Shown: in pieces, positions 1 through 64,000 of the stretch
Numbering within the stretch: position 1 is the first letter of the stretch
How the letters are laid out: each line of letters opens with the position of its first letter
Source of the DNA: Alphaproteobacteria bacterium
GTDB lineage: Bacteria > Pseudomonadota > Alphaproteobacteria > Bin95
Assembly: GCA_963665325.3 (NCBI GenBank)
Contig: OZ224045.1
Location: 800,001 to 864,000, forward strand
Reading direction: 5' to 3'
DNA: 64,000 nucleotides
Notes under the pieces: model-generated
The model's input: the letters and a program-made list of their open reading frames with translations, nothing else
What the model was told of the DNA's origin: nothing
Database searches by the model: none
Position numbers and translations under genes: made by a program

Positions 1-135
1 GCAACCTGGGTCCAGGAGGAAGACCGCGAGGCCGAAGCCCTTGTCCAGGGGCGGAGCCTGGGCGAAGAGCGCCAGGAACTGTGGCGGGAGGAGCTGGACA
101 TGGGGCAGTATTGGGTCATGAGGCTCTCGCCGTGA
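1..135 (+). CDS. C-terminal end of a gene entering from the left edge (unknown; possibly a conjugative relaxase-type tail)
   Basis: Frame 1 is open from the window edge: ATWVQEEDREAEALVQGRSLGEERQELWREELDMGQYWVMRLSP* (TGA 133-135). The product guess rests only on the charged tail and the neighbouring gene. Confidence 0.4.
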   Translation, partial: ATWVQEEDREAEALVQGRSLGEERQELWREELDMGQYWVMRLSP

Positions 136-259
136 TGAACGCGGGGGATCTGTCCTTCCCGGTCCCCAGGGCTCCGAGGGCCGCGCCCGGACGCCATCGG
201 CCGGGTGGAAGGCCCTGCCGTATCCTGCGTCCGTCGGGGAAAGGGGCTCCGGGCCTGTC

Positions 260-1645
260 ATGGTTCTCCACCTGGTAACGAACAGGAAGGCGAAGAATCC
301 GCTCTCCATCGTCCGGGCGCTCCTGCCGGAAGAGGAGGCCGCGCTCCGCCGGGTGAAGCAGGGCATCGACCTTCCCGGGGAAGATCCGGTCTACCGCGCG
401 ACGGTCGCTTCCGCACGGGAGAGGCGCCTGTGGATTCTCTGCGACTGCCGCGACGGAGGCGCTTCGGACCGACCGGCCATCAGCCTGGTCAGGAAGGAAG
501 ACGGCCGGATTTTCCTGTCCAACCTCCCCAGAGCGGAGGTCCCGCATGTTGACGGCTGCATCTTCGCTCCCGGCGACGGGGCGCGGAGGAGGATGCCCGT
601 TATCGTCTTTCGCGATGTGCTCCGCCCGGTCGCGGGCGGCAGGGAGCGCACGGACGAGGAAAGGCCGGGCGAGGCGCCGCAGCGGCGGTTGACGGGGCCC
701 GGCACGGGCAGCCGGGACCCGAGCCTGGCCGGCCATCTGCGCGGGCTGATGCAGGCCGCAAGCCTGCACAGGCTGAGCGTCTCGGAAGGGTTCGCATCCC
801 CGGAGGAGTGGCTTGGCCGGATCGTCCGTGCGGCCAGGAACTTTCGCAGCCCGGAGGAAATCATGGTGTCCCGTCTTCTGGTCACGAAGCCGGAGGCATG
901 GACATCGGGCTTTGTCGCGCAAACCCTGGACGAGCTGGAACCGGAGTGGCCGAAGAAGGGAACGCCGTTCGTGTGGCTGTGCTGGATGGCACGGGACATC
1001 GCCGACCGCGAGATCAACGGAGCGCACCCGGCGCTTGGCCATGTCCGGGTGCTGGCCGACGTGACCAGCCCGACCGTCGGGCGCAACAGGGTGGAGGGCC
1101 CCTGGCTCTTTCTCGGAGAGGTGGGCCGGTCCCCGGAGACCGGGAGATGGGAATGCATGGAGGCCTCTGCCCAGCCGATCGCGTCGGCCCGGTGCCCGGT
1201 CCCGATGGACTCGCACAATGAGCGCCGGGCTCTCGGCGCGCTGCGCTCCGCGATCTGGAGCCTGGAGAACAATGCGAAGCTGGGCGAGGCGTTCGGCGGC
1301 GCCATCCGCATCGACCTCGAGAAGCCGCTCTTCGACATCGAGACGGTCGGCGGCCGCTGCCGGCCCGACTTCATCCTGACCGTCATCCGACCGGGCTGCG
1401 ACCCCGCCGGCGGCCGGCACCTGCTCGGGGATTCGGCGCGCTACGTCATCGAGGTCATGGGGTTCGACGACCCGGAATATGAAAGCAGGAAGGCCGAAAC
1501 GCACCGGCGCATGCGAAAGCTCGGGCGCCTCTTCCGCCTGGATGCAAGGCAGTTCGACTCACGTGGCAACGGCCTGCAGCGCCAGGCCGACAGGATCGCC
1601 CGGCATGTCCGCAACGATCTGATGCTGCGGTGGAAGCTGGATTGA
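260..1645 (+). CDS. DUF1173-like protein (N-terminal Cys/His metal site, C-terminal PD-(D/E)xK-like segment), typical of conjugative plasmids/ICEs
   Basis: 461 aa; WILCDC...LSNLPRAEVPHVDGC near the N-terminus; RPDFIL...YVIEVMGFDDPEYESRK near the C-terminus. Confidence 0.6.
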   Translation: MVLHLVTNRKAKNPLSIVRALLPEEEAALRRVKQGIDLPGEDPVYRATVASARERRLWILCDCRDGGASDRPAISLVRKEDGRIFLSNLPRAEVPHVDGCIFAPGDGARRRMPVIVFRDVLRPVAGGRERTDEERPGEAPQRRLTGPGTGSRDPSLAGHLRGLMQAASLHRLSVSEGFASPEEWLGRIVRAARNFRSPEEIMVSRLLVTKPEAWTSGFVAQTLDELEPEWPKKGTPFVWLCWMARDIADREINGAHPALGHVRVLADVTSPTVGRNRVEGPWLFLGEVGRSPETGRWECMEASAQPIASARCPVPMDSHNERRALGALRSAIWSLENNAKLGEAFGGAIRIDLEKPLFDIETVGGRCRPDFILTVIRPGCDPAGGRHLLGDSARYVIEVMGFDDPEYESRKAETHRRMRKLGRLFRLDARQFDSRGNGLQRQADRIARHVRNDLMLRWKLD

Positions 1646-1672
1646 GACGTCGGGTTTCGCCGTTCAAGGCCG

Positions 1673-1701
1673 GAACGGCAAGGCCCACCCCACTGCCGTT
1701 C
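1673..1701 (+). terminator. Stem-loop downstream of the DUF1173-like gene
   Basis: GAACGGCA (1673-1680) and TGCCGTTC (1694-1701) form a perfect 8-bp inverted repeat; there is no U-tract. Confidence 0.3.
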
Positions 1702-2028
1702 GGTGCGGCCATTGAGTGCCGATAATCATGAAGCGCTGTTGCTGCAATTGTCACGAACTGGCGGGTCAGGAGATCGCGCCGAACCAACACGATACACGAC
1801 GATTATTGACCGCATTATGGCGCCGGTTGTGGCGAATAACGCCTCCGCACTTTGCGCATCATGCCTTCGCGGCGCTGGCGGCGCCAGCGCGTTGACGGAA
1901 CCGGGAGGATCGAGACCCGCCGAGCACGTGACGGGGCGCCGGAGGCCCTGCCCCTTGCGCGGCGGGCTCCGGCCCCTATTCTGCCCTGCCCGGCGCCTGG
2001 ACGGCCGGAAAGGACAGGGTAAGCCGCT

Positions 2029-2838
2029 TTGTTCGCCGCCTTGCGTATCGCCAGCCGCCTGCCGCTCGCCTGCCTCTACCCGATCGGGCGCCTGCTGATC
2101 CCGCTTGCCCGCGCGTTCGTGCCGAGCCGGCGCCGCGTGGCGGAGCGCAACCTCGCCGCTGCCTTCCCCGACGTGGAACTCCGGGCGCTGATGCGCCGCT
2201 TCTATGCCACCAGCGCCGATCTGGCGGTGGAGTCGATCCGGCTCATGTCCATTCCGAAGGCGCAGCTGGGCGTCCGTGTCCGGTTGGAAGGCGCGGAAGC
2301 GCTGGACGAGGGCGGCGCGCTGGTGCTGGCGGCCCATCACGGCAATATGCTCTGGGCCGTTGGCGCGCTGGCGGACGCTGTGCCTGCGCCGGTCTTCGTG
2401 GTCTACAAGCCGCCGCATGGAGACATCCTGCACCGCATGCTGGAGGCGATCGGGGCACGCTTCGACGGAACGCTAGTGCCGCTGCGCGAGGTGCGCCGGA
2501 CCGTGCTTCGCTGCCGGCAGGAAAGCGGCGTGCTCGTGCTGGTGGCCGACCAGCGGCTAGGCTCTGCCGAGCGCCGCAAGGTGGAGTTCTGTGGCCGACA
2601 GACGCCCTTCTTCGCCGGGCCGGACCGCATCGGCCGCGCGCTCGGATGGCCGGTCTATTACCTGTCCTGCCGGCGGACGGAGCGGGGCCGCTATCGCTGC
2701 CGGGTCGAGAAACTCTGCGAACCGCCTTATGCGGAGGGCGACGCCGGCATCGTGCAGCGCTACGCGGCGCGGCTGGAGGCCGACATCCGGAGCGCGCCGG
2801 AAGACTGGCTCTGGTTCCACAAGCGCTGGAGGGATTGA
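2029..2838 (+). CDS. Lipid A biosynthesis acyltransferase (LpxL/HtrB family)
   Basis: RRRVAERNLAAAFP, LAAHHGN, LVADQ, FCGRQT, C-terminal IRSAPEDWLWFHKRW; TTG start. Confidence 0.85.
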   Translation: MFAALRIASRLPLACLYPIGRLLIPLARAFVPSRRRVAERNLAAAFPDVELRALMRRFYATSADLAVESIRLMSIPKAQLGVRVRLEGAEALDEGGALVLAAHHGNMLWAVGALADAVPAPVFVVYKPPHGDILHRMLEAIGARFDGTLVPLREVRRTVLRCRQESGVLVLVADQRLGSAERRKVEFCGRQTPFFAGPDRIGRALGWPVYYLSCRRTERGRYRCRVEKLCEPPYAEGDAGIVQRYAARLEADIRSAPEDWLWFHKRWRD

Positions 2839-2858
2839 AGAGGGGGGAGCGGAAGGCG

Positions 2859-3131
2859 ATGACAGACGGCTGGGTAAGGCTGGACGACAGCGTTGTAGAC
2901 GGAGTGGAAATGGCGGAGAGGGCGGGGCGGGCGGCGACCGGCTTCGCCGGGCTCGGTATCCGCCTCGGCGATGCGGTCGGCATGCTTGGGGCCTACGCTG
3001 TGCCGATCAACTGGTATCTCGCGCGCGACGAGGTCTGCCACATCCTCGCCGACAGCGGCGCGAGCGTGACCGTCATTCGAGCCCTCCGCCCATCCCATGA
3101 CTTCCTGTTGACTTCTGTCTCGCCCGACTGA
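2859..3131 (+). pseudogene. Truncated, internally deleted acyl-CoA synthetase (AMP-binding) N-terminal fragment
   Basis: ERAGRAATGFAGLGIRLGDAVGMLGAYAVPINWYLARDEVCHILADSGA matches the AMP-binding N-terminus, but the segment normally between GDAV and LGAYAVP is missing and the ORF stops after about 90 codons. Confidence 0.7.
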
Positions 3132-3309
3132 ACCATTCTTCAGCGATCCGTCCGGTCCCGGGTCCGCGCCGAATCGGACTGTCTCCGGTCGGGCTAGAGT
3201 CATCTTCCCGCCCGGCGCGCGGGACATCCTTTTGGTCGCGCGGTTTCACAGGCCGGGACCGTGCCTCGCATCGCGCTGAGTGCCCTGTCCGCTATCGGGA
3301 AGACGAAGC

Positions 3310-4143
3310 ATGCGACGATCAGAGATTGACGAGGCCCGGCCGCCCGTATCCTGCTACATTTGCCCTATCGATGAAGAGACACGGATTGAGGCGACTGTCC
3401 AGGCTGCGTTGCGTGTCGCGCGTGAGGTCGTGGTGGTTGACTCCGGATCCACAGACCGTACGGTCGTAATGGCCAGGGCGGCGGGCGCAAGAGTCATCGA
3501 ACGAAAGCGTTCGGATCCGGGAGCCCGGACGCGCGCCGGAGAAGACGCATGTCGGCGCGACTGGCTTCTCTATCTGGATAGCGGCGAAATCGTCACCGAA
3601 GAACTGGCGCGGGAAATGCATGACCTGTTTCATGCCGGCGAGCCATCCGCCGATGCATTCCGTCTTCCCGTCCTTTGCGTCGATCCGTCCGGCCGGATCT
3701 GGAAGAACTCCCGGCCTCGACGCAGTGTCAAGCTCTACGACCGGCGCAAGGTTCGCTTACCCGTCGATGGCGCCCAGGACCAGTTTCACGTCCCGCAGGG
3801 ACTCCGTGTCCGCCGCCTTCGCGGCCCGATCCTGGACCATGCGTTCGAGGATATCGGGCACCTTTCGCGCAAGCAAAGGGATCACGCCATCAGGCAGGCC
3901 CGGGTCGTGGATCCCAATCCGCCCTGGCTGACTGCGCTCAAGGTGTATCTGGGCCTGCCCTGTTTCTTTCTCTGCAGCTATGTCGTTCGCGGCCGTTGGC
4001 TGGAGGGTCGCTATGGTTTCCTCTTCGCTGTCGTGGCGTCCTACTACCGCTGGTATCGCTACGCCATTCTTTACAGGCGGAGGCTGAGGAGACTCCGGAA
4101 GCAGAGAACGGGCACCTCTAAATCGGCTGCGGCGCGGAATTAA
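3310..4143 (+). CDS. Glycosyltransferase family 2 (WaaE/KdtX-like LPS beta-glucosyltransferase), degenerate DxD motif
   Basis: EVVVVDSGSTDRTV, ARAAGARV, C-terminal WLEGRYGF; the expected LDADE reads LDSGE. Confidence 0.8.
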   Translation: MRRSEIDEARPPVSCYICPIDEETRIEATVQAALRVAREVVVVDSGSTDRTVVMARAAGARVIERKRSDPGARTRAGEDACRRDWLLYLDSGEIVTEELAREMHDLFHAGEPSADAFRLPVLCVDPSGRIWKNSRPRRSVKLYDRRKVRLPVDGAQDQFHVPQGLRVRRLRGPILDHAFEDIGHLSRKQRDHAIRQARVVDPNPPWLTALKVYLGLPCFFLCSYVVRGRWLEGRYGFLFAVVASYYRWYRYAILYRRRLRRLRKQRTGTSKSAAARN

Positions 4144-4274
4144 ATCTCTCCAAGGCGATTTGCACTGGCTTCAGAAACGGGCCGGTGCCAGTTCTGATCC
4201 AGACGAAGCTGGACGATGGGCCCGTCGTTAGGCGCCGGGTCCTGATCCTTCAGGATCCAACGCTGATCAATCGC

Positions 4275-4427
4275 TTATGACGCCGATCGGTGGCCAAGCA
4301 GCGCGCCGAGCAACAGGGTGCTCACGCCGGTCCGCTCGGGGACAATGCCCAGCGCGCTCAAATTGCCGGAGATCGCCGCCCAGCGATCCAGGCGGCGGTC
4401 GAGTTGGATCACGAATACTGGCAGCAT
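4275..4427 (-). pseudogene. Truncated glycosyltransferase family 25 paralog (5' fragment)
   Basis: Minus-strand translation MLPVFVIQLDRRLDRWAAISGNLSALGIVPER...* aligns with MLPVFVINLDRRPDRWTAIMGQLDRLRIEAMR of the intact gene at 12578-13294; absent from the ORF track because it is only 50 aa. Confidence 0.8.
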
Positions 4428-4565
4428 GATGAATCTCGCCAGCCCGACCGGGCCCGGGTATCGGGCTGTTCTGTTCAGCGGACGCCCCGACAGAGCGGGA
4501 CACGTCAGCGGTCGCGGAGCGGATGGTCGTTCGAATCGACCGGGAGAGTTAACGGAAGCTGCAGC

Positions 4566-5408
4566 CTATCCGTCCCGGACGGAACCGCCGCCGTCGGCGT
4601 CCGGGTTCGAAATCACTCCGTTCCGTCTCGCTTCCTCCATGCGCCAACGAGAGCGGACCATGGGGTTGGAACGAGGGTAGAACTTCCAGCGCAGATGATC
4701 GCTCCGCTTTCTTATCGAGCGGACGAACCTATCGGGGAAGACATGCGGTTTGGCGAAGTCGGGCACATGGCGTCCATCCCCGATATGCCGAACGGCCGGT
4801 TCCGCGAGATAGGCCACCCGGTAGCCGAGTTCCAGATAGCATCGCGCCACCCGGGATTCCCTGGCCCAGGCCCGGAAATCCGAATAGCGTCCGACGATCC
4901 TGTAGTCCCGCATGCGCCGCAACCCCGGGTTGAAGGACAGGCCCGCAAACGCCCGGGCCACAGCAGGATCGGCAACGTGATATGCGACGCCGGAGTGTGT
5001 GGTGAGCTGTGGTCCGATGTAACCGGGGGCGAATTCGGAGGCAATTCTGAGCCCGACCATCGAGTAACGGTCGGATTCCTTCAGGACGGCAAAGGAGGGC
5101 TCGATGAATCCGTCGGAGAAGAATTCCCAGTCGTCCTCGCAATGGAAGACCCATTCGGTCTCGACACGGGAATAGAGCCGGTCGATGCTTCGGATGAGCC
5201 CGATCGGCTGTTCGTTGACGAGCACCTCGAATTTCAGTCCGCTGCCCGAGAAGCGGCGGATCACGGCGTGAACGGCCGGATCACCGCTATCCTCGGTGAC
5301 CACAAGCTTCGCGACCGGACCCTCCAGGCGCGGCAATAGGGAGCCGAGCGTCCGCTCCAGAAGGTCGAAGCGCCCGCAGCTCGTCAAAGCGACGGTGTAG
5401 GGCTCCAT
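4566..5408 (-). CDS. Glycosyltransferase family 2-like protein
   Basis: TSCGRFDLLERTL, VVTEDS, WVFHCEDDWEF, FAGLSFNPGLRR, VRHIG. Confidence 0.8.
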   Translation of the reverse strand: MEPYTVALTSCGRFDLLERTLGSLLPRLEGPVAKLVVTEDSGDPAVHAVIRRFSGSGLKFEVLVNEQPIGLIRSIDRLYSRVETEWVFHCEDDWEFFSDGFIEPSFAVLKESDRYSMVGLRIASEFAPGYIGPQLTTHSGVAYHVADPAVARAFAGLSFNPGLRRMRDYRIVGRYSDFRAWARESRVARCYLELGYRVAYLAEPAVRHIGDGRHVPDFAKPHVFPDRFVRSIRKRSDHLRWKFYPRSNPMVRSRWRMEEARRNGVISNPDADGGGSVRDG

Positions 5409-5759
5409 CCACACTCCCGGCAACCGGCGACGGGCCCGCGGTCGCCACAGCGCCGTCTCCTGTGCGAAAACAAACGAGCCGCCCGGCCCGTGGGATCTGG
5501 AGCCGTATCGCTCCGAATGTGGTACCAGAGGGCCCTATTGCCGCGGCAAGCAGCGTGGCCGATGCTAGAGTTGAACGGTTGCAAATTCAATTGGCACTCT
5601 TCCGTAATCGATCCCCAGTTGCTGGTCCGCGTCGGAAAGGTTGTTCCGCGCCGTCCCGTTGCCGCCCGGCCCAAGCAAGCACGTCCTCCGGGCTGACGGC
5701 CATCCGTTGCGGCACCAGGGCCGCATCGGCCGGCGATCCGGCCGCCGCATGACACGGCC

Positions 5760-7043
5760 TCATTCCCGCCTTCGATTGGTTCGTCCAGCCAGAACATCCG
5801 CTATCAGCGTTTCATAGCCGTCAATCGAGCGTTCGACCGAGAACCGCGCCGCGTTGATGCGGAGCGCGGCCTTGTTCGCCGGCTCGTCGAGCGCGCGCCG
5901 CATGACGCGGGCCAGCGCCTCCGCGTCGCCGACCGGGGCAAGCAGGGCCGGGTCCCCCAGGACTTCCGCGGGACCGCCCGGGCAGTCGGTCGAGACTGCC
6001 GGGCAGCCGCAAGCCAGCGCCTCCACCAGCACATTGCCGAGCCCCTCGTGCCGCGAGGAGAGCACGAACAGCGCCGCGCGGGCCATGAAGGCAAACGGGT
6101 TCTTCACCCAGCCCGGCAGGGATACGCAATCGTCAAGGCCGAAGCTAGCTATGCGGGCTTCGAGTGTGGAGCGCAACGGACCGTCGCCCAGAATGACCAG
6201 CCGGTAGGGCCGATTTGCGCGGAAATGCCGGAAGGCGTCGATCAGCGTCGAAAAGTCTTTCTCCCACACCAGCCGCCCGACACCGAGAATAACGGGCGGT
6301 CCGTCATCCGAAAACCAAGGATGCTCCGGCTCAAGCACTGCCAATTCTCCTATATCTGGAGCGAAGGCGGGATTGTATATCATTGTTATCTTATCGGCCT
6401 GCACACCGACCACTGCGGCAAAGTTATCCGCCACCCCACGGGATATCGCGACTACCCTGGACGCTGCCGAAAACACACAATGATCCGTTTCCCATTTTTC
6501 AACAATACTGCGAGCAATCGGGATTATCTCCGGGCAACCGTGTGTCATTCCAGCCGCAAAGAATCCTGCCTTATTCGCCGCCAGGAGATTGGTAAAAGCG
6601 ACATCGGGCTTCCGTTCCTCAAAATACCGGCCGAGGCGAAGCGCCCGGATGAAAGCTGCCCGCCTCTGGCGCCTGGCAAGGTCCAGGAGCGGCCAGCGAT
6701 GCTTTCTTACAAGACGGTATAAAAGGCAGGGCAGCCGGACGAGCGGCAAACGACGCATAAACCAGTGCGCGCTATCGGAAAAGCTGAGCTCACGATAGCG
6801 TTTCTTTTGCTTCCGAAACAGGTTAGCCGCCTGCCGTCTTGTCCGGCTCCACCTATCGGGACGCCGGGACAACACAAAGACCGATGCCCGCTCCGATATG
6901 TCGCCCGAGTAATCGTTCGTCGGTTGGAATAGCACCAGATCGACAGAGTGTCCTCGTTGGCAAAGCCCGTTGACACTGCGGATAACCGACCTCTCGGCCC
7001 CTCCCCCTCTCAATTCTGCAATAACCCAGCAGATATGCGCCAT
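5760..7043 (-). CDS. Glycosyltransferase family 4 (GT-B)
   Basis: GGGAERS at the N-terminus, GVGRL..EKDF, EGLGNVLVEALACG; the ATG at 7043 is 8 nt after the FkbM stop. Confidence 0.9.
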   Translation of the reverse strand: MAHICWVIAELRGGGAERSVIRSVNGLCQRGHSVDLVLFQPTNDYSGDISERASVFVLSRRPDRWSRTRRQAANLFRKQKKRYRELSFSDSAHWFMRRLPLVRLPCLLYRLVRKHRWPLLDLARRQRRAAFIRALRLGRYFEERKPDVAFTNLLAANKAGFFAAGMTHGCPEIIPIARSIVEKWETDHCVFSAASRVVAISRGVADNFAAVVGVQADKITMIYNPAFAPDIGELAVLEPEHPWFSDDGPPVILGVGRLVWEKDFSTLIDAFRHFRANRPYRLVILGDGPLRSTLEARIASFGLDDCVSLPGWVKNPFAFMARAALFVLSSRHEGLGNVLVEALACGCPAVSTDCPGGPAEVLGDPALLAPVGDAEALARVMRRALDEPANKAALRINAARFSVERSIDGYETLIADVLAGRTNRRRE

Positions 7044-7050
7044 GGTGGCC

Positions 7051-7839
7051 TTACTCCAGCCTTTGGAAGATCGTATTGCGATAGCTTGGCGACGCCTTCG
7101 GCTCAGCCGTGAAACCCAAATCGGACATAAGTCGGATGATCTCCGCCTGGCGCTCGTGGCTGCCTTCAAGCTCGACGATCATGGACCGGACGGATGGCGC
7201 GGAGAATGTCTTCGTCCCCCCCTCCAAAATGCCCAGCTCCAGTCCGTCCACATCGATTTTTACATGCGTCGGCAATGGCGGTGAAAATTGCTGCACGAAA
7301 TCATCCACCGAAAAACCGATTGCGCCTTGGCGGAATTTAGTGGCAATGGGGCGCTCAAGCTGGTCCTTCTCCGTGTTGAAGCCGTGCATTGCAGTTCCGA
7401 CGCCAGTATCCGCCTGGTTGAGCCTCCCGAGTTTTGTGTTTGAGTCGAAGGCAATCTGATACGCGACGATTCGACTGTCTATCCCGGCACGCTCTATGGT
7501 CTCGTTCAGCAACGCATAAGACGCGGCTTGAGGCTCGAACGCCAACACCTGTATATTGCGCTGAAGGGCGGCATACAAGCTATAAGCCCCGACATTCGCG
7601 CCAATATCCCATAGCATTGTCGTACGGTTGACGGAAATGTTGTCCAGCCATCCTCTCGTGTCCGCTTCGAAGTCGCCACGAAGCCGAAATGTAGGGGAGC
7701 CGGGCTTATAAAGTGCAAGTATGAGCTTGCGAAGCGGTACTAGCGTTTTCCTGAAAGTTCGTAACTTCTTCTCTGGACCAAGGGGAGCCGTTATGAACTT
7801 AATGAATAAAATGATGATGGTACTCAAAAAGCTGGTCAT
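7051..7839 (-). CDS. FkbM family methyltransferase
   Basis: WDIGANVG, VLAFEP, HVKIDVDGLELGILEG; ATGA overlap with the upstream ATP-grasp gene at 7836-7839; visibly AT-richer than its flanks. Confidence 0.9.
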   Translation of the reverse strand: MTSFLSTIIILFIKFITAPLGPEKKLRTFRKTLVPLRKLILALYKPGSPTFRLRGDFEADTRGWLDNISVNRTTMLWDIGANVGAYSLYAALQRNIQVLAFEPQAASYALLNETIERAGIDSRIVAYQIAFDSNTKLGRLNQADTGVGTAMHGFNTEKDQLERPIATKFRQGAIGFSVDDFVQQFSPPLPTHVKIDVDGLELGILEGGTKTFSAPSVRSMIVELEGSHERQAEIIRLMSDLGFTAEPKASPSYRNTIFQRLE

Positions 7840-8771
7840 TTTGATAATTTTTCCAGGATGAATGGCGCCGGCCAGCTCCACGCTTCGGCGCGGGCCTGCG
7901 CATCGAGGTGGTAGCTGGGGTCGAAAAACTTTGCGAGTTCTATGTTGGCGTCGGGCGGAATCAGCAAGTCATCCATGCCTCGCGGGCAGGATATTAACTC
8001 GCCGGTCCTTATACCCGCTTCGCAGACATATAGGTTTACCAGAACGAGTGGAAACGGCAAGGCGAGAAGCGACGCAATCCTCAAAATCTCCGTCAATCGT
8101 CGGGACACTTTATCGTCTTTCGGCCCGGTCGGGACTCCAAAGGTGATCGGTAGTTGGTTCCACTCAAGGTCGTAGAAGTTCTGCGTGAGCGTCCCGAACC
8201 GATCCGAGTCCACCCGGACCATCTTCGGGACGCCATGGAAACAGAACAACTTGCAATCCTTCGGCACGGGCACGCCGTCTTCGGAAAGGAATTCCTCGAC
8301 GATGATCTTCGGGCGGAGAAGGCGGTAATTGCCTTCGCTTGTGCCTCCATAGTGGTCCTTCTCAAGCCATTTGCGGAGGAAGTCGCGGCCGACGGCCTCG
8401 TCCGGGTCGGTGTGGAAGAGAATCGGGCCGCTCATATGCGTCGGTTTCATCACGCAGGATGCGCGGTCCAGGACAAACGCTCTTATCTCGTCGGGGCTCC
8501 TAAGCACCCGGTAGGTCTCCGGCGCATAACCCGGCCCGACCGTGTTGTCGATATAGAGCTTTGCCAACTCCTTGTCTGTGATGAACTGGTATAACGGGTC
8601 CAGCAGTGAGCGGTCCGTCTTGATCCGGTAAATCAGGTCGGTCAGCCGCCCCGCACCTTCGGGGTCTGGCTGCCGGCCTTGCCTGCGCACGAACCGCCGC
8701 CGGCAGAACTCCCGGTCCCCCCAAGCATTGCGCGGCAGCCAGCGCCGCGGGATCAGGCAAAGAGGGTTCAT
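7836..8771 (-). CDS. TupA-like ATP-grasp protein (polysaccharide amidoligase), possibly degenerate
   Basis: ITDKELAKLYI, CVMKPTHMSG, YRLLRPKIIVEEFL, KDCKLFCFHG, VDSDRF, FYDLEWN. Confidence 0.8.
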   Translation of the reverse strand: MNPLCLIPRRWLPRNAWGDREFCRRRFVRRQGRQPDPEGAGRLTDLIYRIKTDRSLLDPLYQFITDKELAKLYIDNTVGPGYAPETYRVLRSPDEIRAFVLDRASCVMKPTHMSGPILFHTDPDEAVGRDFLRKWLEKDHYGGTSEGNYRLLRPKIIVEEFLSEDGVPVPKDCKLFCFHGVPKMVRVDSDRFGTLTQNFYDLEWNQLPITFGVPTGPKDDKVSRRLTEILRIASLLALPFPLVLVNLYVCEAGIRTGELISCPRGMDDLLIPPDANIELAKFFDPSYHLDAQARAEAWSWPAPFILEKLSK

Positions 8772-8899
8772 TGTCCGGGGTGCCCGCTCATGTGCGGCCG
8801 ACAAGGCAACGGGCAAGCGTCGTAATTTGAGCCACGGGAATGCTCCAGCCGGTACCGACCGGCACAGTGTCCGGAAGATAGCTGCGGGCGGCGGTTCTC

Positions 8900-9005
8900 G
8901 CATCCGCCAAGGCCGCGCCAGACCCGCCAGCTCCGCCATCATCCAGCCCGTCTTGCGCTCGATCCCCGAAAGAAGCCCGTCCGGAAACACACCCCCGCCG
9001 CCCTG
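8900..9005 (-). mobile_element. IS701-family transposase remnant
   Basis: Minus-strand DGLLSGIERKTGWMMAELAGLARPWRM matches the conserved N-terminal IS701 transposase motif; the rest of the transposase is absent. Confidence 0.7.
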
Positions 9006-9176
9006 ATTTGGCCTGCATGTTTGATTCGTTCTCAACGCGGGTTATTCGCCCGTATCGCCTATCTCGTTCCAAGCCGCAACAAAAGATTGCCGTATCTCTG
9101 AACCCGTGGTTCGCAGACGGCCGAGGCGGTAAGATCAGCCGCGAAACGGATCACGAACTCATGCGGCGCGGTTATC

Positions 9177-10403
9177 ATGGCCCACATCACGATGCTCATC
9201 CAGAAGCTCAAGGGCGGTGGGGCGGAACGGAGCATATTCAGAACCGCCGGCGGGCTGGTGGAACGGGGGCACGACGTGGATATCGTGCTCTTCTCGCCGA
9301 CTTTCGTTTACCCCGGGGAATTGCCCCGGACGGCGCGGTTGATCGTGCTGTGCGGCCGCTTCGGCTGGATACGGCGCACCCGAAGCGATGTCCCGCAAGA
9401 AACGCTCTGGCGGCCTTGGCTGGCCTCGCCTTTCCGCCTGGCGCGCTTCGCGGCCGGCCTGTTTCATGAATTCGGAGCCTCCGCCCGGGTCCTGATGCGT
9501 CCAGCTTCGCTGGGCCATGCGCTGCGCCTTGCCCGCTATTTCGAGCGCGAACGGCCGGACATCGTCTTCGCCAACCTGGCGTCGGCGGAATATGCGGCAT
9601 TCTTCGCCGCGCGCCTTGTGTCTTCTCCCCCGCCGATCATCCCGATCCTGCGCGGCGCCGATGATCCGGGCGCAAAATCGACCAGACGCCGCCGGTTGCT
9701 GTTCCCGATGGCCGCCCGTCTCGTGGCGGTGTCCCGCGGCGTGTCAGAGAACATCGCCGCCATTGTCGATGTGTCGACGGAAGTGGGAATCGTGACGATT
9801 TACAACCCGGCGTTTGCACCGGAGATTACGCGACACGCGGAGGCCGCGCCGGACCATCCGTGGTTTCGTGACGGCGAACCGCCCGTCGTGCTGGGCGTCG
9901 GGCGCCTCACGCCGCAAAAGGACTTCCCGACACTGATCGAGGCGTTCCGCCGCGTGGTCGTCAAACATCCCTGCCGGCTGCTTATCCTGGGCGAGGGTTT
10001 CGGTCGCGCGGAACTGGAAAGCCGGATCCGAGCGTTGGGTCTTGAGGACCGAGTGTCGCTGCCGGGATGGGCCGATAACCCTTGGGCTTTCATGGCCCGG
10101 GCCGCGCTATTCGTGGTGTCGTCACGGTACGAAGGCCTGAGCAATGTGCTGGTCGAAGCGTTGACCTGCGGCTGCCCCGCCGTCTCGACGGATTGTGCCG
10201 GTTCGTCGGAAATTCTGGAGGATCCCGATTTGCTCGCGCCGATGGGCGACCCGGAGAGGCTGGCGAAAGCGATGCTGCGGGCGCTCGCCCGCCCGGCTGA
10301 CAGGTCAACCTTGCGCGGCCGCGCCGCCCGGTTCTCCCTGGAAAGGACTGTGGACGGATACGACGAACTGATTGCCGCGGTTCTGGCCCAGGCGAAGTCG
10401 TAG
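9177..10403 (+). CDS. Glycosyltransferase family 4 (paralog of 5760-7043)
   Basis: GGGAERS, GVGRLTPQKDF, EGLSNVLVEALTCG. Confidence 0.9.
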   Translation: MAHITMLIQKLKGGGAERSIFRTAGGLVERGHDVDIVLFSPTFVYPGELPRTARLIVLCGRFGWIRRTRSDVPQETLWRPWLASPFRLARFAAGLFHEFGASARVLMRPASLGHALRLARYFERERPDIVFANLASAEYAAFFAARLVSSPPPIIPILRGADDPGAKSTRRRRLLFPMAARLVAVSRGVSENIAAIVDVSTEVGIVTIYNPAFAPEITRHAEAAPDHPWFRDGEPPVVLGVGRLTPQKDFPTLIEAFRRVVVKHPCRLLILGEGFGRAELESRIRALGLEDRVSLPGWADNPWAFMARAALFVVSSRYEGLSNVLVEALTCGCPAVSTDCAGSSEILEDPDLLAPMGDPERLAKAMLRALARPADRSTLRGRAARFSLERTVDGYDELIAAVLAQAKS

Positions 10404-10438
10404 ACGCCGGGCGCCGGTTCAGCGGCCTCTCCGCAATT

Positions 10439-11563
10439 TCAGAGCAGTTCCCGATAGACTGCAAGCGTCTTCGCACACATCAGGTCCTGCGTGAAATGAG
10501 CGAGGACATGCGTACGCGCCCTGGCTGCGAGAGTGGGGCCGGCTGCGAAGAGCGCCTTTCGGATGCCCTCGGCGAGCGCGGCCGGATCGCCCGGCGGGAC
10601 CAGCCATCCGGTTTCGGCATGACGGACAATTTCGCGCGCGGCGCCAAGATCGCTGGAGACGGCCGGCAGACCCATTGCGCCCGCCTCCGCCAGCACTCGC
10701 CCGAACGACTCCGGACGGATGGAAGCGGAGACCACAACATCGCTGGCTGCGTAGGCGGCCGCCATGTTGTCGGTATGATCCGCAAAGCGCGCCGGCAGTC
10801 CTTCGGCCAGCGACTCCAGTTCGCGCCGGTATGCCTCTCTGCTCCGGTCGGAACCGATGAACACCGCGACAAGGTTCATGTCCGCAAGCCCGCGCATCGC
10901 GTCGATCAACACCCCATGGCCCTTGAGGCGGGTCAGCCTGCCGGGCAGGAGCGCTACAAGCGCTCCTTCCGGGATTCCCCAGGCCGTGCGCAGCTTCACC
11001 TTTTCCTGGGCGCGTACGGCGGAAGGGTCGAATGCCGCCGCGTCTATGCCCTGATGCACCACCCGTACGCGATCGCGCGGGCAGCCGTAGAGCTCCTCCA
11101 CATGCTCCGCGATAAAGTCGGAGACGGCGATCACGCGGTCACCGGAAGCCATGACGCGGTTGTAGGCGCGTTTGGCGGCACTACCGGCGCCGTAGGCGCC
11201 GTGGACAGTCGTGACGAATGGCACCCTTGCGCGCCGCGCCGCCGCGCGGGCGCTCCACGCCGGCGCGCGCGAGTGGGCATGAACGAGGTCTACGCCTTCT
11301 CGAGCGATAAGGGTTCCAAGCCGGCCCGAATTTCGCCACAGCCCGATGGGATTCTTGGTGTCGACAGGCAGGCGGACATGGTCAGAACCGAGGCCCGCAG
11401 CCATCCGCCCGCCCGACGAAGCCACGAGCACCCGCACACCAGCGCCGCGCAAGGCAGCGGCAACGTCCAGCGTGCCAAGTTCGGCACCGCCCGCTTCGAG
11501 CGCCGGAAGCACCTGAAGCACGGTTTTGCCGTGCAATTCCGTTCCGGCCCGGGACGATTCCAT
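10439..11563 (-). CDS. Glycosyltransferase family 4 (LPS core type)
   Basis: LQVLPALEAGGAE, HAHSRAPAWS, PGRLTRLKGH, PESFGRVLAEA. Confidence 0.9.
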   Translation of the reverse strand: MESSRAGTELHGKTVLQVLPALEAGGAELGTLDVAAALRGAGVRVLVASSGGRMAAGLGSDHVRLPVDTKNPIGLWRNSGRLGTLIAREGVDLVHAHSRAPAWSARAAARRARVPFVTTVHGAYGAGSAAKRAYNRVMASGDRVIAVSDFIAEHVEELYGCPRDRVRVVHQGIDAAAFDPSAVRAQEKVKLRTAWGIPEGALVALLPGRLTRLKGHGVLIDAMRGLADMNLVAVFIGSDRSREAYRRELESLAEGLPARFADHTDNMAAAYAASDVVVSASIRPESFGRVLAEAGAMGLPAVSSDLGAAREIVRHAETGWLVPPGDPAALAEGIRKALFAAGPTLAARARTHVLAHFTQDLMCAKTLAVYRELL

Positions 11564-11674
11564 AGCAACTGTCACAATCGGAAATTTGGGCGGCCATGTA
11601 AAGGGCGGGCATTTCCAGCGATCCTCGACTGTCCTCTGGAGCGACGGACCACGCGTGCCATCGCTGAAAGCCGC

Positions 11675-12298
11675 TCAGGAAATGCCCTGCGACGCTTCCA
11701 CCACGCACGAAACCCGTCGGTCGAACTTGCGCAGTTGGCGGGCGATCAGCCGGTCCTTGACCAAAGGATGGAGCGACGCCAGCCACCGGTACCTGCGGTT
11801 TTCCCATCCCTCAATGATCATCAACTTCCAGTCGCCACCGTCCAAACGCACGGCCACGACGTTATAGGGAGCCGTGTCCATGGTTAACAGGCGTTCCTTC
11901 CGCAGCCACCGCTTCAACCCGTCGATCGCCCGGACCAGAGAAGGCGTCAGGCCGTGTTCCCGAATAACCTGGGAGAGATTGCGGGAAATGCGGCCGTCAT
12001 GGTCCCGGCACAGCCGCATGACGATGCCCCGGCCCAGATCGGTATCGACGACGCCCTCGATCGCCGGGATGCGGTCGAACACCGAGTCCGCCCCGCGCGC
12101 CCTCAGTCGCCGGTTGTCTTCAAGATCCCATCTTTGCTGGCGAAGACAGTCCGCATCGTCACGGACCGCCACCTTGACGCACAGATCCGGATCATCCGGG
12201 TGGACGTAGCAATGCCGCTTGGTGCCCCTCGCGAACGGTTCGCGCCCGGAGAGGGCAAGGGGGCGTTCGGGGGATGTCGGCGGTCCGGATATCTTCAA
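11675..12298 (-). CDS. YrbL-family (PhoP regulatory network) kinase-like protein
   Basis: FARGTKRHCYVHP...CVKV, GVVDTDLGRG, DTAPYNVV, LMIIEG. Confidence 0.75.
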   Translation of the reverse strand: MKISGPPTSPERPLALSGREPFARGTKRHCYVHPDDPDLCVKVAVRDDADCLRQQRWDLEDNRRLRARGADSVFDRIPAIEGVVDTDLGRGIVMRLCRDHDGRISRNLSQVIREHGLTPSLVRAIDGLKRWLRKERLLTMDTAPYNVVAVRLDGGDWKLMIIEGWENRRYRWLASLHPLVKDRLIARQLRKFDRRVSCVVEASQGIS

Positions 12299-12577
12299 TG
12301 CCTGATCTTCACTTAATGGACGTGCCTTCGGTCAATGCGCCGAAGCGGTCTATACGAAATTGTGGATATCTTGTAATCGATGCAGCCGGAGTGACCGAAG
12401 GTAATCGCTTTCAGCTTAGCGATCTGCTGCGCGGATCCTGTAAAGGAGGAAGTTATCGTTCCACGCGGCGCGTTCAGGTTTGCTGCGCATGGTCATTGCC
12501 CAACTCCCGCCCGGCGATGCTGAGGACGAGCCTGCGCATAGGGGCGAGGCGTGCTTTTCGTCCTTGATGTCGCTCCT

Positions 12578-13294
12578 TCAGGGTCGATAGGGCACTTCCA
12601 CTCTGCGAACCTGCCCTGTCATGCGCCGCAAGCAGATCCTGGCCTTCAAAACGGCTCGCACCGCGGGGCCGGTCGTGCGTGGGAAGAACTCTCCTTCATT
12701 GTCCGAGCCGAAATGATCGGCGTGGCGCGCTATTCCCGGGACGACATGGGACGGCTTCAGGCGGCGCGCGATGGGAGAACCGGGCATATGGAACAGCATT
12801 GAGTCTGCCGTCATGCCCACCGAGGACGCCATGTTGAGGATGATTTCAGCGCCTGCGCGGTTGAGCATATAGGCGTAAGCGCCTGCCGAGGCCCACGAGA
12901 TCGGGCGAATTGCGCTGCCGTACGGCGTCTCGCCGATTGGCCGACCGAGCAGCAGAGCCTTGCGGCGGCCGTTCAACTTTATCGCATTCGTTCCGGCAGG
13001 CCACCACTCGACCGATGCCAGCAGCCTGCGAACGTCGGGCGCAAGCTCGGCATCGTCTTCGAGGATGAGAGACGCCGGCGCATCGGTTCGCAGGAACTCG
13101 CTGATGGCAACAAGATGGCTTTCCCTGCAACCGGACTGCGGCAGGGACAAGCCGTCATGGATCGATCCTACGATGCTTCCGGCGTCGATACCCGGAATTC
13201 GCATTGCTTCGATGCGGAGACGGTCCAATTGGCCCATTATCGCCGTCCAGCGGTCGGGGCGCCGGTCGAGATTGATGACGAACACGGGCAGCAT
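12578..13294 (-). CDS. Glycosyltransferase family 25 (LPS/LOS biosynthesis)
   Basis: VFVINLDRRPDR, GCRESH, LILEDDA, GAYAYML. Confidence 0.9.
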   Translation of the reverse strand: MLPVFVINLDRRPDRWTAIMGQLDRLRIEAMRIPGIDAGSIVGSIHDGLSLPQSGCRESHLVAISEFLRTDAPASLILEDDAELAPDVRRLLASVEWWPAGTNAIKLNGRRKALLLGRPIGETPYGSAIRPISWASAGAYAYMLNRAGAEIILNMASSVGMTADSMLFHMPGSPIARRLKPSHVVPGIARHADHFGSDNEGEFFPRTTGPAVRAVLKARICLRRMTGQVRRVEVPYRP

Positions 13295-13532
13295 GGCGGA
13301 CCCCGCAAGGCCCGTCGCTGGTGCCGGGCCATTGCGACTGCCAGCGCGTAAGCATGGCTATCTGTTCGCCGGGCTCGGGTCGTGCTTCCTCGCCAGGTTC
13401 GGCTGTTCCATTCAGCGGGCACCACGACAGAGCGGGACGCGCCAGTAGTCGCACGAGCGAGAATCCGGCCATATGGGCGCGAGAGTCAAGCCGTAGTATG
13501 GCGCGGTGCGCTCCGTGAAAGGGTCGCACCAC

Positions 13533-13729
13533 ATGGCGAAGGACACTGACGACAAGCCGGTGGCGCGGCTGAAGCCGTCCAATTGCCAGCCGAGCGAGGC
13601 GGAACTCGAAGAGGATGTGCGGATCGACGCGACGCCCGGATCACTGCTCCGGACGTCATGGCGGTCGTTCGGGTAGAGACCCTCAAGCCCCGCTAAACGG
13701 GCTGTTCGTCACTCGCCCATATTATTCCC
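13533..13729 (+). mobile_element. Probable IS1595-family end remnant (small passenger ORF plus terminal IR-like sequence)
   Basis: 47-aa ORF 13533-13676 (MAKDTDDKPVARLKPSNCQPSEAELEEDVRIDATP...) followed by CATATTATTCCC (13718-13729). Both resemble IS1595-type ends as I recall them; no transposase is present. Confidence 0.35.
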
Positions 13730-14354
13730 GTTCGAAGCGACTTTGCCGCTTTCGGTCCGGGATTCGATTCCCGGTCAATTTCGAAACGCGCCGGTCGAAC
13801 TTGTGCAGCTGACGGGCGACCAGGCGATCCCTTGTGAAAGGGAAGAGCCACGCCAGCCACCGGTACGTCCGGTTCTCCCAGCCTTCGATGATCATCAACT
13901 GCCAGTCGCCGTCGCCCGAACGCACGGCCACGACATTATAGGGGGCCGTGTCCCTGGTCAGCAGGCGCTCTTCCCGCAGCCACCGCTTCAGCGCCTCGAC
14001 CGCCCGGATCAGGGACGGCGTCAGGCCGTGTTCCAGGATGACCTGGGCAAGATTGCGCGATATGCGGCGGTCGTGGTCGCGGCAGAGCCGCATGACTATG
14101 CCCTTGCCCAGATCGGTATCGACGACCCCCTCGATCGCCGGGATGCGGTCGAACACCGAGTCCGCCGCGTGCGCTCTCAGCCGCCTGTAGCCGTCGAGAT
14201 CTCGTCTCTGTTCGCGAAGGGCGCGCTGATCTTCGGGATTGGCCACCACCTTGACGCAAAGATCGGGATCGTCGGGATGGACGTAACAATGCCGCCTTTT
14301 GCCTTTGGCAAACGGTTCGCATCCGGCCAGCGCGAGCGAGCGCATCTCAAGCAT
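13722..14354 (-). CDS. YrbL-family kinase-like protein (paralog of 11675-12298)
   Basis: Shares long identical stretches with the first copy, e.g. ADSVFDRIPAIEGVVDTDLG, DTAPYNVVAVR, LMIIEGWENR. Confidence 0.75.
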   Translation of the reverse strand: MLEMRSLALAGCEPFAKGKRRHCYVHPDDPDLCVKVVANPEDQRALREQRRDLDGYRRLRAHAADSVFDRIPAIEGVVDTDLGKGIVMRLCRDHDRRISRNLAQVILEHGLTPSLIRAVEALKRWLREERLLTRDTAPYNVVAVRSGDGDWQLMIIEGWENRTYRWLAWLFPFTRDRLVARQLHKFDRRVSKLTGNRIPDRKRQSRFERE

Positions 14355-14399
14355 CGGCGGATTCGAACCCCATGGCACGGGGCTGCCTATCGGTGCGCG

Positions 14400-15410
14400 C
14401 GCAGCATGCGGCGCGCAATGACCGTGCGGTGGACCTCGCTCGGCCTTCAGAGACGCGCATGAGCCGCACTTTCCGCGCCATCAGCTGCAGCGGCAATTCC
14501 CTGGTGACACCCATTGCGCCGAACGCCTGCTGGGCATTGTCCACGATCTCCGTCGCCATCTCGGTGGCATACACCATTATATCGAGGCTTCGGTGCGCAC
14601 GTCCTCGTCCCGATCCTGTTTTACGGCCGCGTCCATCACCATCAGCGAGCAAACATGGACCTTGGTCGCCCCGTCGGCAATCCACCACTGGATCGCCTGC
14701 CGGTCGGCGAGGCGCTCGCCGAAGGTCACGCGCTGGCTCGCATGTTCGCAGAGCATCTTGAGCGCGCAGCGCGCCATGCCCACGCATCAGGCGCCCATCT
14801 GCAGCCGGCGCACGGTCAGCCGAAGCTGCATCGGGCCGAAGCCGTTGCCCACCTGGCCCAGAACCTGGCGCTCATGCTCGCGGCAGTTCTCGAACACGAC
14901 CTCATAGGTGCGCGCGCCGCCCAGCATGGGAATTTCGCGCTCCACGATGAAGCCGGGCGTGTTCTTTTCGACGATGAAGGCGGTGATGCCGCCGCGCGCG
15001 CTTCTCCGGGTCGGTCAGCGCCATGACGATGGTGAAATCGGCGTAAGGCACGCGGCTGATCCAGATCTTGCGCCCGTCGATGACCCAGTGGTCGCCGTCC
15101 TTGACCGCGCGGGTGGTCATGCCGGCCGGGTCGCCGCCGGCGTCCGGCTCGGAGATGGCAATGGCGGAATGCGTCTCGCCGCTTGCATAGGGTTCCATGT
15201 AGAGCCGCTTCTGGCGCTCGTCGGCGACCGCGAGCAGCATGTGGAAGTTGGGCGAGTCGGGCGGAAAGACGAAGGGCGTGATCGTGCGGCCGAGCTGCTC
15301 GTTGACACCGACCAGCGCCACGGCCGGCAGGTTCATGCCGCCGACCTCCTCCGGCGCGTCGAGCGCCCAGAGGCCGAGTTCCCGGCACTTGTCGGAGCTG
15401 GTCCAGTCAC
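14400..15410 (-). pseudogene. Acyl-CoA dehydrogenase pseudogene
   Basis: AIAISEPDAGGD, WVIDGRKIWIS, RVTFGERLADRQAIQW and AQQAFGAMG are spread over different frames, with a frameshift near 15000, in-frame stops near 14790 and 14578, and no N-terminus. Confidence 0.9.
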
Positions 15411-15560
15411 AGACAGACCGCTCGTCCCAGTTCAACACCCTCGCCCGGATCGCTCATCTCTTCCAGAGCTATCACATATCGACATCAGAGCGATGGATCG
15501 CGACTGCGGCTGCCATCAGGTGCGTGGAAAAATGAGAGTTTGGGACGACAGCTTCTCCAG

Positions 15561-16067
15561 CTAGAACAGTTCGGGCTGACGCGGCGGCCCGCCGCGCCCG
15601 TCTTTCGTCCCATCCCCTTTTTGCGTCTGCCGCCCCGGCGTCCGGGGTTCCTTCGGCTCGTCCGGCATGAAGGCGGCGGCGATCACCTCCGCGCGCGCCT
15701 CCCCGAACACGGTGCAGAGCCCGTCGAGGGCCTCCGCACGGCGGCCCTCCCGAACCATCGCCTGCAGCCGCTCCCGAAGCAGGTCCCGCGCGAGCGCGCC
15801 GAAACGGGCAGACGCTTCGTCTCGCGCGCCTTCGGCCAAGTCTCGCGCAACGCGGGAAATCCGGCGCTGTTGCTGTTCATCCAGGACCAGCGGCGGGGCT
15901 GCAATCCTTTCCGGCGCCGACAGGTCGACGGTCAGGACGCATTTGGCCCACCACCGCGATACCGTCTCGCCGGCCGCCTTCGCCCATCCGTTGATCGCTG
16001 CCCACTGCGCGTCCGTGTAGGAAACCGAGTGCCCCGTGCCCGGCTTCCGTTTTCTCGGTTTCTTCAT
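15561..16067 (-). CDS. Hypothetical protein with N-terminal ribbon-helix-helix-like segment
   Basis: HSVSYTDAQWAAINGWAKAAGETVSRW; ATGA overlap with the upstream ORF at 16064-16067. Confidence 0.6.
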   Translation of the reverse strand: MKKPRKRKPGTGHSVSYTDAQWAAINGWAKAAGETVSRWWAKCVLTVDLSAPERIAAPPLVLDEQQQRRISRVARDLAEGARDEASARFGALARDLLRERLQAMVREGRRAEALDGLCTVFGEARAEVIAAAFMPDEPKEPRTPGRQTQKGDGTKDGRGGPPRQPELF

Positions 16068-16396
16068 GAGCCCTTGCCGCCGTCCCACAGATGGACACAA
16101 CGGAGGACTTCGTGCTGCAGACCGGTCGCCTCCCGGCCGCCCGCAGCCGAAACCGTGAAATGCCCGAACAGGGCCAGGCGTTGCAGGTCCGCGTCGAGGC
16201 GTTGCTGTTCGTCGGTCGAGAGCGCAAGGGCATGCCCGGCCGGCTGCGGAACAGGAGCCGCCGCCTCCTGGGCCGCCCGCTCGCAGCAGAGCCACCCGAA
16301 CCGGGAGATCTTCATCTTGTGCTTCCTCGCCCGCTTGCCACCCGCCTCCCAGATCTCGGGCGGGAGGTAGAGGCTGCGAGGCCTAGCCCGGTCCAA
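16064..16396 (-). CDS. Hypothetical protein, ribbon-helix-helix-like
   Basis: TTG start after AAGGGAG; RSLYLPPEIWEAGGKRARKHKMKISRF. Confidence 0.55.
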   Translation of the reverse strand: MDRARPRSLYLPPEIWEAGGKRARKHKMKISRFGWLCCERAAQEAAAPVPQPAGHALALSTDEQQRLDADLQRLALFGHFTVSAAGGREATGLQHEVLRCVHLWDGGKGS

Positions 16397-16409
16397 CCTG
16401 CCGCTCCCT

Positions 16410-16772
16410 TCAGTCGAACGATGTCTGGCCGTCGAGCCACAGGTCCGCATCGGCGCCCAGCTTCCGCCATGTCCGCCCGCCATCGAGATCATCGAGGCGC
16501 AGCTTCTCCGCCTGCTCGAGAATGCGCAGCATGCGCATCATGCTGCGCAGCACCTGCGGCGGTATTCCCGTTGCCGTCGCATCGGTCGCCGTCTGCCAGA
16601 AACGGTGGGTGTGGACGAGATAATCCCCATGCCGCAGTCCTTCGGCTCCGGCGGCTTCGTGAATGCGCGCCCAGTCAGCATCGGTCACCAGCACGCTGCG
16701 CCGTTTCTTCGGTTGCTCCCCGGTCCCTGTCGCCACCGCCCTGCTCCCTGTCCGTCTCATCCCTTTGCCCAT
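16410..16772 (-). CDS. Hypothetical protein, ribbon-helix-helix/MobC-like
   Basis: KKRRSVLVTDADWARIHEAAGAEGLRHGDYL; exact start uncertain. Confidence 0.55.
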   Translation of the reverse strand: MGKGMRRTGSRAVATGTGEQPKKRRSVLVTDADWARIHEAAGAEGLRHGDYLVHTHRFWQTATDATATGIPPQVLRSMMRMLRILEQAEKLRLDDLDGGRTWRKLGADADLWLDGQTSFD

Positions 16773-17029
16773 GCCACATAAGAAAGCAAATATCATGTAT
16801 CAAAGGCAGAATTAACATACACCCGCCACTGTCACATGGGCAAGCTGGCATGATAACCGTATAATCGCCACATAATCAAACTGTATCTGTTCATACACCG
16901 CGACTACCTGATTCCACACCGTCCTGTCCTTTCACAGATGGCAGCCAGAACTAAATTACACACCTGTGTGTGACTTTTCGCTCTCAATGCTTTCTTCATT
17001 ATACGGCGATCCATCCTTCCGGGAACCAC

Positions 17030-17334
17030 TTGACATGACTCATAACATACTGTATTTCAAGCAAAGAAACAGGAAATTGCCTCAATCCATGTCAGCTCTG
17101 TGAGCATTAATCTCGCTATAGATTTCTGCTACACGCGATACGCGCGAAACAGGGACCCGCCTGAGGCCGACGGCGGCGCAGACGGAACGGTATCGAGAGG
17201 AAAGACCGTGCCGAAGACACAGCGGCCAACGAGCCGGGAAAAGGCCCCGGGCCTCCGCCCGAAACCATGGCGTCATGCCGGAACGGACTATCGGATATGA
17301 GCCAAGCGCATGCGGATCATGACAAATCATGACA
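17030..17334 (+). repeat. Dispersed composite non-coding element, partial copy C
   Basis: CGCGATACGCGCGAAACAGGGACCCGCC (17134-17161) is 28/28 identical to the reverse complement of 60358-60385; CATGACAAAT-CATGACA at 17318-17334; TTGACA at 17030. Confidence 0.75.
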
Positions 17335-17360
17335 CTCCGCAGGGTGTCCTCCCGCCCCGC

Positions 17361-18737
17361 TCACCGCCCGCCGGCGGGGCCGCTTCGTGCGGGGATGAGG
17401 CCGTGGGGGCGGAAGCGCATTACGAGGAGGAGGATGAGGCCCATGACCAGCGGGCGCACATGCGCGGCGCTGTCGAGCAGGTGTTCGCGGAGGGCGCTGT
17501 CGGCCGGCAGGCCCGAGGTCAGCGTCTGCATCAGCCAGAGGCCCGCCGGCTCAGCCTCGATCCAGACGAACCAGACGAGGAAGCCGCCCAGCACCGCGCC
17601 CAGATTGTTGCCGGAGCCGCCCACCACCACCATCACCCAGATGAGGAAGGTGAAGCGGAGCGGCTGGTAGCCCGCCGGCGTGAACTGGCCGTCGAGCGTG
17701 GTCAGCATGGCGCCCGCAATGCCGACGACGGCCGAGCCCAGGATGAAGACCTGGCGGTGGCGGCGCGTCACGTCCTTGCCCATGGCGCCGGCGGCGGTCT
17801 CATTGTCCCGGATCGCCCGCATCATCCGGCCCCAGGGCGAGTGCAGCGCGCGCTCCGAGAGCCAGAACACGACCGCCAGCACAGCGAGGAAGAGGCCCGC
17901 ATAGCAGAGCTTCACGAAGAGGCTCGAGGACTGGACCGCGAACTCCCGGAGCGCCTCGCCATGCGCCTCGCCCGTCAGCGCCTCCAGGCTCCGGCTGTGC
18001 AGCACGGCCACCATGTCGAGGAACGCCGGGTCCTGCTGCAGGTCCACCTCGTATGGCACCGGGCGGCCGAGGCCGGTCACGTTCTTCACCCCGCGCGTCA
18101 GCCAGTCCTCGTTCTTGAGCACGGCGATGACGATCTCGGAAATGCCGAGCGTGGCGATGGCGAAATAGTCCGAGCGCAGGCCGAGCGCGATCCGCCCGAT
18201 GACGAAGGCCGCGGCCGCGGCGAACAGCCCACCCACGAACCAGGAGAGGATAATCGGCAGGCCGAGGCCGCCGAGATAGCCGGTCTTGGCGGGCTCCACC
18301 GCCTCGATGGCATCGACGGCGGGATCGAAGAACGCCCGCGCGCCGAGAAGGCCGGCGAGCGCGACGACCGCCAGCGCCGCCGTGCGGGCGCGGCTGCGGG
18401 GCATGTAGCGGGCGAGCGCCAGTGCAAACCCGCCTGCCGCCATCAGGATGACGAGCGCGATGAACAGGCCCCCGCCGCCTGCGGCCCAGGCGGCCGGCAC
18501 GGGCGGCCGCGAGACGAGCACGCCCGCAAGGCCGCCGAGCGCGGCAAAGCCCATGATGCCGATATTGAAGAGGCCCGCATAACCCCACTGGATGTTGACC
18601 GCGAGCGACATGAGGGCGGAGATCAGGCAGAGGTTCGCGACCGCCAGCGCGAGCGACCAGGACTGGCCGAAGCCCATGGCCGCCAGCGCCGTGCCCACGG
18701 CGGCCAGCGCGATCGCGTTCCGCACCGCTGGCCTCAC
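17361..18737 (-). CDS. livM: Branched-chain amino acid ABC transporter permease
   Basis: NIQWGYAGLFNIG, LRSDYFAIATLG, SPWGRMMRAIRDNE, GGSGNNLGAVLG; GTGA overlap with livH. Confidence 0.9.
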   Translation of the reverse strand: MRPAVRNAIALAAVGTALAAMGFGQSWSLALAVANLCLISALMSLAVNIQWGYAGLFNIGIMGFAALGGLAGVLVSRPPVPAAWAAGGGGLFIALVILMAAGGFALALARYMPRSRARTAALAVVALAGLLGARAFFDPAVDAIEAVEPAKTGYLGGLGLPIILSWFVGGLFAAAAAFVIGRIALGLRSDYFAIATLGISEIVIAVLKNEDWLTRGVKNVTGLGRPVPYEVDLQQDPAFLDMVAVLHSRSLEALTGEAHGEALREFAVQSSSLFVKLCYAGLFLAVLAVVFWLSERALHSPWGRMMRAIRDNETAAGAMGKDVTRRHRQVFILGSAVVGIAGAMLTTLDGQFTPAGYQPLRFTFLIWVMVVVGGSGNNLGAVLGGFLVWFVWIEAEPAGLWLMQTLTSGLPADSALREHLLDSAAHVRPLVMGLILLLVMRFRPHGLIPARSGPAGGR

Positions 18738-19750
18738 AGCACCCGCCCCCGGAAGATGCCCGACGGGCGCAGCAGCAGGACGAGCACCAGGATCGCGAAG
18801 GAGACCGCAAACTTGTAGTCGGTCGAGAGAAGCTGGGCGAGGCCGTCCGGGCGCCACGCTTCCGGCAGCAGGTAGTAAAGGAACTTCTTCCAGGCGTAGG
18901 TCACGGTGACCTCGGAGAAGGCCACGATGACCGCGCCGACGATGGCGCCGTGAGGCTGGCCGATACCGCCCAGTATGGCGGCGGCGAACATGGGCAGCAG
19001 CAACTGGAAATAGGTGAACGGCTTGAAGCTCTTGTCGAGCCCGTAAAGCGCACCGGCAATGGCGGCGAGCGCGGCCGCGATCGCCCAGGCGATAAGCACC
19101 ACGCGCTCCGGATTTATGCCGGAAAGCAGCGCCAGGTCCTCATTGTCCGAATAGGCGCGCATGGACTTGCCCGTGCGGGTGCGCTGCAGGAACCGGAACA
19201 GCAGGAGGACCACCACGACCGCGACGACGACGGTCAGGCACTGCGTCGTCTTGATCGAGAGGCCTTCGGCAAGGCCGGTCGCCTGCTTGAACTCGCGCGC
19301 CTTCACCAGGAAACGCGCGCCGTCCGTGAATTGCCGGTCGTCCGGGCCAATGACGAAGCGCACCGCGCCGTTCAGCATGAACATGACGCCGAGCGAGGCC
19401 ATGACGAGCACGATGGGCGCGCTGCGCTTGCGGCGGTAGAAGCGGAACACCAGCCGGTCGGCGGCGAGCGCCGCGGCGATGGCGGCGGCCATGCCGAAGG
19501 GCAGCGCCATGAGCGCCGTCGGCAGCGGACCGAGGCCCACGCCCCAGGCCTGGAGCTGCCAGGTGACGAGGATCGTCGCCATGGCGCCGAAGGCCATCAG
19601 GTCGCCATGCGCCAGGTTGGCGAAGCGCAGAATGCCGAACACCAGCGTGATGCCGAGCGCGCCGAGTGCAAGCTGCGCGGCATAGGCAAGCCCCGGCACG
19701 ATGACATAGTTGCCGAGCAGGATCGCGGCATCGGCCAGGTCGGGCAGCAC
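18734..19750 (-). CDS. livH: Branched-chain amino acid ABC transporter permease
   Basis: ALGITLVFGILRFANLAHG, TRTGKSMRA, RPSGIF. Confidence 0.9.
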   Translation of the reverse strand: MLPDLADAAILLGNYVIVPGLAYAAQLALGALGITLVFGILRFANLAHGDLMAFGAMATILVTWQLQAWGVGLGPLPTALMALPFGMAAAIAAALAADRLVFRFYRRKRSAPIVLVMASLGVMFMLNGAVRFVIGPDDRQFTDGARFLVKAREFKQATGLAEGLSIKTTQCLTVVVAVVVVLLLFRFLQRTRTGKSMRAYSDNEDLALLSGINPERVVLIAWAIAAALAAIAGALYGLDKSFKPFTYFQLLLPMFAAAILGGIGQPHGAIVGAVIVAFSEVTVTYAWKKFLYYLLPEAWRPDGLAQLLSTDYKFAVSFAILVLVLLLRPSGIFRGRVL

Positions 19751-19753
19751 CCC

Positions 19754-20458
19754 TCAGCCCCCGAGGAACGACCGGCGCACTTCCGGATTGTCCAGAAGCG
19801 CCCGGCCGCTGTCGGTAAAGCGGTTCCTGCCGGTGACGAGCACATAACCCCGGTCGGCGATGGCGAGCGCCTGGCGGGCGTTCTGCTCGGCCATCAGGAC
19901 GGCGATGCCGGCGCTGCGGATTTCCAGCATCCGCTCGAACAGCCCGTCCATCACGATGGGCGAAACGCCGGCCGTCGGCTCGTCCAGCATCAGCACGGCG
20001 GGTTCCGTCATCAGCGCGCGCCCGACGGCGACCTGCTGGCGCTGGCCGCCCGAGAGCTCGCCCGCCGGCCGATCCCGGTTCTCCCCCACTGCCGGGAAGA
20101 GCTCGAAGACCCTCTCCATGGTTTCGGCGATGCCGCCCTGCCGGAGGAACGCGCCCATCTCCAAGTTCTCCCGGACCGTCATGGTGGCGAACACATTGTC
20201 CGTCTGCGGCACGAAGGCCATGCCGCGCCCGACCCGGTCCTGTGGCGAGAGGCCGGTGATGTCCTCGCCGTCCAGCCGCACCGCGCCGGACCGAAGCGAC
20301 AGCATGCCGAGCAGCGCCTTCATCGCCGTCGATTTCCCCGCTCCGTTCGGCCCGACGATGACGGCGATCTCGCCGCGCTCGACCGAGATCGAGCAGTCGT
20401 GGATGATGTCGGCTCCGCCATAGCCGCCGGTCATGGCCTCGCCTTCGAGGTAGCTCAC
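19754..20458 (-). CDS. livF: Branched-chain amino acid ABC transporter ATP-binding protein
   Basis: GPNGAGKST, LSGGQRQ, LMLDEP; GTG start overlaps the livG stop. Confidence 0.9.
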   Translation of the reverse strand: MSYLEGEAMTGGYGGADIIHDCSISVERGEIAVIVGPNGAGKSTAMKALLGMLSLRSGAVRLDGEDITGLSPQDRVGRGMAFVPQTDNVFATMTVRENLEMGAFLRQGGIAETMERVFELFPAVGENRDRPAGELSGGQRQQVAVGRALMTEPAVLMLDEPTAGVSPIVMDGLFERMLEIRSAGIAVLMAEQNARQALAIADRGYVLVTGRNRFTDSGRALLDNPEVRRSFLGG

Positions 20459-21249
20459 GGGCCCCCCGCCTCCGGGGCGGGATTGTCCGTATGCGCGCCC
20501 CGGCCGAGATAGGCTTCGATCACCGCCTCGTCGGCCATGATCCTGTCCGCCGGCCCCTGGGTCAGCACCGCGCCCTCCACCATCACGATCACCGGGTCGC
20601 AGAGCCGGGAGATGAACTCCATGTCGTGCTCGATCATGCAGAAGGTGTAGCCGCGCTCGCGGTTGAGTCGCTGGATCGAGTCGCCGACGACGCGCAGGAG
20701 CGTGCGGTTGACCCCGGCGCCGACCTCGTCCAACAGCACGATGCGGGCATCGACCATCATCGTGCGGCCGAGCTCCAGCAGCTTCTTCTGGCCGCCCGAA
20801 AGGTTGCCGGCCGGCTCGTCGGCGACGCGGTCGAGGCCGAGGAAATCGATCACCTCGTCGGCCTTCTCCCGGTTCGCGCGCTCGTCCTCCCGAACCCTTC
20901 CGGGCTTGAGCCACGCTCCCAGAAGGCTTTCCCCGGTCTGGCCCGCCGGCACGGTCATCAGGTTCTCGCGCACTGTCAGCGTCGGGAACTCATGCGCGAT
21001 CTGGAAAGTCCGGAGCAGGCCCCGGTGGAAAAGCTGGTGCGGCTTGAGGCCGGAGACGTCCTCCGCGCCGAGGAAGATGCGGCCCGAATCGGGCGCGAGC
21101 ACGCCCGCGATCAGGTTGAACAGTGTGGTCTTGCCGGCGCCGTTCGGTCCGATCAGCCCGGTGATCGAGCCCTCGGCGATCTCCAGGCTCGCGCCGTCCA
21201 CGGCCGCGACGCCGCCGAAGCGCTTCGAGACCCCGGCGACGCGGATCAT
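20455..21249 (-). CDS. livG: Branched-chain amino acid ABC transporter ATP-binding protein
   Basis: GPNGAGKTT, RTFQ, LSGGQKK, IEHDM, VIEAYLG. Confidence 0.9.
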   Translation of the reverse strand: MIRVAGVSKRFGGVAAVDGASLEIAEGSITGLIGPNGAGKTTLFNLIAGVLAPDSGRIFLGAEDVSGLKPHQLFHRGLLRTFQIAHEFPTLTVRENLMTVPAGQTGESLLGAWLKPGRVREDERANREKADEVIDFLGLDRVADEPAGNLSGGQKKLLELGRTMMVDARIVLLDEVGAGVNRTLLRVVGDSIQRLNRERGYTFCMIEHDMEFISRLCDPVIVMVEGAVLTQGPADRIMADEAVIEAYLGRGAHTDNPAPEAGGP

Positions 21250-21287
21250 CTCACCTGCGCTGCCTTACGGCACCGGGGCCGGAAGGT

Positions 21288-21318
21288 CGGGCGGCGGACA
21301 TGGAAGCCGCGCCGCCCG
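21288..21318 (-). terminator. Intercistronic stem-loop after the substrate-binding protein gene
   Basis: CGGGCGGCG and CGCCGCCCG form a perfect 9-bp inverted repeat. Confidence 0.5.
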
Positions 21319-21325
21319 TTCGCAA

Positions 21326-22510
21326 TCAGCGATACCGGACGGTGACGATCTTGCCGCCCTCGACCGCGATCTCGCGGTAGTTGCCGGCGCTCTCGCCCTG
21401 GCCGATCAGTTCGACCGCGGACGCGCCGACATAGTCCACATCGCCGCCGCCGGCGATGATTTCGAGCCCCTTGGCGAGCTCGCCCGGATGGATCTTCTCG
21501 CCGGGCGCGTTGGCGACCGCCATCACATGGTCCTTGAGCTTGCCGCTGTCGGCGGAGCCGGCGGCCTGCATGGCCAGCATGATGAGGGCTGCGGCGTCGT
21601 AGGCTTCGCCGGTGAAGGGGCCGGCCTTGAAGCCCGCGGCGCCCGCCATCTCGGCGAAGGTCGCGGCTCCGGTGCTGTCCGTGCCGGGAACCGTGCCGAA
21701 GGAGCCGTTGAGGTCTGCGCCGATGGCCTCGACGAGGCTGTCGCCGACCATGCCGTCGGGCAGCAGGAAGGTCTCGAATGCGCCGGTGTCGAGCGCAGCC
21801 TGGATGATGCCCTTGCCGCCCTGGTCGAGATAGCCGGCGACCACGAGCACGTCCCCGCCGGCGGCGGCGAGCGCGGCGACCTCGGCCGCATAGTCGCCCT
21901 TGCCGTCCTCATGCGCGGCCTCGATGGTCACATTGCCGCCCATCGCCTTGAAATTGGTGGCGATGCTGTCGGCGAGGCCCTTGCCGTAGTCATTGTTGGT
22001 GTAGGTGATGGCGATGGTCCCGACGCCGCGCTCCTTCAGCACCTCGGAAATCACCTGGCCCTGGCGGGCGTCCGAGGGCGCGGTGCGGAAGAACAGGCCG
22101 TTGTCCTCCAGCGAGGAGAGCGCCGGCGAGGTGGCGGAGGGCGAGATCATGACGGTGCCGTTCGGCATGGCGACATTCTGCAGCATGGCCGTGGTCACGC
22201 CCGAGCAGTCGCCGCCGACAATGGCGTTCACCCGGTCGGCAGTGATGAGCCGCTCCGCCGCCGCGCTCGCCGCCGCGGAATCGGTGCAGGTCGTGTCGCC
22301 GCGCACCGGCGTCACGGCCGCACCGCCGAGCAGGCCCTTGCTGTCATTGACTTCTTCGATCGCGAGTTCCGCGCCGGCCGCCATGTCCGGCGTCAGCGAC
22401 TCGATAGGCCCGGTAAAGCCCATCATCACACCGATCTTGATTTTGTCATCCGCGGCCTGGGCCGAGGCGACCGCCATCACGGCCGCAAGGGCGATGATAA
22501 TCCTGCGCAT
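21326..22510 (-). CDS. Branched-chain amino acid ABC transporter substrate-binding protein
   Basis: Signal peptide MRRIIIALAAVMAVASAQA; ISPSATSP, FFRTAPSD, NNDYG; RBS GGAGG. Confidence 0.92.
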   Translation of the reverse strand: MRRIIIALAAVMAVASAQAADDKIKIGVMMGFTGPIESLTPDMAAGAELAIEEVNDSKGLLGGAAVTPVRGDTTCTDSAAASAAAERLITADRVNAIVGGDCSGVTTAMLQNVAMPNGTVMISPSATSPALSSLEDNGLFFRTAPSDARQGQVISEVLKERGVGTIAITYTNNDYGKGLADSIATNFKAMGGNVTIEAAHEDGKGDYAAEVAALAAAGGDVLVVAGYLDQGGKGIIQAALDTGAFETFLLPDGMVGDSLVEAIGADLNGSFGTVPGTDSTGAATFAEMAGAAGFKAGPFTGEAYDAAALIMLAMQAAGSADSGKLKDHVMAVANAPGEKIHPGELAKGLEIIAGGGDVDYVGASAVELIGQGESAGNYREIAVEGGKIVTVRYR

Positions 22511-22697
22511 AGCGTCCTCCCTTGAAAAACCGGGCGGCGCCAAACTCCGCGTGCCGACAGCAGCGGACCGCCCGAAAGCCTTTTCCCAGTGTAGGTTATC
22601 GGGTTCCGCCGGGCAATCGATGTGCTACCAAACCCGGTCAAATCCATTTGCAAACGACATCGAGGAGGCGGCCCGACCCCATGACCGGAACCGGATC

Positions 22698-23243
22698 GTG
22701 ATCCGCATTATCGGTGGGCGCTGGCGGGGGTGGCGGCTCGCCGTGCCGGCGGACCGCTCCGTGCGCCCGACGGCCGAACGGGTGCGCGAGGCGGCGTTCA
22801 ACCGGCTGGTCCATGCTGGGCTCGATCCGCCGCTCGAAGGCGCGGCCTTCCTCGATGTCTTCGCCGGCACGGGCGCGGTCGGGCTGGAGGCGCTCTCGCG
22901 CGGGGCCGCGCGGGCGTCCTTCATCGAGAGCGATCCTGCGGCGCTGGCCCTGCTCCGCCGCAATGTGGGCGAGGACGGCCAGGTCCATACCCGCGATGCC
23001 GCCTCTCCGGGACCCGCGCCCGCGGCCCATGACATTGTCTGGCTGGACCCGCCCTGGCGCTCCGGGCTGGCCGCGCCGGCGCTCGCCGCGCTCGGCCGCG
23101 AGGGCTGGCTGAGACCGGGCGCGCTGGTCGTCGTCGAGAGCGCCCATGACGATGCGCCCGACCTGCCCGGCCTCATAGACCGCCGCCGCTACGGCCGCAC
23201 AGCGCTCGCCTTCCTGCGCTTTTCGCTTGCCGGGCCGGGCTAG
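22698..23243 (+). CDS. rsmD: 16S rRNA (guanine966-N2)-methyltransferase
   Basis: IRIIGGRWRG, RPTAERVREAAFN, LDVFAGTGAVGLEALSRGA, LDPPW, RRYG. Confidence 0.9.
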   Translation: MIRIIGGRWRGWRLAVPADRSVRPTAERVREAAFNRLVHAGLDPPLEGAAFLDVFAGTGAVGLEALSRGAARASFIESDPAALALLRRNVGEDGQVHTRDAASPGPAPAAHDIVWLDPPWRSGLAAPALAALGREGWLRPGALVVVESAHDDAPDLPGLIDRRRYGRTALAFLRFSLAGPG

Positions 23244-23545
23244 CCGGCGGCTGCCTCGAGAGTCGGTATCCGGGAAACGTCCACTTTACGCTCTGCAAGC
23301 GCCAGGTCGTAAATGCGTTGCAGATTCATCCAGAACCCGGCGCCGTTGCCGAACAGCTTGCCGAAGCGAACCGCCATTTCGGCAGTGACCGGCTGCTTCT
23401 CATTGAGGATGTCGTAGAGGGTCTGGCGGGATATTCCCAACGCCGCCGCAACGGCCGACTTGCTCATGGAAAGCGCGGGCAGGATGTCTTCGCGGAGGAT
23501 TTCCCCGGGATGAACGGGTTCTATGGAGGAGTGCCTCTCAATCAT
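23240..23545 (-). CDS. higA: HigA family antitoxin (HTH)
   Basis: PVHPGEILRE, VTAEMAVRFGKLFG, FWMNLQ..YDL. Confidence 0.92.
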   Translation of the reverse strand: MIERHSSIEPVHPGEILREDILPALSMSKSAVAAALGISRQTLYDILNEKQPVTAEMAVRFGKLFGNGAGFWMNLQRIYDLALAERKVDVSRIPTLEAAAG

Positions 23546-23823
23546 CGGTGGTAGTCCTCTATGTCAACATCGGTTGCGCCGTCATCGTCCCACCCGAAGG
23601 TGACGCGGAAGTTGGCTGTAAGGCGAACGGAGTATCGGCCTGCAAGGCCGCCTTTCAGCGGATGGAAATAGGAACCGGGATAGTTCATTTGCTCGGGCCT
23701 GTCGGCCGCCTCCAACGCAAAGAGGATTCGACGCAGCTTCCGCCTCCATTCAGCCTTCAACCCTTTCGTGTCGCCTTTGGTCCAGTAGTTCCGCAGTGCC
23801 TTGTGCCGGATGCCTCCGATCAT
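23542..23823 (-). CDS. higB: HigB/RelE-type toxin (plasmid maintenance killer family)
   Basis: IRHKAL, HPLKG, YSVRLTANFRVTF, DIEDYH; toxin gene lies upstream of the antitoxin with an ATGA overlap. Confidence 0.92.
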   Translation of the reverse strand: MIGGIRHKALRNYWTKGDTKGLKAEWRRKLRRILFALEAADRPEQMNYPGSYFHPLKGGLAGRYSVRLTANFRVTFGWDDDGATDVDIEDYHR

Positions 23824-23966
23824 CGAGACAGGCTGGGAGGATGCGGAATGTTTGTCAAGTATTGGCTTACAATTCGAGAGGTGTGAGTACGCGACGGCGC
23901 TCGCCTTCTTGCGCTTTTCTCCCCTTCAGCCTAACAGGGAGGGGCGAGATTGAGGGGGTTGGGTTC

Positions 23967-24188
23967 ATGGCGGCAGTGCCGGTGCTGTCCGAGATTCCGG
24001 GGACGGTGTTCAAGATCGAGGTCGAGGTCGGCGACGAGGTGGCGGAGGACGATCCGGTGATCATCCTGGAGTCGATGAAGATGGAGATTCCGGTGGGCGC
24101 TCCCCGCGCGGGCCGGGTCGCCGAGATTCTGGTCGAGGAAGGCGAGGCGGTGGAAGAAGGCCAGGAAGTCGCCGTCGTCGAGGCCTGA
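23967..24188 (+). CDS. Stand-alone biotin carboxyl carrier protein
   Basis: 73 aa with the ESMKME biotinylation motif. Confidence 0.9.
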   Translation: MAAVPVLSEIPGTVFKIEVEVGDEVAEDDPVIILESMKMEIPVGAPRAGRVAEILVEEGEAVEEGQEVAVVEA

Positions 24189-24201
24189 GGCGGCTAAGGC
24201 C

Positions 24202-26175
24202 ATGCCCGCCGACACACCTCCGTTCGGCAAGATCCTGATCGCCAATCGCGGCGAGATCGCCTGCCGCATCGCGCGGACCGCGCGGCGCCTGGGGATCGGC
24301 ACGGTGGCCGTCTATTCCGAGGCCGACGCCGGCGCCCTGCATGTGCGCATGGCCGACGAGGCGGTCGCCATCGGCGGGTCCGCGCCGTCGGAGAGCTATC
24401 TGGACGGCGCACGTATCGTCCGGACGGCGCTCGAGACCGGCGCAGAGGCGATCCATCCGGGCTTCGGGTTCCTCTCCGAGAACGCGGGTTTCGTGGAGGC
24501 CGTCGAGGCCGCGGGACTGGTGTTCATCGGCCCTGGTGCGGCCGCCATTGCCGCCATGGGCGACAAGATCGAGAGCAAGCGCCTCGCGGAGCGGGCGGGC
24601 GTGCCCGTCGTGCCCGGCGACGCCGGCGAGATTGCGGACGCGGAAGCGGCCGTCGCCAGCGCGCGCCGGATCGGCTACCCGGTGATGGTCAAGGCGTCCG
24701 CCGGGGGCGGCGGCAAGGGCATGCGCATTGCGCGCTCGGACGAGGAGCTCCGGCAGGAGTTCGGCTCGACCGTGAACGAGGCCGTGAGCGCCTTCGGGGA
24801 CGGGCGCGTTTTCGTCGAGAAATATGTCGAGGAGCCGCGCCATATCGAAGTCCAGCTGCTGGCCGACGCACACGGCAATGCCGTCTATCTCGGCGAGCGC
24901 GAATGCTCGATCCAGCGCCGCCACCAGAAGGTCGTCGAGGAGTGCCCGAGCCCGTTCGTCGATGAGGCGCTCCGCGAGGAAATGGGGGCGCGCGCCGTCG
25001 CGCTCGCCCGCGCCGTCGACTACCGCTCGGCCGGCACAGTCGAGTTCATCGTGGACCGCGAGCGCAATTTCTACTTTCTGGAGATGAACACCCGCCTCCA
25101 AGTGGAACATCCGGTGACCGAGATGGTCACCGGCCTCGACCTCGTGGAACAGATGCTGCGCGTCGCGGCGGGCGAACCGCTTGCCTTCGGCCAGGCGGAC
25201 ATCCGCCTCGACGGCTGGGCCATCGAGGCGCGCGTCTATGCGGAGCGGCCGGAGCGCAATTTCGCGCCTTCCATCGGCCGGCTGGAGACCTTCCGCCCGC
25301 CGCCGGAGGAAGGTGGCGTGCGCATCGACACCGGCGTGGTCGAGGGCTCCGAGATCACCATGTTCTACGACCCGATGATCGCCAAGCTCGCCGCGCACGG
25401 CGCCACGCGGGAAGAGGCGCGGCTGCGGCTCGGGGAGGCGCTGGCGCGCTTCGCCATCGCCGGTGTCGGGCACAATATCGACTTCCTGGCCGCCATTGCG
25501 GACCGCCCGCGCTTCGCGGAAGGCCGGCTCAGCACGGCCTTCATCGACGAGGAGTTCCCGGACGGCTACGACCCGGCGGGCGGCGCCGAAGCGCACCGTC
25601 GATTGTTTGCGGCCGTGGCCGCGGCGCTCGCGCACAGCGAGGTAGCCGCCTCGGGCGGCGCGGTGCGCCGCGACTGGGCCGTCCTGTTCGAGGACGATGC
25701 GGCCACGGTAGCGGTGGAGCCGGACGGAGACGGCCTCAGGCTGGAGATCGACGGCGGTCCGGCGCAGCTGGAAGGCGCCCGCCCGCCGGGCGGGACGCAT
25801 TTCGAGGGACGGTTCGACGGCGAGGCGGTTGCGGTGCGGGTCGAGGAGAACGGCGCCGGCTGGCTGCTGTCCTTCCGGGGAACCCAGGCAAAGGTGCGGG
25901 CGGTGCCGCCGCGCGTTGCGGAATTCGCGCGGCTAATGCCGAAAAAGGCGCCGCCGGACACCTCGAAGGTGCTGCTTTCGCCGATGCCGGGCCTGTTGGT
26001 CTCGCTGGCGGTTACGGAAGGCGACGAGGTCGAGGCCGGCCAGACGCTCGCCGTGGTCGAGGCGATGAAAATGGAGAACGTGCTGCGCGCCGAGCGGCCG
26101 GGACGGGTCAAATCCGTCCCCGCTGCCGCCGGCGACAACCTCGCCGCCGACCAGCCGATCCTCTATTTCGAGTGA
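24202..26175 (+). CDS. pccA: Propionyl-CoA/acyl-CoA carboxylase alpha subunit (biotin carboxylase plus BCCP)
   Basis: KILIANRGEIACR, GGGGKGMR, ERECSIQRRHQK, EMNTRLQVEHP, EAMKME. Confidence 0.85.
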   Translation: MPADTPPFGKILIANRGEIACRIARTARRLGIGTVAVYSEADAGALHVRMADEAVAIGGSAPSESYLDGARIVRTALETGAEAIHPGFGFLSENAGFVEAVEAAGLVFIGPGAAAIAAMGDKIESKRLAERAGVPVVPGDAGEIADAEAAVASARRIGYPVMVKASAGGGGKGMRIARSDEELRQEFGSTVNEAVSAFGDGRVFVEKYVEEPRHIEVQLLADAHGNAVYLGERECSIQRRHQKVVEECPSPFVDEALREEMGARAVALARAVDYRSAGTVEFIVDRERNFYFLEMNTRLQVEHPVTEMVTGLDLVEQMLRVAAGEPLAFGQADIRLDGWAIEARVYAERPERNFAPSIGRLETFRPPPEEGGVRIDTGVVEGSEITMFYDPMIAKLAAHGATREEARLRLGEALARFAIAGVGHNIDFLAAIADRPRFAEGRLSTAFIDEEFPDGYDPAGGAEAHRRLFAAVAAALAHSEVAASGGAVRRDWAVLFEDDAATVAVEPDGDGLRLEIDGGPAQLEGARPPGGTHFEGRFDGEAVAVRVEENGAGWLLSFRGTQAKVRAVPPRVAEFARLMPKKAPPDTSKVLLSPMPGLLVSLAVTEGDEVEAGQTLAVVEAMKMENVLRAERPGRVKSVPAAAGDNLAADQPILYFE

Positions 26176-26204
26176 AGCGGCGGCGCGAAAAAGGGAGCCT
26201 CGCC

Positions 26205-26672
26205 ATGCCGGAAGATCGCCACAGTTTCATGGGCCTCGCACTCGAGGAAGCGGAGCGGGGAAAGGCGGACGGCAATATCCCGGTAGGCTCCGTCATCGTG
26301 CGCGATGGCAAGGTCATCGGGCGCGGGCGCAACCGCGTCGCCTCGGACCGCGATCCGACCTGCCATGCCGAGGTGGACGCGCTCCGGGACGCCTGCCGCA
26401 ACCTCGATAGCCCGGACCTTTCGGGCGCCGCCTGCTACACCACGATGGAGCCCTGCCCGATGTGCTGCTGGGCGCTGAAGGAAGCGGGGGTCGCGCGCCT
26501 CGTTCTGGGTGCCCGCCATGCGGAGATGCGCCGGACGGACTACGGCCGCTACAGCGTAGAGACGCTGCTGGAGCTGACCGGCCGCTCGCTGGAGATCGAG
26601 ACAGGCGTGCGCACGGCGGAATGCGAGGCCATCCGCCGGAGTTGGACCGGCTGGGTGGAGCCCAAGGCCTGA
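26205..26672 (+). CDS. Zinc-dependent nucleoside/nucleobase deaminase
   Basis: HAE and EPCPMC motifs. Confidence 0.9.
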   Translation: MPEDRHSFMGLALEEAERGKADGNIPVGSVIVRDGKVIGRGRNRVASDRDPTCHAEVDALRDACRNLDSPDLSGAACYTTMEPCPMCCWALKEAGVARLVLGARHAEMRRTDYGRYSVETLLELTGRSLEIETGVRTAECEAIRRSWTGWVEPKA

Positions 26673-26704
26673 GCAGCGCGCCACACGGCGGGGAGGAGAC
26701 GGAG

Positions 26705-27553
26705 ATGGAGACGGGAAACAGCGAGCTGTTCGCCGTGTTGGGCGAGCAGCGCTACCGGATCGACCGGCCCTGGGGCCGCTGGCCGGAGCACATTCCGGTC
26801 GGGATCATCAGCAAATGCGCGGTCGATGCTGGCGGCAACCTCTATGTCTGCCAGCGGCGCTCGACCCCGGTCCTGGTGTTCGACGCGGAAGGAAATTTCG
26901 TTCGAAGCTGGGGCGACGGGCAAATCGCCGACCCGCATGGAATTGCCGTGGCCCCCGACGGGCGTGTTCTCGTGGTGGACCGGGACGCGCACCAGGTGCT
27001 CGTCTTCGATGTCCAGGGCGAGTTGCTGCTGGCGCTCGGCGAGCGGCACCGCCCCCGGACCCAGGCGCCCTTCAACCATCCGACCGATGTCGCGGTCGGG
27101 CCCGGCGGCGACTTCTATGTCTCCGACGGTTACGGCAACACCATGGTCCACCGATTCGCGCCCGACGGCGCGCTCCTGCGGAGTTGGGGCGGAAGGGGGA
27201 GCGGCCCCGGCGAGTTCACGACGCCGCACGGCATCGGCGTCCTCGGCAACGGGCGGGTGCTGGTCGGCGACCGCGAGAACAACCGCGTCCAGGTCTTCTC
27301 GTCCGAAGGCGACTACCTCGAAGATTTCGGCCCGTTCTACAAGCCGATGGACATCCATATCGACGGCGAGGAGCGGATTTACGTGTCCGACCAGGTCCCG
27401 CGCGTGACGGCGCTCGCCGCCGACGGGACCGTCCTCGGAAGCTGCAAGCCGGTGGCGGTGATGCCGCACGGGGTCAGCGGCGATGCGGCCGGGGCGCTCT
27501 ATTTCGTCGAGACCCACACGACCGTCATCACCCGCCTCGCGCCCGTTTCCTAG
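26705..27553 (+). CDS. NHL-repeat beta-propeller protein (peptidyl-alpha-hydroxyglycine lyase-like)
   Basis: DPHGIAV, FNHPTDVAV...YVSDGYGN, GPGEFTTPHGI, DRENNRVQVF. Confidence 0.85.
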   Translation: METGNSELFAVLGEQRYRIDRPWGRWPEHIPVGIISKCAVDAGGNLYVCQRRSTPVLVFDAEGNFVRSWGDGQIADPHGIAVAPDGRVLVVDRDAHQVLVFDVQGELLLALGERHRPRTQAPFNHPTDVAVGPGGDFYVSDGYGNTMVHRFAPDGALLRSWGGRGSGPGEFTTPHGIGVLGNGRVLVGDRENNRVQVFSSEGDYLEDFGPFYKPMDIHIDGEERIYVSDQVPRVTALAADGTVLGSCKPVAVMPHGVSGDAAGALYFVETHTTVITRLAPVS

Positions 27554-29301
27554 CCGGGCCTGTCCTTACCGTCGGCGGATGCGAGCAGGGCCTCGGGGTC
27601 CGGCACGCCATAGTCGCGGCGCGCGCCCTCCGGCGTCACATAGCCGTCGGCCAGGTCCTCGCCCAGCCTGGCCGGGTCGCGCTCACCCGGAGGGCCGTAG
27701 CCGCCCGAACCCGGCACGTCGAAGACCACGAGCCCGCCTGCCGGGGCGTCGAAGGAGCCCTTGCTGTTCAGGATGCGCTCGGCCCCGTCCGCATCGACGA
27801 CCGAGATACGCGCCGGCGCTCCGGCCGCCCCGCCCTCGATGCCGAAGGGCGGCGACTTGGTGCGCTCGCAGCAAACGGTCGCGCGAGAATCGCGTTCGAG
27901 GATCCGCCAGGTCCGGCGCGCACCGAGCCCGCCCCGGTAGCGGCCCGCGCCGCCGGAATCGGGCAAGAGTTCGTAGGTCTCCACCCGCACCGGGAAGCTC
28001 ATCTCGATGACTTCCACCGGCGTGTTCATGGTGTTGGAAATGCCGCTGGCGACCGCGCTTATGCCGTCCCGGTCGGGGCGTGCGCCGAAGCCGCCTTTGA
28101 CCGTTTCGTAACTGACATAGTGTTCCTCGGTCCGGTAGTCCGTGCCGCCGAGCGTCAGCACCGCCGAGGTGCCCTGGGAGCAGGCCATCACCCGGTCCGG
28201 GATGACCGCTGCCAGCGCGCCGAACACCATGTCGCAAATCCGGTGCGACATCTCGTGGTTGGCATAGACCACCGGGGCCGGATATTGCGCGTTCACCACC
28301 GAGCCCTCCGGCGCGACTACCTTGACGGGTCGCCAGGCGCCTGAGTTCGGCGGCACGACGCCGGCCGAGTCAACCGCCATCTTGAGCCCGGCGAAGACGC
28401 CCGAGGAGGTGACCGAGAGCGGCGCGTTCATCGGCCCGGCGACCTGAGGATCGGAGCCCTCGAAGTCCGCCGTCACCTCGTCGCCCCGCTTGGCGATACG
28501 CAGCCGGATATCGAAGGTCTCGTCCCGGTTCGAGCCGGCAGCGATGATGCCGTCCCCGTCGCAGAAGTCCTCGAACGAGCCCTCCCCGTCGGGAATCTCG
28601 CGGAGCAGCGTCCGCATCATCGCCTCGGAATAGTCCATCACCTCCTGCATGATGCGCTTCAGGTTTTCCGTCCCGTATTTGCGGGCGAGCGCGGCGAGCC
28701 GCTCGCAGGCCCGGCGGTTGGCCGCGACCTGCGCGCGCAGGTCGCCGCGGCGCTCGGCCGGCGTGCGGACATTGGCGAAGATCAGGTCCTCCACATCCCG
28801 GTTGACCACGCCGGCCTTGTGGATGCGCACCGGCGGCAGGCGCAGTCCCTCGCCGTAGACATCCGTCACCGCGCCGTAACTTCCCGGCGTGGCGCTGCCG
28901 ATATCCGGCCAGTGGGCGCGCACGCAGCAGAAGCCGAGGAGTGCGCCGTCCACGAAGGCAGGCGAGACGACATTCACGTCCGGCAGGTGCGAGCCGCCGA
29001 AATAGGGGTCGTTGTGGACGAACACATCGCCGGGCTCGATCTCTTCCCAGGCGCGCACCACCGCCCGCACCGCGTCCGGCATCGAGCCGAGGTGGATCGG
29101 CAGGTCGGGGCCCTGGGCCACCATGTCGCCCCGGTCGTCGAAGACGCCGCAAGAGTAGTCGCCCGCCACCTTGAGGATGGGCGAATAGGCGGTCTTGGCG
29201 AGCACCACCTTCATTTCCTCGGCCACCGCATAGAGGCTGTTCTTGACGACCTCGAAGGTGGCGGCGTCGGTCTTCACGACGGACGGATGGGAAGCAGCCA
29301 T
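27550..29301 (-). CDS. Hydantoinase B/oxoprolinase family protein
   Basis: TAYSPILK..DYSC, PIHLGSM, NDPYFGGSHLPD, HWPDIG, NTPVE, DSGGAGRYRGG. Confidence 0.92.
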   Translation of the reverse strand: MAASHPSVVKTDAATFEVVKNSLYAVAEEMKVVLAKTAYSPILKVAGDYSCGVFDDRGDMVAQGPDLPIHLGSMPDAVRAVVRAWEEIEPGDVFVHNDPYFGGSHLPDVNVVSPAFVDGALLGFCCVRAHWPDIGSATPGSYGAVTDVYGEGLRLPPVRIHKAGVVNRDVEDLIFANVRTPAERRGDLRAQVAANRRACERLAALARKYGTENLKRIMQEVMDYSEAMMRTLLREIPDGEGSFEDFCDGDGIIAAGSNRDETFDIRLRIAKRGDEVTADFEGSDPQVAGPMNAPLSVTSSGVFAGLKMAVDSAGVVPPNSGAWRPVKVVAPEGSVVNAQYPAPVVYANHEMSHRICDMVFGALAAVIPDRVMACSQGTSAVLTLGGTDYRTEEHYVSYETVKGGFGARPDRDGISAVASGISNTMNTPVEVIEMSFPVRVETYELLPDSGGAGRYRGGLGARRTWRILERDSRATVCCERTKSPPFGIEGGAAGAPARISVVDADGAERILNSKGSFDAPAGGLVVFDVPGSGGYGPPGERDPARLGEDLADGYVTPEGARRDYGVPDPEALLASADGKDRPG

Positions 29302-29302
29302 A

Positions 29303-31381
29303 TCACGCACTCCTCGTCATCAGGATGAAACCGCTCTCGTCGCGCCGGGCGCGCCAGCCGGGCGGCACGGCCGTGGTGCAGTCCATCTCCTCCACGATAA
29401 ACGGGCCCGGCCGCCCTTCCGCGCCGGTGGGCAGATCGCTCCGGGCAACGACCGGGCAGCGGACCCGGCTGCCAAACAGCACCTCGCGCTCCCGCTCTCC
29501 GGCGGAACCGGCAGGCGCCTCCGCATCGGCACGAAACTCGACGCCCGGCAGCCGGCCCGTGGCCGTGACACGGACATTCACCATCTGCACCGGCTCGTCG
29601 GGGTTTTTGTGCCCGTATGTTCGCAGGTGCCGGGTATGGAACTCGCCTGCTAGCGCGTCGAGCATCTCGCGCGTCACGGGACCGTCCCCGAGCGGCGCGG
29701 TGAGTTCGTACGCCTGCCTGGTGTAGCGGCAGTCGGCGGAGCGCTCGATGGACCGGTCGGCCTCGGGCAGCCCGGAATTGTGCAGCATGGTCCGGGCTGC
29801 GCCTTCCAGCTCGGCGAGCCGCCGGTTGAGCGCATCCAGGTCCGCCTCGTCGATTCGGGTATAGAAGGTGTGCGAGTAGTCGCGGCGAAGGTCGGTGGCG
29901 ACAAGGCCGAGGGCCGAGAACCCGCCCGGAATCGGCGGCACGATCACTTCCTCTATGCCGAGCTCTTCGGCAAGCGCCGCAGCGTGGACCGGCCCCGCAC
30001 CCCCGAAGGCGGCGAGCGAGAACTCGCGCGCGTCGTGGCCGCGCTCCACCGACACGATGCGCAGCGCCTCTGCCATGCTGTTGTTGACGACCCGCACGAT
30101 GCCCGCCGCGGCCTCCGCCACGTCCTGCCCGAGCGGGTTTGCGATGTGCTCTCGGATCGCCGCTTCCGAGGCAGCCGCGTCGATGGGCAGCCGCCCGCCG
30201 AGCAAGTGCGTGCGGCTGAGATAGCCCAGCACGACATTGGCGTCCGTCACGGTCGGCAGCGTGCCACCCTGCCCATAGCAGGCAGGGCCCGGCTCCGCGC
30301 CCGCGCTCTGAGGGCCGACCCTGAGCGCGCCGCCGGGGTCGAGCCACGCGATGCTGCCGCCGCCCGCGCTCACTTCCGCCAGGTCGATGACCGGCACCCG
30401 GATGGGATGGCCGGTGCCGTGGAGCCAGCGCCCGACGTTCCCCTCCCCGCCGACCTCGTATTCGGAGGTGGTCTCGATGCGCCCGTCCTCGATCAGGCTC
30501 GCCTTGGCGGTGGTGCCGCCCATGTCGAAAGAGATGAGGTTCGCCCGGTCGAGCTGCCGTCCCATGCGCTGCGCGGCGATGACCCCGGCGGCGGGACCGG
30601 ATTCCACGGCCCCGGCCGGCATCTTGATCGCCTCGGGCACGTCGAAGACGCCGCCGTTCGAGCCCATGACATAGAGCGACGGCAGGCGGAGTTCGTCGAG
30701 CGCGGCTTCGAGGCGCTCCAGATAGGAGGCCAGCACCGGCCCGACATAGGCGCAGACCGCCGTGGTGCTGGTGCGCTCGAACTCACGGATTTCGGGCAGC
30801 ACCTCGCTGGAGAGGAACACCGGAACGCCGGGCAGGGCGGCCCGAAGCCGTTCGCCGATCCGTCGTTCATGCGCGTCGTTGAGGAAGGAGAACATGAGGC
30901 AGACCGCCACCGCATCCACGCCCAGGCTCCGGATCGACTCCACCGCGGCATCCAGCCCGGCCTCGTCGAGCGGGACGACCACCTCGCCCTGGGCGTCGAT
31001 CCGCTCAGCCACCTCGAAGCGCTGGCGGCGCGGCACCAGCACCGCCGGCGCGTTCTGGAACAGGTCGTAAAGGTCCGCGCGGGCCGAGCGCCGGAGCTCC
31101 AGCACATCGCGGAAGCCCCCGGTCGTGACGAGGGCGACATTGGCGCCCTTCCCCTCGAGCAACGCGTTGGTGACAACCGTGGTGGCGTGGGAGACGAGGG
31201 AGACCGAACCGGGATCGATGCCGTAATCCTGCATCGCGGTCCTTATGCCCTCGATGACCGCCGCGCCGAAATCGCGGGGCGTGGTCGATACCTTGGCGAT
31301 GCCCGCGCGCCCGCTCTCTTCGTCCAGCACGGCGACATCGGTGAACGTCCCGCCGATATCGACCCCGATACGCCAACCCAT
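29303..31381 (-). CDS. Hydantoinase A/oxoprolinase family protein
   Basis: GVDIGGTFTD, HATTVVTN, ESGPAAG, FDMGGTT, GPQSAGAEPGP, FGGAGP. Confidence 0.92.
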   Translation of the reverse strand: MGWRIGVDIGGTFTDVAVLDEESGRAGIAKVSTTPRDFGAAVIEGIRTAMQDYGIDPGSVSLVSHATTVVTNALLEGKGANVALVTTGGFRDVLELRRSARADLYDLFQNAPAVLVPRRQRFEVAERIDAQGEVVVPLDEAGLDAAVESIRSLGVDAVAVCLMFSFLNDAHERRIGERLRAALPGVPVFLSSEVLPEIREFERTSTTAVCAYVGPVLASYLERLEAALDELRLPSLYVMGSNGGVFDVPEAIKMPAGAVESGPAAGVIAAQRMGRQLDRANLISFDMGGTTAKASLIEDGRIETTSEYEVGGEGNVGRWLHGTGHPIRVPVIDLAEVSAGGGSIAWLDPGGALRVGPQSAGAEPGPACYGQGGTLPTVTDANVVLGYLSRTHLLGGRLPIDAAASEAAIREHIANPLGQDVAEAAAGIVRVVNNSMAEALRIVSVERGHDAREFSLAAFGGAGPVHAAALAEELGIEEVIVPPIPGGFSALGLVATDLRRDYSHTFYTRIDEADLDALNRRLAELEGAARTMLHNSGLPEADRSIERSADCRYTRQAYELTAPLGDGPVTREMLDALAGEFHTRHLRTYGHKNPDEPVQMVNVRVTATGRLPGVEFRADAEAPAGSAGEREREVLFGSRVRCPVVARSDLPTGAEGRPGPFIVEEMDCTTAVPPGWRARRDESGFILMTRSA

Positions 31382-31527
31382 CGCGTTGTCCCCTCCCGGC
31401 TCCTGCCCCTTGCGGGCGAGTTTACCCTAACAGTCCGGGGCGCGCGAAAGGGCGCCCCGCATGCTTGATGGCCGGGCCGGGCGGCGGCATGCTTCGCCGG
31501 ACACCGGCCCCGAGCGAGGCGTTCGCA

Positions 31528-32796
31528 ATGTTGAGACCGGAAGACAACGAACTGCTGTGCCGGACCGGCCCCGGCACGCCGATGGGCGAGCTGTTCCGCC
31601 GGTTCTGGATTCCGGCGCTCCTTCCGGAGGAGCTGCCAACTCCGGATTGCGACCCGGTGCGCCTCAGGCTGCTGGGCGAGGACCTGGTCGCATTCCGGGA
31701 CACGGCAGGGCGGATCGGCATTCTCGACGAGAGATGCCCGCACCGGCGCGCCTCGCTCTTTTTCGGCCGCAACGAGGAATGCGGCCTGCGCTGCGTCTAT
31801 CACGGCTGGAAATTCGATGTGGACGGCAATTGCGTCGAGATGCCGAACGAGCCGCCCGAGACCGACTTCAGGCGCAAGGTGCGCACGAAAGCCTATCCCG
31901 CCGCCGAGTGGGGCGGCTGGATCTGGGCCTATATGGGGCCGAAGGACAGGCAGCCGCCCTTGCCCGAGTTCGAATGGGCGATGCTGCCGCCTGAGCACCG
32001 CTGGCAGAAGAAGTGGCACCTGCGCGCCAACTACTTCCAGGGTTTCGAAGGCGAAATCGACACCCGCCACACGACTTTCCTGCACCGCTTCACCGATTTC
32101 TCGACGCTCTCGGCCGGTCTGGCGGCGGCGCACGGCAACTGGCAGCAGGACGGCATGCCGTCCATCCACATCCGCCCGACGGATTACGGCTTCTACTACG
32201 GCTCCCAGCGCGATACGGCGGACAGCCTGTTCAACTGGCGCATCACGCAGTGGATCCTGCCGAGCAACTCGATCATCCCGCACCCGAAATACCCGATCTC
32301 CTCGCGCGCCTATATCCCGATCGACGACGAGAACAGCTTCGTCTTCGGCACCTCCTATAATCCGGAAGCGCCGATGACGCAGGAAGACCGCGACTATCTG
32401 GAAACCGGCCTCGGCGCCGCGCCCCGCACGCTGCCGGGCGGCTTCACGCCCGAGGTCAACCGCGACAACGGCTATATGCAGGACCGGGCCTCGCAGCGGG
32501 CCGGCAACGCAACCGGCATTCCCGGCGTCAACAACCAGGACCGCGCCATCGTCGAGAGCATGGGGTCCGTCGTTGACCGCGAGAACGAGCATCTCGGCGC
32601 CTCGGACGCCGCGATCATCGCGGCCCGGCGCCGGCTGCTCAAGCTCGCCCGCGACCTCGTCGACGGCAAGGAGCCCCTCCTGCCGCACAGCCCGGCGATG
32701 TTCGGCGTGCGCGCCATCGACGTGACGGCGCCGAACCCGGAACTCGACGCCGTGGTGGAACTCTACAGCGACAGGCTCCGCCTCCCGACTGCCTGA
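31528..32796 (+). CDS. Rieske non-heme iron oxygenase (phthalate 4,5-dioxygenase-like alpha subunit)
   Basis: Rieske site CPHR...CVYHGW; mononuclear Fe site EIDTRHTTFLH; QDRAIVESMG. Confidence 0.9.
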   Translation: MLRPEDNELLCRTGPGTPMGELFRRFWIPALLPEELPTPDCDPVRLRLLGEDLVAFRDTAGRIGILDERCPHRRASLFFGRNEECGLRCVYHGWKFDVDGNCVEMPNEPPETDFRRKVRTKAYPAAEWGGWIWAYMGPKDRQPPLPEFEWAMLPPEHRWQKKWHLRANYFQGFEGEIDTRHTTFLHRFTDFSTLSAGLAAAHGNWQQDGMPSIHIRPTDYGFYYGSQRDTADSLFNWRITQWILPSNSIIPHPKYPISSRAYIPIDDENSFVFGTSYNPEAPMTQEDRDYLETGLGAAPRTLPGGFTPEVNRDNGYMQDRASQRAGNATGIPGVNNQDRAIVESMGSVVDRENEHLGASDAAIIAARRRLLKLARDLVDGKEPLLPHSPAMFGVRAIDVTAPNPELDAVVELYSDRLRLPTA

Positions 32797-32852
32797 CGCC
32801 CCGGGCCTGCGGAGGAGGATAGCGCCGCCTGTTCCTGTTTTTTTGATAGATA

Positions 32853-32867
32853 TTTCTTGATATGTTC
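32853..32867 (+). promoter_or_regulatory. Putative alphaproteobacterial LexA (SOS) box
   Basis: TTTC-TTGATAT-GTTC, one mismatch to GTTC-N7-GTTC, 23 nt upstream of the radical SAM gene; a weaker site GTTC-CTGTTTT-TTTG lies at 32831. Confidence 0.6.
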
Positions 32868-32890
32868 TATTTCCTCGATATTATTCCCGC

Positions 32891-33949
32891 ATGCAGACGG
32901 TTCGGAAAGGACGGGGAGCGGCGAGCAACCGGAGCGGGCGCTATGAGCGCGAGCGGCCGGAGGCGTTCGACGACGGCTGGGGAACGGCTGACGAGACGCC
33001 GCCGCCGCTGCGCACCAGCGTGGTCGAGGAGGCGCCGCGCAGCATCGTCTCGAAAAACGACTCTCCGGACCTCGGCTTCGACAGGTCGGTCAATCCCTAT
33101 CGGGGTTGCGAGCACGGCTGCATCTATTGCTATGCGAGGCCGACCCATGCCTGGCTCGGACTGTCGCCGGGGCTCGATTTCGAGAGCCGGCTGTTCGCCA
33201 AGCCGACCGCGCCCGAACTACTGGAGAAGGAACTGGCGCGGCCGGACTATCGCTGCCAGGTGCTCGCCATCGGCACCAACACCGACGCCTACCAGCCCAT
33301 CGAGAGAGGCTATGAAGTGATGCGCGGCCTGCTGGAAGTGCTTGCCCGCTGCCGCCATCCGGTCTCGATCACGACGAAGTCCGCCCTCGTGCTGCGCGAC
33401 CGGGATCTGCTGGCGGACATGGCGCGCGAGAACCTCGCCCATGTCACCATGTCGATCACCACGCTCGACCGGCGCCTCGCGCGCAGCATGGAGCCGCGTG
33501 CATCCGCGCCGGGGCGGCGGTTGGAAGCGGTGACCGGGTTGCGGGACGCCGGCGTGCCGGTCTCGGTCAATTTCGCGCCAATCATCCCGGCGCTGAACGA
33601 TCATGAGATGGAGGCGGTGCTGGAAGCCGCTCGGAAAGCGGGGGCGTGCGGCGCCGGCTACACGCTGCTCCGCCTGCCGATGGAGATTGCGGACCTGTTC
33701 CGGGAGTGGCTGGAGGCCCATGCGCCCGACCGGGCGGCGCGGGTGCTCTCCCGTGTGCGCGACATGCGCGGCGGGCCGCTCTACAAGAGCGCCTTCCATG
33801 TGCGCATGAAGGGCGAAGGCGCCTATGCGGAGATGATCTCGAAGCGGTTTGCGATCGCCTGCCGCCGGCTGGGCCTTGAGCGCGGCTACGGGGTGCTGGA
33901 CGAAACCCGTTTCCGCCCGCCCGGCGGACAATTGCGGCTCGATCTCTGA
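32891..33949 (+). CDS. PA0069-family radical SAM protein (SplB-like, DNA repair associated)
   Basis: RKGRGAASN, SVNPYRGCEHGCIYCYARPTH, GTNTDAYQP, MEPRA. Confidence 0.92.
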   Translation: MQTVRKGRGAASNRSGRYERERPEAFDDGWGTADETPPPLRTSVVEEAPRSIVSKNDSPDLGFDRSVNPYRGCEHGCIYCYARPTHAWLGLSPGLDFESRLFAKPTAPELLEKELARPDYRCQVLAIGTNTDAYQPIERGYEVMRGLLEVLARCRHPVSITTKSALVLRDRDLLADMARENLAHVTMSITTLDRRLARSMEPRASAPGRRLEAVTGLRDAGVPVSVNFAPIIPALNDHEMEAVLEAARKAGACGAGYTLLRLPMEIADLFREWLEAHAPDRAARVLSRVRDMRGGPLYKSAFHVRMKGEGAYAEMISKRFAIACRRLGLERGYGVLDETRFRPPGGQLRLDL

Positions 33950-33950
33950 T

Positions 33951-35683
<1,733 letters not shown>

Positions 35684-35722
35684 TCCCGAAGCACCGAAGC
35701 GGCGGAAAAGGAGCCCGACAGG

Positions 35723-36739
35723 ATGGCAAGCGACAATGCGGACTGGCTGGCGCTGACGGAAGAGGAAGCGCTGGAGCCGGACCTGCCGATCTGCGACCCG
35801 CACCACCATCTCTGGGACGCGCGCCCGGATTTCGTCCAACCGCGCTACCTGCTCGACGAGTTCCTGGAAGACCTCGCCAGCGGCCACAATGTCGTCAGCA
35901 CCGTGTTCATCGAGTGCGGCGCGATGTTCCGCGCCGACGGGCCGGAAGAAATGCGCCCGGTCGGCGAGACCGAGTTCGTGAACGGCATAGCGGCCATGTC
36001 GGCCTCCGGCGGCTACGGTCCGACCCGGATTGCTGCCGGCATCGTCGGCACGGCCTATCTCGACCGGGGCGACAGCGCGGCGGCCGTGCTCGATGCGCAG
36101 ATCGAGGCAGGGCGCGGCCGGTTCCGAGGCATCCGGCAGGGCGTGACCTGGCACGAAAGCGGGCAAGTGCCCAACCACCGCACAGAGCCGCCGCCGGGCC
36201 TGTACGACAGCGCCGGCTTCCGCGCCGGCCTTGCCCATCTTGCGCCGAGGGAACTAACCTTCGAGCTCTGGTGCTACCACACGCAGCTCGAGGAGGCGGC
36301 GCGGCTGGTCCGCGACTTCCCCGACCAGACCTTCATCCTCGATCATTTCGGCGGGCCCATCGGCATCGGCCCCTATGCCGGGCGCGCCGACGAGGTGTTC
36401 GGCCATTGGCGGGAGGCCGTGGCGCCCGTCGCCGCCTGCCCGAATGTCATGGCCAAGCTCGGGGGGCTCGCGATGGAGGTCAACGGCTTCGGTTGGCACG
36501 ACCAGTCGAGGCCGCCGACCAGCCAGGAACTGATGGACGGCTCGCGGCGCTACTACGAGGCGACCCTGGAGCTGTTCGGCACGGAGCGTTGCCTGTTCGA
36601 GTCGAACTTCCCGGTCGAGAAGGTGAGCTGCAGTTACACGGTGCTCTGGAACGCCTTCAAGCGCCTGACCGCCGGCTACTCGGCGGACGAAAAGGCCGCG
36701 CTCTACCACGACAACGCCGCGCGCACCTACCGGTTGTGA
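35723..36739 (+). CDS. Amidohydrolase family 2 protein
   Basis: DPHHHLW, ILDHFG, FESNFPV. Confidence 0.9.
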   Translation: MASDNADWLALTEEEALEPDLPICDPHHHLWDARPDFVQPRYLLDEFLEDLASGHNVVSTVFIECGAMFRADGPEEMRPVGETEFVNGIAAMSASGGYGPTRIAAGIVGTAYLDRGDSAAAVLDAQIEAGRGRFRGIRQGVTWHESGQVPNHRTEPPPGLYDSAGFRAGLAHLAPRELTFELWCYHTQLEEAARLVRDFPDQTFILDHFGGPIGIGPYAGRADEVFGHWREAVAPVAACPNVMAKLGGLAMEVNGFGWHDQSRPPTSQELMDGSRRYYEATLELFGTERCLFESNFPVEKVSCSYTVLWNAFKRLTAGYSADEKAALYHDNAARTYRL

Positions 36740-36752
36740 CGGCGCAGTGCCC

Positions 36753-38003
36753 TCATCGCACCCGGACGAGGCGGGCGGCGTAGAAGCCGTCCATGCCGCC
36801 CTGCCCGGACAGCATGGAAGGCAGGGTGCGCAGCGCGCCGTCGGGCGCCGCGGCTTCCGGCAGGGCCGGAAAGGCAACCGGCTCCAGCGCGAAGTCGGAC
36901 CGTTCGGCGAGGAAGGCGGCGATCCTCTCGGGGCCTTCCTCCGGTTCCAGCGAGCAACAGGCATAGACCAGCCGCCCTCCAGGCGCCGTGGCGCGGGCTG
37001 CATTGGCGAGGAGGCGGTCCTGGAGTTCGATCAGCCCGTCCAACCGGCGTCCGGCGCGGCGGTGCAGGATGTCGGGATGCCGGCGGATCGTGCCGGTGGC
37101 GCTGCAGGGCGCATCCAGCAGCACGGCCGGATACAGGTCGTCGGGACGCCAGTCGGCGGCGTCGGCTTCGATCCACTCCGCTTCGAGGCCGAGGCGGGCA
37201 AGGTTGACGCGCGCCGCGTCCAGCCGCTGCGGCGCGCGGTCCACAGCGGTCACCCGCGCGCCGGCGGCCGCGAGCTGCGCGGTCTTGCCGCCGGGCGCGG
37301 CGCAGAGGTCGAGCACGCGCTCGCCGGCGACCGGGCCCAGCATCCGCGCCGGCAGGGCGGCCGCCATATCCTGCACCCACCAGCCGCCGTCCTCATATCC
37401 GGGCATCCGACCGATGGCCCCCGGCCGCGCGATCCGCAGCGAGCCGGTCGGCATGGTCTCGCCCTCCGGTAGCGGGCCCGGCGCCTCCGGGCGGCGGAGG
37501 GTGAGGTCAAGCGGCGCCTCCCTCAGATGCGCCTCGGCGATGGCGCGAGCGGCGGCTTCGCCGTAAGCCGCCTCCCAACCCGCCAACAGGCGCGGCGGCG
37601 TGTTCAGCCGGGCGGCGTCCTGTCCTTCGACCAGAGCCTGTCCCTCTCGCGCCGAGCGCCGCAGCACGGCGTTGACCAGGCCTTTCATGTGCGTATCCGC
37701 CAGGCCGACGGCGGTATCGACGGCGGCGTGGGCCGGCACGTCCTCGAATAGAAGCTGCGTCATGCCGAGCATCAGCAGCAGCCGGGTCCGTTCCGCGCGG
37801 CGGGGCAGGGGCCGCGAGAGGAAGCGGTCCAGAAGCGCGTCGATCTGGCCCGCCCGGCGCAAGGTCGTCGCGGCGAGGCGGCGCGCGAAGGCGCGCACCT
37901 CCGGGCTTTCCCTGTCCGGCCCGGCGTCTTCCAGCCGGCCGCCTTCCAGCAGGACGGCGGCGAGCAGGTCGATGGCTAGCGCGCGGGCTGCGCCGCCGGT
38001 CAC
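36753..38003 (-). CDS. rsmB: RsmB/NOP family RNA m5C methyltransferase
   Basis: NusB-like N-terminus (HAAVD, VNAVLR), [30 protein letters not shown]. Confidence 0.85.
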
Positions 38004-38926
38004 CCCCAGGGCCCTTTGCGGCGCGGTCCCTGCATCCAGGAGGCGCCGGTCGGCGCACCGCCTGCCTGGCCGGCAGGGCGCGGTCGCTGCGCACGAGCCA
38101 TCTCTCTCAGGGCTCGCACCCGGTTCGCCGTTGAGGGATGGGTGGAGAACAGCTTGTCCGCCCTGTGCGCATGTAGCGGGTTCACGATGAAGAGGTGGGC
38201 CGTGGCGGGATTGCGCTCGGCCGCATGGTTGTCGATGCGGGCCGCGCCCCGTTCCAGGCGCTCGAGCGCCGAGGCGAGCGCCAGCGGGTCGCCGCAGATT
38301 TCCGCCCCCAGCCGGTCGGCCTCGTATTCGCGCGCCCGGCTGATCGCCATTTGCACCAGCATGGCGGCCATGGGCGCCAGAATCGCGATGAGGATGGCAC
38401 CCGCGAAGCCGAGGGGATTGTTACGCCCGCCGCCGAAGAAGAGGCCAAAATTCGCCAGCATCGACGCGGCGCCGGCAACGGTCGCGGTGATCGTCATGAT
38501 GAGCGTGTCGCGGTTCTTCACATGTGCGAGTTCGTGCGCCATCACGCCTTCGACTTCTTTGGGCGAGAGGGTGTGCAAGAGGCCGGTCGTGGCGGCGACG
38601 GCGGCGTTTTCCGGGTTGCGCCCGGTGGCGAAGGCATTGGGCTGGTCGTTGCGGACGATATAGACGCGCGGCATCGGCAGGTCCGCCCGCTTCGCGAGGC
38701 GCTCGACCATGGCGCAGAGTTCCGGCTCGCGCCGCCGGTCTGCCTCTTCGGCGCCGTACATGGACAGCAGCACCCGATCGGAGTTCCACCAGGAGAAGGC
38801 GTTCATTCCAAGCGCGAAGACGAACGCCAGCCCCATCCCGACCGGGCCGCCCAGCATGTAGCCGACGGCGAGGAACAGTCCGGTCAGGCCGGCGAGCAGG
38901 ATGGCGGTGCGGGCAAAGTTCGGCAT
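38000..38926 (-). CDS. htpX: Zinc metalloprotease HtpX
   Basis: [31 protein letters not shown]. Confidence 0.95.
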
Positions 38927-38979
38927 GGGCGCGGCGGCTCGGATTGGCAATGGGGATCAGCATGCCATATGTAGGCGTC

Positions 38980-39138
38980 ATGTCGCGCAAATCACGCCCC
39001 GATGAACTGAAGACGCCCGCCGCGCCGCGCCGGCCACCGCGGGATGCCGCCGGTGCGGACAGGCCGGAGAAACCCGAAAGGCCCGACCCGACGCGCTACG
39101 GCGATTGGGAGATCGACGGCCGCTGCATCGACTTTTGA
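38980..39138 (+). CDS. DUF1674 / succinate dehydrogenase assembly factor 4-like small protein
   Basis: C-terminal signature [18 protein letters not shown]. Confidence 0.9.
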   Translation: MSRKSRPDELKTPAAPRRPPRDAAGADRPEKPERPDPTRYGDWEIDGRCIDF

Positions 39139-40109
39139 CCCCGCTCTGGCGGGCTTGGCTTACCGTCCCGGAGAACCGGACGGCGGCTGCGGAGCGCGTG
39201 TTCGACGGTTGGGCCGATGCCGTCTCGGTCTTCGAGCTCGTATCTGGCGACCGGCCGGGACCCGGCAGCGAAATGCGAGGCCCGGGCTGGGCCGACGAGC
39301 TCTGGCTGGCGAGGGTCTGCGTGGTGGAGGGCATTGCCGCCGAACCGCCGGATGCGGACGAACTATCGCGCCGCGCAGCCGGGGAGGGACTGCCGGCGCC
39401 CGAAACCGCGCCGCTCGCCGAACGCGACTGGGCGGCGGAGAGTCAGGCGGGCCTGCCGGTGCGACGCATCGGGCGCATCGCAGTCGGCGACCCCGACAAG
39501 ACCCTGCCGCCGGCGCCGGTGCGCCTCTTCATTGCCGCGGCGACCGCCTTCGGCACGGGCGCACACCCGACCACGGAGGCGTGCCTTGCCGCGCTCGACC
39601 GGCTCCGGAGCCGGTCGGGGCCCGGCATGCGGCCACGTGCCGTGCTGGACCTCGGCACCGGCACCGGCGTCCTCGCCTTCGCAGCCGCGCGCCTCTGGCC
39701 CGGTATTCGGGTGGCGGCGAGCGATATCGACCCCGCCGCCGCCGCCTTGTTCGCCCGCAACGCCCGCTCCAACGGTTTGCGCCTTCGCGCAGTGCAGGCG
39801 GACGGGCCGGCGCATCCCGCGCTGCGCGGTGCCGCGCCCTACGACCTGGTCCTTGCCAATCTCCTCTACCGGCCTCTCATGCGACTTGCGCCGGAGATCG
39901 CCCGGCTTGCCGCGCCCGGCGGCCTTGTCGTGCTGTCGGGCATTCTCGAGCGCCAGGAACTGCCGCTGCGCCTCGCACTGCGCCGCCAGGGTCTGCGTTT
40001 CCGCCGTTCCCGCCGCCTCGAGGGCTGGTCCACGGTCGAGGCGGTGCGTCCCTGGCGCCGGCTGCCGCAGCATCGGAACGGTTGCCGTTCGCGGCCGTTC
40101 CGCATATAA
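39135..40109 (+). CDS. prmA: Ribosomal protein L11 methyltransferase
   Basis: [37 protein letters not shown]. Confidence 0.85.
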
Positions 40110-40149
40110 CTCCTGCGAATATCATCCAATTCCGCAGCGAGTGAAGCCC

Positions 40150-40527
40150 ATGGCGCGCGTCACCGTCGAGGACTGCGTCCTCAAGATTCCGAACCGTTTC
40201 GATCTGGTCATGCTGGCGGCGCAGCGCTCGCGCGACATTTCCGAAGGCGCGGAGATCACACTGGACCGCGACAGGGACAAGAATCCTGTGGTGTCGCTCA
40301 GGGAGATCGCGGAGGAGACCGTCGAGCTCGACGAGCTTGAGGAAGGCCAGATCCGCAGGCTTCTGCGCCACCGCGAGGAAGAGGAAGAGCCGGGCGATGC
40401 GCTCGACATGCTGCCGGCCCCGGATCTCCCCGACAGGCCCGCCGCAGGCGAGGATCTCGACATCAACTCGCTCATGCGCGAGGTGGCCCAGCAGGATGGT
40501 GAGCTTCAGCCCCGCGACAGCGGCTAG
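40150..40527 (+). CDS. rpoZ: RNA polymerase omega subunit
   Basis: [30 protein letters not shown]. Confidence 0.96.
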
Positions 40528-40596
40528 GAAGCCACATGCCGGGGCGCTGCGGCACTTCCTGCCGCCGAGCGCGGTAAGCGCGTCCGGGTTCGCCAG

Positions 40597-42744
40597 ATGA
40601 TTCGGCAGTACGAACTGATCGAACGCATCAGGGCGTACAACCCCGATGCCGACGAACTGCTGATCAATCGCGCCTACGTCTATGCGATGGTCCAGCACGG
40701 CAACCAGGTCCGTGCGTCGGGCGACCCCTATTTCTCGCATCCGCTGGAAGTCGCGGGGATTCTGGCCGACATCAGGCTCGATAGCGCCTCGATCATCACC
40801 GCCCTGCTGCATGATACCGTCGAGGACACCGACGCCACGCTGGGCGATATCCGCCGGATGTTCGGCAGCGAGGTCGCCCGCCTTGTGGACGGCGTCACCA
40901 AGCTGTCCAGGATCGAATCGCAGTCCACGCGCACCCGTCAGGCCGAGAACCTGCGCAAGCTGGTGCTCGCAATGTCGCAGGATATCCGGGTGCTGCTGGT
41001 CAAGCTTGCCGACCGGCTGCACAACATGCGGACCCTGACCTTCGTCACCGGAGAAGATAAGCGGCGGCGGATCGCAGCCGAGACGCTCGACATCTATGTG
41101 CCGCTTGCCGAGCGGATCGGGATGCAGCACTGGAAGGAGGATCTGGAGGACCGTGCCTTCGCCGTGCTCCAGCCGGAGGCGCGCAGGAATATCGTGCAGC
41201 GGCTCGAACTCCTCGACCGGGAACGGGGCGACCAGGTCGGCAAGATCATCGGGGCGCTGTCGCAGGTGCTCGACGACGCCGGCCTCGAGTCCGAGGTCAC
41301 CGGGCGGCGCAAGCGCCCGCATTCGATCCACACCAAGATGCAGCGCAAGGACGTGTCGCTGGAGCAGGTGTCGGACATCATGGCCTTCCGCATCGTCGTG
41401 GACTCGGAGATGCGGTGCTACGAGGCGCTCGGCCATTTGCATGCCGCCTACCGCGCGGTGCCGGAGCAGTTCAAGGACTACCTCTCGAACCCGAAGGAAA
41501 ACGGCTACCGCTCCCTGCATACGGTGTTGATCGGTCCCGACGGGCATCGGATCGAAGTTCAGATCCGCGACCGCGAGATGCACGAATTCGCCGAAAACGG
41601 CGCCGCCGCCCACTGGCTCTACAAGCAGGAAGGCGGAGGCGTGGACGGGCGCCAATATGAATGGGTGCAGCAGTTTCTCGACATCCTCGAAAGCGCGTCG
41701 AGCCCCGAGGAATTCCTGTCGCACACCAAGATGCAGCTGTTCCCCGACCAGGTGTTCTGCTTCACCCCGAAGGGCGACCTGAAGGCTTTGCCGGCCGGCG
41801 CGACGCTGGTCGATTTCGCCTATGCGATCCATTCCGAGGTCGGCGACCGTTGCGCCGGCGGCCGGGTCAACGGCCGGCAGATGCCGCTGCGCACGGAGCT
41901 GCACAACGGGGACAGGGTGGAGATCGTCACGGCGAAGAGCCTGCGCGTCACGCCGGAATGGGACCGGTTCGTCGTCACCGGCAGGGCGAAGGCGCGTGTC
42001 CGCCGGCATGTGCGGCTGCGCCGGCGCGAAGAGTTCATCAAGCTCGGCCGGCAGCTTCTCGATGCCGAAATGCGCGAAGCGGGGCATGTATGGCGCGATC
42101 GTCAGCTTGCGCCCGTCGCGGTCGGGCGCGAACTAGACTCGCCGGAGGACCTGCTGGCCGCGATCGGCGACGGGCGCATCGCGGCGCGGGAGGTTGTCCG
42201 GGCGCTGTATCCTGAAGCGCCGCTCGATGCCGATACCGAGACGGTGGTCTCCATCGAGCGCGCCCGGCGTCGGCGCGGGGAACGGCCCAGACCGCTGCTG
42301 ATCCGGGGCGTGATCCCCGGCCTTGCCACGCATTTCGCCCGCTGCTGCCACCCGATCCCCGGCGACCGGATCGTCGGGATCATCACTACCGGCAAGGGCG
42401 TGACCGTCCATACCGACGAATGCCTGACCTTGGAGAGCTTCTCGCATACGCCGGAACGCTGGATCGAGCTGGACTGGGAAGACGAACCGGAGCAGGAGCG
42501 GCCGGGCCATGTCGGGCGGATGCGCCTGACGGCCGCCAACAAGCCCGGCACGCTCGCCCATGTGGCCTCTCTGATCGCGGGCAACCAGGCGAACATCTCG
42601 AACCTGAAATTCGTTAACCGGCAGCCGGACTTCTTCGACATACTGATCGACGTCGAGGTCAACGACACACGGCATCTGAACGAGATCATGGCTGCGCTCA
42701 GCGCCCGGCCGGAGATCGCCTCGGTTAAGCGGGCGAAGCGCTAA
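40597..42744 (+). CDS. spoT: Bifunctional (p)ppGpp synthetase/hydrolase
   Basis: [38 protein letters not shown] and ACT domains. Confidence 0.95.
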
Positions 42745-42749
42745 CCGGC

Positions 42750-43331
42750 GTGGCAATCCTGGGGCGCAAGAGGCGGCAGGGGCTATCGTCCCGGATCGGA
42801 GGCCTGGTATGGCCGTCCGGCGGCTGGCGGCGCGCGTCGCGGTATCTCACCATGCGCCTCAGCCGCCTCCCGGGCTCGCCCTACTCGCTGGCGGCCGGGT
42901 TTTCCTGGGGCGTGTTCACGTCGTTCCTGCCCTTCCCGGGTCTGCATTTCGTCATGGCCGCGATATTTGCGCTCGCCACCCGCTCGAATGTGCTCGCCGC
43001 CGCCATCGGCACGATCGTTGGCAATCCCTGGACTTTTCCCTTCATCTGGGTCGGCACTTACAAACTCGGCGCATGGCTCGGCTTCGGTGCGGAGGGCGTC
43101 AATTTCGCCGTTACCTGGGGGCGGGCCTTCCAGGCCGGTATCGACGGGCGGTTCGCCACGTTCCTGGAAACGGCGCAACCCCTGCTGCTGGCGATGACTG
43201 TCGGCGGCGCTGTGCTGGGTGCGGTCGCCTGGGGGACGTTCTTCATAATGCTGGCGCCGCTCGTGCGTGCCTATCAGCGGCGTCGCCGCGGTCGAATCGC
43301 GCGCGGGCGCGCAGGGGATGCGGAAGCATGA
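42750..43331 (+). CDS. DUF2062 membrane protein
   Basis: [30 protein letters not shown]. Confidence 0.8.
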
Positions 43332-44056
43332 CAAACCGGCTGAGACTCGGCGTGAACGTCGATCATGTCGCAACCGTCCGCAATGCTCGCGGAACCGCCT
43401 ATCCGGACCCGGTGCGGGCGGCCCGGCTGGCCTGCGAAGCCGGTGCCGACGGGATCACCGCGCATCTGCGCGAGGATCGCCGCCATATCCGCGACGAGGA
43501 TATGCACCGGCTGAAAGAGGTGCTTTCCGTGCCGCTCAACTTCGAGATGGCGCCGACCGACGCCATGGTGGAGATTGCTTCGGCCGTCGCGCCTCACGCA
43601 GTTTGCCTCGTGCCGGAGCGGCGCGAGGAACTGACGACCGAGGGTGGCCTCGACGCGGCGGGTCTCGGCCGCGCCCTGGGTTCCAGGGTCGAGGCCCTGG
43701 CGGCCGCGGGTATCCGGGTGTCGCTGTTCATCGAGCCGGCCCCGGAACAGCTTCAAGCGGCGGTCGCGCTCGGCGCGCCCGTGGTCGAATTGCACACCGG
43801 TCGCTATTGCGAACTGACGGGGCGGGAGCGGCAGGCCGAACTGGAGCGCATCTGCGCCGCGGCGGCGCTAGCGTCTGAGCTGGGCCTCGAATGCCATGCC
43901 GGCCACGGGCTGACCTACGACAATGTGGGCCCCATCGCGGCGATCGGGACGGTGGCGGAACTCAATATCGGCCATTTCCTGGTCGGCGAGGCCATCTTTG
44001 TGGGCTTCGTCGAGGCGGTGCGGCGGATGCGGGCGGCGATGGACCGCTCGCGATGA
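43328..44056 (+). CDS. pdxJ: Pyridoxine 5'-phosphate synthase
   Basis: [37 protein letters not shown]. Confidence 0.96.
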
Positions 44057-44472
44057 TTGTCGGGCTCGGCAGCGACCTGATCGACATCACCCGGATCGAA
44101 CGCACGCTGGAGCGTTTCGGCGAGCGCTTCACCCTGCGCGTGTTCACCGAGGCCGAACGGCGGCGGTCTGACCGCCGGCACCTGCGTGCAGCAAGCTATG
44201 CGCGGCGCTTCGCCGCCAAGGAAGCCTGTTCCAAGGCGCTTGGGACCGGGCTCCGCCAGGGCGTCTACTGGCGCGACATGGGCGTGGTCAACCTGCCGGG
44301 TGGGCGCCCGACGCTCAGCCTGACCGGCGGCGCTGCCAGGCGCCTCGCCAGCCTCTTGCCGCCCGGCACGCGTCCGCGCATCGATCTCACCATCACCGAC
44401 GAGCCGCCGCTGGCCCATGCCCTGGTCATCATCACCGCAGTGCCGGAAGATGCGGCGAATGGCTGCGGTTGA
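44053..44472 (+). CDS. acpS: Holo-ACP synthase
   Basis: [24 protein letters not shown]. Confidence 0.95.
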
Positions 44473-44556
44473 CAGCCGGCCGCCCGGCGGCGTTCTATCC
44501 AGCCCGTATCCGTGCCGGCGGCAAACCGGCATTTCCCGTTTCAGGTCGCTGATCCC

Positions 44557-45282
44557 GTGAAAGAAACCGTCAAGACTATCGTCTATGCCGGTCTGATCGC
44601 GCTTGGCATCCGCAGCTTCCTCTTCGAGCCTTTCACGATCCCTTCCGGTTCGATGCTGCAGACCCTGCTGATCGGCGATTTTCTGTTCGTCTCGAAATAT
44701 TCCTACGGCTACAGCCGCTACTCGCTCCCCTTCGGCCTGCCGATCCTTCCGGGGCCGGGGCGGCTGTTCGGCGAAGGGCCGGAGCGCGGCGATGTGGCTG
44801 TGTTCAAGAACCCCGTCGCGCCGAAGATCGATTTCGTAAAACGCGTCGTCGGCCTGCCGGGCGATACCGTCCAGGTGCGCAGCGGACGCCTGTTCATCAA
44901 CGGCACGCCGGTGGCGCGCGGGCGCCTCGGGCCGACGAGCTACCGCGACAAGTACGGCATCGTGAAAAAGGCGATCAGCTACCGCGAGACACTGCCCAAC
45001 GGCCGGTCATACGAGATTCTGGAGGAAAGCGACTCCGGCCCGGCGGACAACACCCCGGTCTTCAAGGTGCCGGACGGGCACTATTTCGCCATGGGTGACA
45101 ACCGCGACAACTCCACCGACAGCCGCTTCCTCAACCATGTAGGCTACATTCCGGCGGAGAATTTTGTCGGGCGGGCGGAAATCCTGTTCTTCTCCCTCGA
45201 TCACGACACCAGCTTCTGGGAGTTCTGGAGATATCCGAGCGGCGTTCGCTGGGAGCGCATTTTCGACGCGATAGGCCCGTGA
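44557..45282 (+). CDS. lepB: Signal peptidase I
   Basis: IPSGSM, FVKRVVGLPGD, MGDNRDNSTDSR. Confidence 0.95.
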   Translation: MKETVKTIVYAGLIALGIRSFLFEPFTIPSGSMLQTLLIGDFLFVSKYSYGYSRYSLPFGLPILPGPGRLFGEGPERGDVAVFKNPVAPKIDFVKRVVGLPGDTVQVRSGRLFINGTPVARGRLGPTSYRDKYGIVKKAISYRETLPNGRSYEILEESDSGPADNTPVFKVPDGHYFAMGDNRDNSTDSRFLNHVGYIPAENFVGRAEILFFSLDHDTSFWEFWRYPSGVRWERIFDAIGP

Positions 45283-45941
45283 ACGCACGGTTCCGCGCAG
45301 CGCTAGGCCATGATTTCGCGGACCCCCGCCTGCTCCGGCAGGCGCTGACACACCCGAGCGCGCCGGGACGCGAGGACAATACGTTCGAGCGGCTGGAATT
45401 CCTGGGCGACCGGGTGCTGGGCCTTGTCGTGGCGGAGATGCTGCTCGAACGCTTCCCGGATGTCGATGAGGGCGGGGTCGGGCGCCGGCTGTCGCTTCTG
45501 GTGAGCCGGGAGGCGCTGATCGAGGTGGCCGCGGCGACGGGCCTTGACGAGGCGCTCGCACGGGCGCAGGACCCCGGAGCTGCAGGCGGGCGGATGGCCG
45601 CGACAGCAGCGGCCGACGCTTGCGAGGCGGTGATTGCGGCGCTGTTCCTCGACGGCGGACTCGACGCTGCGCGGCAGTTCATTGGCCGCCACTGGCAGGC
45701 GCTTGTCGAACGCCATGCCGAGGTGGAGCGCGATGCGCGCAGCCGTCTGCAGGAGTGGAGCCACGCGCGCGCGCTCGGCCAGCCGGTCTATACGGTCCGC
45801 GCCAGCCGCGGGCCCGCGCACCGGCCCGAGTTCGAGGTCGAGGCGGCACTGGCCAACGGCAAGAGCGCAAGAGGTTCGGGCGGGTCCAAGCGCGCCGCGG
45901 CCGCGGCCGCCGCCGCGGCCCTGCTCGAACGGTTGGAATGA
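45279..45941 (+). CDS. rnc: Ribonuclease III
   Basis: ALTHPS, ERLEFLGDRVL, C-terminal dsRBD. Confidence 0.95.
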   Translation: MNARFRAALGHDFADPRLLRQALTHPSAPGREDNTFERLEFLGDRVLGLVVAEMLLERFPDVDEGGVGRRLSLLVSREALIEVAAATGLDEALARAQDPGAAGGRMAATAAADACEAVIAALFLDGGLDAARQFIGRHWQALVERHAEVERDARSRLQEWSHARALGQPVYTVRASRGPAHRPEFEVEAALANGKSARGSGGSKRAAAAAAAAALLERLE

Positions 45942-46834
45942 CCGCGCGCCGGGCCGGCTTCGTCGCCCTGCTGGGCGCGCCCAATGCCGGCAAGTCCACC
46001 CTGCTTAACCGCCTGGTCGGCGCCAAGGTTTCCATTGTCACGCCCAAGGCGCAGACCACGCGCTCGCGCATGCTCGGCATCCGCATCCACGGCCCCGCCC
46101 AGGTCATCTTCGTGGACACGCCCGGCATCTTCGAGCCGCGCCGCCGGCTCGAACGCGCAATGGTGCGCCGCGCCTGGCGCGCTGCCGGCGATGCCGACAT
46201 CACCGTACTGCTGATCGATGCCGCGCGCCGGCCGGGCTCCCGCGAGGACGGGATCGTCGCCGGCCTCAAGGCGGGCGGCAGGCAGGCGGTGCTGGCGCTC
46301 AACAAGATCGACCTCCTCGCCCGCGAACGGCTGCTGGCGCGCGCCGACCGGCTCTTCCGGACGGACTGCTTCAGCGATGTGTTCATGGTCTCGGCGCTGA
46401 CCGGCGACGGCGTGGACGACCTGCTGGACCATCTCTCGGCGCGCCTGCCGGAAGGCCCCTGGCTCTATCCCGAGGACGACCTTTCCGATGCGCCGCTGCG
46501 CTTCCTCGCCGCCGAGATCACGCGGGAAAAGCTGTTCCTGCGCCTGCATGACGAGATTCCCTACGACGTTGCGACCGAGACGGCCGGCTGGGAGGAGTTC
46601 GACAATGGCGGCGTGCGCATCGACCAGACCGTCTATGTGCGTCGGACGAGCCAGCGCGCCATCGTGCTCGGCAAGGGCGGCGCGCGCATCAAAGCCATTC
46701 GCGAGGCGGCGCAGCAGGAACTGGCCGAGGCGCTCGACCGGCCGGTGCATCTGTTCCTGACCGTGCGCGTGCGCGAAGGCTGGCCCGAAGACCCCGAACG
46801 CTTCCGCGGCCTCGGGCTCGACTACAATGTGTGA
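45938..46834 (+). CDS. era: GTPase Era
   Basis: GAPNAGKST, QTTR, DTPG, NKID, KH domain. Confidence 0.96.
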   Translation: MTARRAGFVALLGAPNAGKSTLLNRLVGAKVSIVTPKAQTTRSRMLGIRIHGPAQVIFVDTPGIFEPRRRLERAMVRRAWRAAGDADITVLLIDAARRPGSREDGIVAGLKAGGRQAVLALNKIDLLARERLLARADRLFRTDCFSDVFMVSALTGDGVDDLLDHLSARLPEGPWLYPEDDLSDAPLRFLAAEITREKLFLRLHDEIPYDVATETAGWEEFDNGGVRIDQTVYVRRTSQRAIVLGKGGARIKAIREAAQQELAEALDRPVHLFLTVRVREGWPEDPERFRGLGLDYNV

Positions 46835-46854
46835 GGGGCAGCGGACGGCCGAAC

Positions 46855-47122
46855 GCCGCTACCGCTTCAACCCGCCCGAATGGATCGAATTGCTGGAGGA
46901 GCCGGCCCCGTCCCCCGCAGCGCGGGCGCAGCGCAACAACTCCGCAAGCGCACCCTGACGAACCTCCACAACGCCCACCCCCAATGGCTCGCCGACACGC
47001 ATGAAGTACTGGACGCTGCCGTGGCGACCGCCTACGGCTGGGACGCGGGGATTGGGGAGGAGGAAGCGCTGGGGGCGTTGCTGGAGATGAATCGAAAGGC
47101 TATCCTCCGAAGAGAACCTTAG
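46855..47122 (+). pseudogene. C-terminal remnant of an MmeI-like type IIL/IIG restriction-modification enzyme
   Basis: FNPPEWIELLEEP in one frame, then LRKRTLTNLHNAHPQWLADTHEVLDAAVATAYGW...ALLEMN in another; this is the characteristic tail of these DNA methyltransferases. Confidence 0.75.
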
Positions 47123-47194
47123 AAGAACATATACGCCTTCCAGAACGCGACGAACCGCTTGCGGTCTTCACAACCACCAAGAGGCTTTCCTACC

Positions 47195-47821
47195 ATGGAA
47201 CCTTTGAAATCGGTTGGAAATCTTCACGAAACTATGGCCCTTTTTGTGCCCGGACTTGTTATCTTGTTCGTGCGTTCGCAATTCGTAACAGATCGCAAGC
47301 TATCTCATTCAACGATGATCTTAAGCTACCTAACGATTTCCCTTGTATATTACGCTATTGCTTTCCCGTTCCTCGAACTGTTCCGGTCGTTATACGAAGT
47401 TAAAGATCACAAGATTCTAGTTTGGCTTGCGTTGGTATTTTTCGGGCCCGTATTGCTTGGCCTCTTGCTTGGAATCAATGTCCAGAAAAACCTGTTGCAC
47501 CGGCTACTCCAGTGGTGCGGCCTTAACCCAGTTCACTCGATCCCAACCGCATGGGATTGGAAATTCGGCAATATGACCGAACAATGGGTTCTCGTTACCC
47601 TCAAGGATGATACTCAATTTCGCGGTTTCTGTGGGCAAGGGTCTTTCATATCGTCCGATCCGACAGAGCGTGACATTTATGTCGAACAGATTTATGGTAT
47701 CGACAATGAGGACAACTGGTCCTCGCCCGGCTTGAAGGGGGTTCTCATCGCGCCCGGCGAGATCAAGACGATAGAATTCTGGCCCTACGAACCGCAAGAG
47801 GATATCAATGAGCAAAGCTGA
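47195..47821 (+). CDS. DUF6338-like membrane protein
   Basis: LFVPGLV, three hydrophobic segments, PTAWDWKF, WVLVTLKD, SSDPTERDIYVEQ, IKTIEF; lower GC than the flanks. Confidence 0.7.
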   Translation: MEPLKSVGNLHETMALFVPGLVILFVRSQFVTDRKLSHSTMILSYLTISLVYYAIAFPFLELFRSLYEVKDHKILVWLALVFFGPVLLGLLLGINVQKNLLHRLLQWCGLNPVHSIPTAWDWKFGNMTEQWVLVTLKDDTQFRGFCGQGSFISSDPTERDIYVEQIYGIDNEDNWSSPGLKGVLIAPGEIKTIEFWPYEPQEDINEQS

Positions 47822-47999
47822 TAAGCCGGTGAAGCCGCCACCGCCCCCAATCCAAAATCGGGGTTACCAGCCTGTAGCCGCTACGGACGGCTACAGGCCG
47901 CGCCCACAGGGCGGACACCAGCCCACCGCCAGTCAAGGCGCACCTGCCAAGCCGCCCTCCAACCCGCCGAACCAGGGGACTTCCGGCACGAAGGAGTAA
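47808..47999 (+). CDS. Small Pro/Gly/Gln-rich protein with three G[YH][QR]P motifs
   Basis: RBS GAGGA, overlaps the DUF6338-like stop; GYQP, GYRP, GHQP, NPPNQGTSG. Confidence 0.6.
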   Translation: MSKADKPVKPPPPPIQNRGYQPVAATDGYRPRPQGGHQPTASQGAPAKPPSNPPNQGTSGTKE

Positions 48000-48056
48000 C
48001 CGCATCCTCGCCGTTGCAACGCTTTCGTGGATTCATCCGATTGGTTCCAGCGCCTC

Positions 48057-48317
48057 TTATGGCCCGCCTCTCCGCCAGCCGGCTCGATTACAGCGCAGGA
48101 TGCAGGTTTCGACGAAGGCGAGCTTGCCCTTCACTTCCGCCAGTCCCTGCTTGAGAGCCTGCAGCCCCGCGTCGAAGCCGCCCAGCCGACCGTCGATGCG
48201 CTTCTCGATGCCGTCGAGGCGTTGCCCGAAGTCCCGGCACGGCGATGCAGTTATGCCAATGATCGGCGCGGCCAGGACGACGGCTGCGCCAAGGGTCGCA
48301 ACGGCAACCGGGTCCAT
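48057..48317 (-). CDS. Small membrane-anchored coiled-coil protein
   Basis: Hydrophobic N-terminus followed by QRLDGIEKRIDGRL...LAEVKGKLAFVE. Confidence 0.5.
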   Translation of the reverse strand: MDPVAVATLGAAVVLAAPIIGITASPCRDFGQRLDGIEKRIDGRLGGFDAGLQALKQGLAEVKGKLAFVETCILRCNRAGWRRGGP

Positions 48318-48473
48318 GGCGGCGCGAACTCCGAACGGCCTTGCCGCCGGCGCGGTTCCGGCGCAGGCGGGAGCATGCACGATAGGAAGCCCGTCGCGCG
48401 CCGTCCGTGCCGGCGGCTATTCCGCCGGGTCCGCAGCTTGGTTCCTGAAATAAGATTATTTTCATACAAAAGT

Positions 48474-48905
48474 GTTGACTCCGGGACCGCCTTGCCTATA
48501 TAGGCCGTGACGAAGCGGCATCTGCGGGCCGCATCCGTTCGCGCCGGCGCGAAAATAAAGTCCCTGAGAAACTGACGGGAGACGTGCGCCCTGCGTCCGG
48601 GCTCGCGCGCGCAGGCGCAATCAGGCGCGCAAACCGCGCCGGCGCCAACGCGCCCGCCTGCGCACGCCCGCGATACGCGCGAAAAAGGGTTCCGCCGCCG
48701 GGAGGCGGGGAACGGGAAGGAGGAACGATGCAGGAGAGACCGGGCATGGCAAGGCAGGCGGCGCCCGGACCATGACAAAACATGACATTTCATGACGACC
48801 CCGGGTTCCCTGGCGGCAGGAACGGGAGAGGAATGAAGGATCGATGCAGGCAAGACAAAATAGGAATATCAATGGAACATGACCAAACATGACATTTCAT
48901 GACAT
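48474..48905 (+). repeat. Dispersed composite non-coding element, copy A
   Basis: GTTGAC...CTATAT promoter-like sequence (48474-48501); core 48562-48696 homologous to the reverse complement of 60358-60479; CATGAC arrays with 10-bp period at 48771-48796 and 48878-48905. Confidence 0.85.
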
Positions 48906-48977
48906 CCTCGGCGTCCGCTCCGGGAGGCGGTGGAACGCGGTCATGGCCTCATCGGCTCCGGGCCATGAACGGCGGCG

Positions 48978-51074
48978 TCAGTCCTTCCTGTCGCCGAGAA
49001 GGCCCTTCAGGCCGCGGCCGATATCCTTCACGGCGCCCTTCAGCTTGTCCCGCAATTGCCGAACCGCCTGTTCGGGCGATGCAGGGCCCGGTTGCGCCGC
49101 CGCGCCGGGTTTCGGCGGGGCGGTCGCGATCTCCAGGCACTCATTGCCCTCGCCGCCGAGCTCGCCCAGCCCCACGACTGCGGCCGGCGGGAACAGCGCG
49201 ATCCCGACGAGGCCGCCGAGCTTCTTCAGTGCCGCGCCGGCTTCGGGCCGGAATTTCGGGTTGGCGAAGGCGCCCCGGATACGGACCGGCACCGAGATAT
49301 TGAGGGTCGCGGATTTCGCGCGGGGCTCGACGGTGAGGTCGAGTGTCTCCGTCGCGAGGTTTGCCGTCCCCTTCGCGGCGACGGTCGAATATTCGGTGTC
49401 GATTAGAACCGCCCGGCTCGCCGCCCGCCCGTTCTCGATGCCGATGGAGGCGACGGCGCAGTTGACGACCGTCCATTGCTTCCGGCCTGAGAACAGCGTG
49501 CCGAGGACGGCGCTGGCGCCGCCGACCGCCGCATCGAACGCCTCCGTCTTCAGGCGGCCGCTGCCGCCCACGAGCCGGATGTCGCCGTCGAGGCCGGCCA
49601 TGAGCGCGGCGACGGACCCGCCGGAGCCCGCAAGATCGACGCTGGCCCTGGCCTTCCCTTCGAACAGGTCCGTCACGCCGGCCTCCTCCAGCAATCGGCC
49701 GAGGTCGAGTTCCGGAGCCCGGGCCGCAAGGCGGAGGCGCGGCGCCGCGCGCCGCGTATCGAGGTGGAGTTCGCCGTCCACCCGGCTTCCCGCCACAGTC
49801 GCCGAGAACGGTCTTACGGAAAGCGCGCCGTCTTCCAGGCTTATGCGGGCCTGCACCGCGCCGACCGGGACCGGATATCCGGCCAGCCTTTCGACGCTCA
49901 GCGTCAGGTCGAGATCGGCGGCCTTGAGGCCCTCCAGCGGAAGCGGGTCGTCGGGAAACACCCGGTCCTGCCTCACGTTCTTCGGCTTTGCGTCCTTGCC
50001 CGCGGCGGTCGGGCGATCGCTCGCGGCGGCCTTCGACCGCAGCCCGGCAACGTCGATCCCGGTCGACGCCAGCGTGCCGCTCACGCGCGGCCGCGGCCCC
50101 GACAGGACGAGGTCGATCCGGCCGGAAAGGTCGCTGGCGCCGAGCGCGCCCTTCAGATCCTCGAACCGGAACCTGTCGGCGCCGCCCTCGATGCGGGCGT
50201 CGAAGGCGACCGGCCCGAGCTCCGGCAGCCCCGGCCCTGCAAGCGGTGCGAGCGAGGACAGGTCCGCGCCGCGAACCGCCGCCCGGAGGTCCAGGCCCCC
50301 GGCTTTGCCGGGTTCGGCCACCGCGCCGGACAGCCGCGCCTCGAAGCCGAACGCCTTCGCATCGAGCACGAGTTCCAGCGGCCGTCCCGAAGCGATGGCC
50401 GCCAGGGAGCCGACAGTGCCCGAGGCCGAGAACGGGGCCCCGTTCCAGGCGCCGAAGGCATCGATTTCCAGCGGGGCGCCGAAGGACCCCGCCCGCGCCG
50501 ACACCCGCTCGAGTTCGAAGCGCATCTCCTCGCCGCTCCGTGCATCCCTGTAGATCAGGCGCCCCCGGCGGATTTCCACATGATTGAAGATCGGGACCGA
50601 TGGCGGCCCGCCGCCCGTCTCGTCCTTCCGTCCAGCCTCCTCTCCGGAGCGGGCGGGCGCGCCGGACCGGTCGTCCGGAGGCGGCCCGTTCCGCCAGTTG
50701 GACAGGCCGTCGGCATTGGTTTCGAGCAGGATGTCGGGTTCGACCAGGATGAGCCGGGTCACGCGGATATCGCCCGCAAGCAGCGGCAGCAATTCGACCT
50801 CCGCCTCGGCTCGTTCGAGCGCGATCATGGCCGGGCGCGAGCCCCAGTCGGCATTGGCGACGGCGACCTGCTCAACGGTGACGGCGGGCGTGAGCGAGAT
50901 CGACAGGTCGATATCGCCGCCGATGGCGAGGTCGCGGCCGGTCGCCTCGCGAAATTCCGCGGCGATCTCCTCGCGGTAGCTGTTGACGTCGATGGAATAG
51001 AGAACCGCTGCCGCGGCCGCGACGAGGACTGCGACCGCCAGCGCGGCCCATTTCAGCAGGCTGGCGACGCGCAT
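48978..51074 (-). CDS. AsmA family protein
   Basis: N-terminal TM, ATGRDLAIGGDI, ANADWG, VFPDDPLP, VNCAVA, VPVRIRGAFANP. Confidence 0.88.
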   Translation of the reverse strand: MRVASLLKWAALAVAVLVAAAAAVLYSIDVNSYREEIAAEFREATGRDLAIGGDIDLSISLTPAVTVEQVAVANADWGSRPAMIALERAEAEVELLPLLAGDIRVTRLILVEPDILLETNADGLSNWRNGPPPDDRSGAPARSGEEAGRKDETGGGPPSVPIFNHVEIRRGRLIYRDARSGEEMRFELERVSARAGSFGAPLEIDAFGAWNGAPFSASGTVGSLAAIASGRPLELVLDAKAFGFEARLSGAVAEPGKAGGLDLRAAVRGADLSSLAPLAGPGLPELGPVAFDARIEGGADRFRFEDLKGALGASDLSGRIDLVLSGPRPRVSGTLASTGIDVAGLRSKAAASDRPTAAGKDAKPKNVRQDRVFPDDPLPLEGLKAADLDLTLSVERLAGYPVPVGAVQARISLEDGALSVRPFSATVAGSRVDGELHLDTRRAAPRLRLAARAPELDLGRLLEEAGVTDLFEGKARASVDLAGSGGSVAALMAGLDGDIRLVGGSGRLKTEAFDAAVGGASAVLGTLFSGRKQWTVVNCAVASIGIENGRAASRAVLIDTEYSTVAAKGTANLATETLDLTVEPRAKSATLNISVPVRIRGAFANPKFRPEAGAALKKLGGLVGIALFPPAAVVGLGELGGEGNECLEIATAPPKPGAAAQPGPASPEQAVRQLRDKLKGAVKDIGRGLKGLLGDRKD

Positions 51075-51092
51075 GCCGGGCTCAGAAGGTCG

Positions 51093-52265
51093 TCACGTCC
51101 CCCCGCCCCCGTTCTCCGGCGCATCGGGCGCGAAGGCGAGCGCGCCCTGCCAGCTATCGACATAGCCGCTCCATTCGACCTCCTCTGGCAGCTCGGCCAC
51201 ATCGAGCGCGTCGCGCGCATCCAGCATCACGGCATATTCGTCGAGGAACGCCTTGCCGCCGCTCAGCATGCGCGACAGCGCCTTGGGGTGGGGGCCGTGC
51301 GCGAAGCCGCAGGGGTGGAGGGTCATCATGCCGGCGTCGATGCCGTCGCGGCTGAAGAAGCCGCCTGAATGGAAGAACATCACCTCGTCAAAATCGTCAT
51401 TATTGTGGAAGAACGGCACCTTGAGCGCCTCGGGGTCGGATTCCGCGGGGCGGGGCGCGAAGGTGCAGACGACGAAGCGGTCGGCGACGAAGGTGGTGTG
51501 GGCCGAGGGCGGCAGGTGGTAGCGGTGGCTCATCAGCGGCCGGATCTCGCGCACATTGAGCTTGGCAACGGAAAGGTCGCCGTGCCAGCCGACGGCATCC
51601 AGCGGGTTGAAGGGGAAGGTCGCGCAGCTGATCGCGCCTCGCCGCTTGATTCGCACCTGCCAGCTGCCCGGCCCCTGCTGGGCGCGGAAGGCATCGTCGA
51701 TGCGCGGCAGGATGAGCGCCGCCGGGTCGAACACCGCATGGCGGCCCACCATGCCCTTCTCGGGCAGCCGGTAGAAGCCGCCCGTCGCCTCGATCAGCAG
51801 CGCCTCGACCGGCCCGTCGGCATCGAGCCGCCACATCGTGCCGCGCGGGATGACGACATAATCGCCCTGTTCCACCGGCAGGCGTCCGTAATCGCAGTAG
51901 AAGTCGCCGCTGCCGCGGTGCAGGAAGAGCAGGTCGTCGCCGTCGCCGTTGCGGACCAGATGGTCCATCCGCCCCTCGGCGCGCCAGAAGCGGTAATCGA
52001 CATGGGCGTTGTGCAGCACCCGCCGGGCCTCCCAGGGAGAGGCGGCGACGGGAAGCTTGTTGAGGTCGAAGGCGCGGGGGCGGAGCGGCCCTTCCCAGCC
52101 GGTCCACGCGGTCGGCGGGTTGCGGTGGTACATGTGCGCCGCCGGGCCGAAGAAGCCCTCGCGGCCGAGCTCGCGCTCGAACCGTCCGTCCGGCAGTTGG
52201 ACATGCGCCCGCCGGTTGGTCTCGCCCTCGCTGTGGGGAAAGGAAATCCAGGTGCCGCTTGCCAT
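51093..52265 (-). CDS. hmgA: Homogentisate 1,2-dioxygenase
   Basis: ERELGREGFFG, RNGDGD, PLDAVGWHG, HLPPSAH, PFFHNNDDFDE, HPCGFAHGP. Confidence 0.9.
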   Translation of the reverse strand: MASGTWISFPHSEGETNRRAHVQLPDGRFERELGREGFFGPAAHMYHRNPPTAWTGWEGPLRPRAFDLNKLPVAASPWEARRVLHNAHVDYRFWRAEGRMDHLVRNGDGDDLLFLHRGSGDFYCDYGRLPVEQGDYVVIPRGTMWRLDADGPVEALLIEATGGFYRLPEKGMVGRHAVFDPAALILPRIDDAFRAQQGPGSWQVRIKRRGAISCATFPFNPLDAVGWHGDLSVAKLNVREIRPLMSHRYHLPPSAHTTFVADRFVVCTFAPRPAESDPEALKVPFFHNNDDFDEVMFFHSGGFFSRDGIDAGMMTLHPCGFAHGPHPKALSRMLSGGKAFLDEYAVMLDARDALDVAELPEEVEWSGYVDSWQGALAFAPDAPENGGGGT

Positions 52266-52395
52266 AGCCCGGCCCTCCGCCGCTGTCCTTGCCGGCCGCC
52301 AGCATAGCGCGGCCGCGGGGGCATGGAAGGCGCAGGCGTTTCCGTTCCCGCCGGAAACGCCCTAGACTGGCGGGCGGTCGAGGAGGCGTGCGCCC

Positions 52396-53889
52396 ATGTC
52401 GCTCACGATGCCGGCGCCCGAGGCGGCGATCCTGGAGAACCGCGACCGGCTCATCTGCCGGCTGCGCGCGATCCTGCCCGAAGAGAGCGTGATCGCCGAG
52501 GAGACGGCGATGCGCGCCTATGAGTGCGACGCGCTCACCATGTACCGCCAGCTTCCGCTCGTCGTCGCCCTGCCGGAAACGGTGCCGCAGGTGCAGGAGA
52601 TCATGGCTGTCGCCGCCGAGATGAATGTGAAGGTGGTGCCGCGCGGAGCCGGCACCTCGCTTTCCGGCGGCTCGCTGCCGCTCGGAGACGGCATCCTGCT
52701 CGCCATGGGCAAGTTCAACCGTATCCTGGAGATCGACTACGAGAACCGCTCGGCCCGCGTGCAGCCGGGCGTGGCCAATCTCGCGATCAGCGATGCAGTG
52801 GCCGAGCGCGGCTTCTACTACGCGCCCGACCCCTCCTCGCAGATCGCCTGCTCCATCGGCGGCAATGTCGGCGAGAACTCCGGTGGCGTGCACTGCCTGA
52901 AATACGGCCTTACCACCAACAACATACTAGGCCTCGAAATCGTGCTGATGGGCGGCGAGATCGTCCATCTTGGCGGCAAGCACCTCGATTCCGAGGGCTA
53001 CGACCTGATGGGTCTGATGACCGGTTCGGAAGGCCTGCTCGGCGTCGTCACCGAAGTGACGGTGCGCCTGCTGCGCAAGCCGGAGATCGCGCGCGGCCTG
53101 CTGCTGGCATTTCCCACGGTGGAGGCGGGCGCGACCTGCGTGGCGGACATCATCGCGGCGGGCATCATCCCCGGCGGGCTGGAGATGATGGACGGCCCTG
53201 CGATCCGCGCGACGGAGGACTTCCAGCCCTGCGGCTACCCGACGGAGGCCGCCTCGCTGCTGATCTGCGAACTCGACGGCGAGGCCTCCGAGGTGGACCA
53301 TCTGGTCGAACGGGTGTCGGAAATCGCGCGGGCGGTCGGCGCGACGACGATCCGCGCTTCCGAGAGCGAGGAGGAGCGGCTCCGCTTCTGGGCCGGGCGC
53401 AAGAACTCCTTCCCGGCCGTCGGCGCCATCGGGCCGGACTATCTCTGCATGGACGGCACCATCCCGCGCGGCAGACTGGCGGAAGTGCTGGCCGGCATGT
53501 CAGAGCTTGCCGAAAAGCACGGCCTGCGGGTCGCCAATGTGTTCCATGCCGGCGACGGCAACCTGCACCCGCTGATCCTCTACGACGCCAACCGGCCGGG
53601 CGATATCGAGACGGCGGAGGCCTTCGGCGCCGACATCCTGAAGCTCTGCGTCGCCGTCGGCGGGGTGCTGACCGGCGAGCACGGCGTCGGCGTCGAGAAG
53701 CGCGACCTCATGGGCACGATGTTCACCGAGGCCGACCTCGACCAGCAGCAGCGGGTCAAATGCGCCTTCGACCCCGAACACCGGCTCAACCCGGGCAAGG
53801 TCTTCCCGACCTTGCGGCGCTGCGCCGAGCTCGGGCGGATGCATGTCCGGGGCGGCGCGCTGCCTTTCCCGGACCTGCCGCGCTTCTGA
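52396..53889 (+). CDS. glcD: Glycolate oxidase FAD subunit
   Basis: PRGAGTSLSGG, APDPSSQIACSIGGN, FHAGDGNLHP, GEHGVG. Confidence 0.93.
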   Translation: MSLTMPAPEAAILENRDRLICRLRAILPEESVIAEETAMRAYECDALTMYRQLPLVVALPETVPQVQEIMAVAAEMNVKVVPRGAGTSLSGGSLPLGDGILLAMGKFNRILEIDYENRSARVQPGVANLAISDAVAERGFYYAPDPSSQIACSIGGNVGENSGGVHCLKYGLTTNNILGLEIVLMGGEIVHLGGKHLDSEGYDLMGLMTGSEGLLGVVTEVTVRLLRKPEIARGLLLAFPTVEAGATCVADIIAAGIIPGGLEMMDGPAIRATEDFQPCGYPTEAASLLICELDGEASEVDHLVERVSEIARAVGATTIRASESEEERLRFWAGRKNSFPAVGAIGPDYLCMDGTIPRGRLAEVLAGMSELAEKHGLRVANVFHAGDGNLHPLILYDANRPGDIETAEAFGADILKLCVAVGGVLTGEHGVGVEKRDLMGTMFTEADLDQQQRVKCAFDPEHRLNPGKVFPTLRRCAELGRMHVRGGALPFPDLPRF

Positions 53890-53913
53890 GGCCGGCGGCC
53901 GGGCCCGACCGCG

Positions 53914-55074
53914 ATGGATGTGCTGGCGCCACGGGACGAGGCGGATCTCGAGGATGCGATCGCGGCGGCGGTCGCCGAGGGCTCGGCGCTCGCGGTCGAG
54001 GGCGAGGGCAGCAAGCGCGGCTTCGGCCATGCCGTCGAGGCCCGCCGCCGGCTCTCCACCGCGGCGATGCGCGGCGTCTCGCTCTACGAGCCGGCCGAAC
54101 TGGTGCTGACCGCCGGCGCCGGCACGCCGCTTCGCGAAATCCAGGGCCTGCTCGACCAGCAGGGCCAGCAGCTTGCCTTCGAACCGCCGGATTACGGCCT
54201 CATCCTCGGCGGTCCGGCGGGCCGGGGTACGATCGGCGGCGCGATCGCGATCAACGCCTCCGGGCCGCGCCGCATCAAGGCGGGCGCGGCGCGCGACCAC
54301 CTGCTCGGCTTCCGTGCCGTCAGCGGGCGGGGAGAGCCGTTCAAGTCCGGCGGGCGGGTGATGAAGAACGTCACCGGCTACGACCTCTGCAAGCTGATGG
54401 CCGGTTCGCACGGCACGCTCGGCGTCATGAGCGAGATGACCGTCAAGGTGCTCCCGAAGCCGGAAACCGAGGAGACGGTGGTCTTCGCCGGCCTCGACGA
54501 CGCGGCGGCGGTGGCGCTGATGACCGCGGCGTCGGGCCAGCCGGCGGAGGTCTCCGGCTTCGCCCACCTGCCGGAAGAGGGCGGGCGCACGGGGCTCAGG
54601 CTGGAGGGGCCGGCGGTCTCCGTCGCCTCCCGTCGCGAGGCCCTGCTCGGACATTTCGGCGGCGAGGCCGAGGTGCTGGAGGAGGCCGCCTCGCGGGCCT
54701 TTTGGGAAGCCGTGCGCGATGTGCGCCCGCTGGCGGGGCGGGGAGAGCAGCTCTGGCGGCTGTCCGTGGCCCCGGCTGACGGCGCGGCGACCGTGGCCCG
54801 GCTCGCGGAACGCGGCGTGCCGATTGCGGGCCGGCTCTATGACTGGGCGGGCGGCCTCGTCTGGCTGGCGGTTGAGGCCGGCCGCCACGGAAGCGCGATC
54901 CGGGAGGGGCTTGCCGGCCATGCCACATGCATCCGGGCGCCCGATGAGGTCCGTGCGGCCGACCCGGTCTTCCACCCGCAGCCGCCGGCGCTGGCGGCGC
55001 TCTCGCGGCGGGTGAAGGATAGTTTCGACCCGAAGCGCGTGCTCAATCCGGGCCGCATGGGCGAGGGCCTCTGA
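53914..55074 (+). CDS. glcE: Glycolate oxidase FAD-binding subunit
   Basis: YEPAELV, LAFEPP, SGPRR, GGRVMKNVTGYD, FDPKRVLNPGR. Confidence 0.93.
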   Translation: MDVLAPRDEADLEDAIAAAVAEGSALAVEGEGSKRGFGHAVEARRRLSTAAMRGVSLYEPAELVLTAGAGTPLREIQGLLDQQGQQLAFEPPDYGLILGGPAGRGTIGGAIAINASGPRRIKAGAARDHLLGFRAVSGRGEPFKSGGRVMKNVTGYDLCKLMAGSHGTLGVMSEMTVKVLPKPETEETVVFAGLDDAAAVALMTAASGQPAEVSGFAHLPEEGGRTGLRLEGPAVSVASRREALLGHFGGEAEVLEEAASRAFWEAVRDVRPLAGRGEQLWRLSVAPADGAATVARLAERGVPIAGRLYDWAGGLVWLAVEAGRHGSAIREGLAGHATCIRAPDEVRAADPVFHPQPPALAALSRRVKDSFDPKRVLNPGRMGEGL

Positions 55075-56354
55075 TGCAGACGAATTTCAGCCTGGCCCAG
55101 CTTGCCGATCCCGATGTCGCGGCATCCGAGCAGATCCTCAGGCGCTGCGTGCATTGCGGCTTCTGCACCGCTACCTGCCCGACCTTCAAGCTGCTCGGCG
55201 ACGAGCTCGACAGCCCGCGCGGGCGCATCCACCTCATCAAGGAGATGCTGGAGAACGACCGCCCGGCCGATGCGCGCACCGTGCGCCATATCGACCGCTG
55301 CCTCTCCTGCCTCTCCTGCATGACGACCTGCCCGTCCAGCGTCCACTACATGCACCTGGTGGACCATGCGCGCGCGCATATCGAGGAGACCTTCGCGCGC
55401 CCGCTGCCGGAACGCTGGCTGCGCCGCCTGCTGGCCCTTGTGCTGCCGCGCCCGGCGCTGTTCCGCGCGGCCCTGCTGGGCGCGATGGCGGTCCGGCCCT
55501 TTGCGCGCTTCCTGCCGGGCAGGCTCGCCGCGATGGCCGCGATGGCGCCCGCGCGCCTGCCCTCGCCCTCGCCCGTGGACCGGCCACAGACCTTCCCGGC
55601 CGAGGGGGAGCGGCGGATGCGCGTGGCCCTGCTGACTGGCTGCGCCCAGACCGTGCTCGACCCCGCCATCAACGAGGCGACGGTGCGCCTGCTGACCCGC
55701 ATGGGCGCGGAGGTCGTCGTGGCCGAGGGTGCCGGCTGCTGCGGGGCGCTCGTCCACCATATGGGGCAGGCCGATGCGGGCAAGACCGCGGCGGCCGCGA
55801 ATGTTCGCGCCTGGATGCGCGCCCGGCCGGACCGCATCGTCGTCAATGCTTCGGGCTGCGGCACGCAGGTGAAGGACTATGGCTACATGCTGCGCGGCGA
55901 CAGGGCGCTTGCGGAGAATGCGGCCTGGGTCTCGGCGCGCACCCGCGACCTGACGGAAGTGCTGGACGAACTGGGCTTTGCGGAACGCGCAGCGGACGGC
56001 GCGGCCCCGCGCCTGCGCGTTGCCTACCACTCCGCCTGCTCGATGCAGCACGGCCAGAAGATCACGAGCCTCCCAATGCGCCTGCTGGAGGCCGCTGGCT
56101 TCGAGCCGCTTTCCGTGCCCGAAGGCCATATCTGCTGCGGGTCCGCCGGCACCTATAACCTGCTGCAACCGGAACTCGCCGCCCGCCTCCGCGACCGCAA
56201 GGCCGCGCACATCGAGAGCACGAGCCCGGACGCCGTGGCGGCGGGCAATATCGGCTGCATGGTCCAGATCGCTGGCGCCACAAACCTCCCCGTCCTGCAC
56301 ACAGCCCAACTTCTCGACTGGGCCACGGGCGGGCCGCGGCCGGCGGGGGTGTGA
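55074..56354 (+). CDS. glcF: Glycolate oxidase iron-sulfur subunit
   Basis: CVHCGFCTATCP, CLSCLSCMTTCP, two CCG domains. Confidence 0.94.
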   Translation: MQTNFSLAQLADPDVAASEQILRRCVHCGFCTATCPTFKLLGDELDSPRGRIHLIKEMLENDRPADARTVRHIDRCLSCLSCMTTCPSSVHYMHLVDHARAHIEETFARPLPERWLRRLLALVLPRPALFRAALLGAMAVRPFARFLPGRLAAMAAMAPARLPSPSPVDRPQTFPAEGERRMRVALLTGCAQTVLDPAINEATVRLLTRMGAEVVVAEGAGCCGALVHHMGQADAGKTAAAANVRAWMRARPDRIVVNASGCGTQVKDYGYMLRGDRALAENAAWVSARTRDLTEVLDELGFAERAADGAAPRLRVAYHSACSMQHGQKITSLPMRLLEAAGFEPLSVPEGHICCGSAGTYNLLQPELAARLRDRKAAHIESTSPDAVAAGNIGCMVQIAGATNLPVLHTAQLLDWATGGPRPAGV

Positions 56355-56364
56355 GGGCTGAAGC

Positions 56365-57500
56365 CTACCGCGCCTCCAGGATCTCCAGCATGTCGCGCGC
56401 GCACCAGACGCGGTTGCGCTTCGCCGGGCCGGCGGGCTGGACGATGCCCGCCTCCTCCAGCCGGTCGAGGGCGCGGCGCGCGGTCGTGTAGGCGATGCCG
56501 AGCCGTTCCGAGAGGCCGCCCGCGGTCCAGAACGGGTGGCGCAGGAACAGCGGCAGCATGTCGTTCGCACGCCCGGACGCGGCCTCCCGCCAGCGTTCCA
56601 GCAGGGCCGCGATAGCCTCGATGCGCGCCACCGCGTCCTCCGCCTGGATGCGCACGCCCCGGAGGAAATATTCGACCCACTCCTCCACTCGCCTCTTTCG
56701 GTCACGGCGAGGAGGTGGCCGTAATAGGCATCGCGCGTGCTCTCGAACCATGCGCTCAGGCACAGCAGCGGCGCGGGCAGGACTCCGCGCGTCGCCAGCA
56801 GCAGGTCGATGAGCAGCCGGCCGGTGCGGCCGTTGCCGTCGAGGAAGGGATGGATGGCCTCGAACTGGGCATGCGCAAGCGCGGCATGGACCAGCGGCGG
56901 CAAGGTGTCGTCGTGGAGGAAGCGCTCCCAGGCGTCGAGGCACTTCATCAGCGCCTCGGGCGGCGGCGGCACATATGTGGCATCCGCCGGCGTGCTGCCG
57001 GGCGGGCCGATCCAGTTCCGGACACGCCTGAATTCCCCGGGCATGGCGCTGTCGCCGCGCACGCCGCGCATCAGGCGTTCGTGGAGTTCCCGGACGAGGC
57101 GCAGCGAAAGCGGCAGCGTCTCGAGGCGCGCGAGCCCGTATTCCATCGCGGCGACGCAGTTGGCGACCTCGTGCAGGTCGTCGGGGTCCGGTGCGGGCGC
57201 GGCGCCGGTCTCGGCTGCGAGTAGTTGCGCGAGCGTCGTCCGCGTGCCCTCGATCCGGCTCGACAGCACGGCCTCCCGTCGAAGGAAGAGGGCGGCAATG
57301 AGGTCCGCATGCGGCAGCCGCCGGCACTCTCCGGCCAGCCGGCCGACCGCGCGGTCCGCGTCCGAGAGCGCGGCGACGAGCGCGTTGTCCCAGGCGCGCG
57401 GCGGCGGCAGCGGGGCCGGTAGGAACGCGCGGACGCCGTCCGGTCCTACGACGGTGCGGCCATGCGGGCGCCTCTCGGGCCGGGTCGTTGGCATGGCCAT
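56365..57500 (-). pseudogene. Fic family protein (class II, C-terminal wHTH), split by a 1-nt frameshift
   Basis: SSRIEG inhibitory motif and HPFLDGNGRTGR in one frame; EEWVEYFLRGV...HTH continues in another frame from about 56686. Confidence 0.8.
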
Positions 57501-57680
57501 ACCGCCGCCTCATTAAGAAAATGACAATTATCTCAGCTATCTTAGCGTAATTGCCTTGAAGTGAAAATCTCTGCAGCCTTTGTTTGCGGTGGCGAATCCA
57601 AAAGCAAAGCAGTTTTATCGAAACATGAATAGAACGAAAATAACATTGTCCGGCGCGCCGTCCTGGCCCGGAAGGGCCGC

Positions 57681-58037
57681 TCAGCCGGAATACCAGACGG
57701 AGTAGGCATTCGGCGCGAGCACGAAGGGGATGTGGTAGCGCCCGTCCGGGTCCGGCATCTCCAGGCGCATGACGACTTCGCGGATGAAGCGCGGGCCCCG
57801 GGGCGGCGGCGTCATCGCCGAGAAATACGCCCCGACATCCAGCACCATTTCATAGACGGCACCGGGTTTCAGGTCCTGCGGGTCGATCTCTTTCGTGAGC
57901 CGCCCGCCCTCGTCCGTCGCCTGCCGGAACAGTTCGGTGCGGCGGCCGTCGGCGTCGATGCGCGTGAGCGTGACGGGGATGCCGCCCGCATGGGTGCCGT
58001 CCACCGAGTTCAGCGTGTGTGTGGAGAGCGTGGCCAT
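57681..58037 (-). CDS. Transthyretin-like / hydroxyisourate hydrolase family protein, non-canonical C-terminus
   Basis: LSTHTLN, TDEGGR, YHIPF; ends WYSG rather than YRGS. Confidence 0.85.
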   Translation of the reverse strand: MATLSTHTLNSVDGTHAGGIPVTLTRIDADGRRTELFRQATDEGGRLTKEIDPQDLKPGAVYEMVLDVGAYFSAMTPPPRGPRFIREVVMRLEMPDPDGRYHIPFVLAPNAYSVWYSG

Positions 58038-58040
58038 CGG

Positions 58041-59771
58041 CTACTCGATCGACGCCTTGTCGCGCCTGTCGGTGGTGGCGAGCACGATCGGGCTGATCAC
58101 GCCCTTCGCCTTGACGTTCAGGCAGGCGGGCTTGCCGCTGGCGAGCGCGCGTTCCAGCGCCGGGCCGAGCTGCTCGCGCGTCTCTACCAGTTCGCCGTGG
58201 CCGCCCATCCCCTCGAAGATGCCGTGGAACGGGATGTCGCGGAAATCCGTGGCGAAGTGGGTGCCGCTCTCGAAGAGCCGTTCCTGTTGCTGGGAGATGC
58301 AGTCGAGGCCGCCATTGTTGTCGATCACGACCACGATGGGGCAGTCCTCCTGGAACGCCGCCTCGATGCTGAGGCCGCCCGAAAGGAAGGCGCCGTCGCC
58401 GCTGATCAGCACGACATTGCTGTCGGGATGCGTGTTCTTCGCCGAGAGCGCGAGCGACACGCCGACGCCGAGCAGCGAATAGGACCCCGGATGCAGGACG
58501 CCGGCGAGCTTCTGGCCTTCCCACCCCGCGACATTCACCGCGATCTCCGACCAGAAGTGGGTGTTGCCGCCGTCGAAGACCAGCCAGTCCTTCTCTTTCA
58601 TGGTGCGGTTGACGTCGATGGCGAGCTGCAGCGGGTGCATCTTCTCGCCCCTGGCCGCTCCCGCCTCATTGTCGGCGTCGAGGTCCGCCAGCGTCTCTTC
58701 GACCCATTCGCCGCGCTTGACGCGGTTGAGCGCGAACCAGGCCTCGTCGAACGGGGCGAGCGTCATCAGGCTGTCGAAGAAGGCGCCCGGATCGCTGAGC
58801 AACACCTCATCGGCCGCCCGGTTCAGCTCCAGCTCTTCATGGCTGCCGTTCACGCAGACCAGTTCGCAGCTTTCCGGAAACATCGGCGGGTTGCCGAAAT
58901 TCATCTGGTTGTCCAGGCGCCCGCCGACCATGACCGCCACATCGCAGTTTTCCGCGGCGAAACAATAGGGCGGATACTGGTGCCGGTCCGCGAGCCCCAT
59001 ATAGGCCTCGCTCTCCTCGCCCAGCAATTTCTGGTGATAGGGCACATTGAAGACCGGGATGTTGAGGGCCCGCCCGGCTTCTTCCAGCTTCTCCTCGTTG
59101 CCCGACCACCACACGCCATGTCCGCCGATGAGGATCGGCCGGCGCGCCCCGGCAAGCCGCTTCATCAACGGATCGAGGTCGCGCGGATCGGGCCAGGCCC
59201 GCGGAACCGGTCGGCCGGCGCGGGAAAAGGGCCGCTCGTCCCGCCCGGCATCCTCGTCCACCGAGGAGAACATGATGTCGACCGGCAGGCTGAGATGAAC
59301 CGGACCCGGATAGCCGCTTGTCGCGATCTTCCAGGCGCGGTCCACGAACTCGCCGATCCGCGTGCCGTCGGTGATGCTTGCGGAATATTTGGTGAGCGGC
59401 CCGGCGATGGCGACATCGTCGATTTCCTTGAAGCCGCCCGCGCCCTGCCGCTTCAAAGTGCTGGAGCCGGTGATGAAGATGACCGGCGAGCGTTCGCCCC
59501 AGGCTTCCATGATCGCGGGCACCGCATTGGCGAAGCCCTCCGGCCCCACCAGGCAGACGGCCGGCTTGCGGGTGATGCGCGTGTGCCCGTCCGCCAGGTG
59601 CCCGGCGACCTGCTCGTGAGGGCAGTTCACCACCCGCATCTGGCATTCCATGAAGCCTTCGAGCGCGGGGTTGCAGAACCCGCCGGCGAGCGTGAAGACA
59701 TGCTCCACCCCCTTCTCGTGAAGCGCGCGCGCCAGAACATTGCCGCCCCGGAGGCGTCTGGTTTCGGTCAT
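58041..59771 (-). CDS. Thiamine diphosphate-dependent enzyme (acetolactate synthase / 2-hydroxyacyl-CoA lyase superfamily)
   Basis: HEQVAGHLADG, PGPVHLSLP, GDGAF...DNN ThDP-binding motif. Confidence 0.9.
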   Translation of the reverse strand: MTETRRLRGGNVLARALHEKGVEHVFTLAGGFCNPALEGFMECQMRVVNCPHEQVAGHLADGHTRITRKPAVCLVGPEGFANAVPAIMEAWGERSPVIFITGSSTLKRQGAGGFKEIDDVAIAGPLTKYSASITDGTRIGEFVDRAWKIATSGYPGPVHLSLPVDIMFSSVDEDAGRDERPFSRAGRPVPRAWPDPRDLDPLMKRLAGARRPILIGGHGVWWSGNEEKLEEAGRALNIPVFNVPYHQKLLGEESEAYMGLADRHQYPPYCFAAENCDVAVMVGGRLDNQMNFGNPPMFPESCELVCVNGSHEELELNRAADEVLLSDPGAFFDSLMTLAPFDEAWFALNRVKRGEWVEETLADLDADNEAGAARGEKMHPLQLAIDVNRTMKEKDWLVFDGGNTHFWSEIAVNVAGWEGQKLAGVLHPGSYSLLGVGVSLALSAKNTHPDSNVVLISGDGAFLSGGLSIEAAFQEDCPIVVVIDNNGGLDCISQQQERLFESGTHFATDFRDIPFHGIFEGMGGHGELVETREQLGPALERALASGKPACLNVKAKGVISPIVLATTDRRDKASIE

Positions 59772-59899
59772 CCGACGATCCCCATACCGATCAAGGGCGC
59801 AGTATAGCCGGCCCGTAGAGAAGCGGGAGATACGCGCCGGGGCGGCGTTCCGGTCCGGCAATGCAAGGCAGGCCGGCCCGGGGGCCCACTCCAGCGGGG

Positions 59900-60580
59900 T
59901 GTCATGAAGTGTCATGTTTTGTCATGAGGCCCGCCGGAAATGTCATGCTTTGTCATGCGGTCCGCCGCGCAAGCGGGGGAGGCGGAAATGAGGTGCGGAA
60001 AGGACGGGCCGGCTCCATGGAAAACCCCTCTCCCGATTGCGGGAGAGGATGGGAGAGGGCCTCACGGCGTGACGGGTCTTTGCCGGGCTTCGCCCGCCGC
60101 CGCACTGAACGCGGTGGACGATACGAATAGCGGCGTTGGCACGGCCGCGCTGAACGCGGCGGACGATGCGAATGGCGGCGTTGGCGCCGCCGCGCTTCCG
60201 CTGGCGCGGAAGCGGACCCCCACCCGACCTCCCCCGCGAGCGGGGGAGGCGGAAAGAGGGGCAGACGGCTCGCTGGCGGACAGCGTCCGGGACGACGACA
60301 GGGGCGTATTGCTTCATCGGTCCTCCTCCTTGTCCTTCCCGCCGCCGTCCTGCCTGCGGCGGGTCCCTGTTTCGCGCGTATCGCGCGCGGGCGGGGGCGC
60401 CCGTTGGCGCCGGCGCGGTTCGCGCACCTGATTGCGCGCGCGAGGCGACGGACGCACCTCTCCCGTGCGTTTCTCAGGGGGTTTTCGAAAATGACGCCGC
60501 CCGGCCGCACGACGCCGGAGAAGCGGCTCCGGATACCGCTTCTTCCGGCTTCATACTAGCATATTTTCCCTGATGTCAAG
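59900..60580 (-). repeat. Dispersed composite non-coding element, copy B (inverted), carrying REP-like hairpins
   Basis: TGTCATG arrays at 59900-59926 and 59941-59957; core 60358-60479; minus-strand TTGACA at 60574-60579. Confidence 0.85.
60101..60190. repeat. 45-bp imperfect tandem duplication
   Basis: CGCACTGAACGCGGTGGACGATACGAATAGCGGCGTTGGCACGGC followed directly by CGCGCTGAACGCGGCGGACGATGCGAATGGCGGCGTTGGCGCCGC. Confidence 0.85.
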
Positions 60581-60683
60581 CAATTTTGCGAACAAAAAGT
60601 AAAAACACCAGAAATTTTTCAACTCGCAAAGGCGCTCAATCGACGACTCACACCAGCGGTCGTCGATCGGAACCTGTGCCGAC

Positions 60684-60811
60684 TGCCTCCGGACCGCGGT
60701 CAGAAGCGGTCGAACAGGGCTTGCAGCTCTTCGGGGTCGCGGGTGCGGACGGGGCCGAGCATGACGAGGACCCACGCCTTCCGGACGGTCTGGTTGTCGG
60801 CGAGTACCGTG
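60684..60811 (-). pseudogene. Diverged duplicate of the asparaginase 3' end
   Basis: Ungapped match to 62434-62561, 107/128 nt by manual count; translates TVLADNQTVRKAWVLVMLGPVRTRDPEELQALFDRF*. Confidence 0.9.
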
Positions 60812-61078
60812 TGCCGTCCAATCTGCCAAACGAATAGGGCACCTCGACGCATGGGAAGCGCTCCAGTGGGCCGAGTTTACCTTTCTCCAACCCCAACTGG
60901 CGAGCTAGGACCGTCGCACACCGGCGACCCGTCGGTCTTGTAGAGACTATCCGACGAGGTATCCATTGAGACACTTTCCTCCTCATCACCCACAGACATA
61001 ATTCTCCAATCAGAATCTCCGCTACGCCGCAAGGGACTCCCGGCGCCTGCATCGTGTCTATGTCCACTCTCCATTGTT

Positions 61079-62269
61079 TCACTCGACCAGTGGCTCCTCA
61101 TCATAGGGGCAGTAATCTTCCGGTTCAAAGACGTCGATCTCGCCGAGATCAATGTAATAATCTTTAGTGCTGACCTCGACATCTACAAGCGTGATATCTT
61201 CTCTTCCGGTACCTTGGCCTTGGACATCGATCACGATGATCACCTCGGTATCTATGTCTTCTCTAACCTCAATCGTCCGTCCTCCCATAGGTATCGACTC
61301 TTTATCAACTCCGTCCCAAAACGAAAAGTTTACTTCAACTGGTATTTTCACAATTAATACTAACGGCAAGCTTACAACCAGTCCAAGCTCTTCCCCATTC
61401 TCTCGGGGCTCTACTTCGATAATGTCTATCTCATCTTCAAGTGGCAAAGCAACGCTCTCAAGCTCTCCCGCCCAAGCATACAATTCGCATCCGCCCATGG
61501 ACGGAGTGGCATTTGCGTCGAATTCTATGACCTCCACCTTGCTGGTCAAATGCGACATTAAATCCGAGGTTCCATCGACTTCCCCCTCCAACCAATCAAA
61601 AACAGATCTCCTTAAAATCGGCGGCGCATTAGCCACAAGAGCAAGCGCCCGTTCGATGTTCGGCACCAGATAAAGTCGCTCTGAGTTCTTACAAAAAGCA
61701 CTCCAATCACCATCCTTCGAGACAACTAAGATACCGATGTCATGATCCGTCGCCGTTCGTTCTAGTGCGTTGAGAGCGAGTGCATCTGGAAATTCTGTCT
61801 TCTTCTTGCCGGCCCCGAATGGTGCTCGCTTGGCAAAGTAATCTTCGAAAAGCGTCGCGGTATCTACAAGCTCTCTATCGTTCAATATCTCGCATCCTGT
61901 ATCTTTTACGTATACGCTAAATTGCTCCTGCGCCGCTTGGGTTGGATTACGGCCCTTGGTTATCTTGTCCAAGAGTTGATCTCTAGTAGGGTCCTTAGTT
62001 TCAAATACATGAAGCGCTTGACCAATTGCCTTTTTTGCCGACCTCAACGCTTGCGAAGCAGCGTCGTCGAGGTGCCCAATTACTTCTCTAGCGACAGTGT
62101 CAGCCAGCATAAAGCGGAATCCATGACCGCTTAGACGAGCGAGAGATCGAAGCGTTACCGAGTTAAGGTGTAGCTGCTTTTCATCAAATATGTTCGTATC
62201 TATCGTAAGGGCATTAACCTCGCCTGCGGAAAGTGCCGCGCGGAGTCCATCGTCATCAAGTATTGGCAT
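61079..62269 (-). CDS. PIN-domain protein (DUF4935-like) with acidic C-terminal domain
   Basis: IDTNIF, REV, APFG..KKTEFPDA, VVSKDGDW; much lower GC than the flanks. Confidence 0.8.
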   Translation of the reverse strand: MPILDDDGLRAALSAGEVNALTIDTNIFDEKQLHLNSVTLRSLARLSGHGFRFMLADTVAREVIGHLDDAASQALRSAKKAIGQALHVFETKDPTRDQLLDKITKGRNPTQAAQEQFSVYVKDTGCEILNDRELVDTATLFEDYFAKRAPFGAGKKKTEFPDALALNALERTATDHDIGILVVSKDGDWSAFCKNSERLYLVPNIERALALVANAPPILRRSVFDWLEGEVDGTSDLMSHLTSKVEVIEFDANATPSMGGCELYAWAGELESVALPLEDEIDIIEVEPRENGEELGLVVSLPLVLIVKIPVEVNFSFWDGVDKESIPMGGRTIEVREDIDTEVIIVIDVQGQGTGREDITLVDVEVSTKDYYIDLGEIDVFEPEDYCPYDEEPLVE

Positions 62270-62449
62270 GTGAGTGGCTCACCGCTTGAAGTTTAGCCGG
62301 CAATCAAGATGCAGAGGTCATCCGAAGACAACCTAAGCTAAACGTTTTCGGCCACCGGGTGACTGTCGACTAATTCAGTCATCCTCGTTCGGATGTTTGG
62401 GCTTAACGATTTGGCGCTTCCGGCCCAAGACGATGCCTCCGGACCGCCC

Positions 62450-63445
62450 TCAGAAGCGCTCGAACATTGCCTGCAGCTCTTCGGGGTCCTTTGTGCGGGC
62501 GAGGCCGAGCATGAGGAGGATGCGGGCCTTCTGGACGGTCAGGTTGTCGGCCAGCACCGTGCCCTTGGGCCGGCGGTGCTCCAGCGGCACGAGGCGTCCG
62601 GCGCCGGCGCGCGTGCCCATGACGAAGGTGACGCCGCGCGCCATCACCTCTTCCATCACCTCATGTTCCTCGGGCGTCGGGTTGCCGGGGGCGAGCGCCG
62701 CCATGACGATGCCCTCCGCGCCGATATCCGCCATCGCCCGCAGGATCGCGCCGTCCGAGCCGCCATAGGAATAGGCGATCTCGACGCGCGGGAAGCGCGC
62801 CGGCAGGCCGAGTTCGCGCGCGGCCGCCGGCGCATGGACCCGCACCGGCCGGCGGTAGATCGCGATCCGGTCCTCGTCGGCATGGCCGAGCACGCCGAAA
62901 TCGGGCGCCTTGAAGGTCTGCGCGCGGCCGCTGTGCGTCTTGGTGACCTCGCGCGCGGCGTGGATTTCGTCGTTGAGCAGGGTCAGAACGCCCATGCCGC
63001 GCGCTTCCGGCGCGCCGGCGACGCGCACCGCGTTCAGGAGGTTGAGGAAGGCGTCGGTCGAGAGCCCCGAGGCCGGGCGCTGCGCGCCCACCAGCACGAT
63101 CGTCTTTTCCGTCTCGACCGTGAGATTGAGGAAATAGGCGGTCTCCTCCAGAGTCGCGGTGCCATGCGTGATGGCGATGCCGTCCACTTCCGGGCGCGCG
63201 GCGGTCTCGTGGACGACGGCGAGCAGGTCCGGCCAGACGGCCGGGCCCATCGCGGTCGACGGGATGGCGCGGAACGGCACCGGTACGACGTCCGCAACCC
63301 GGTCGAGCTCCGGCACCTTGGCGATCAGGTCCCCGACCTCCATCACCGTGGCGTGGTCCACATAGGTGGCGAGTTCGAGGCTGTGGTGCCCCAGGGAGGA
63401 GATCGTGCCGCCGGTGCCGATCACCGCGACGGTCGGGCGCGCCAT
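62450..63445 (-). CDS. Asparaginase / glutaminase family protein
   Basis: GTGGTI, ITHGTATLEETAYFL, VGAQRP, AREVTK, QKARILLML. Confidence 0.92.
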   Translation of the reverse strand: MARPTVAVIGTGGTISSLGHHSLELATYVDHATVMEVGDLIAKVPELDRVADVVPVPFRAIPSTAMGPAVWPDLLAVVHETAARPEVDGIAITHGTATLEETAYFLNLTVETEKTIVLVGAQRPASGLSTDAFLNLLNAVRVAGAPEARGMGVLTLLNDEIHAAREVTKTHSGRAQTFKAPDFGVLGHADEDRIAIYRRPVRVHAPAAARELGLPARFPRVEIAYSYGGSDGAILRAMADIGAEGIVMAALAPGNPTPEEHEVMEEVMARGVTFVMGTRAGAGRLVPLEHRRPKGTVLADNLTVQKARILLMLGLARTKDPEELQAMFERF

Positions 63446-63466
63446 GTGCTTGTCTCCCCTGTCAGA

Positions 63467-64000
63467 TCAGGCCGCTTCGGCCAGCATGTTGCGCAGCACA
63501 TAGGGCAGGATGCCGCCGTGCCGGAAATAGTCGAGCTCGTTCTCGGTATCGATCCGGCAGCGGACCTCGAATTCCTGCGCCGTCCCGTCCGCCCGGCGCA
63601 CCCGGCAGGTGAGCGTCGAGCGCGGCTCCAGCCCGTCGGCAACACCCAGCACATCGACCGTCTCGCTGCCGTCGAGGCCGAGCTCCTTGCGCGTCATGCC
63701 GCCGGTGAACTCCAGCGGCAGCACGCCCATGCCGATCAGGTTGGAGCGGTGGATGCGCTCGAAGCTCTCCACGATCACCGCCCTGATGCCGAGCAGCGCC
63801 GAGCCCTTGGCGGCCCAGTCGCGCGATGAGCCGGTGCCGTATTCCTTGCCGCCGAACACCACCAGCGGCACGCCCTCCTCGCGGTAGCGCATGGCGGCGT
63901 CATAGACCGACATGACCTCGCCGGAGGGCCGGTGGGTTGTCAGGCCGCCTTCCGTGCCGGGGGCGAGCTCGTTGCGGATGCGGATGTTGGCGAAGGTGCC
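63467..64000 (-). CDS. acnA: Aconitate hydratase A, C-terminal part (runs off the window)
   Basis: [46 protein letters not shown]. Confidence 0.95.

Follow-up and report, generated by a model that had tools for sequence, protein, structure and literature searches.

What is the composite element that recurs in the window, i.e., the whole stretch of 64,000 nucleotides analysed here (C1:800001-864000 of G000, a genome of five contigs, 5.58 Mb and 67% G+C)? An earlier note on this DNA had described three copies of it, running from a TTGAC promoter-like sequence through a conserved core to CATGACA arrays, each at a junction of accessory and core DNA and without a transposase, and had proposed a non-autonomous mobile element, a structured-RNA cassette, or an integration or packaging landmark. 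It had also suggested searching Rfam, comparing filled and empty sites for target-site duplications, and looking for a full-length copy linked to a transposase, recombinase or terminase. The best explanation of the window copies is that they are short, gene-less members of a lineage-specific cassette family. The description of these cassettes is solid; their mechanism (transcription, binding of the arrays by a small-terminase-like protein, packaging, and the origin of new copies) is what we infer from it.

A genome-wide cassette family

The three copies belong to one family. The module order was found at 48474-48905, 59900-60580 and 17134-17334 with the sequences at these coordinates as described, and the 28-mer at the end of the core is identical between the 59900 and 17030 copies (28/28) and matches the 48474 copy at 25/28 positions in either case. 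CATGACA occurs 19 times in the window (3.8 +/- 1.8 expected; 0 of 100 shuffles reached 19), and the arrays of the three copies hold 11 of the 19 occurrences. The suspicion of a genome-wide family was not only borne out but understated: iterative nhmmer seeded with 48474-48740 gave 74 matches, 64 of them full length, on four of the five contigs (no family member was found by this search on the 196-kb contig), and a core 24-mer, with at most two mismatches allowed, has 65 sites in the genome, i.e., ~65 cassettes by nhmmer and 24-mer search together. Rfam gave no match at the gathering score for the whole window, and over 48400-48960, searched at E up to 10, it returned only noise (E above 5). 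The array or core sequence was not found in the papers searched, nor was anything relevant on multicopy or orphan (stand-alone) small terminases of such a kind.

Anatomy of the unit

The unit consists, in order, of an AT-rich box, a TTGAC-N15-TGnTAnnAT promoter-like site, a GC-rich leader of ~230 nt, a variable slot and CATGAC repeats; its typical length is 300-500 bp, and cassettes overall span 0.3-1.5 kb with at most one ORF. Conservation among the 64 aligned full-length copies (upstream flanks from 61) begins ~45 nt 5' of the -35 element, at the AT-rich box, with none beyond it in the 61 copies, and the unit ends within ~25 nt of the last CATGAC, often with C.C.GGAGTGGGCCCC. The module order described earlier is correct, but the true unit is longer at both ends.

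The 48474 copy (+ strand) opens with the AT-rich box at 48432..48474 (consensus TTTGTTC..N..GAAATAATTCC; a candidate operator or UP element), followed by the promoter-like site at 48475..48502 (TTGACT 48475-48480, TATATA 48497-48502, called from the family consensus), the 5' hairpin of the predicted leader transcript at 48512..48536 (GAAGCGGC / GCCGCAUC, by MFE fold and covariation) and the conserved GC-rich leader core at 48540..48689 (nhmmer model positions 60-215). Within the core lie a near-invariant 30-mer (48616-48645), the pattern of which has at least 99 exact matches in other genomes, and the CGCGATACGCGCG palindrome (48669-48681) that is the crossover site of an integrase island (see below). 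The next feature (48689..48775) comprises a terminal hairpin (48689-48713), found in many copies but weakly supported, a purine-rich SD (48715-48723; an SD at the same position precedes a 326-aa gene in full cassettes) and a 15-codon ORF (ATG 48728, TGA 48773) with its stop in the first repeat. A first array of three CATGAC units at a 10-bp period (CATGACAAAACATGACATTTCATGAC) occupies 48771..48796, and a duplicated 3' module (48797..48903) adds a second SD/ATG (~48831-48850) and a second three-unit array (48878-48903). Tandem 3' modules like this one were also observed at C1:270480-270930 and C4:737257-737699.

The 59900 copy lies on the - strand. Its box, TTGACA (60579-60574), TAGTAT (60558-60553), 5' hairpin and leader core fall within 60333..60620 (core by nhmmer, 60579-60333). 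Its slot (59958..60332) has no credible gene and contains other repeats, namely a 45-bp tandem family (~60130-60230) and a REP-like hairpin (60026-60049); query positions 395-500 of this copy match more than 30 other places. The arrays (59901..59957) consist of two units at 59942-59957 and three at 59901-59926, then CCCCGCTGGAGTGGGCCCC.

Two types of upstream box occur: most copies have TTTGTTC..GAAATAATTCC, and a second subfamily, to which the 59900 copy belongs, has (A/G)TTC-N7-GTTC, which resembles the alphaproteobacterial SOS (LexA) box. Exact GAAATAATTCC is found 11 times in the genome and in all 11 cases upstream of element cores, i.e., the motif is confined to cassettes, and an external regulon for the box was rejected; looser patterns and GTTC-N7-GTTC gave only coding or IS matches elsewhere. 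A single CATGAC at the 5' end was considered as a second binding site (7 vs ~2.2 expected, 31-120 nt upstream, in 61 copies) and is unconvincing because several of these units sit in unrelated REP hairpins.

TTGA[CT] is in place in 49 of the 64 copies and TAnnnT, at a 15-nt spacer, in 31, of which 30 carry TG at -15/-14. A strict sigma-70 scan, in which a spacer of 16-18 nt is required, was negative for both full copies of the window; the promoter is therefore a putative one, called from the family consensus against a negative strict scan. This promoter, the cassette's own, probably drives transcription of the leader. The TTGAC site reported earlier thus stands as a family consensus, but the strict scan does not recover it, and what was called the "promoter" of the 17030 copy shares no homology with those of the 48474 and 59900 copies.

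At the 3' end of the cassette, CATGAC units recur at a strict 10-bp period. The regular expression used for arrays (two ATGAC units 10 bp apart, ATGAC-N5-ATGAC) detects 90 clusters in the genome, and 61 of these lie at most 900 nt downstream of a same-strand core; the remaining clusters are ~ten copies of one unrelated repeat and a few chance matches in coding sequences. Three units at a 10-nt period provide TGA and ATG in each of the three frames, and all slot ORFs examined terminate inside the array.

Structure of the leader

The 5' hairpin comprises the first ~25 nt of the predicted transcript and is present in the MFE fold. Its helix covaries among 81 copies (60 distinct): the score is 0.261 compared to 0.186 +/- 0.012 for shuffled controls, 0 of 500 of which reach it, and slid controls stay at or below 0.177. 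Pairs of the inner helix change, e.g., between GC (40) and CG (12) at one position and among AU (21), GC (15) and GU (12) at another, and the excess of G-U (44) over A-C (12) at variable hairpin pairs points to an RNA of the + strand. Local folding (mean z of 139 copies) is strongest in the 5' hairpin (-2.13), followed by the pre-SD hairpin (-0.86) and the conserved middle (-0.10), and the leader as a whole folds no better than shuffled sequences (z -0.49 for the 48474 copy, -1.45 for the 59900 copy). The "structured-RNA cassette" is therefore supported in part only, by the covarying 5' hairpin and not by the fold of the whole leader. Since the middle is near-invariant yet gives no fold signal, it appears to be conserved for its sequence, and more likely serves sequence recognition rather than folding. 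Whole-leader structures by RNAalifold (HMM and MAFFT alignments) were unstable and mostly made of invariant GC helices, and an all-pairs covariation screen of the leader was too noisy for use.

These observations bear on the possibility that the cassettes are a multicopy small-RNA family, in which a leader RNA of ~220 nt would be the product of ~65 promoters, the arrays would mark or end the unit, and the terminase-like gene would be one cargo among others. The conserved promoter-like site lies directly 5' of a covarying hairpin, the G-U excess favours a + strand RNA, the leader is kept in one genome (G009) despite the absence of the gene and the decay of its arrays, and a P4-type integrase uses the leader as attB, as such enzymes use tRNA and small-RNA genes. 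We nevertheless consider this explanation unlikely, because the z values of the whole leader are no better than for shuffled sequences, its most conserved part gives no structural signal, no intrinsic terminator was found on the + strand in either full window copy, Rfam has no match, the cassettes of another genome (G012) lack the 30-mer yet have promoter, gene and arrays, and the arrays with their link to the terminase-like gene would be left unexplained.

A small-terminase-like gene in the full cassettes

In five intact cassettes, all of them outside the window, a 326-aa ORF lies between leader and array and has its stop codon in the array (one further copy is an internally deleted remnant). 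Residues 11-80 match Pfam Terminase_2 (PF03592; E 2.2e-12, above the cut-off) and the protein matches PHROG 51 (terminase small subunit; 3.9e-14). An AF2 model built from 30 homologues is all-alpha, with pLDDT >90 in the N-domain and confident elsewhere for only a few helices. Among PDB entries, Foldseek matches it best to the small terminase of SF6 and to the DNA-binding domain of that protein (4zc3, 2cmp), on which the N-domain superposes with TM 0.85, rmsd 1.5 Å and 41% identity. Judged by sequence and predicted fold, the protein thus begins with a DNA-binding domain of the SPP1/SF6 small-terminase type. As to the central helical domain by which small terminases oligomerise into a ring, helices at 69-106 follow the DNA-binding domain, and full-length SF6 TerS (3zqq) is the top fold match but a weak one (E 5e-3, TM 0.15-0.35). 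The model is of low confidence over residues 110-326, where nothing like the C-terminal fold of TerS was seen; the protein has a long, acidic, mostly disordered tail, and neither Pfam, NCBIfam nor the fold search detected a catalytic domain in it. Many residues are invariant in all 30 homologues, among them a C-terminal DHD that is encoded by the array itself.

Among the five TerS-like paralogues, pS is 0.11-0.20 and pN/pS is 0.18-0.32. The low pN/pS indicates that each copy has been retained by selection, and the pS values make the paralogues old, with no sign of current spread in G000.

A full-length copy linked to a terminase-like gene thus exists in five cassettes, and the idea of a "packaging landmark" gains support from this gene; the absence of a transposase from the element was confirmed, the long form encoding the TerS-like protein alone. 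Other cargos of the slot are a 187-aa acidic ORF (P0001) in 3-5 copies of the second subfamily, for which no Pfam, NCBIfam or PADLOC family match was found, and one isochorismatase-family gene. PADLOC gave no match for the cassette proteins and NCBIfam gave one sub-threshold chance match.

No large terminase gene was found beside the five TerS loci, whose neighbours are ordinary or unrelated. The one TerL of the genome among the families searched (Terminase_6N, TerL_ATPase) is a Terminase_6N and belongs to the head module of a Mu-like prophage, which has its own small terminase and is without arrays. The TerL_ATPase and HK97 capsid families are absent from G000; one weak portal match at C1:2167539 stays below threshold (23.6 bits vs a cut-off of 39.1), and the prophage's own PHROG portal is in L150. 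Terminase_6N is present in 3 of the 17 genomes of the genus, and no conserved resident head-tail cluster was found. Viral contigs contain four distant matches to the TerS-like protein (31-32% identity, N-domain only). Annotations as "terminase small subunit" in these genomes do not mark prophages.

An integrase island inside the leader

The third copy of the window is one half of a cassette that was split by an integrated island. Bases 17030-17154 are 100% identical to C3:1325264-1325388 and mark the end of the island; what had been taken for the promoter of this copy is island DNA, because the cassette is split there, and the element proper starts at 17131. The attL half lies at C1:776955-777140 and ends ..CACACGCGATAC, directly followed by the gene of a 375-aa P4-type integrase; the attR half (17131..17334, + strand) resumes with ..CTACACGCGATAC followed by GCGCGAAACAGGG, i.e., ACACGCGATAC followed by GCGCGAAACAGGG from 17131 of the window. 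This half consists of the 11-bp direct repeat ACACGCGATAC (17131-17141), the remainder of the leader, a short slot and a two-unit array (17318-17333). Between the two halves lie 39,994 bp (C1:777141-817134), the right-hand 17 kb of which make up 1..17130 of the window. A second copy of the island, with 99.99-100% identity over its assembled parts (C4:1-14297 and C3:1325284-1338693), is also flanked by element halves, here of a different cassette with a TerS remnant.

The middle of the leader is the attB of a P4-type integrase island, and the term "integration landmark" holds literally for the element. It is because of this island that the 17030 copy sits at an accessory/core junction; the integration is the sole cause of the junction. 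P4-type integrases use tRNA and other small-RNA genes as attB, and islands that target tRNA genes restore the 3' part of their target. The present case resembles the tRNA/tmRNA sites in that an island sits inside the leader palindrome with an 11-bp direct repeat, twice and in two cassette copies, and differs in that the target is a multicopy cassette leader and no tRNA gene.

Distribution across the genus

We counted the parts of the element in 17 genomes of the genus, G000 included. Among the 16 others, 13 hold 37-171 copies of element parts, and TerS-like matches (up to ~10 gene copies in relatives) occur together with 33-171 three-unit arrays in 13 of the 17; three of the 17 contain none of the parts (0-2 double units each). 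G009 lacks a TerS-like match and, for its 45 cores, has only 9 three-unit arrays. G012 has arrays and genes and only 3 matches to the core 24-mer; its cassettes have a shorter leader without the 30-mer and keep promoter, gene and arrays. At least two exact array units were found in 5 of 13 loci of the contig taken as that of G009 compared to 32 of 35 loci from four other genomes, a comparison that informs on the arrays only, as all loci were picked for an intact core. Point-mutated array units are present at G009 loci L152 and L153, and three exact units at L151. Co-occurrence and the decay in G009 together indicate that the arrays track the gene and that the leader can persist without it; its conservation in the gene-less G009 suggests a role of its own for the leader. 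Many TerS fragments across the genomes consist of the N- or C-terminal end only, which fits internal deletion. Eight other genomes of the class, outside the genus, gave only weak matches. In four metagenome assemblies (contigs only) the core is massively multicopy, and the flanks of a close relative were found in a run labelled sponge metagenome.

Insertion sites and flanking genes

The family is multicopy, intergenic and insertion-polymorphic. At the site of the 59900 copy, next to the gene of a ThDP enzyme, G000 and G011 (the closest relative found) both have a cassette, and the site is empty in G006 and G010, where the stop of the upstream gene is 25 nt from the ribosome-binding region of the ThDP gene. 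Among 38 cassettes from other genomes with usable flanks, 12 could be placed at a single position of G000 by their two flanks; the site is empty there in seven cases (gaps of -5 to 75 nt) and filled in five. At the asmA site (48474 copy), three relatives have another 3' neighbour, whose orthologue is on C4 in G000, and one of the three has an array fragment only and one has nothing. The earlier note had placed each copy at an accessory/core junction, which does not hold for all three: the 48474 copy is the sole window copy at a synteny break, and both flanks of the 59900 copy are conserved (the genes are adjacent in G006 and G010).

Filled and empty orthologous sites, together with the gene-bearing master copies, fit a "non-autonomous mobile element". 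Empty sites were thus found as had been suggested, but no target-site duplications at the eight filled/empty junctions compared. The ends, i.e., the 5' end (TTTGTTC..GAAATAATTCC) and the 3' end (array plus GGAGTGGGCCCC), show no terminal inverted repeats or other inverted similarity, the 5' side of insertions often carries extra unrelated DNA or repeats, the 5' boundary is ragged, and no recombinase or transposase for the movement of cassettes was found. A transposable element with MITE-like derivatives, moved by an enzyme acting in trans while the HTH of the TerS-like protein binds the CATGAC ends or regulates, would account for dispersed intergenic copies (64 short ones vs five with the gene), for seven sites empty here and filled elsewhere and one filled here and empty in two relatives, for synteny breaks at copies and for fragmentary gene remnants of the kind typical of decaying elements. 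It is an improbable explanation all the same, given the junctions without inverted repeats or duplications, the ragged 5' boundary, an encoded protein that is all-helical with no catalytic fold detected, and the lack of near-identical pairs of copies that would mark recent transposition.

As judged with a crude GC-frame gene caller, 47 of 63 upstream genes and 44 of 65 downstream genes have the orientation of the cassette, and a convergent gene lies ahead of 21 of 65 copies. The bias in orientation might suggest a host regulatory device, i.e., a portable promoter and operator that drives the downstream gene, with arrays bound by a PhoB-like response regulator. ATG and TGA in all three array frames would suit such a device, and on the reverse strand the arrays read as TGTCAT direct repeats, similar to the Pho box consensus. 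Pho boxes, however, are direct repeats with an 11-bp period instead of 10 bp, the convergent genes do not fit, and the box motif is exclusive to cassettes. A host regulon is unlikely because three genomes of the genus are essentially without arrays, where the core regulators would be expected, and we give this device very little credence.

Packaging as a possible function

Satellite-like packaging cassettes, the arrays of which would act as pac-like sites, are the explanation that we put forward as a serious possibility, if somewhat short of a probable one; its main rivals are a multicopy family of small RNAs and a conventional transposon that is moved in trans. In the mechanism that we propose, the TerS-like protein made by the master copies would bind CATGAC arrays, phased at 10 bp, both in cis and in trans, so that the arrays would serve as pac-like sites. 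Infection by a pac-type phage, or induction of one, would bring its large terminase to these sites, and cassettes with the adjacent chromosome would be packaged, resulting in satellite-like hijacking, transduction and possibly interference with the phage. Short cassettes would be non-autonomous derivatives that retain the cis sites, and all three copies of the window look like such derivatives; the leader transcript of the family would open with a stable hairpin. Architecture, gene content, identity of the TerS-like protein, the parallel with SPP1, selection, co-occurrence, array decay, TerS fragments and insertion polymorphism speak for packaging. Against it, no large terminase was found that is linked to the cassettes or, for the families searched, that the genus has conserved, the resident prophage is unrelated to them, and the model does not explain insertion at new chromosomal sites. 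The age of the paralogues, the lack of a TerS-like fold in residues 110-326, the weak and non-specific binding described for the SF6 domain (see below), the persistence of the leader in the gene-less G009 and the existence of other cargos also count against it.

More doubtful is the wider proposition that this sponge-associated genus carries a chromosome-wide network of pac-like sites, with ~60-170 arrays per genome and several stand-alone TerS genes, from which packaging by pac phages would be initiated genome-wide. If so, a minimal satellite without an integrase would spread itself and host genes by transduction, it may blunt phages as a decoy defence, and its leader would double as a landing site for islands; this would explain in concrete terms how uncultured sponge symbionts might exchange genes and rearrange their genomes at high rates. 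Regardless of packaging, the genus has a conserved, previously undescribed promoter-leader cassette in 65 copies, a new multicopy attB for P4-type integrases and phased repeats that make up a natural set, matched to a single DNA-binding protein.

Comparison with known systems

The closest precedent, by analogy, is the packaging start of SPP1/SF6. Its G1P shares the N-terminal DNA-binding domain, and promoter, terS and direct repeats lie in one short stretch in both systems: according to PMC4737164, the pac site of SPP1 consists of direct repeats across the promoters and the start of terS. The same paper describes the binding of pac by the SF6 DNA-binding domain as weak and without sequence specificity (PMC4737164), so that a repeat array is no proof of a binding site. 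The cassettes differ in having no large terminase gene downstream, in a chromosomal, multicopy gene (five intact copies here, up to ~10 in relatives), in the long, acidic, mostly disordered tail of the 326-aa protein, in repeats that lie at the 3' end of the gene and consist of 6-7-bp units with a strict period of 10 bp, and in ~60-170 additional gene-less arrays per genome. With gene transfer agents and lateral or generalised transduction they would have in common that chromosomal DNA is packaged from chromosomal sites, the difference being that G000 has no conserved resident head-tail cluster.

The SaPI/PICI satellites redirect the packaging of a helper by means of a stand-alone chromosomal terS without terL and a packaging site of their own. 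A stand-alone terS-like gene without terL and a candidate packaging site are also what the cassettes offer, but these have no genes for integrase, replication, excision or capsid size, no repressor and no att sites of their own, measure ~1.5 kb instead of 5-15 kb, and come with dozens of gene-less derivatives and no identified helper phage. Should the arrays be packaging sites, no smaller phage satellite would have been described than this single gene with its site. MITEs and other intergenic repeat families with outward promoters, such as Correia elements, have inverted ends and target duplications, which the cassettes lack, and a long form with a transposase, whereas the long form here has none; the resemblance is in short, dispersed, intergenic copies with presence/absence polymorphism and a promoter-like site, which appear to be derived from a longer, gene-bearing form. 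If the packaging explanation is true, the cassettes would be the first satellite with a large gene-less population, the packaging counterpart of MITEs.

Rearrangement and integration around the cassettes

The asmA-like gene (window 48970-51074) lies beside the cassette at 48474 and was compared with its counterparts at three loci from relatives (L110, L114 and L115). In all three, its 3' neighbour is the orthologue of a gene found at 391.3-392.9 kb of C4, another contig of the genome studied here, and this difference in gene order indicates an inter-replicon rearrangement of which the 48474 cassette is one breakpoint. Within this cassette, a post-leader hairpin followed by AACCCTTTTT when read on the minus strand (window 48692-48708) scores as terminator-like; the T run is weaker in most of the other copies.

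The integrative island with a P4-type integrase (C1:777141-817134, ~40 kb; its right-hand part is window 1-17130) is present in two copies in the genome. The second copy was recovered in two pieces, one at the start of contig C4 (C4:1-14297) and one at the end of contig C3 (C3:1325284-1338693). Because this copy is divided between them, both contig ends are probably adjacent in the real genome, and ~12 kb of the island is probably missing from the assembly between the end of C3 and the start of C4.

Cassettes in related genomes

At the ThDP-enzyme site in G011, the closest relative found, the ThDP-enzyme gene matches in two parts separated by ~290 nt (L122 and L125, G011:C3:458646-463682), and the orthologous cassette carries an additional insert of ~330 nt within its slot, the variable stretch between leader and array. 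Just downstream of a cassette in G009, a further genome of the genus, there seems, judging by the sequence, to be a candidate tRNA-like gene (GGGGGTCCGTAGCTCAGTCGGTTAGAGCG..), ~230 nt past the array (L151, G009:C1:3403500-3404500).

Other repeats and a prophage

Tandem repeats of a 45-bp family resembling GGCGCCAACGCCGCCATTCGCATCGTCCGCCGCGTTCAGCGCGGC fill part of the slot in the 59900 copy (window ~60130-60230, minus strand) and are also present in the slots of several other cassettes; beyond the window site, the family occurs at >30 other places in the genome. REP-like palindromes (..CCCCGGCTCGG.GGCCGGGGTGAC.. and ..CCCGTCATGCCCG..CGGGCATGACGG..; e.g., C3:1309617, C5:331915, and loci L072 and L073) recur in the upstream flanks of many cassettes, crowding the same intergenic regions. 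A repeat containing ATGACGCTCCATGAC, unrelated to the cassettes, occurs in about ten identical copies in the genome (e.g., C1:1487055, C1:2165789, C3:931780 and C4:29387); it is probably an insertion sequence.

No CATGAC arrays were found in the prophage at C1:470000-489999 (L150). It encodes a large terminase (terL) with its own small ORF upstream, a portal, an F-like protein, a protease, a major head protein, an endolysin and two methyltransferases, and its head module is Mu-like.
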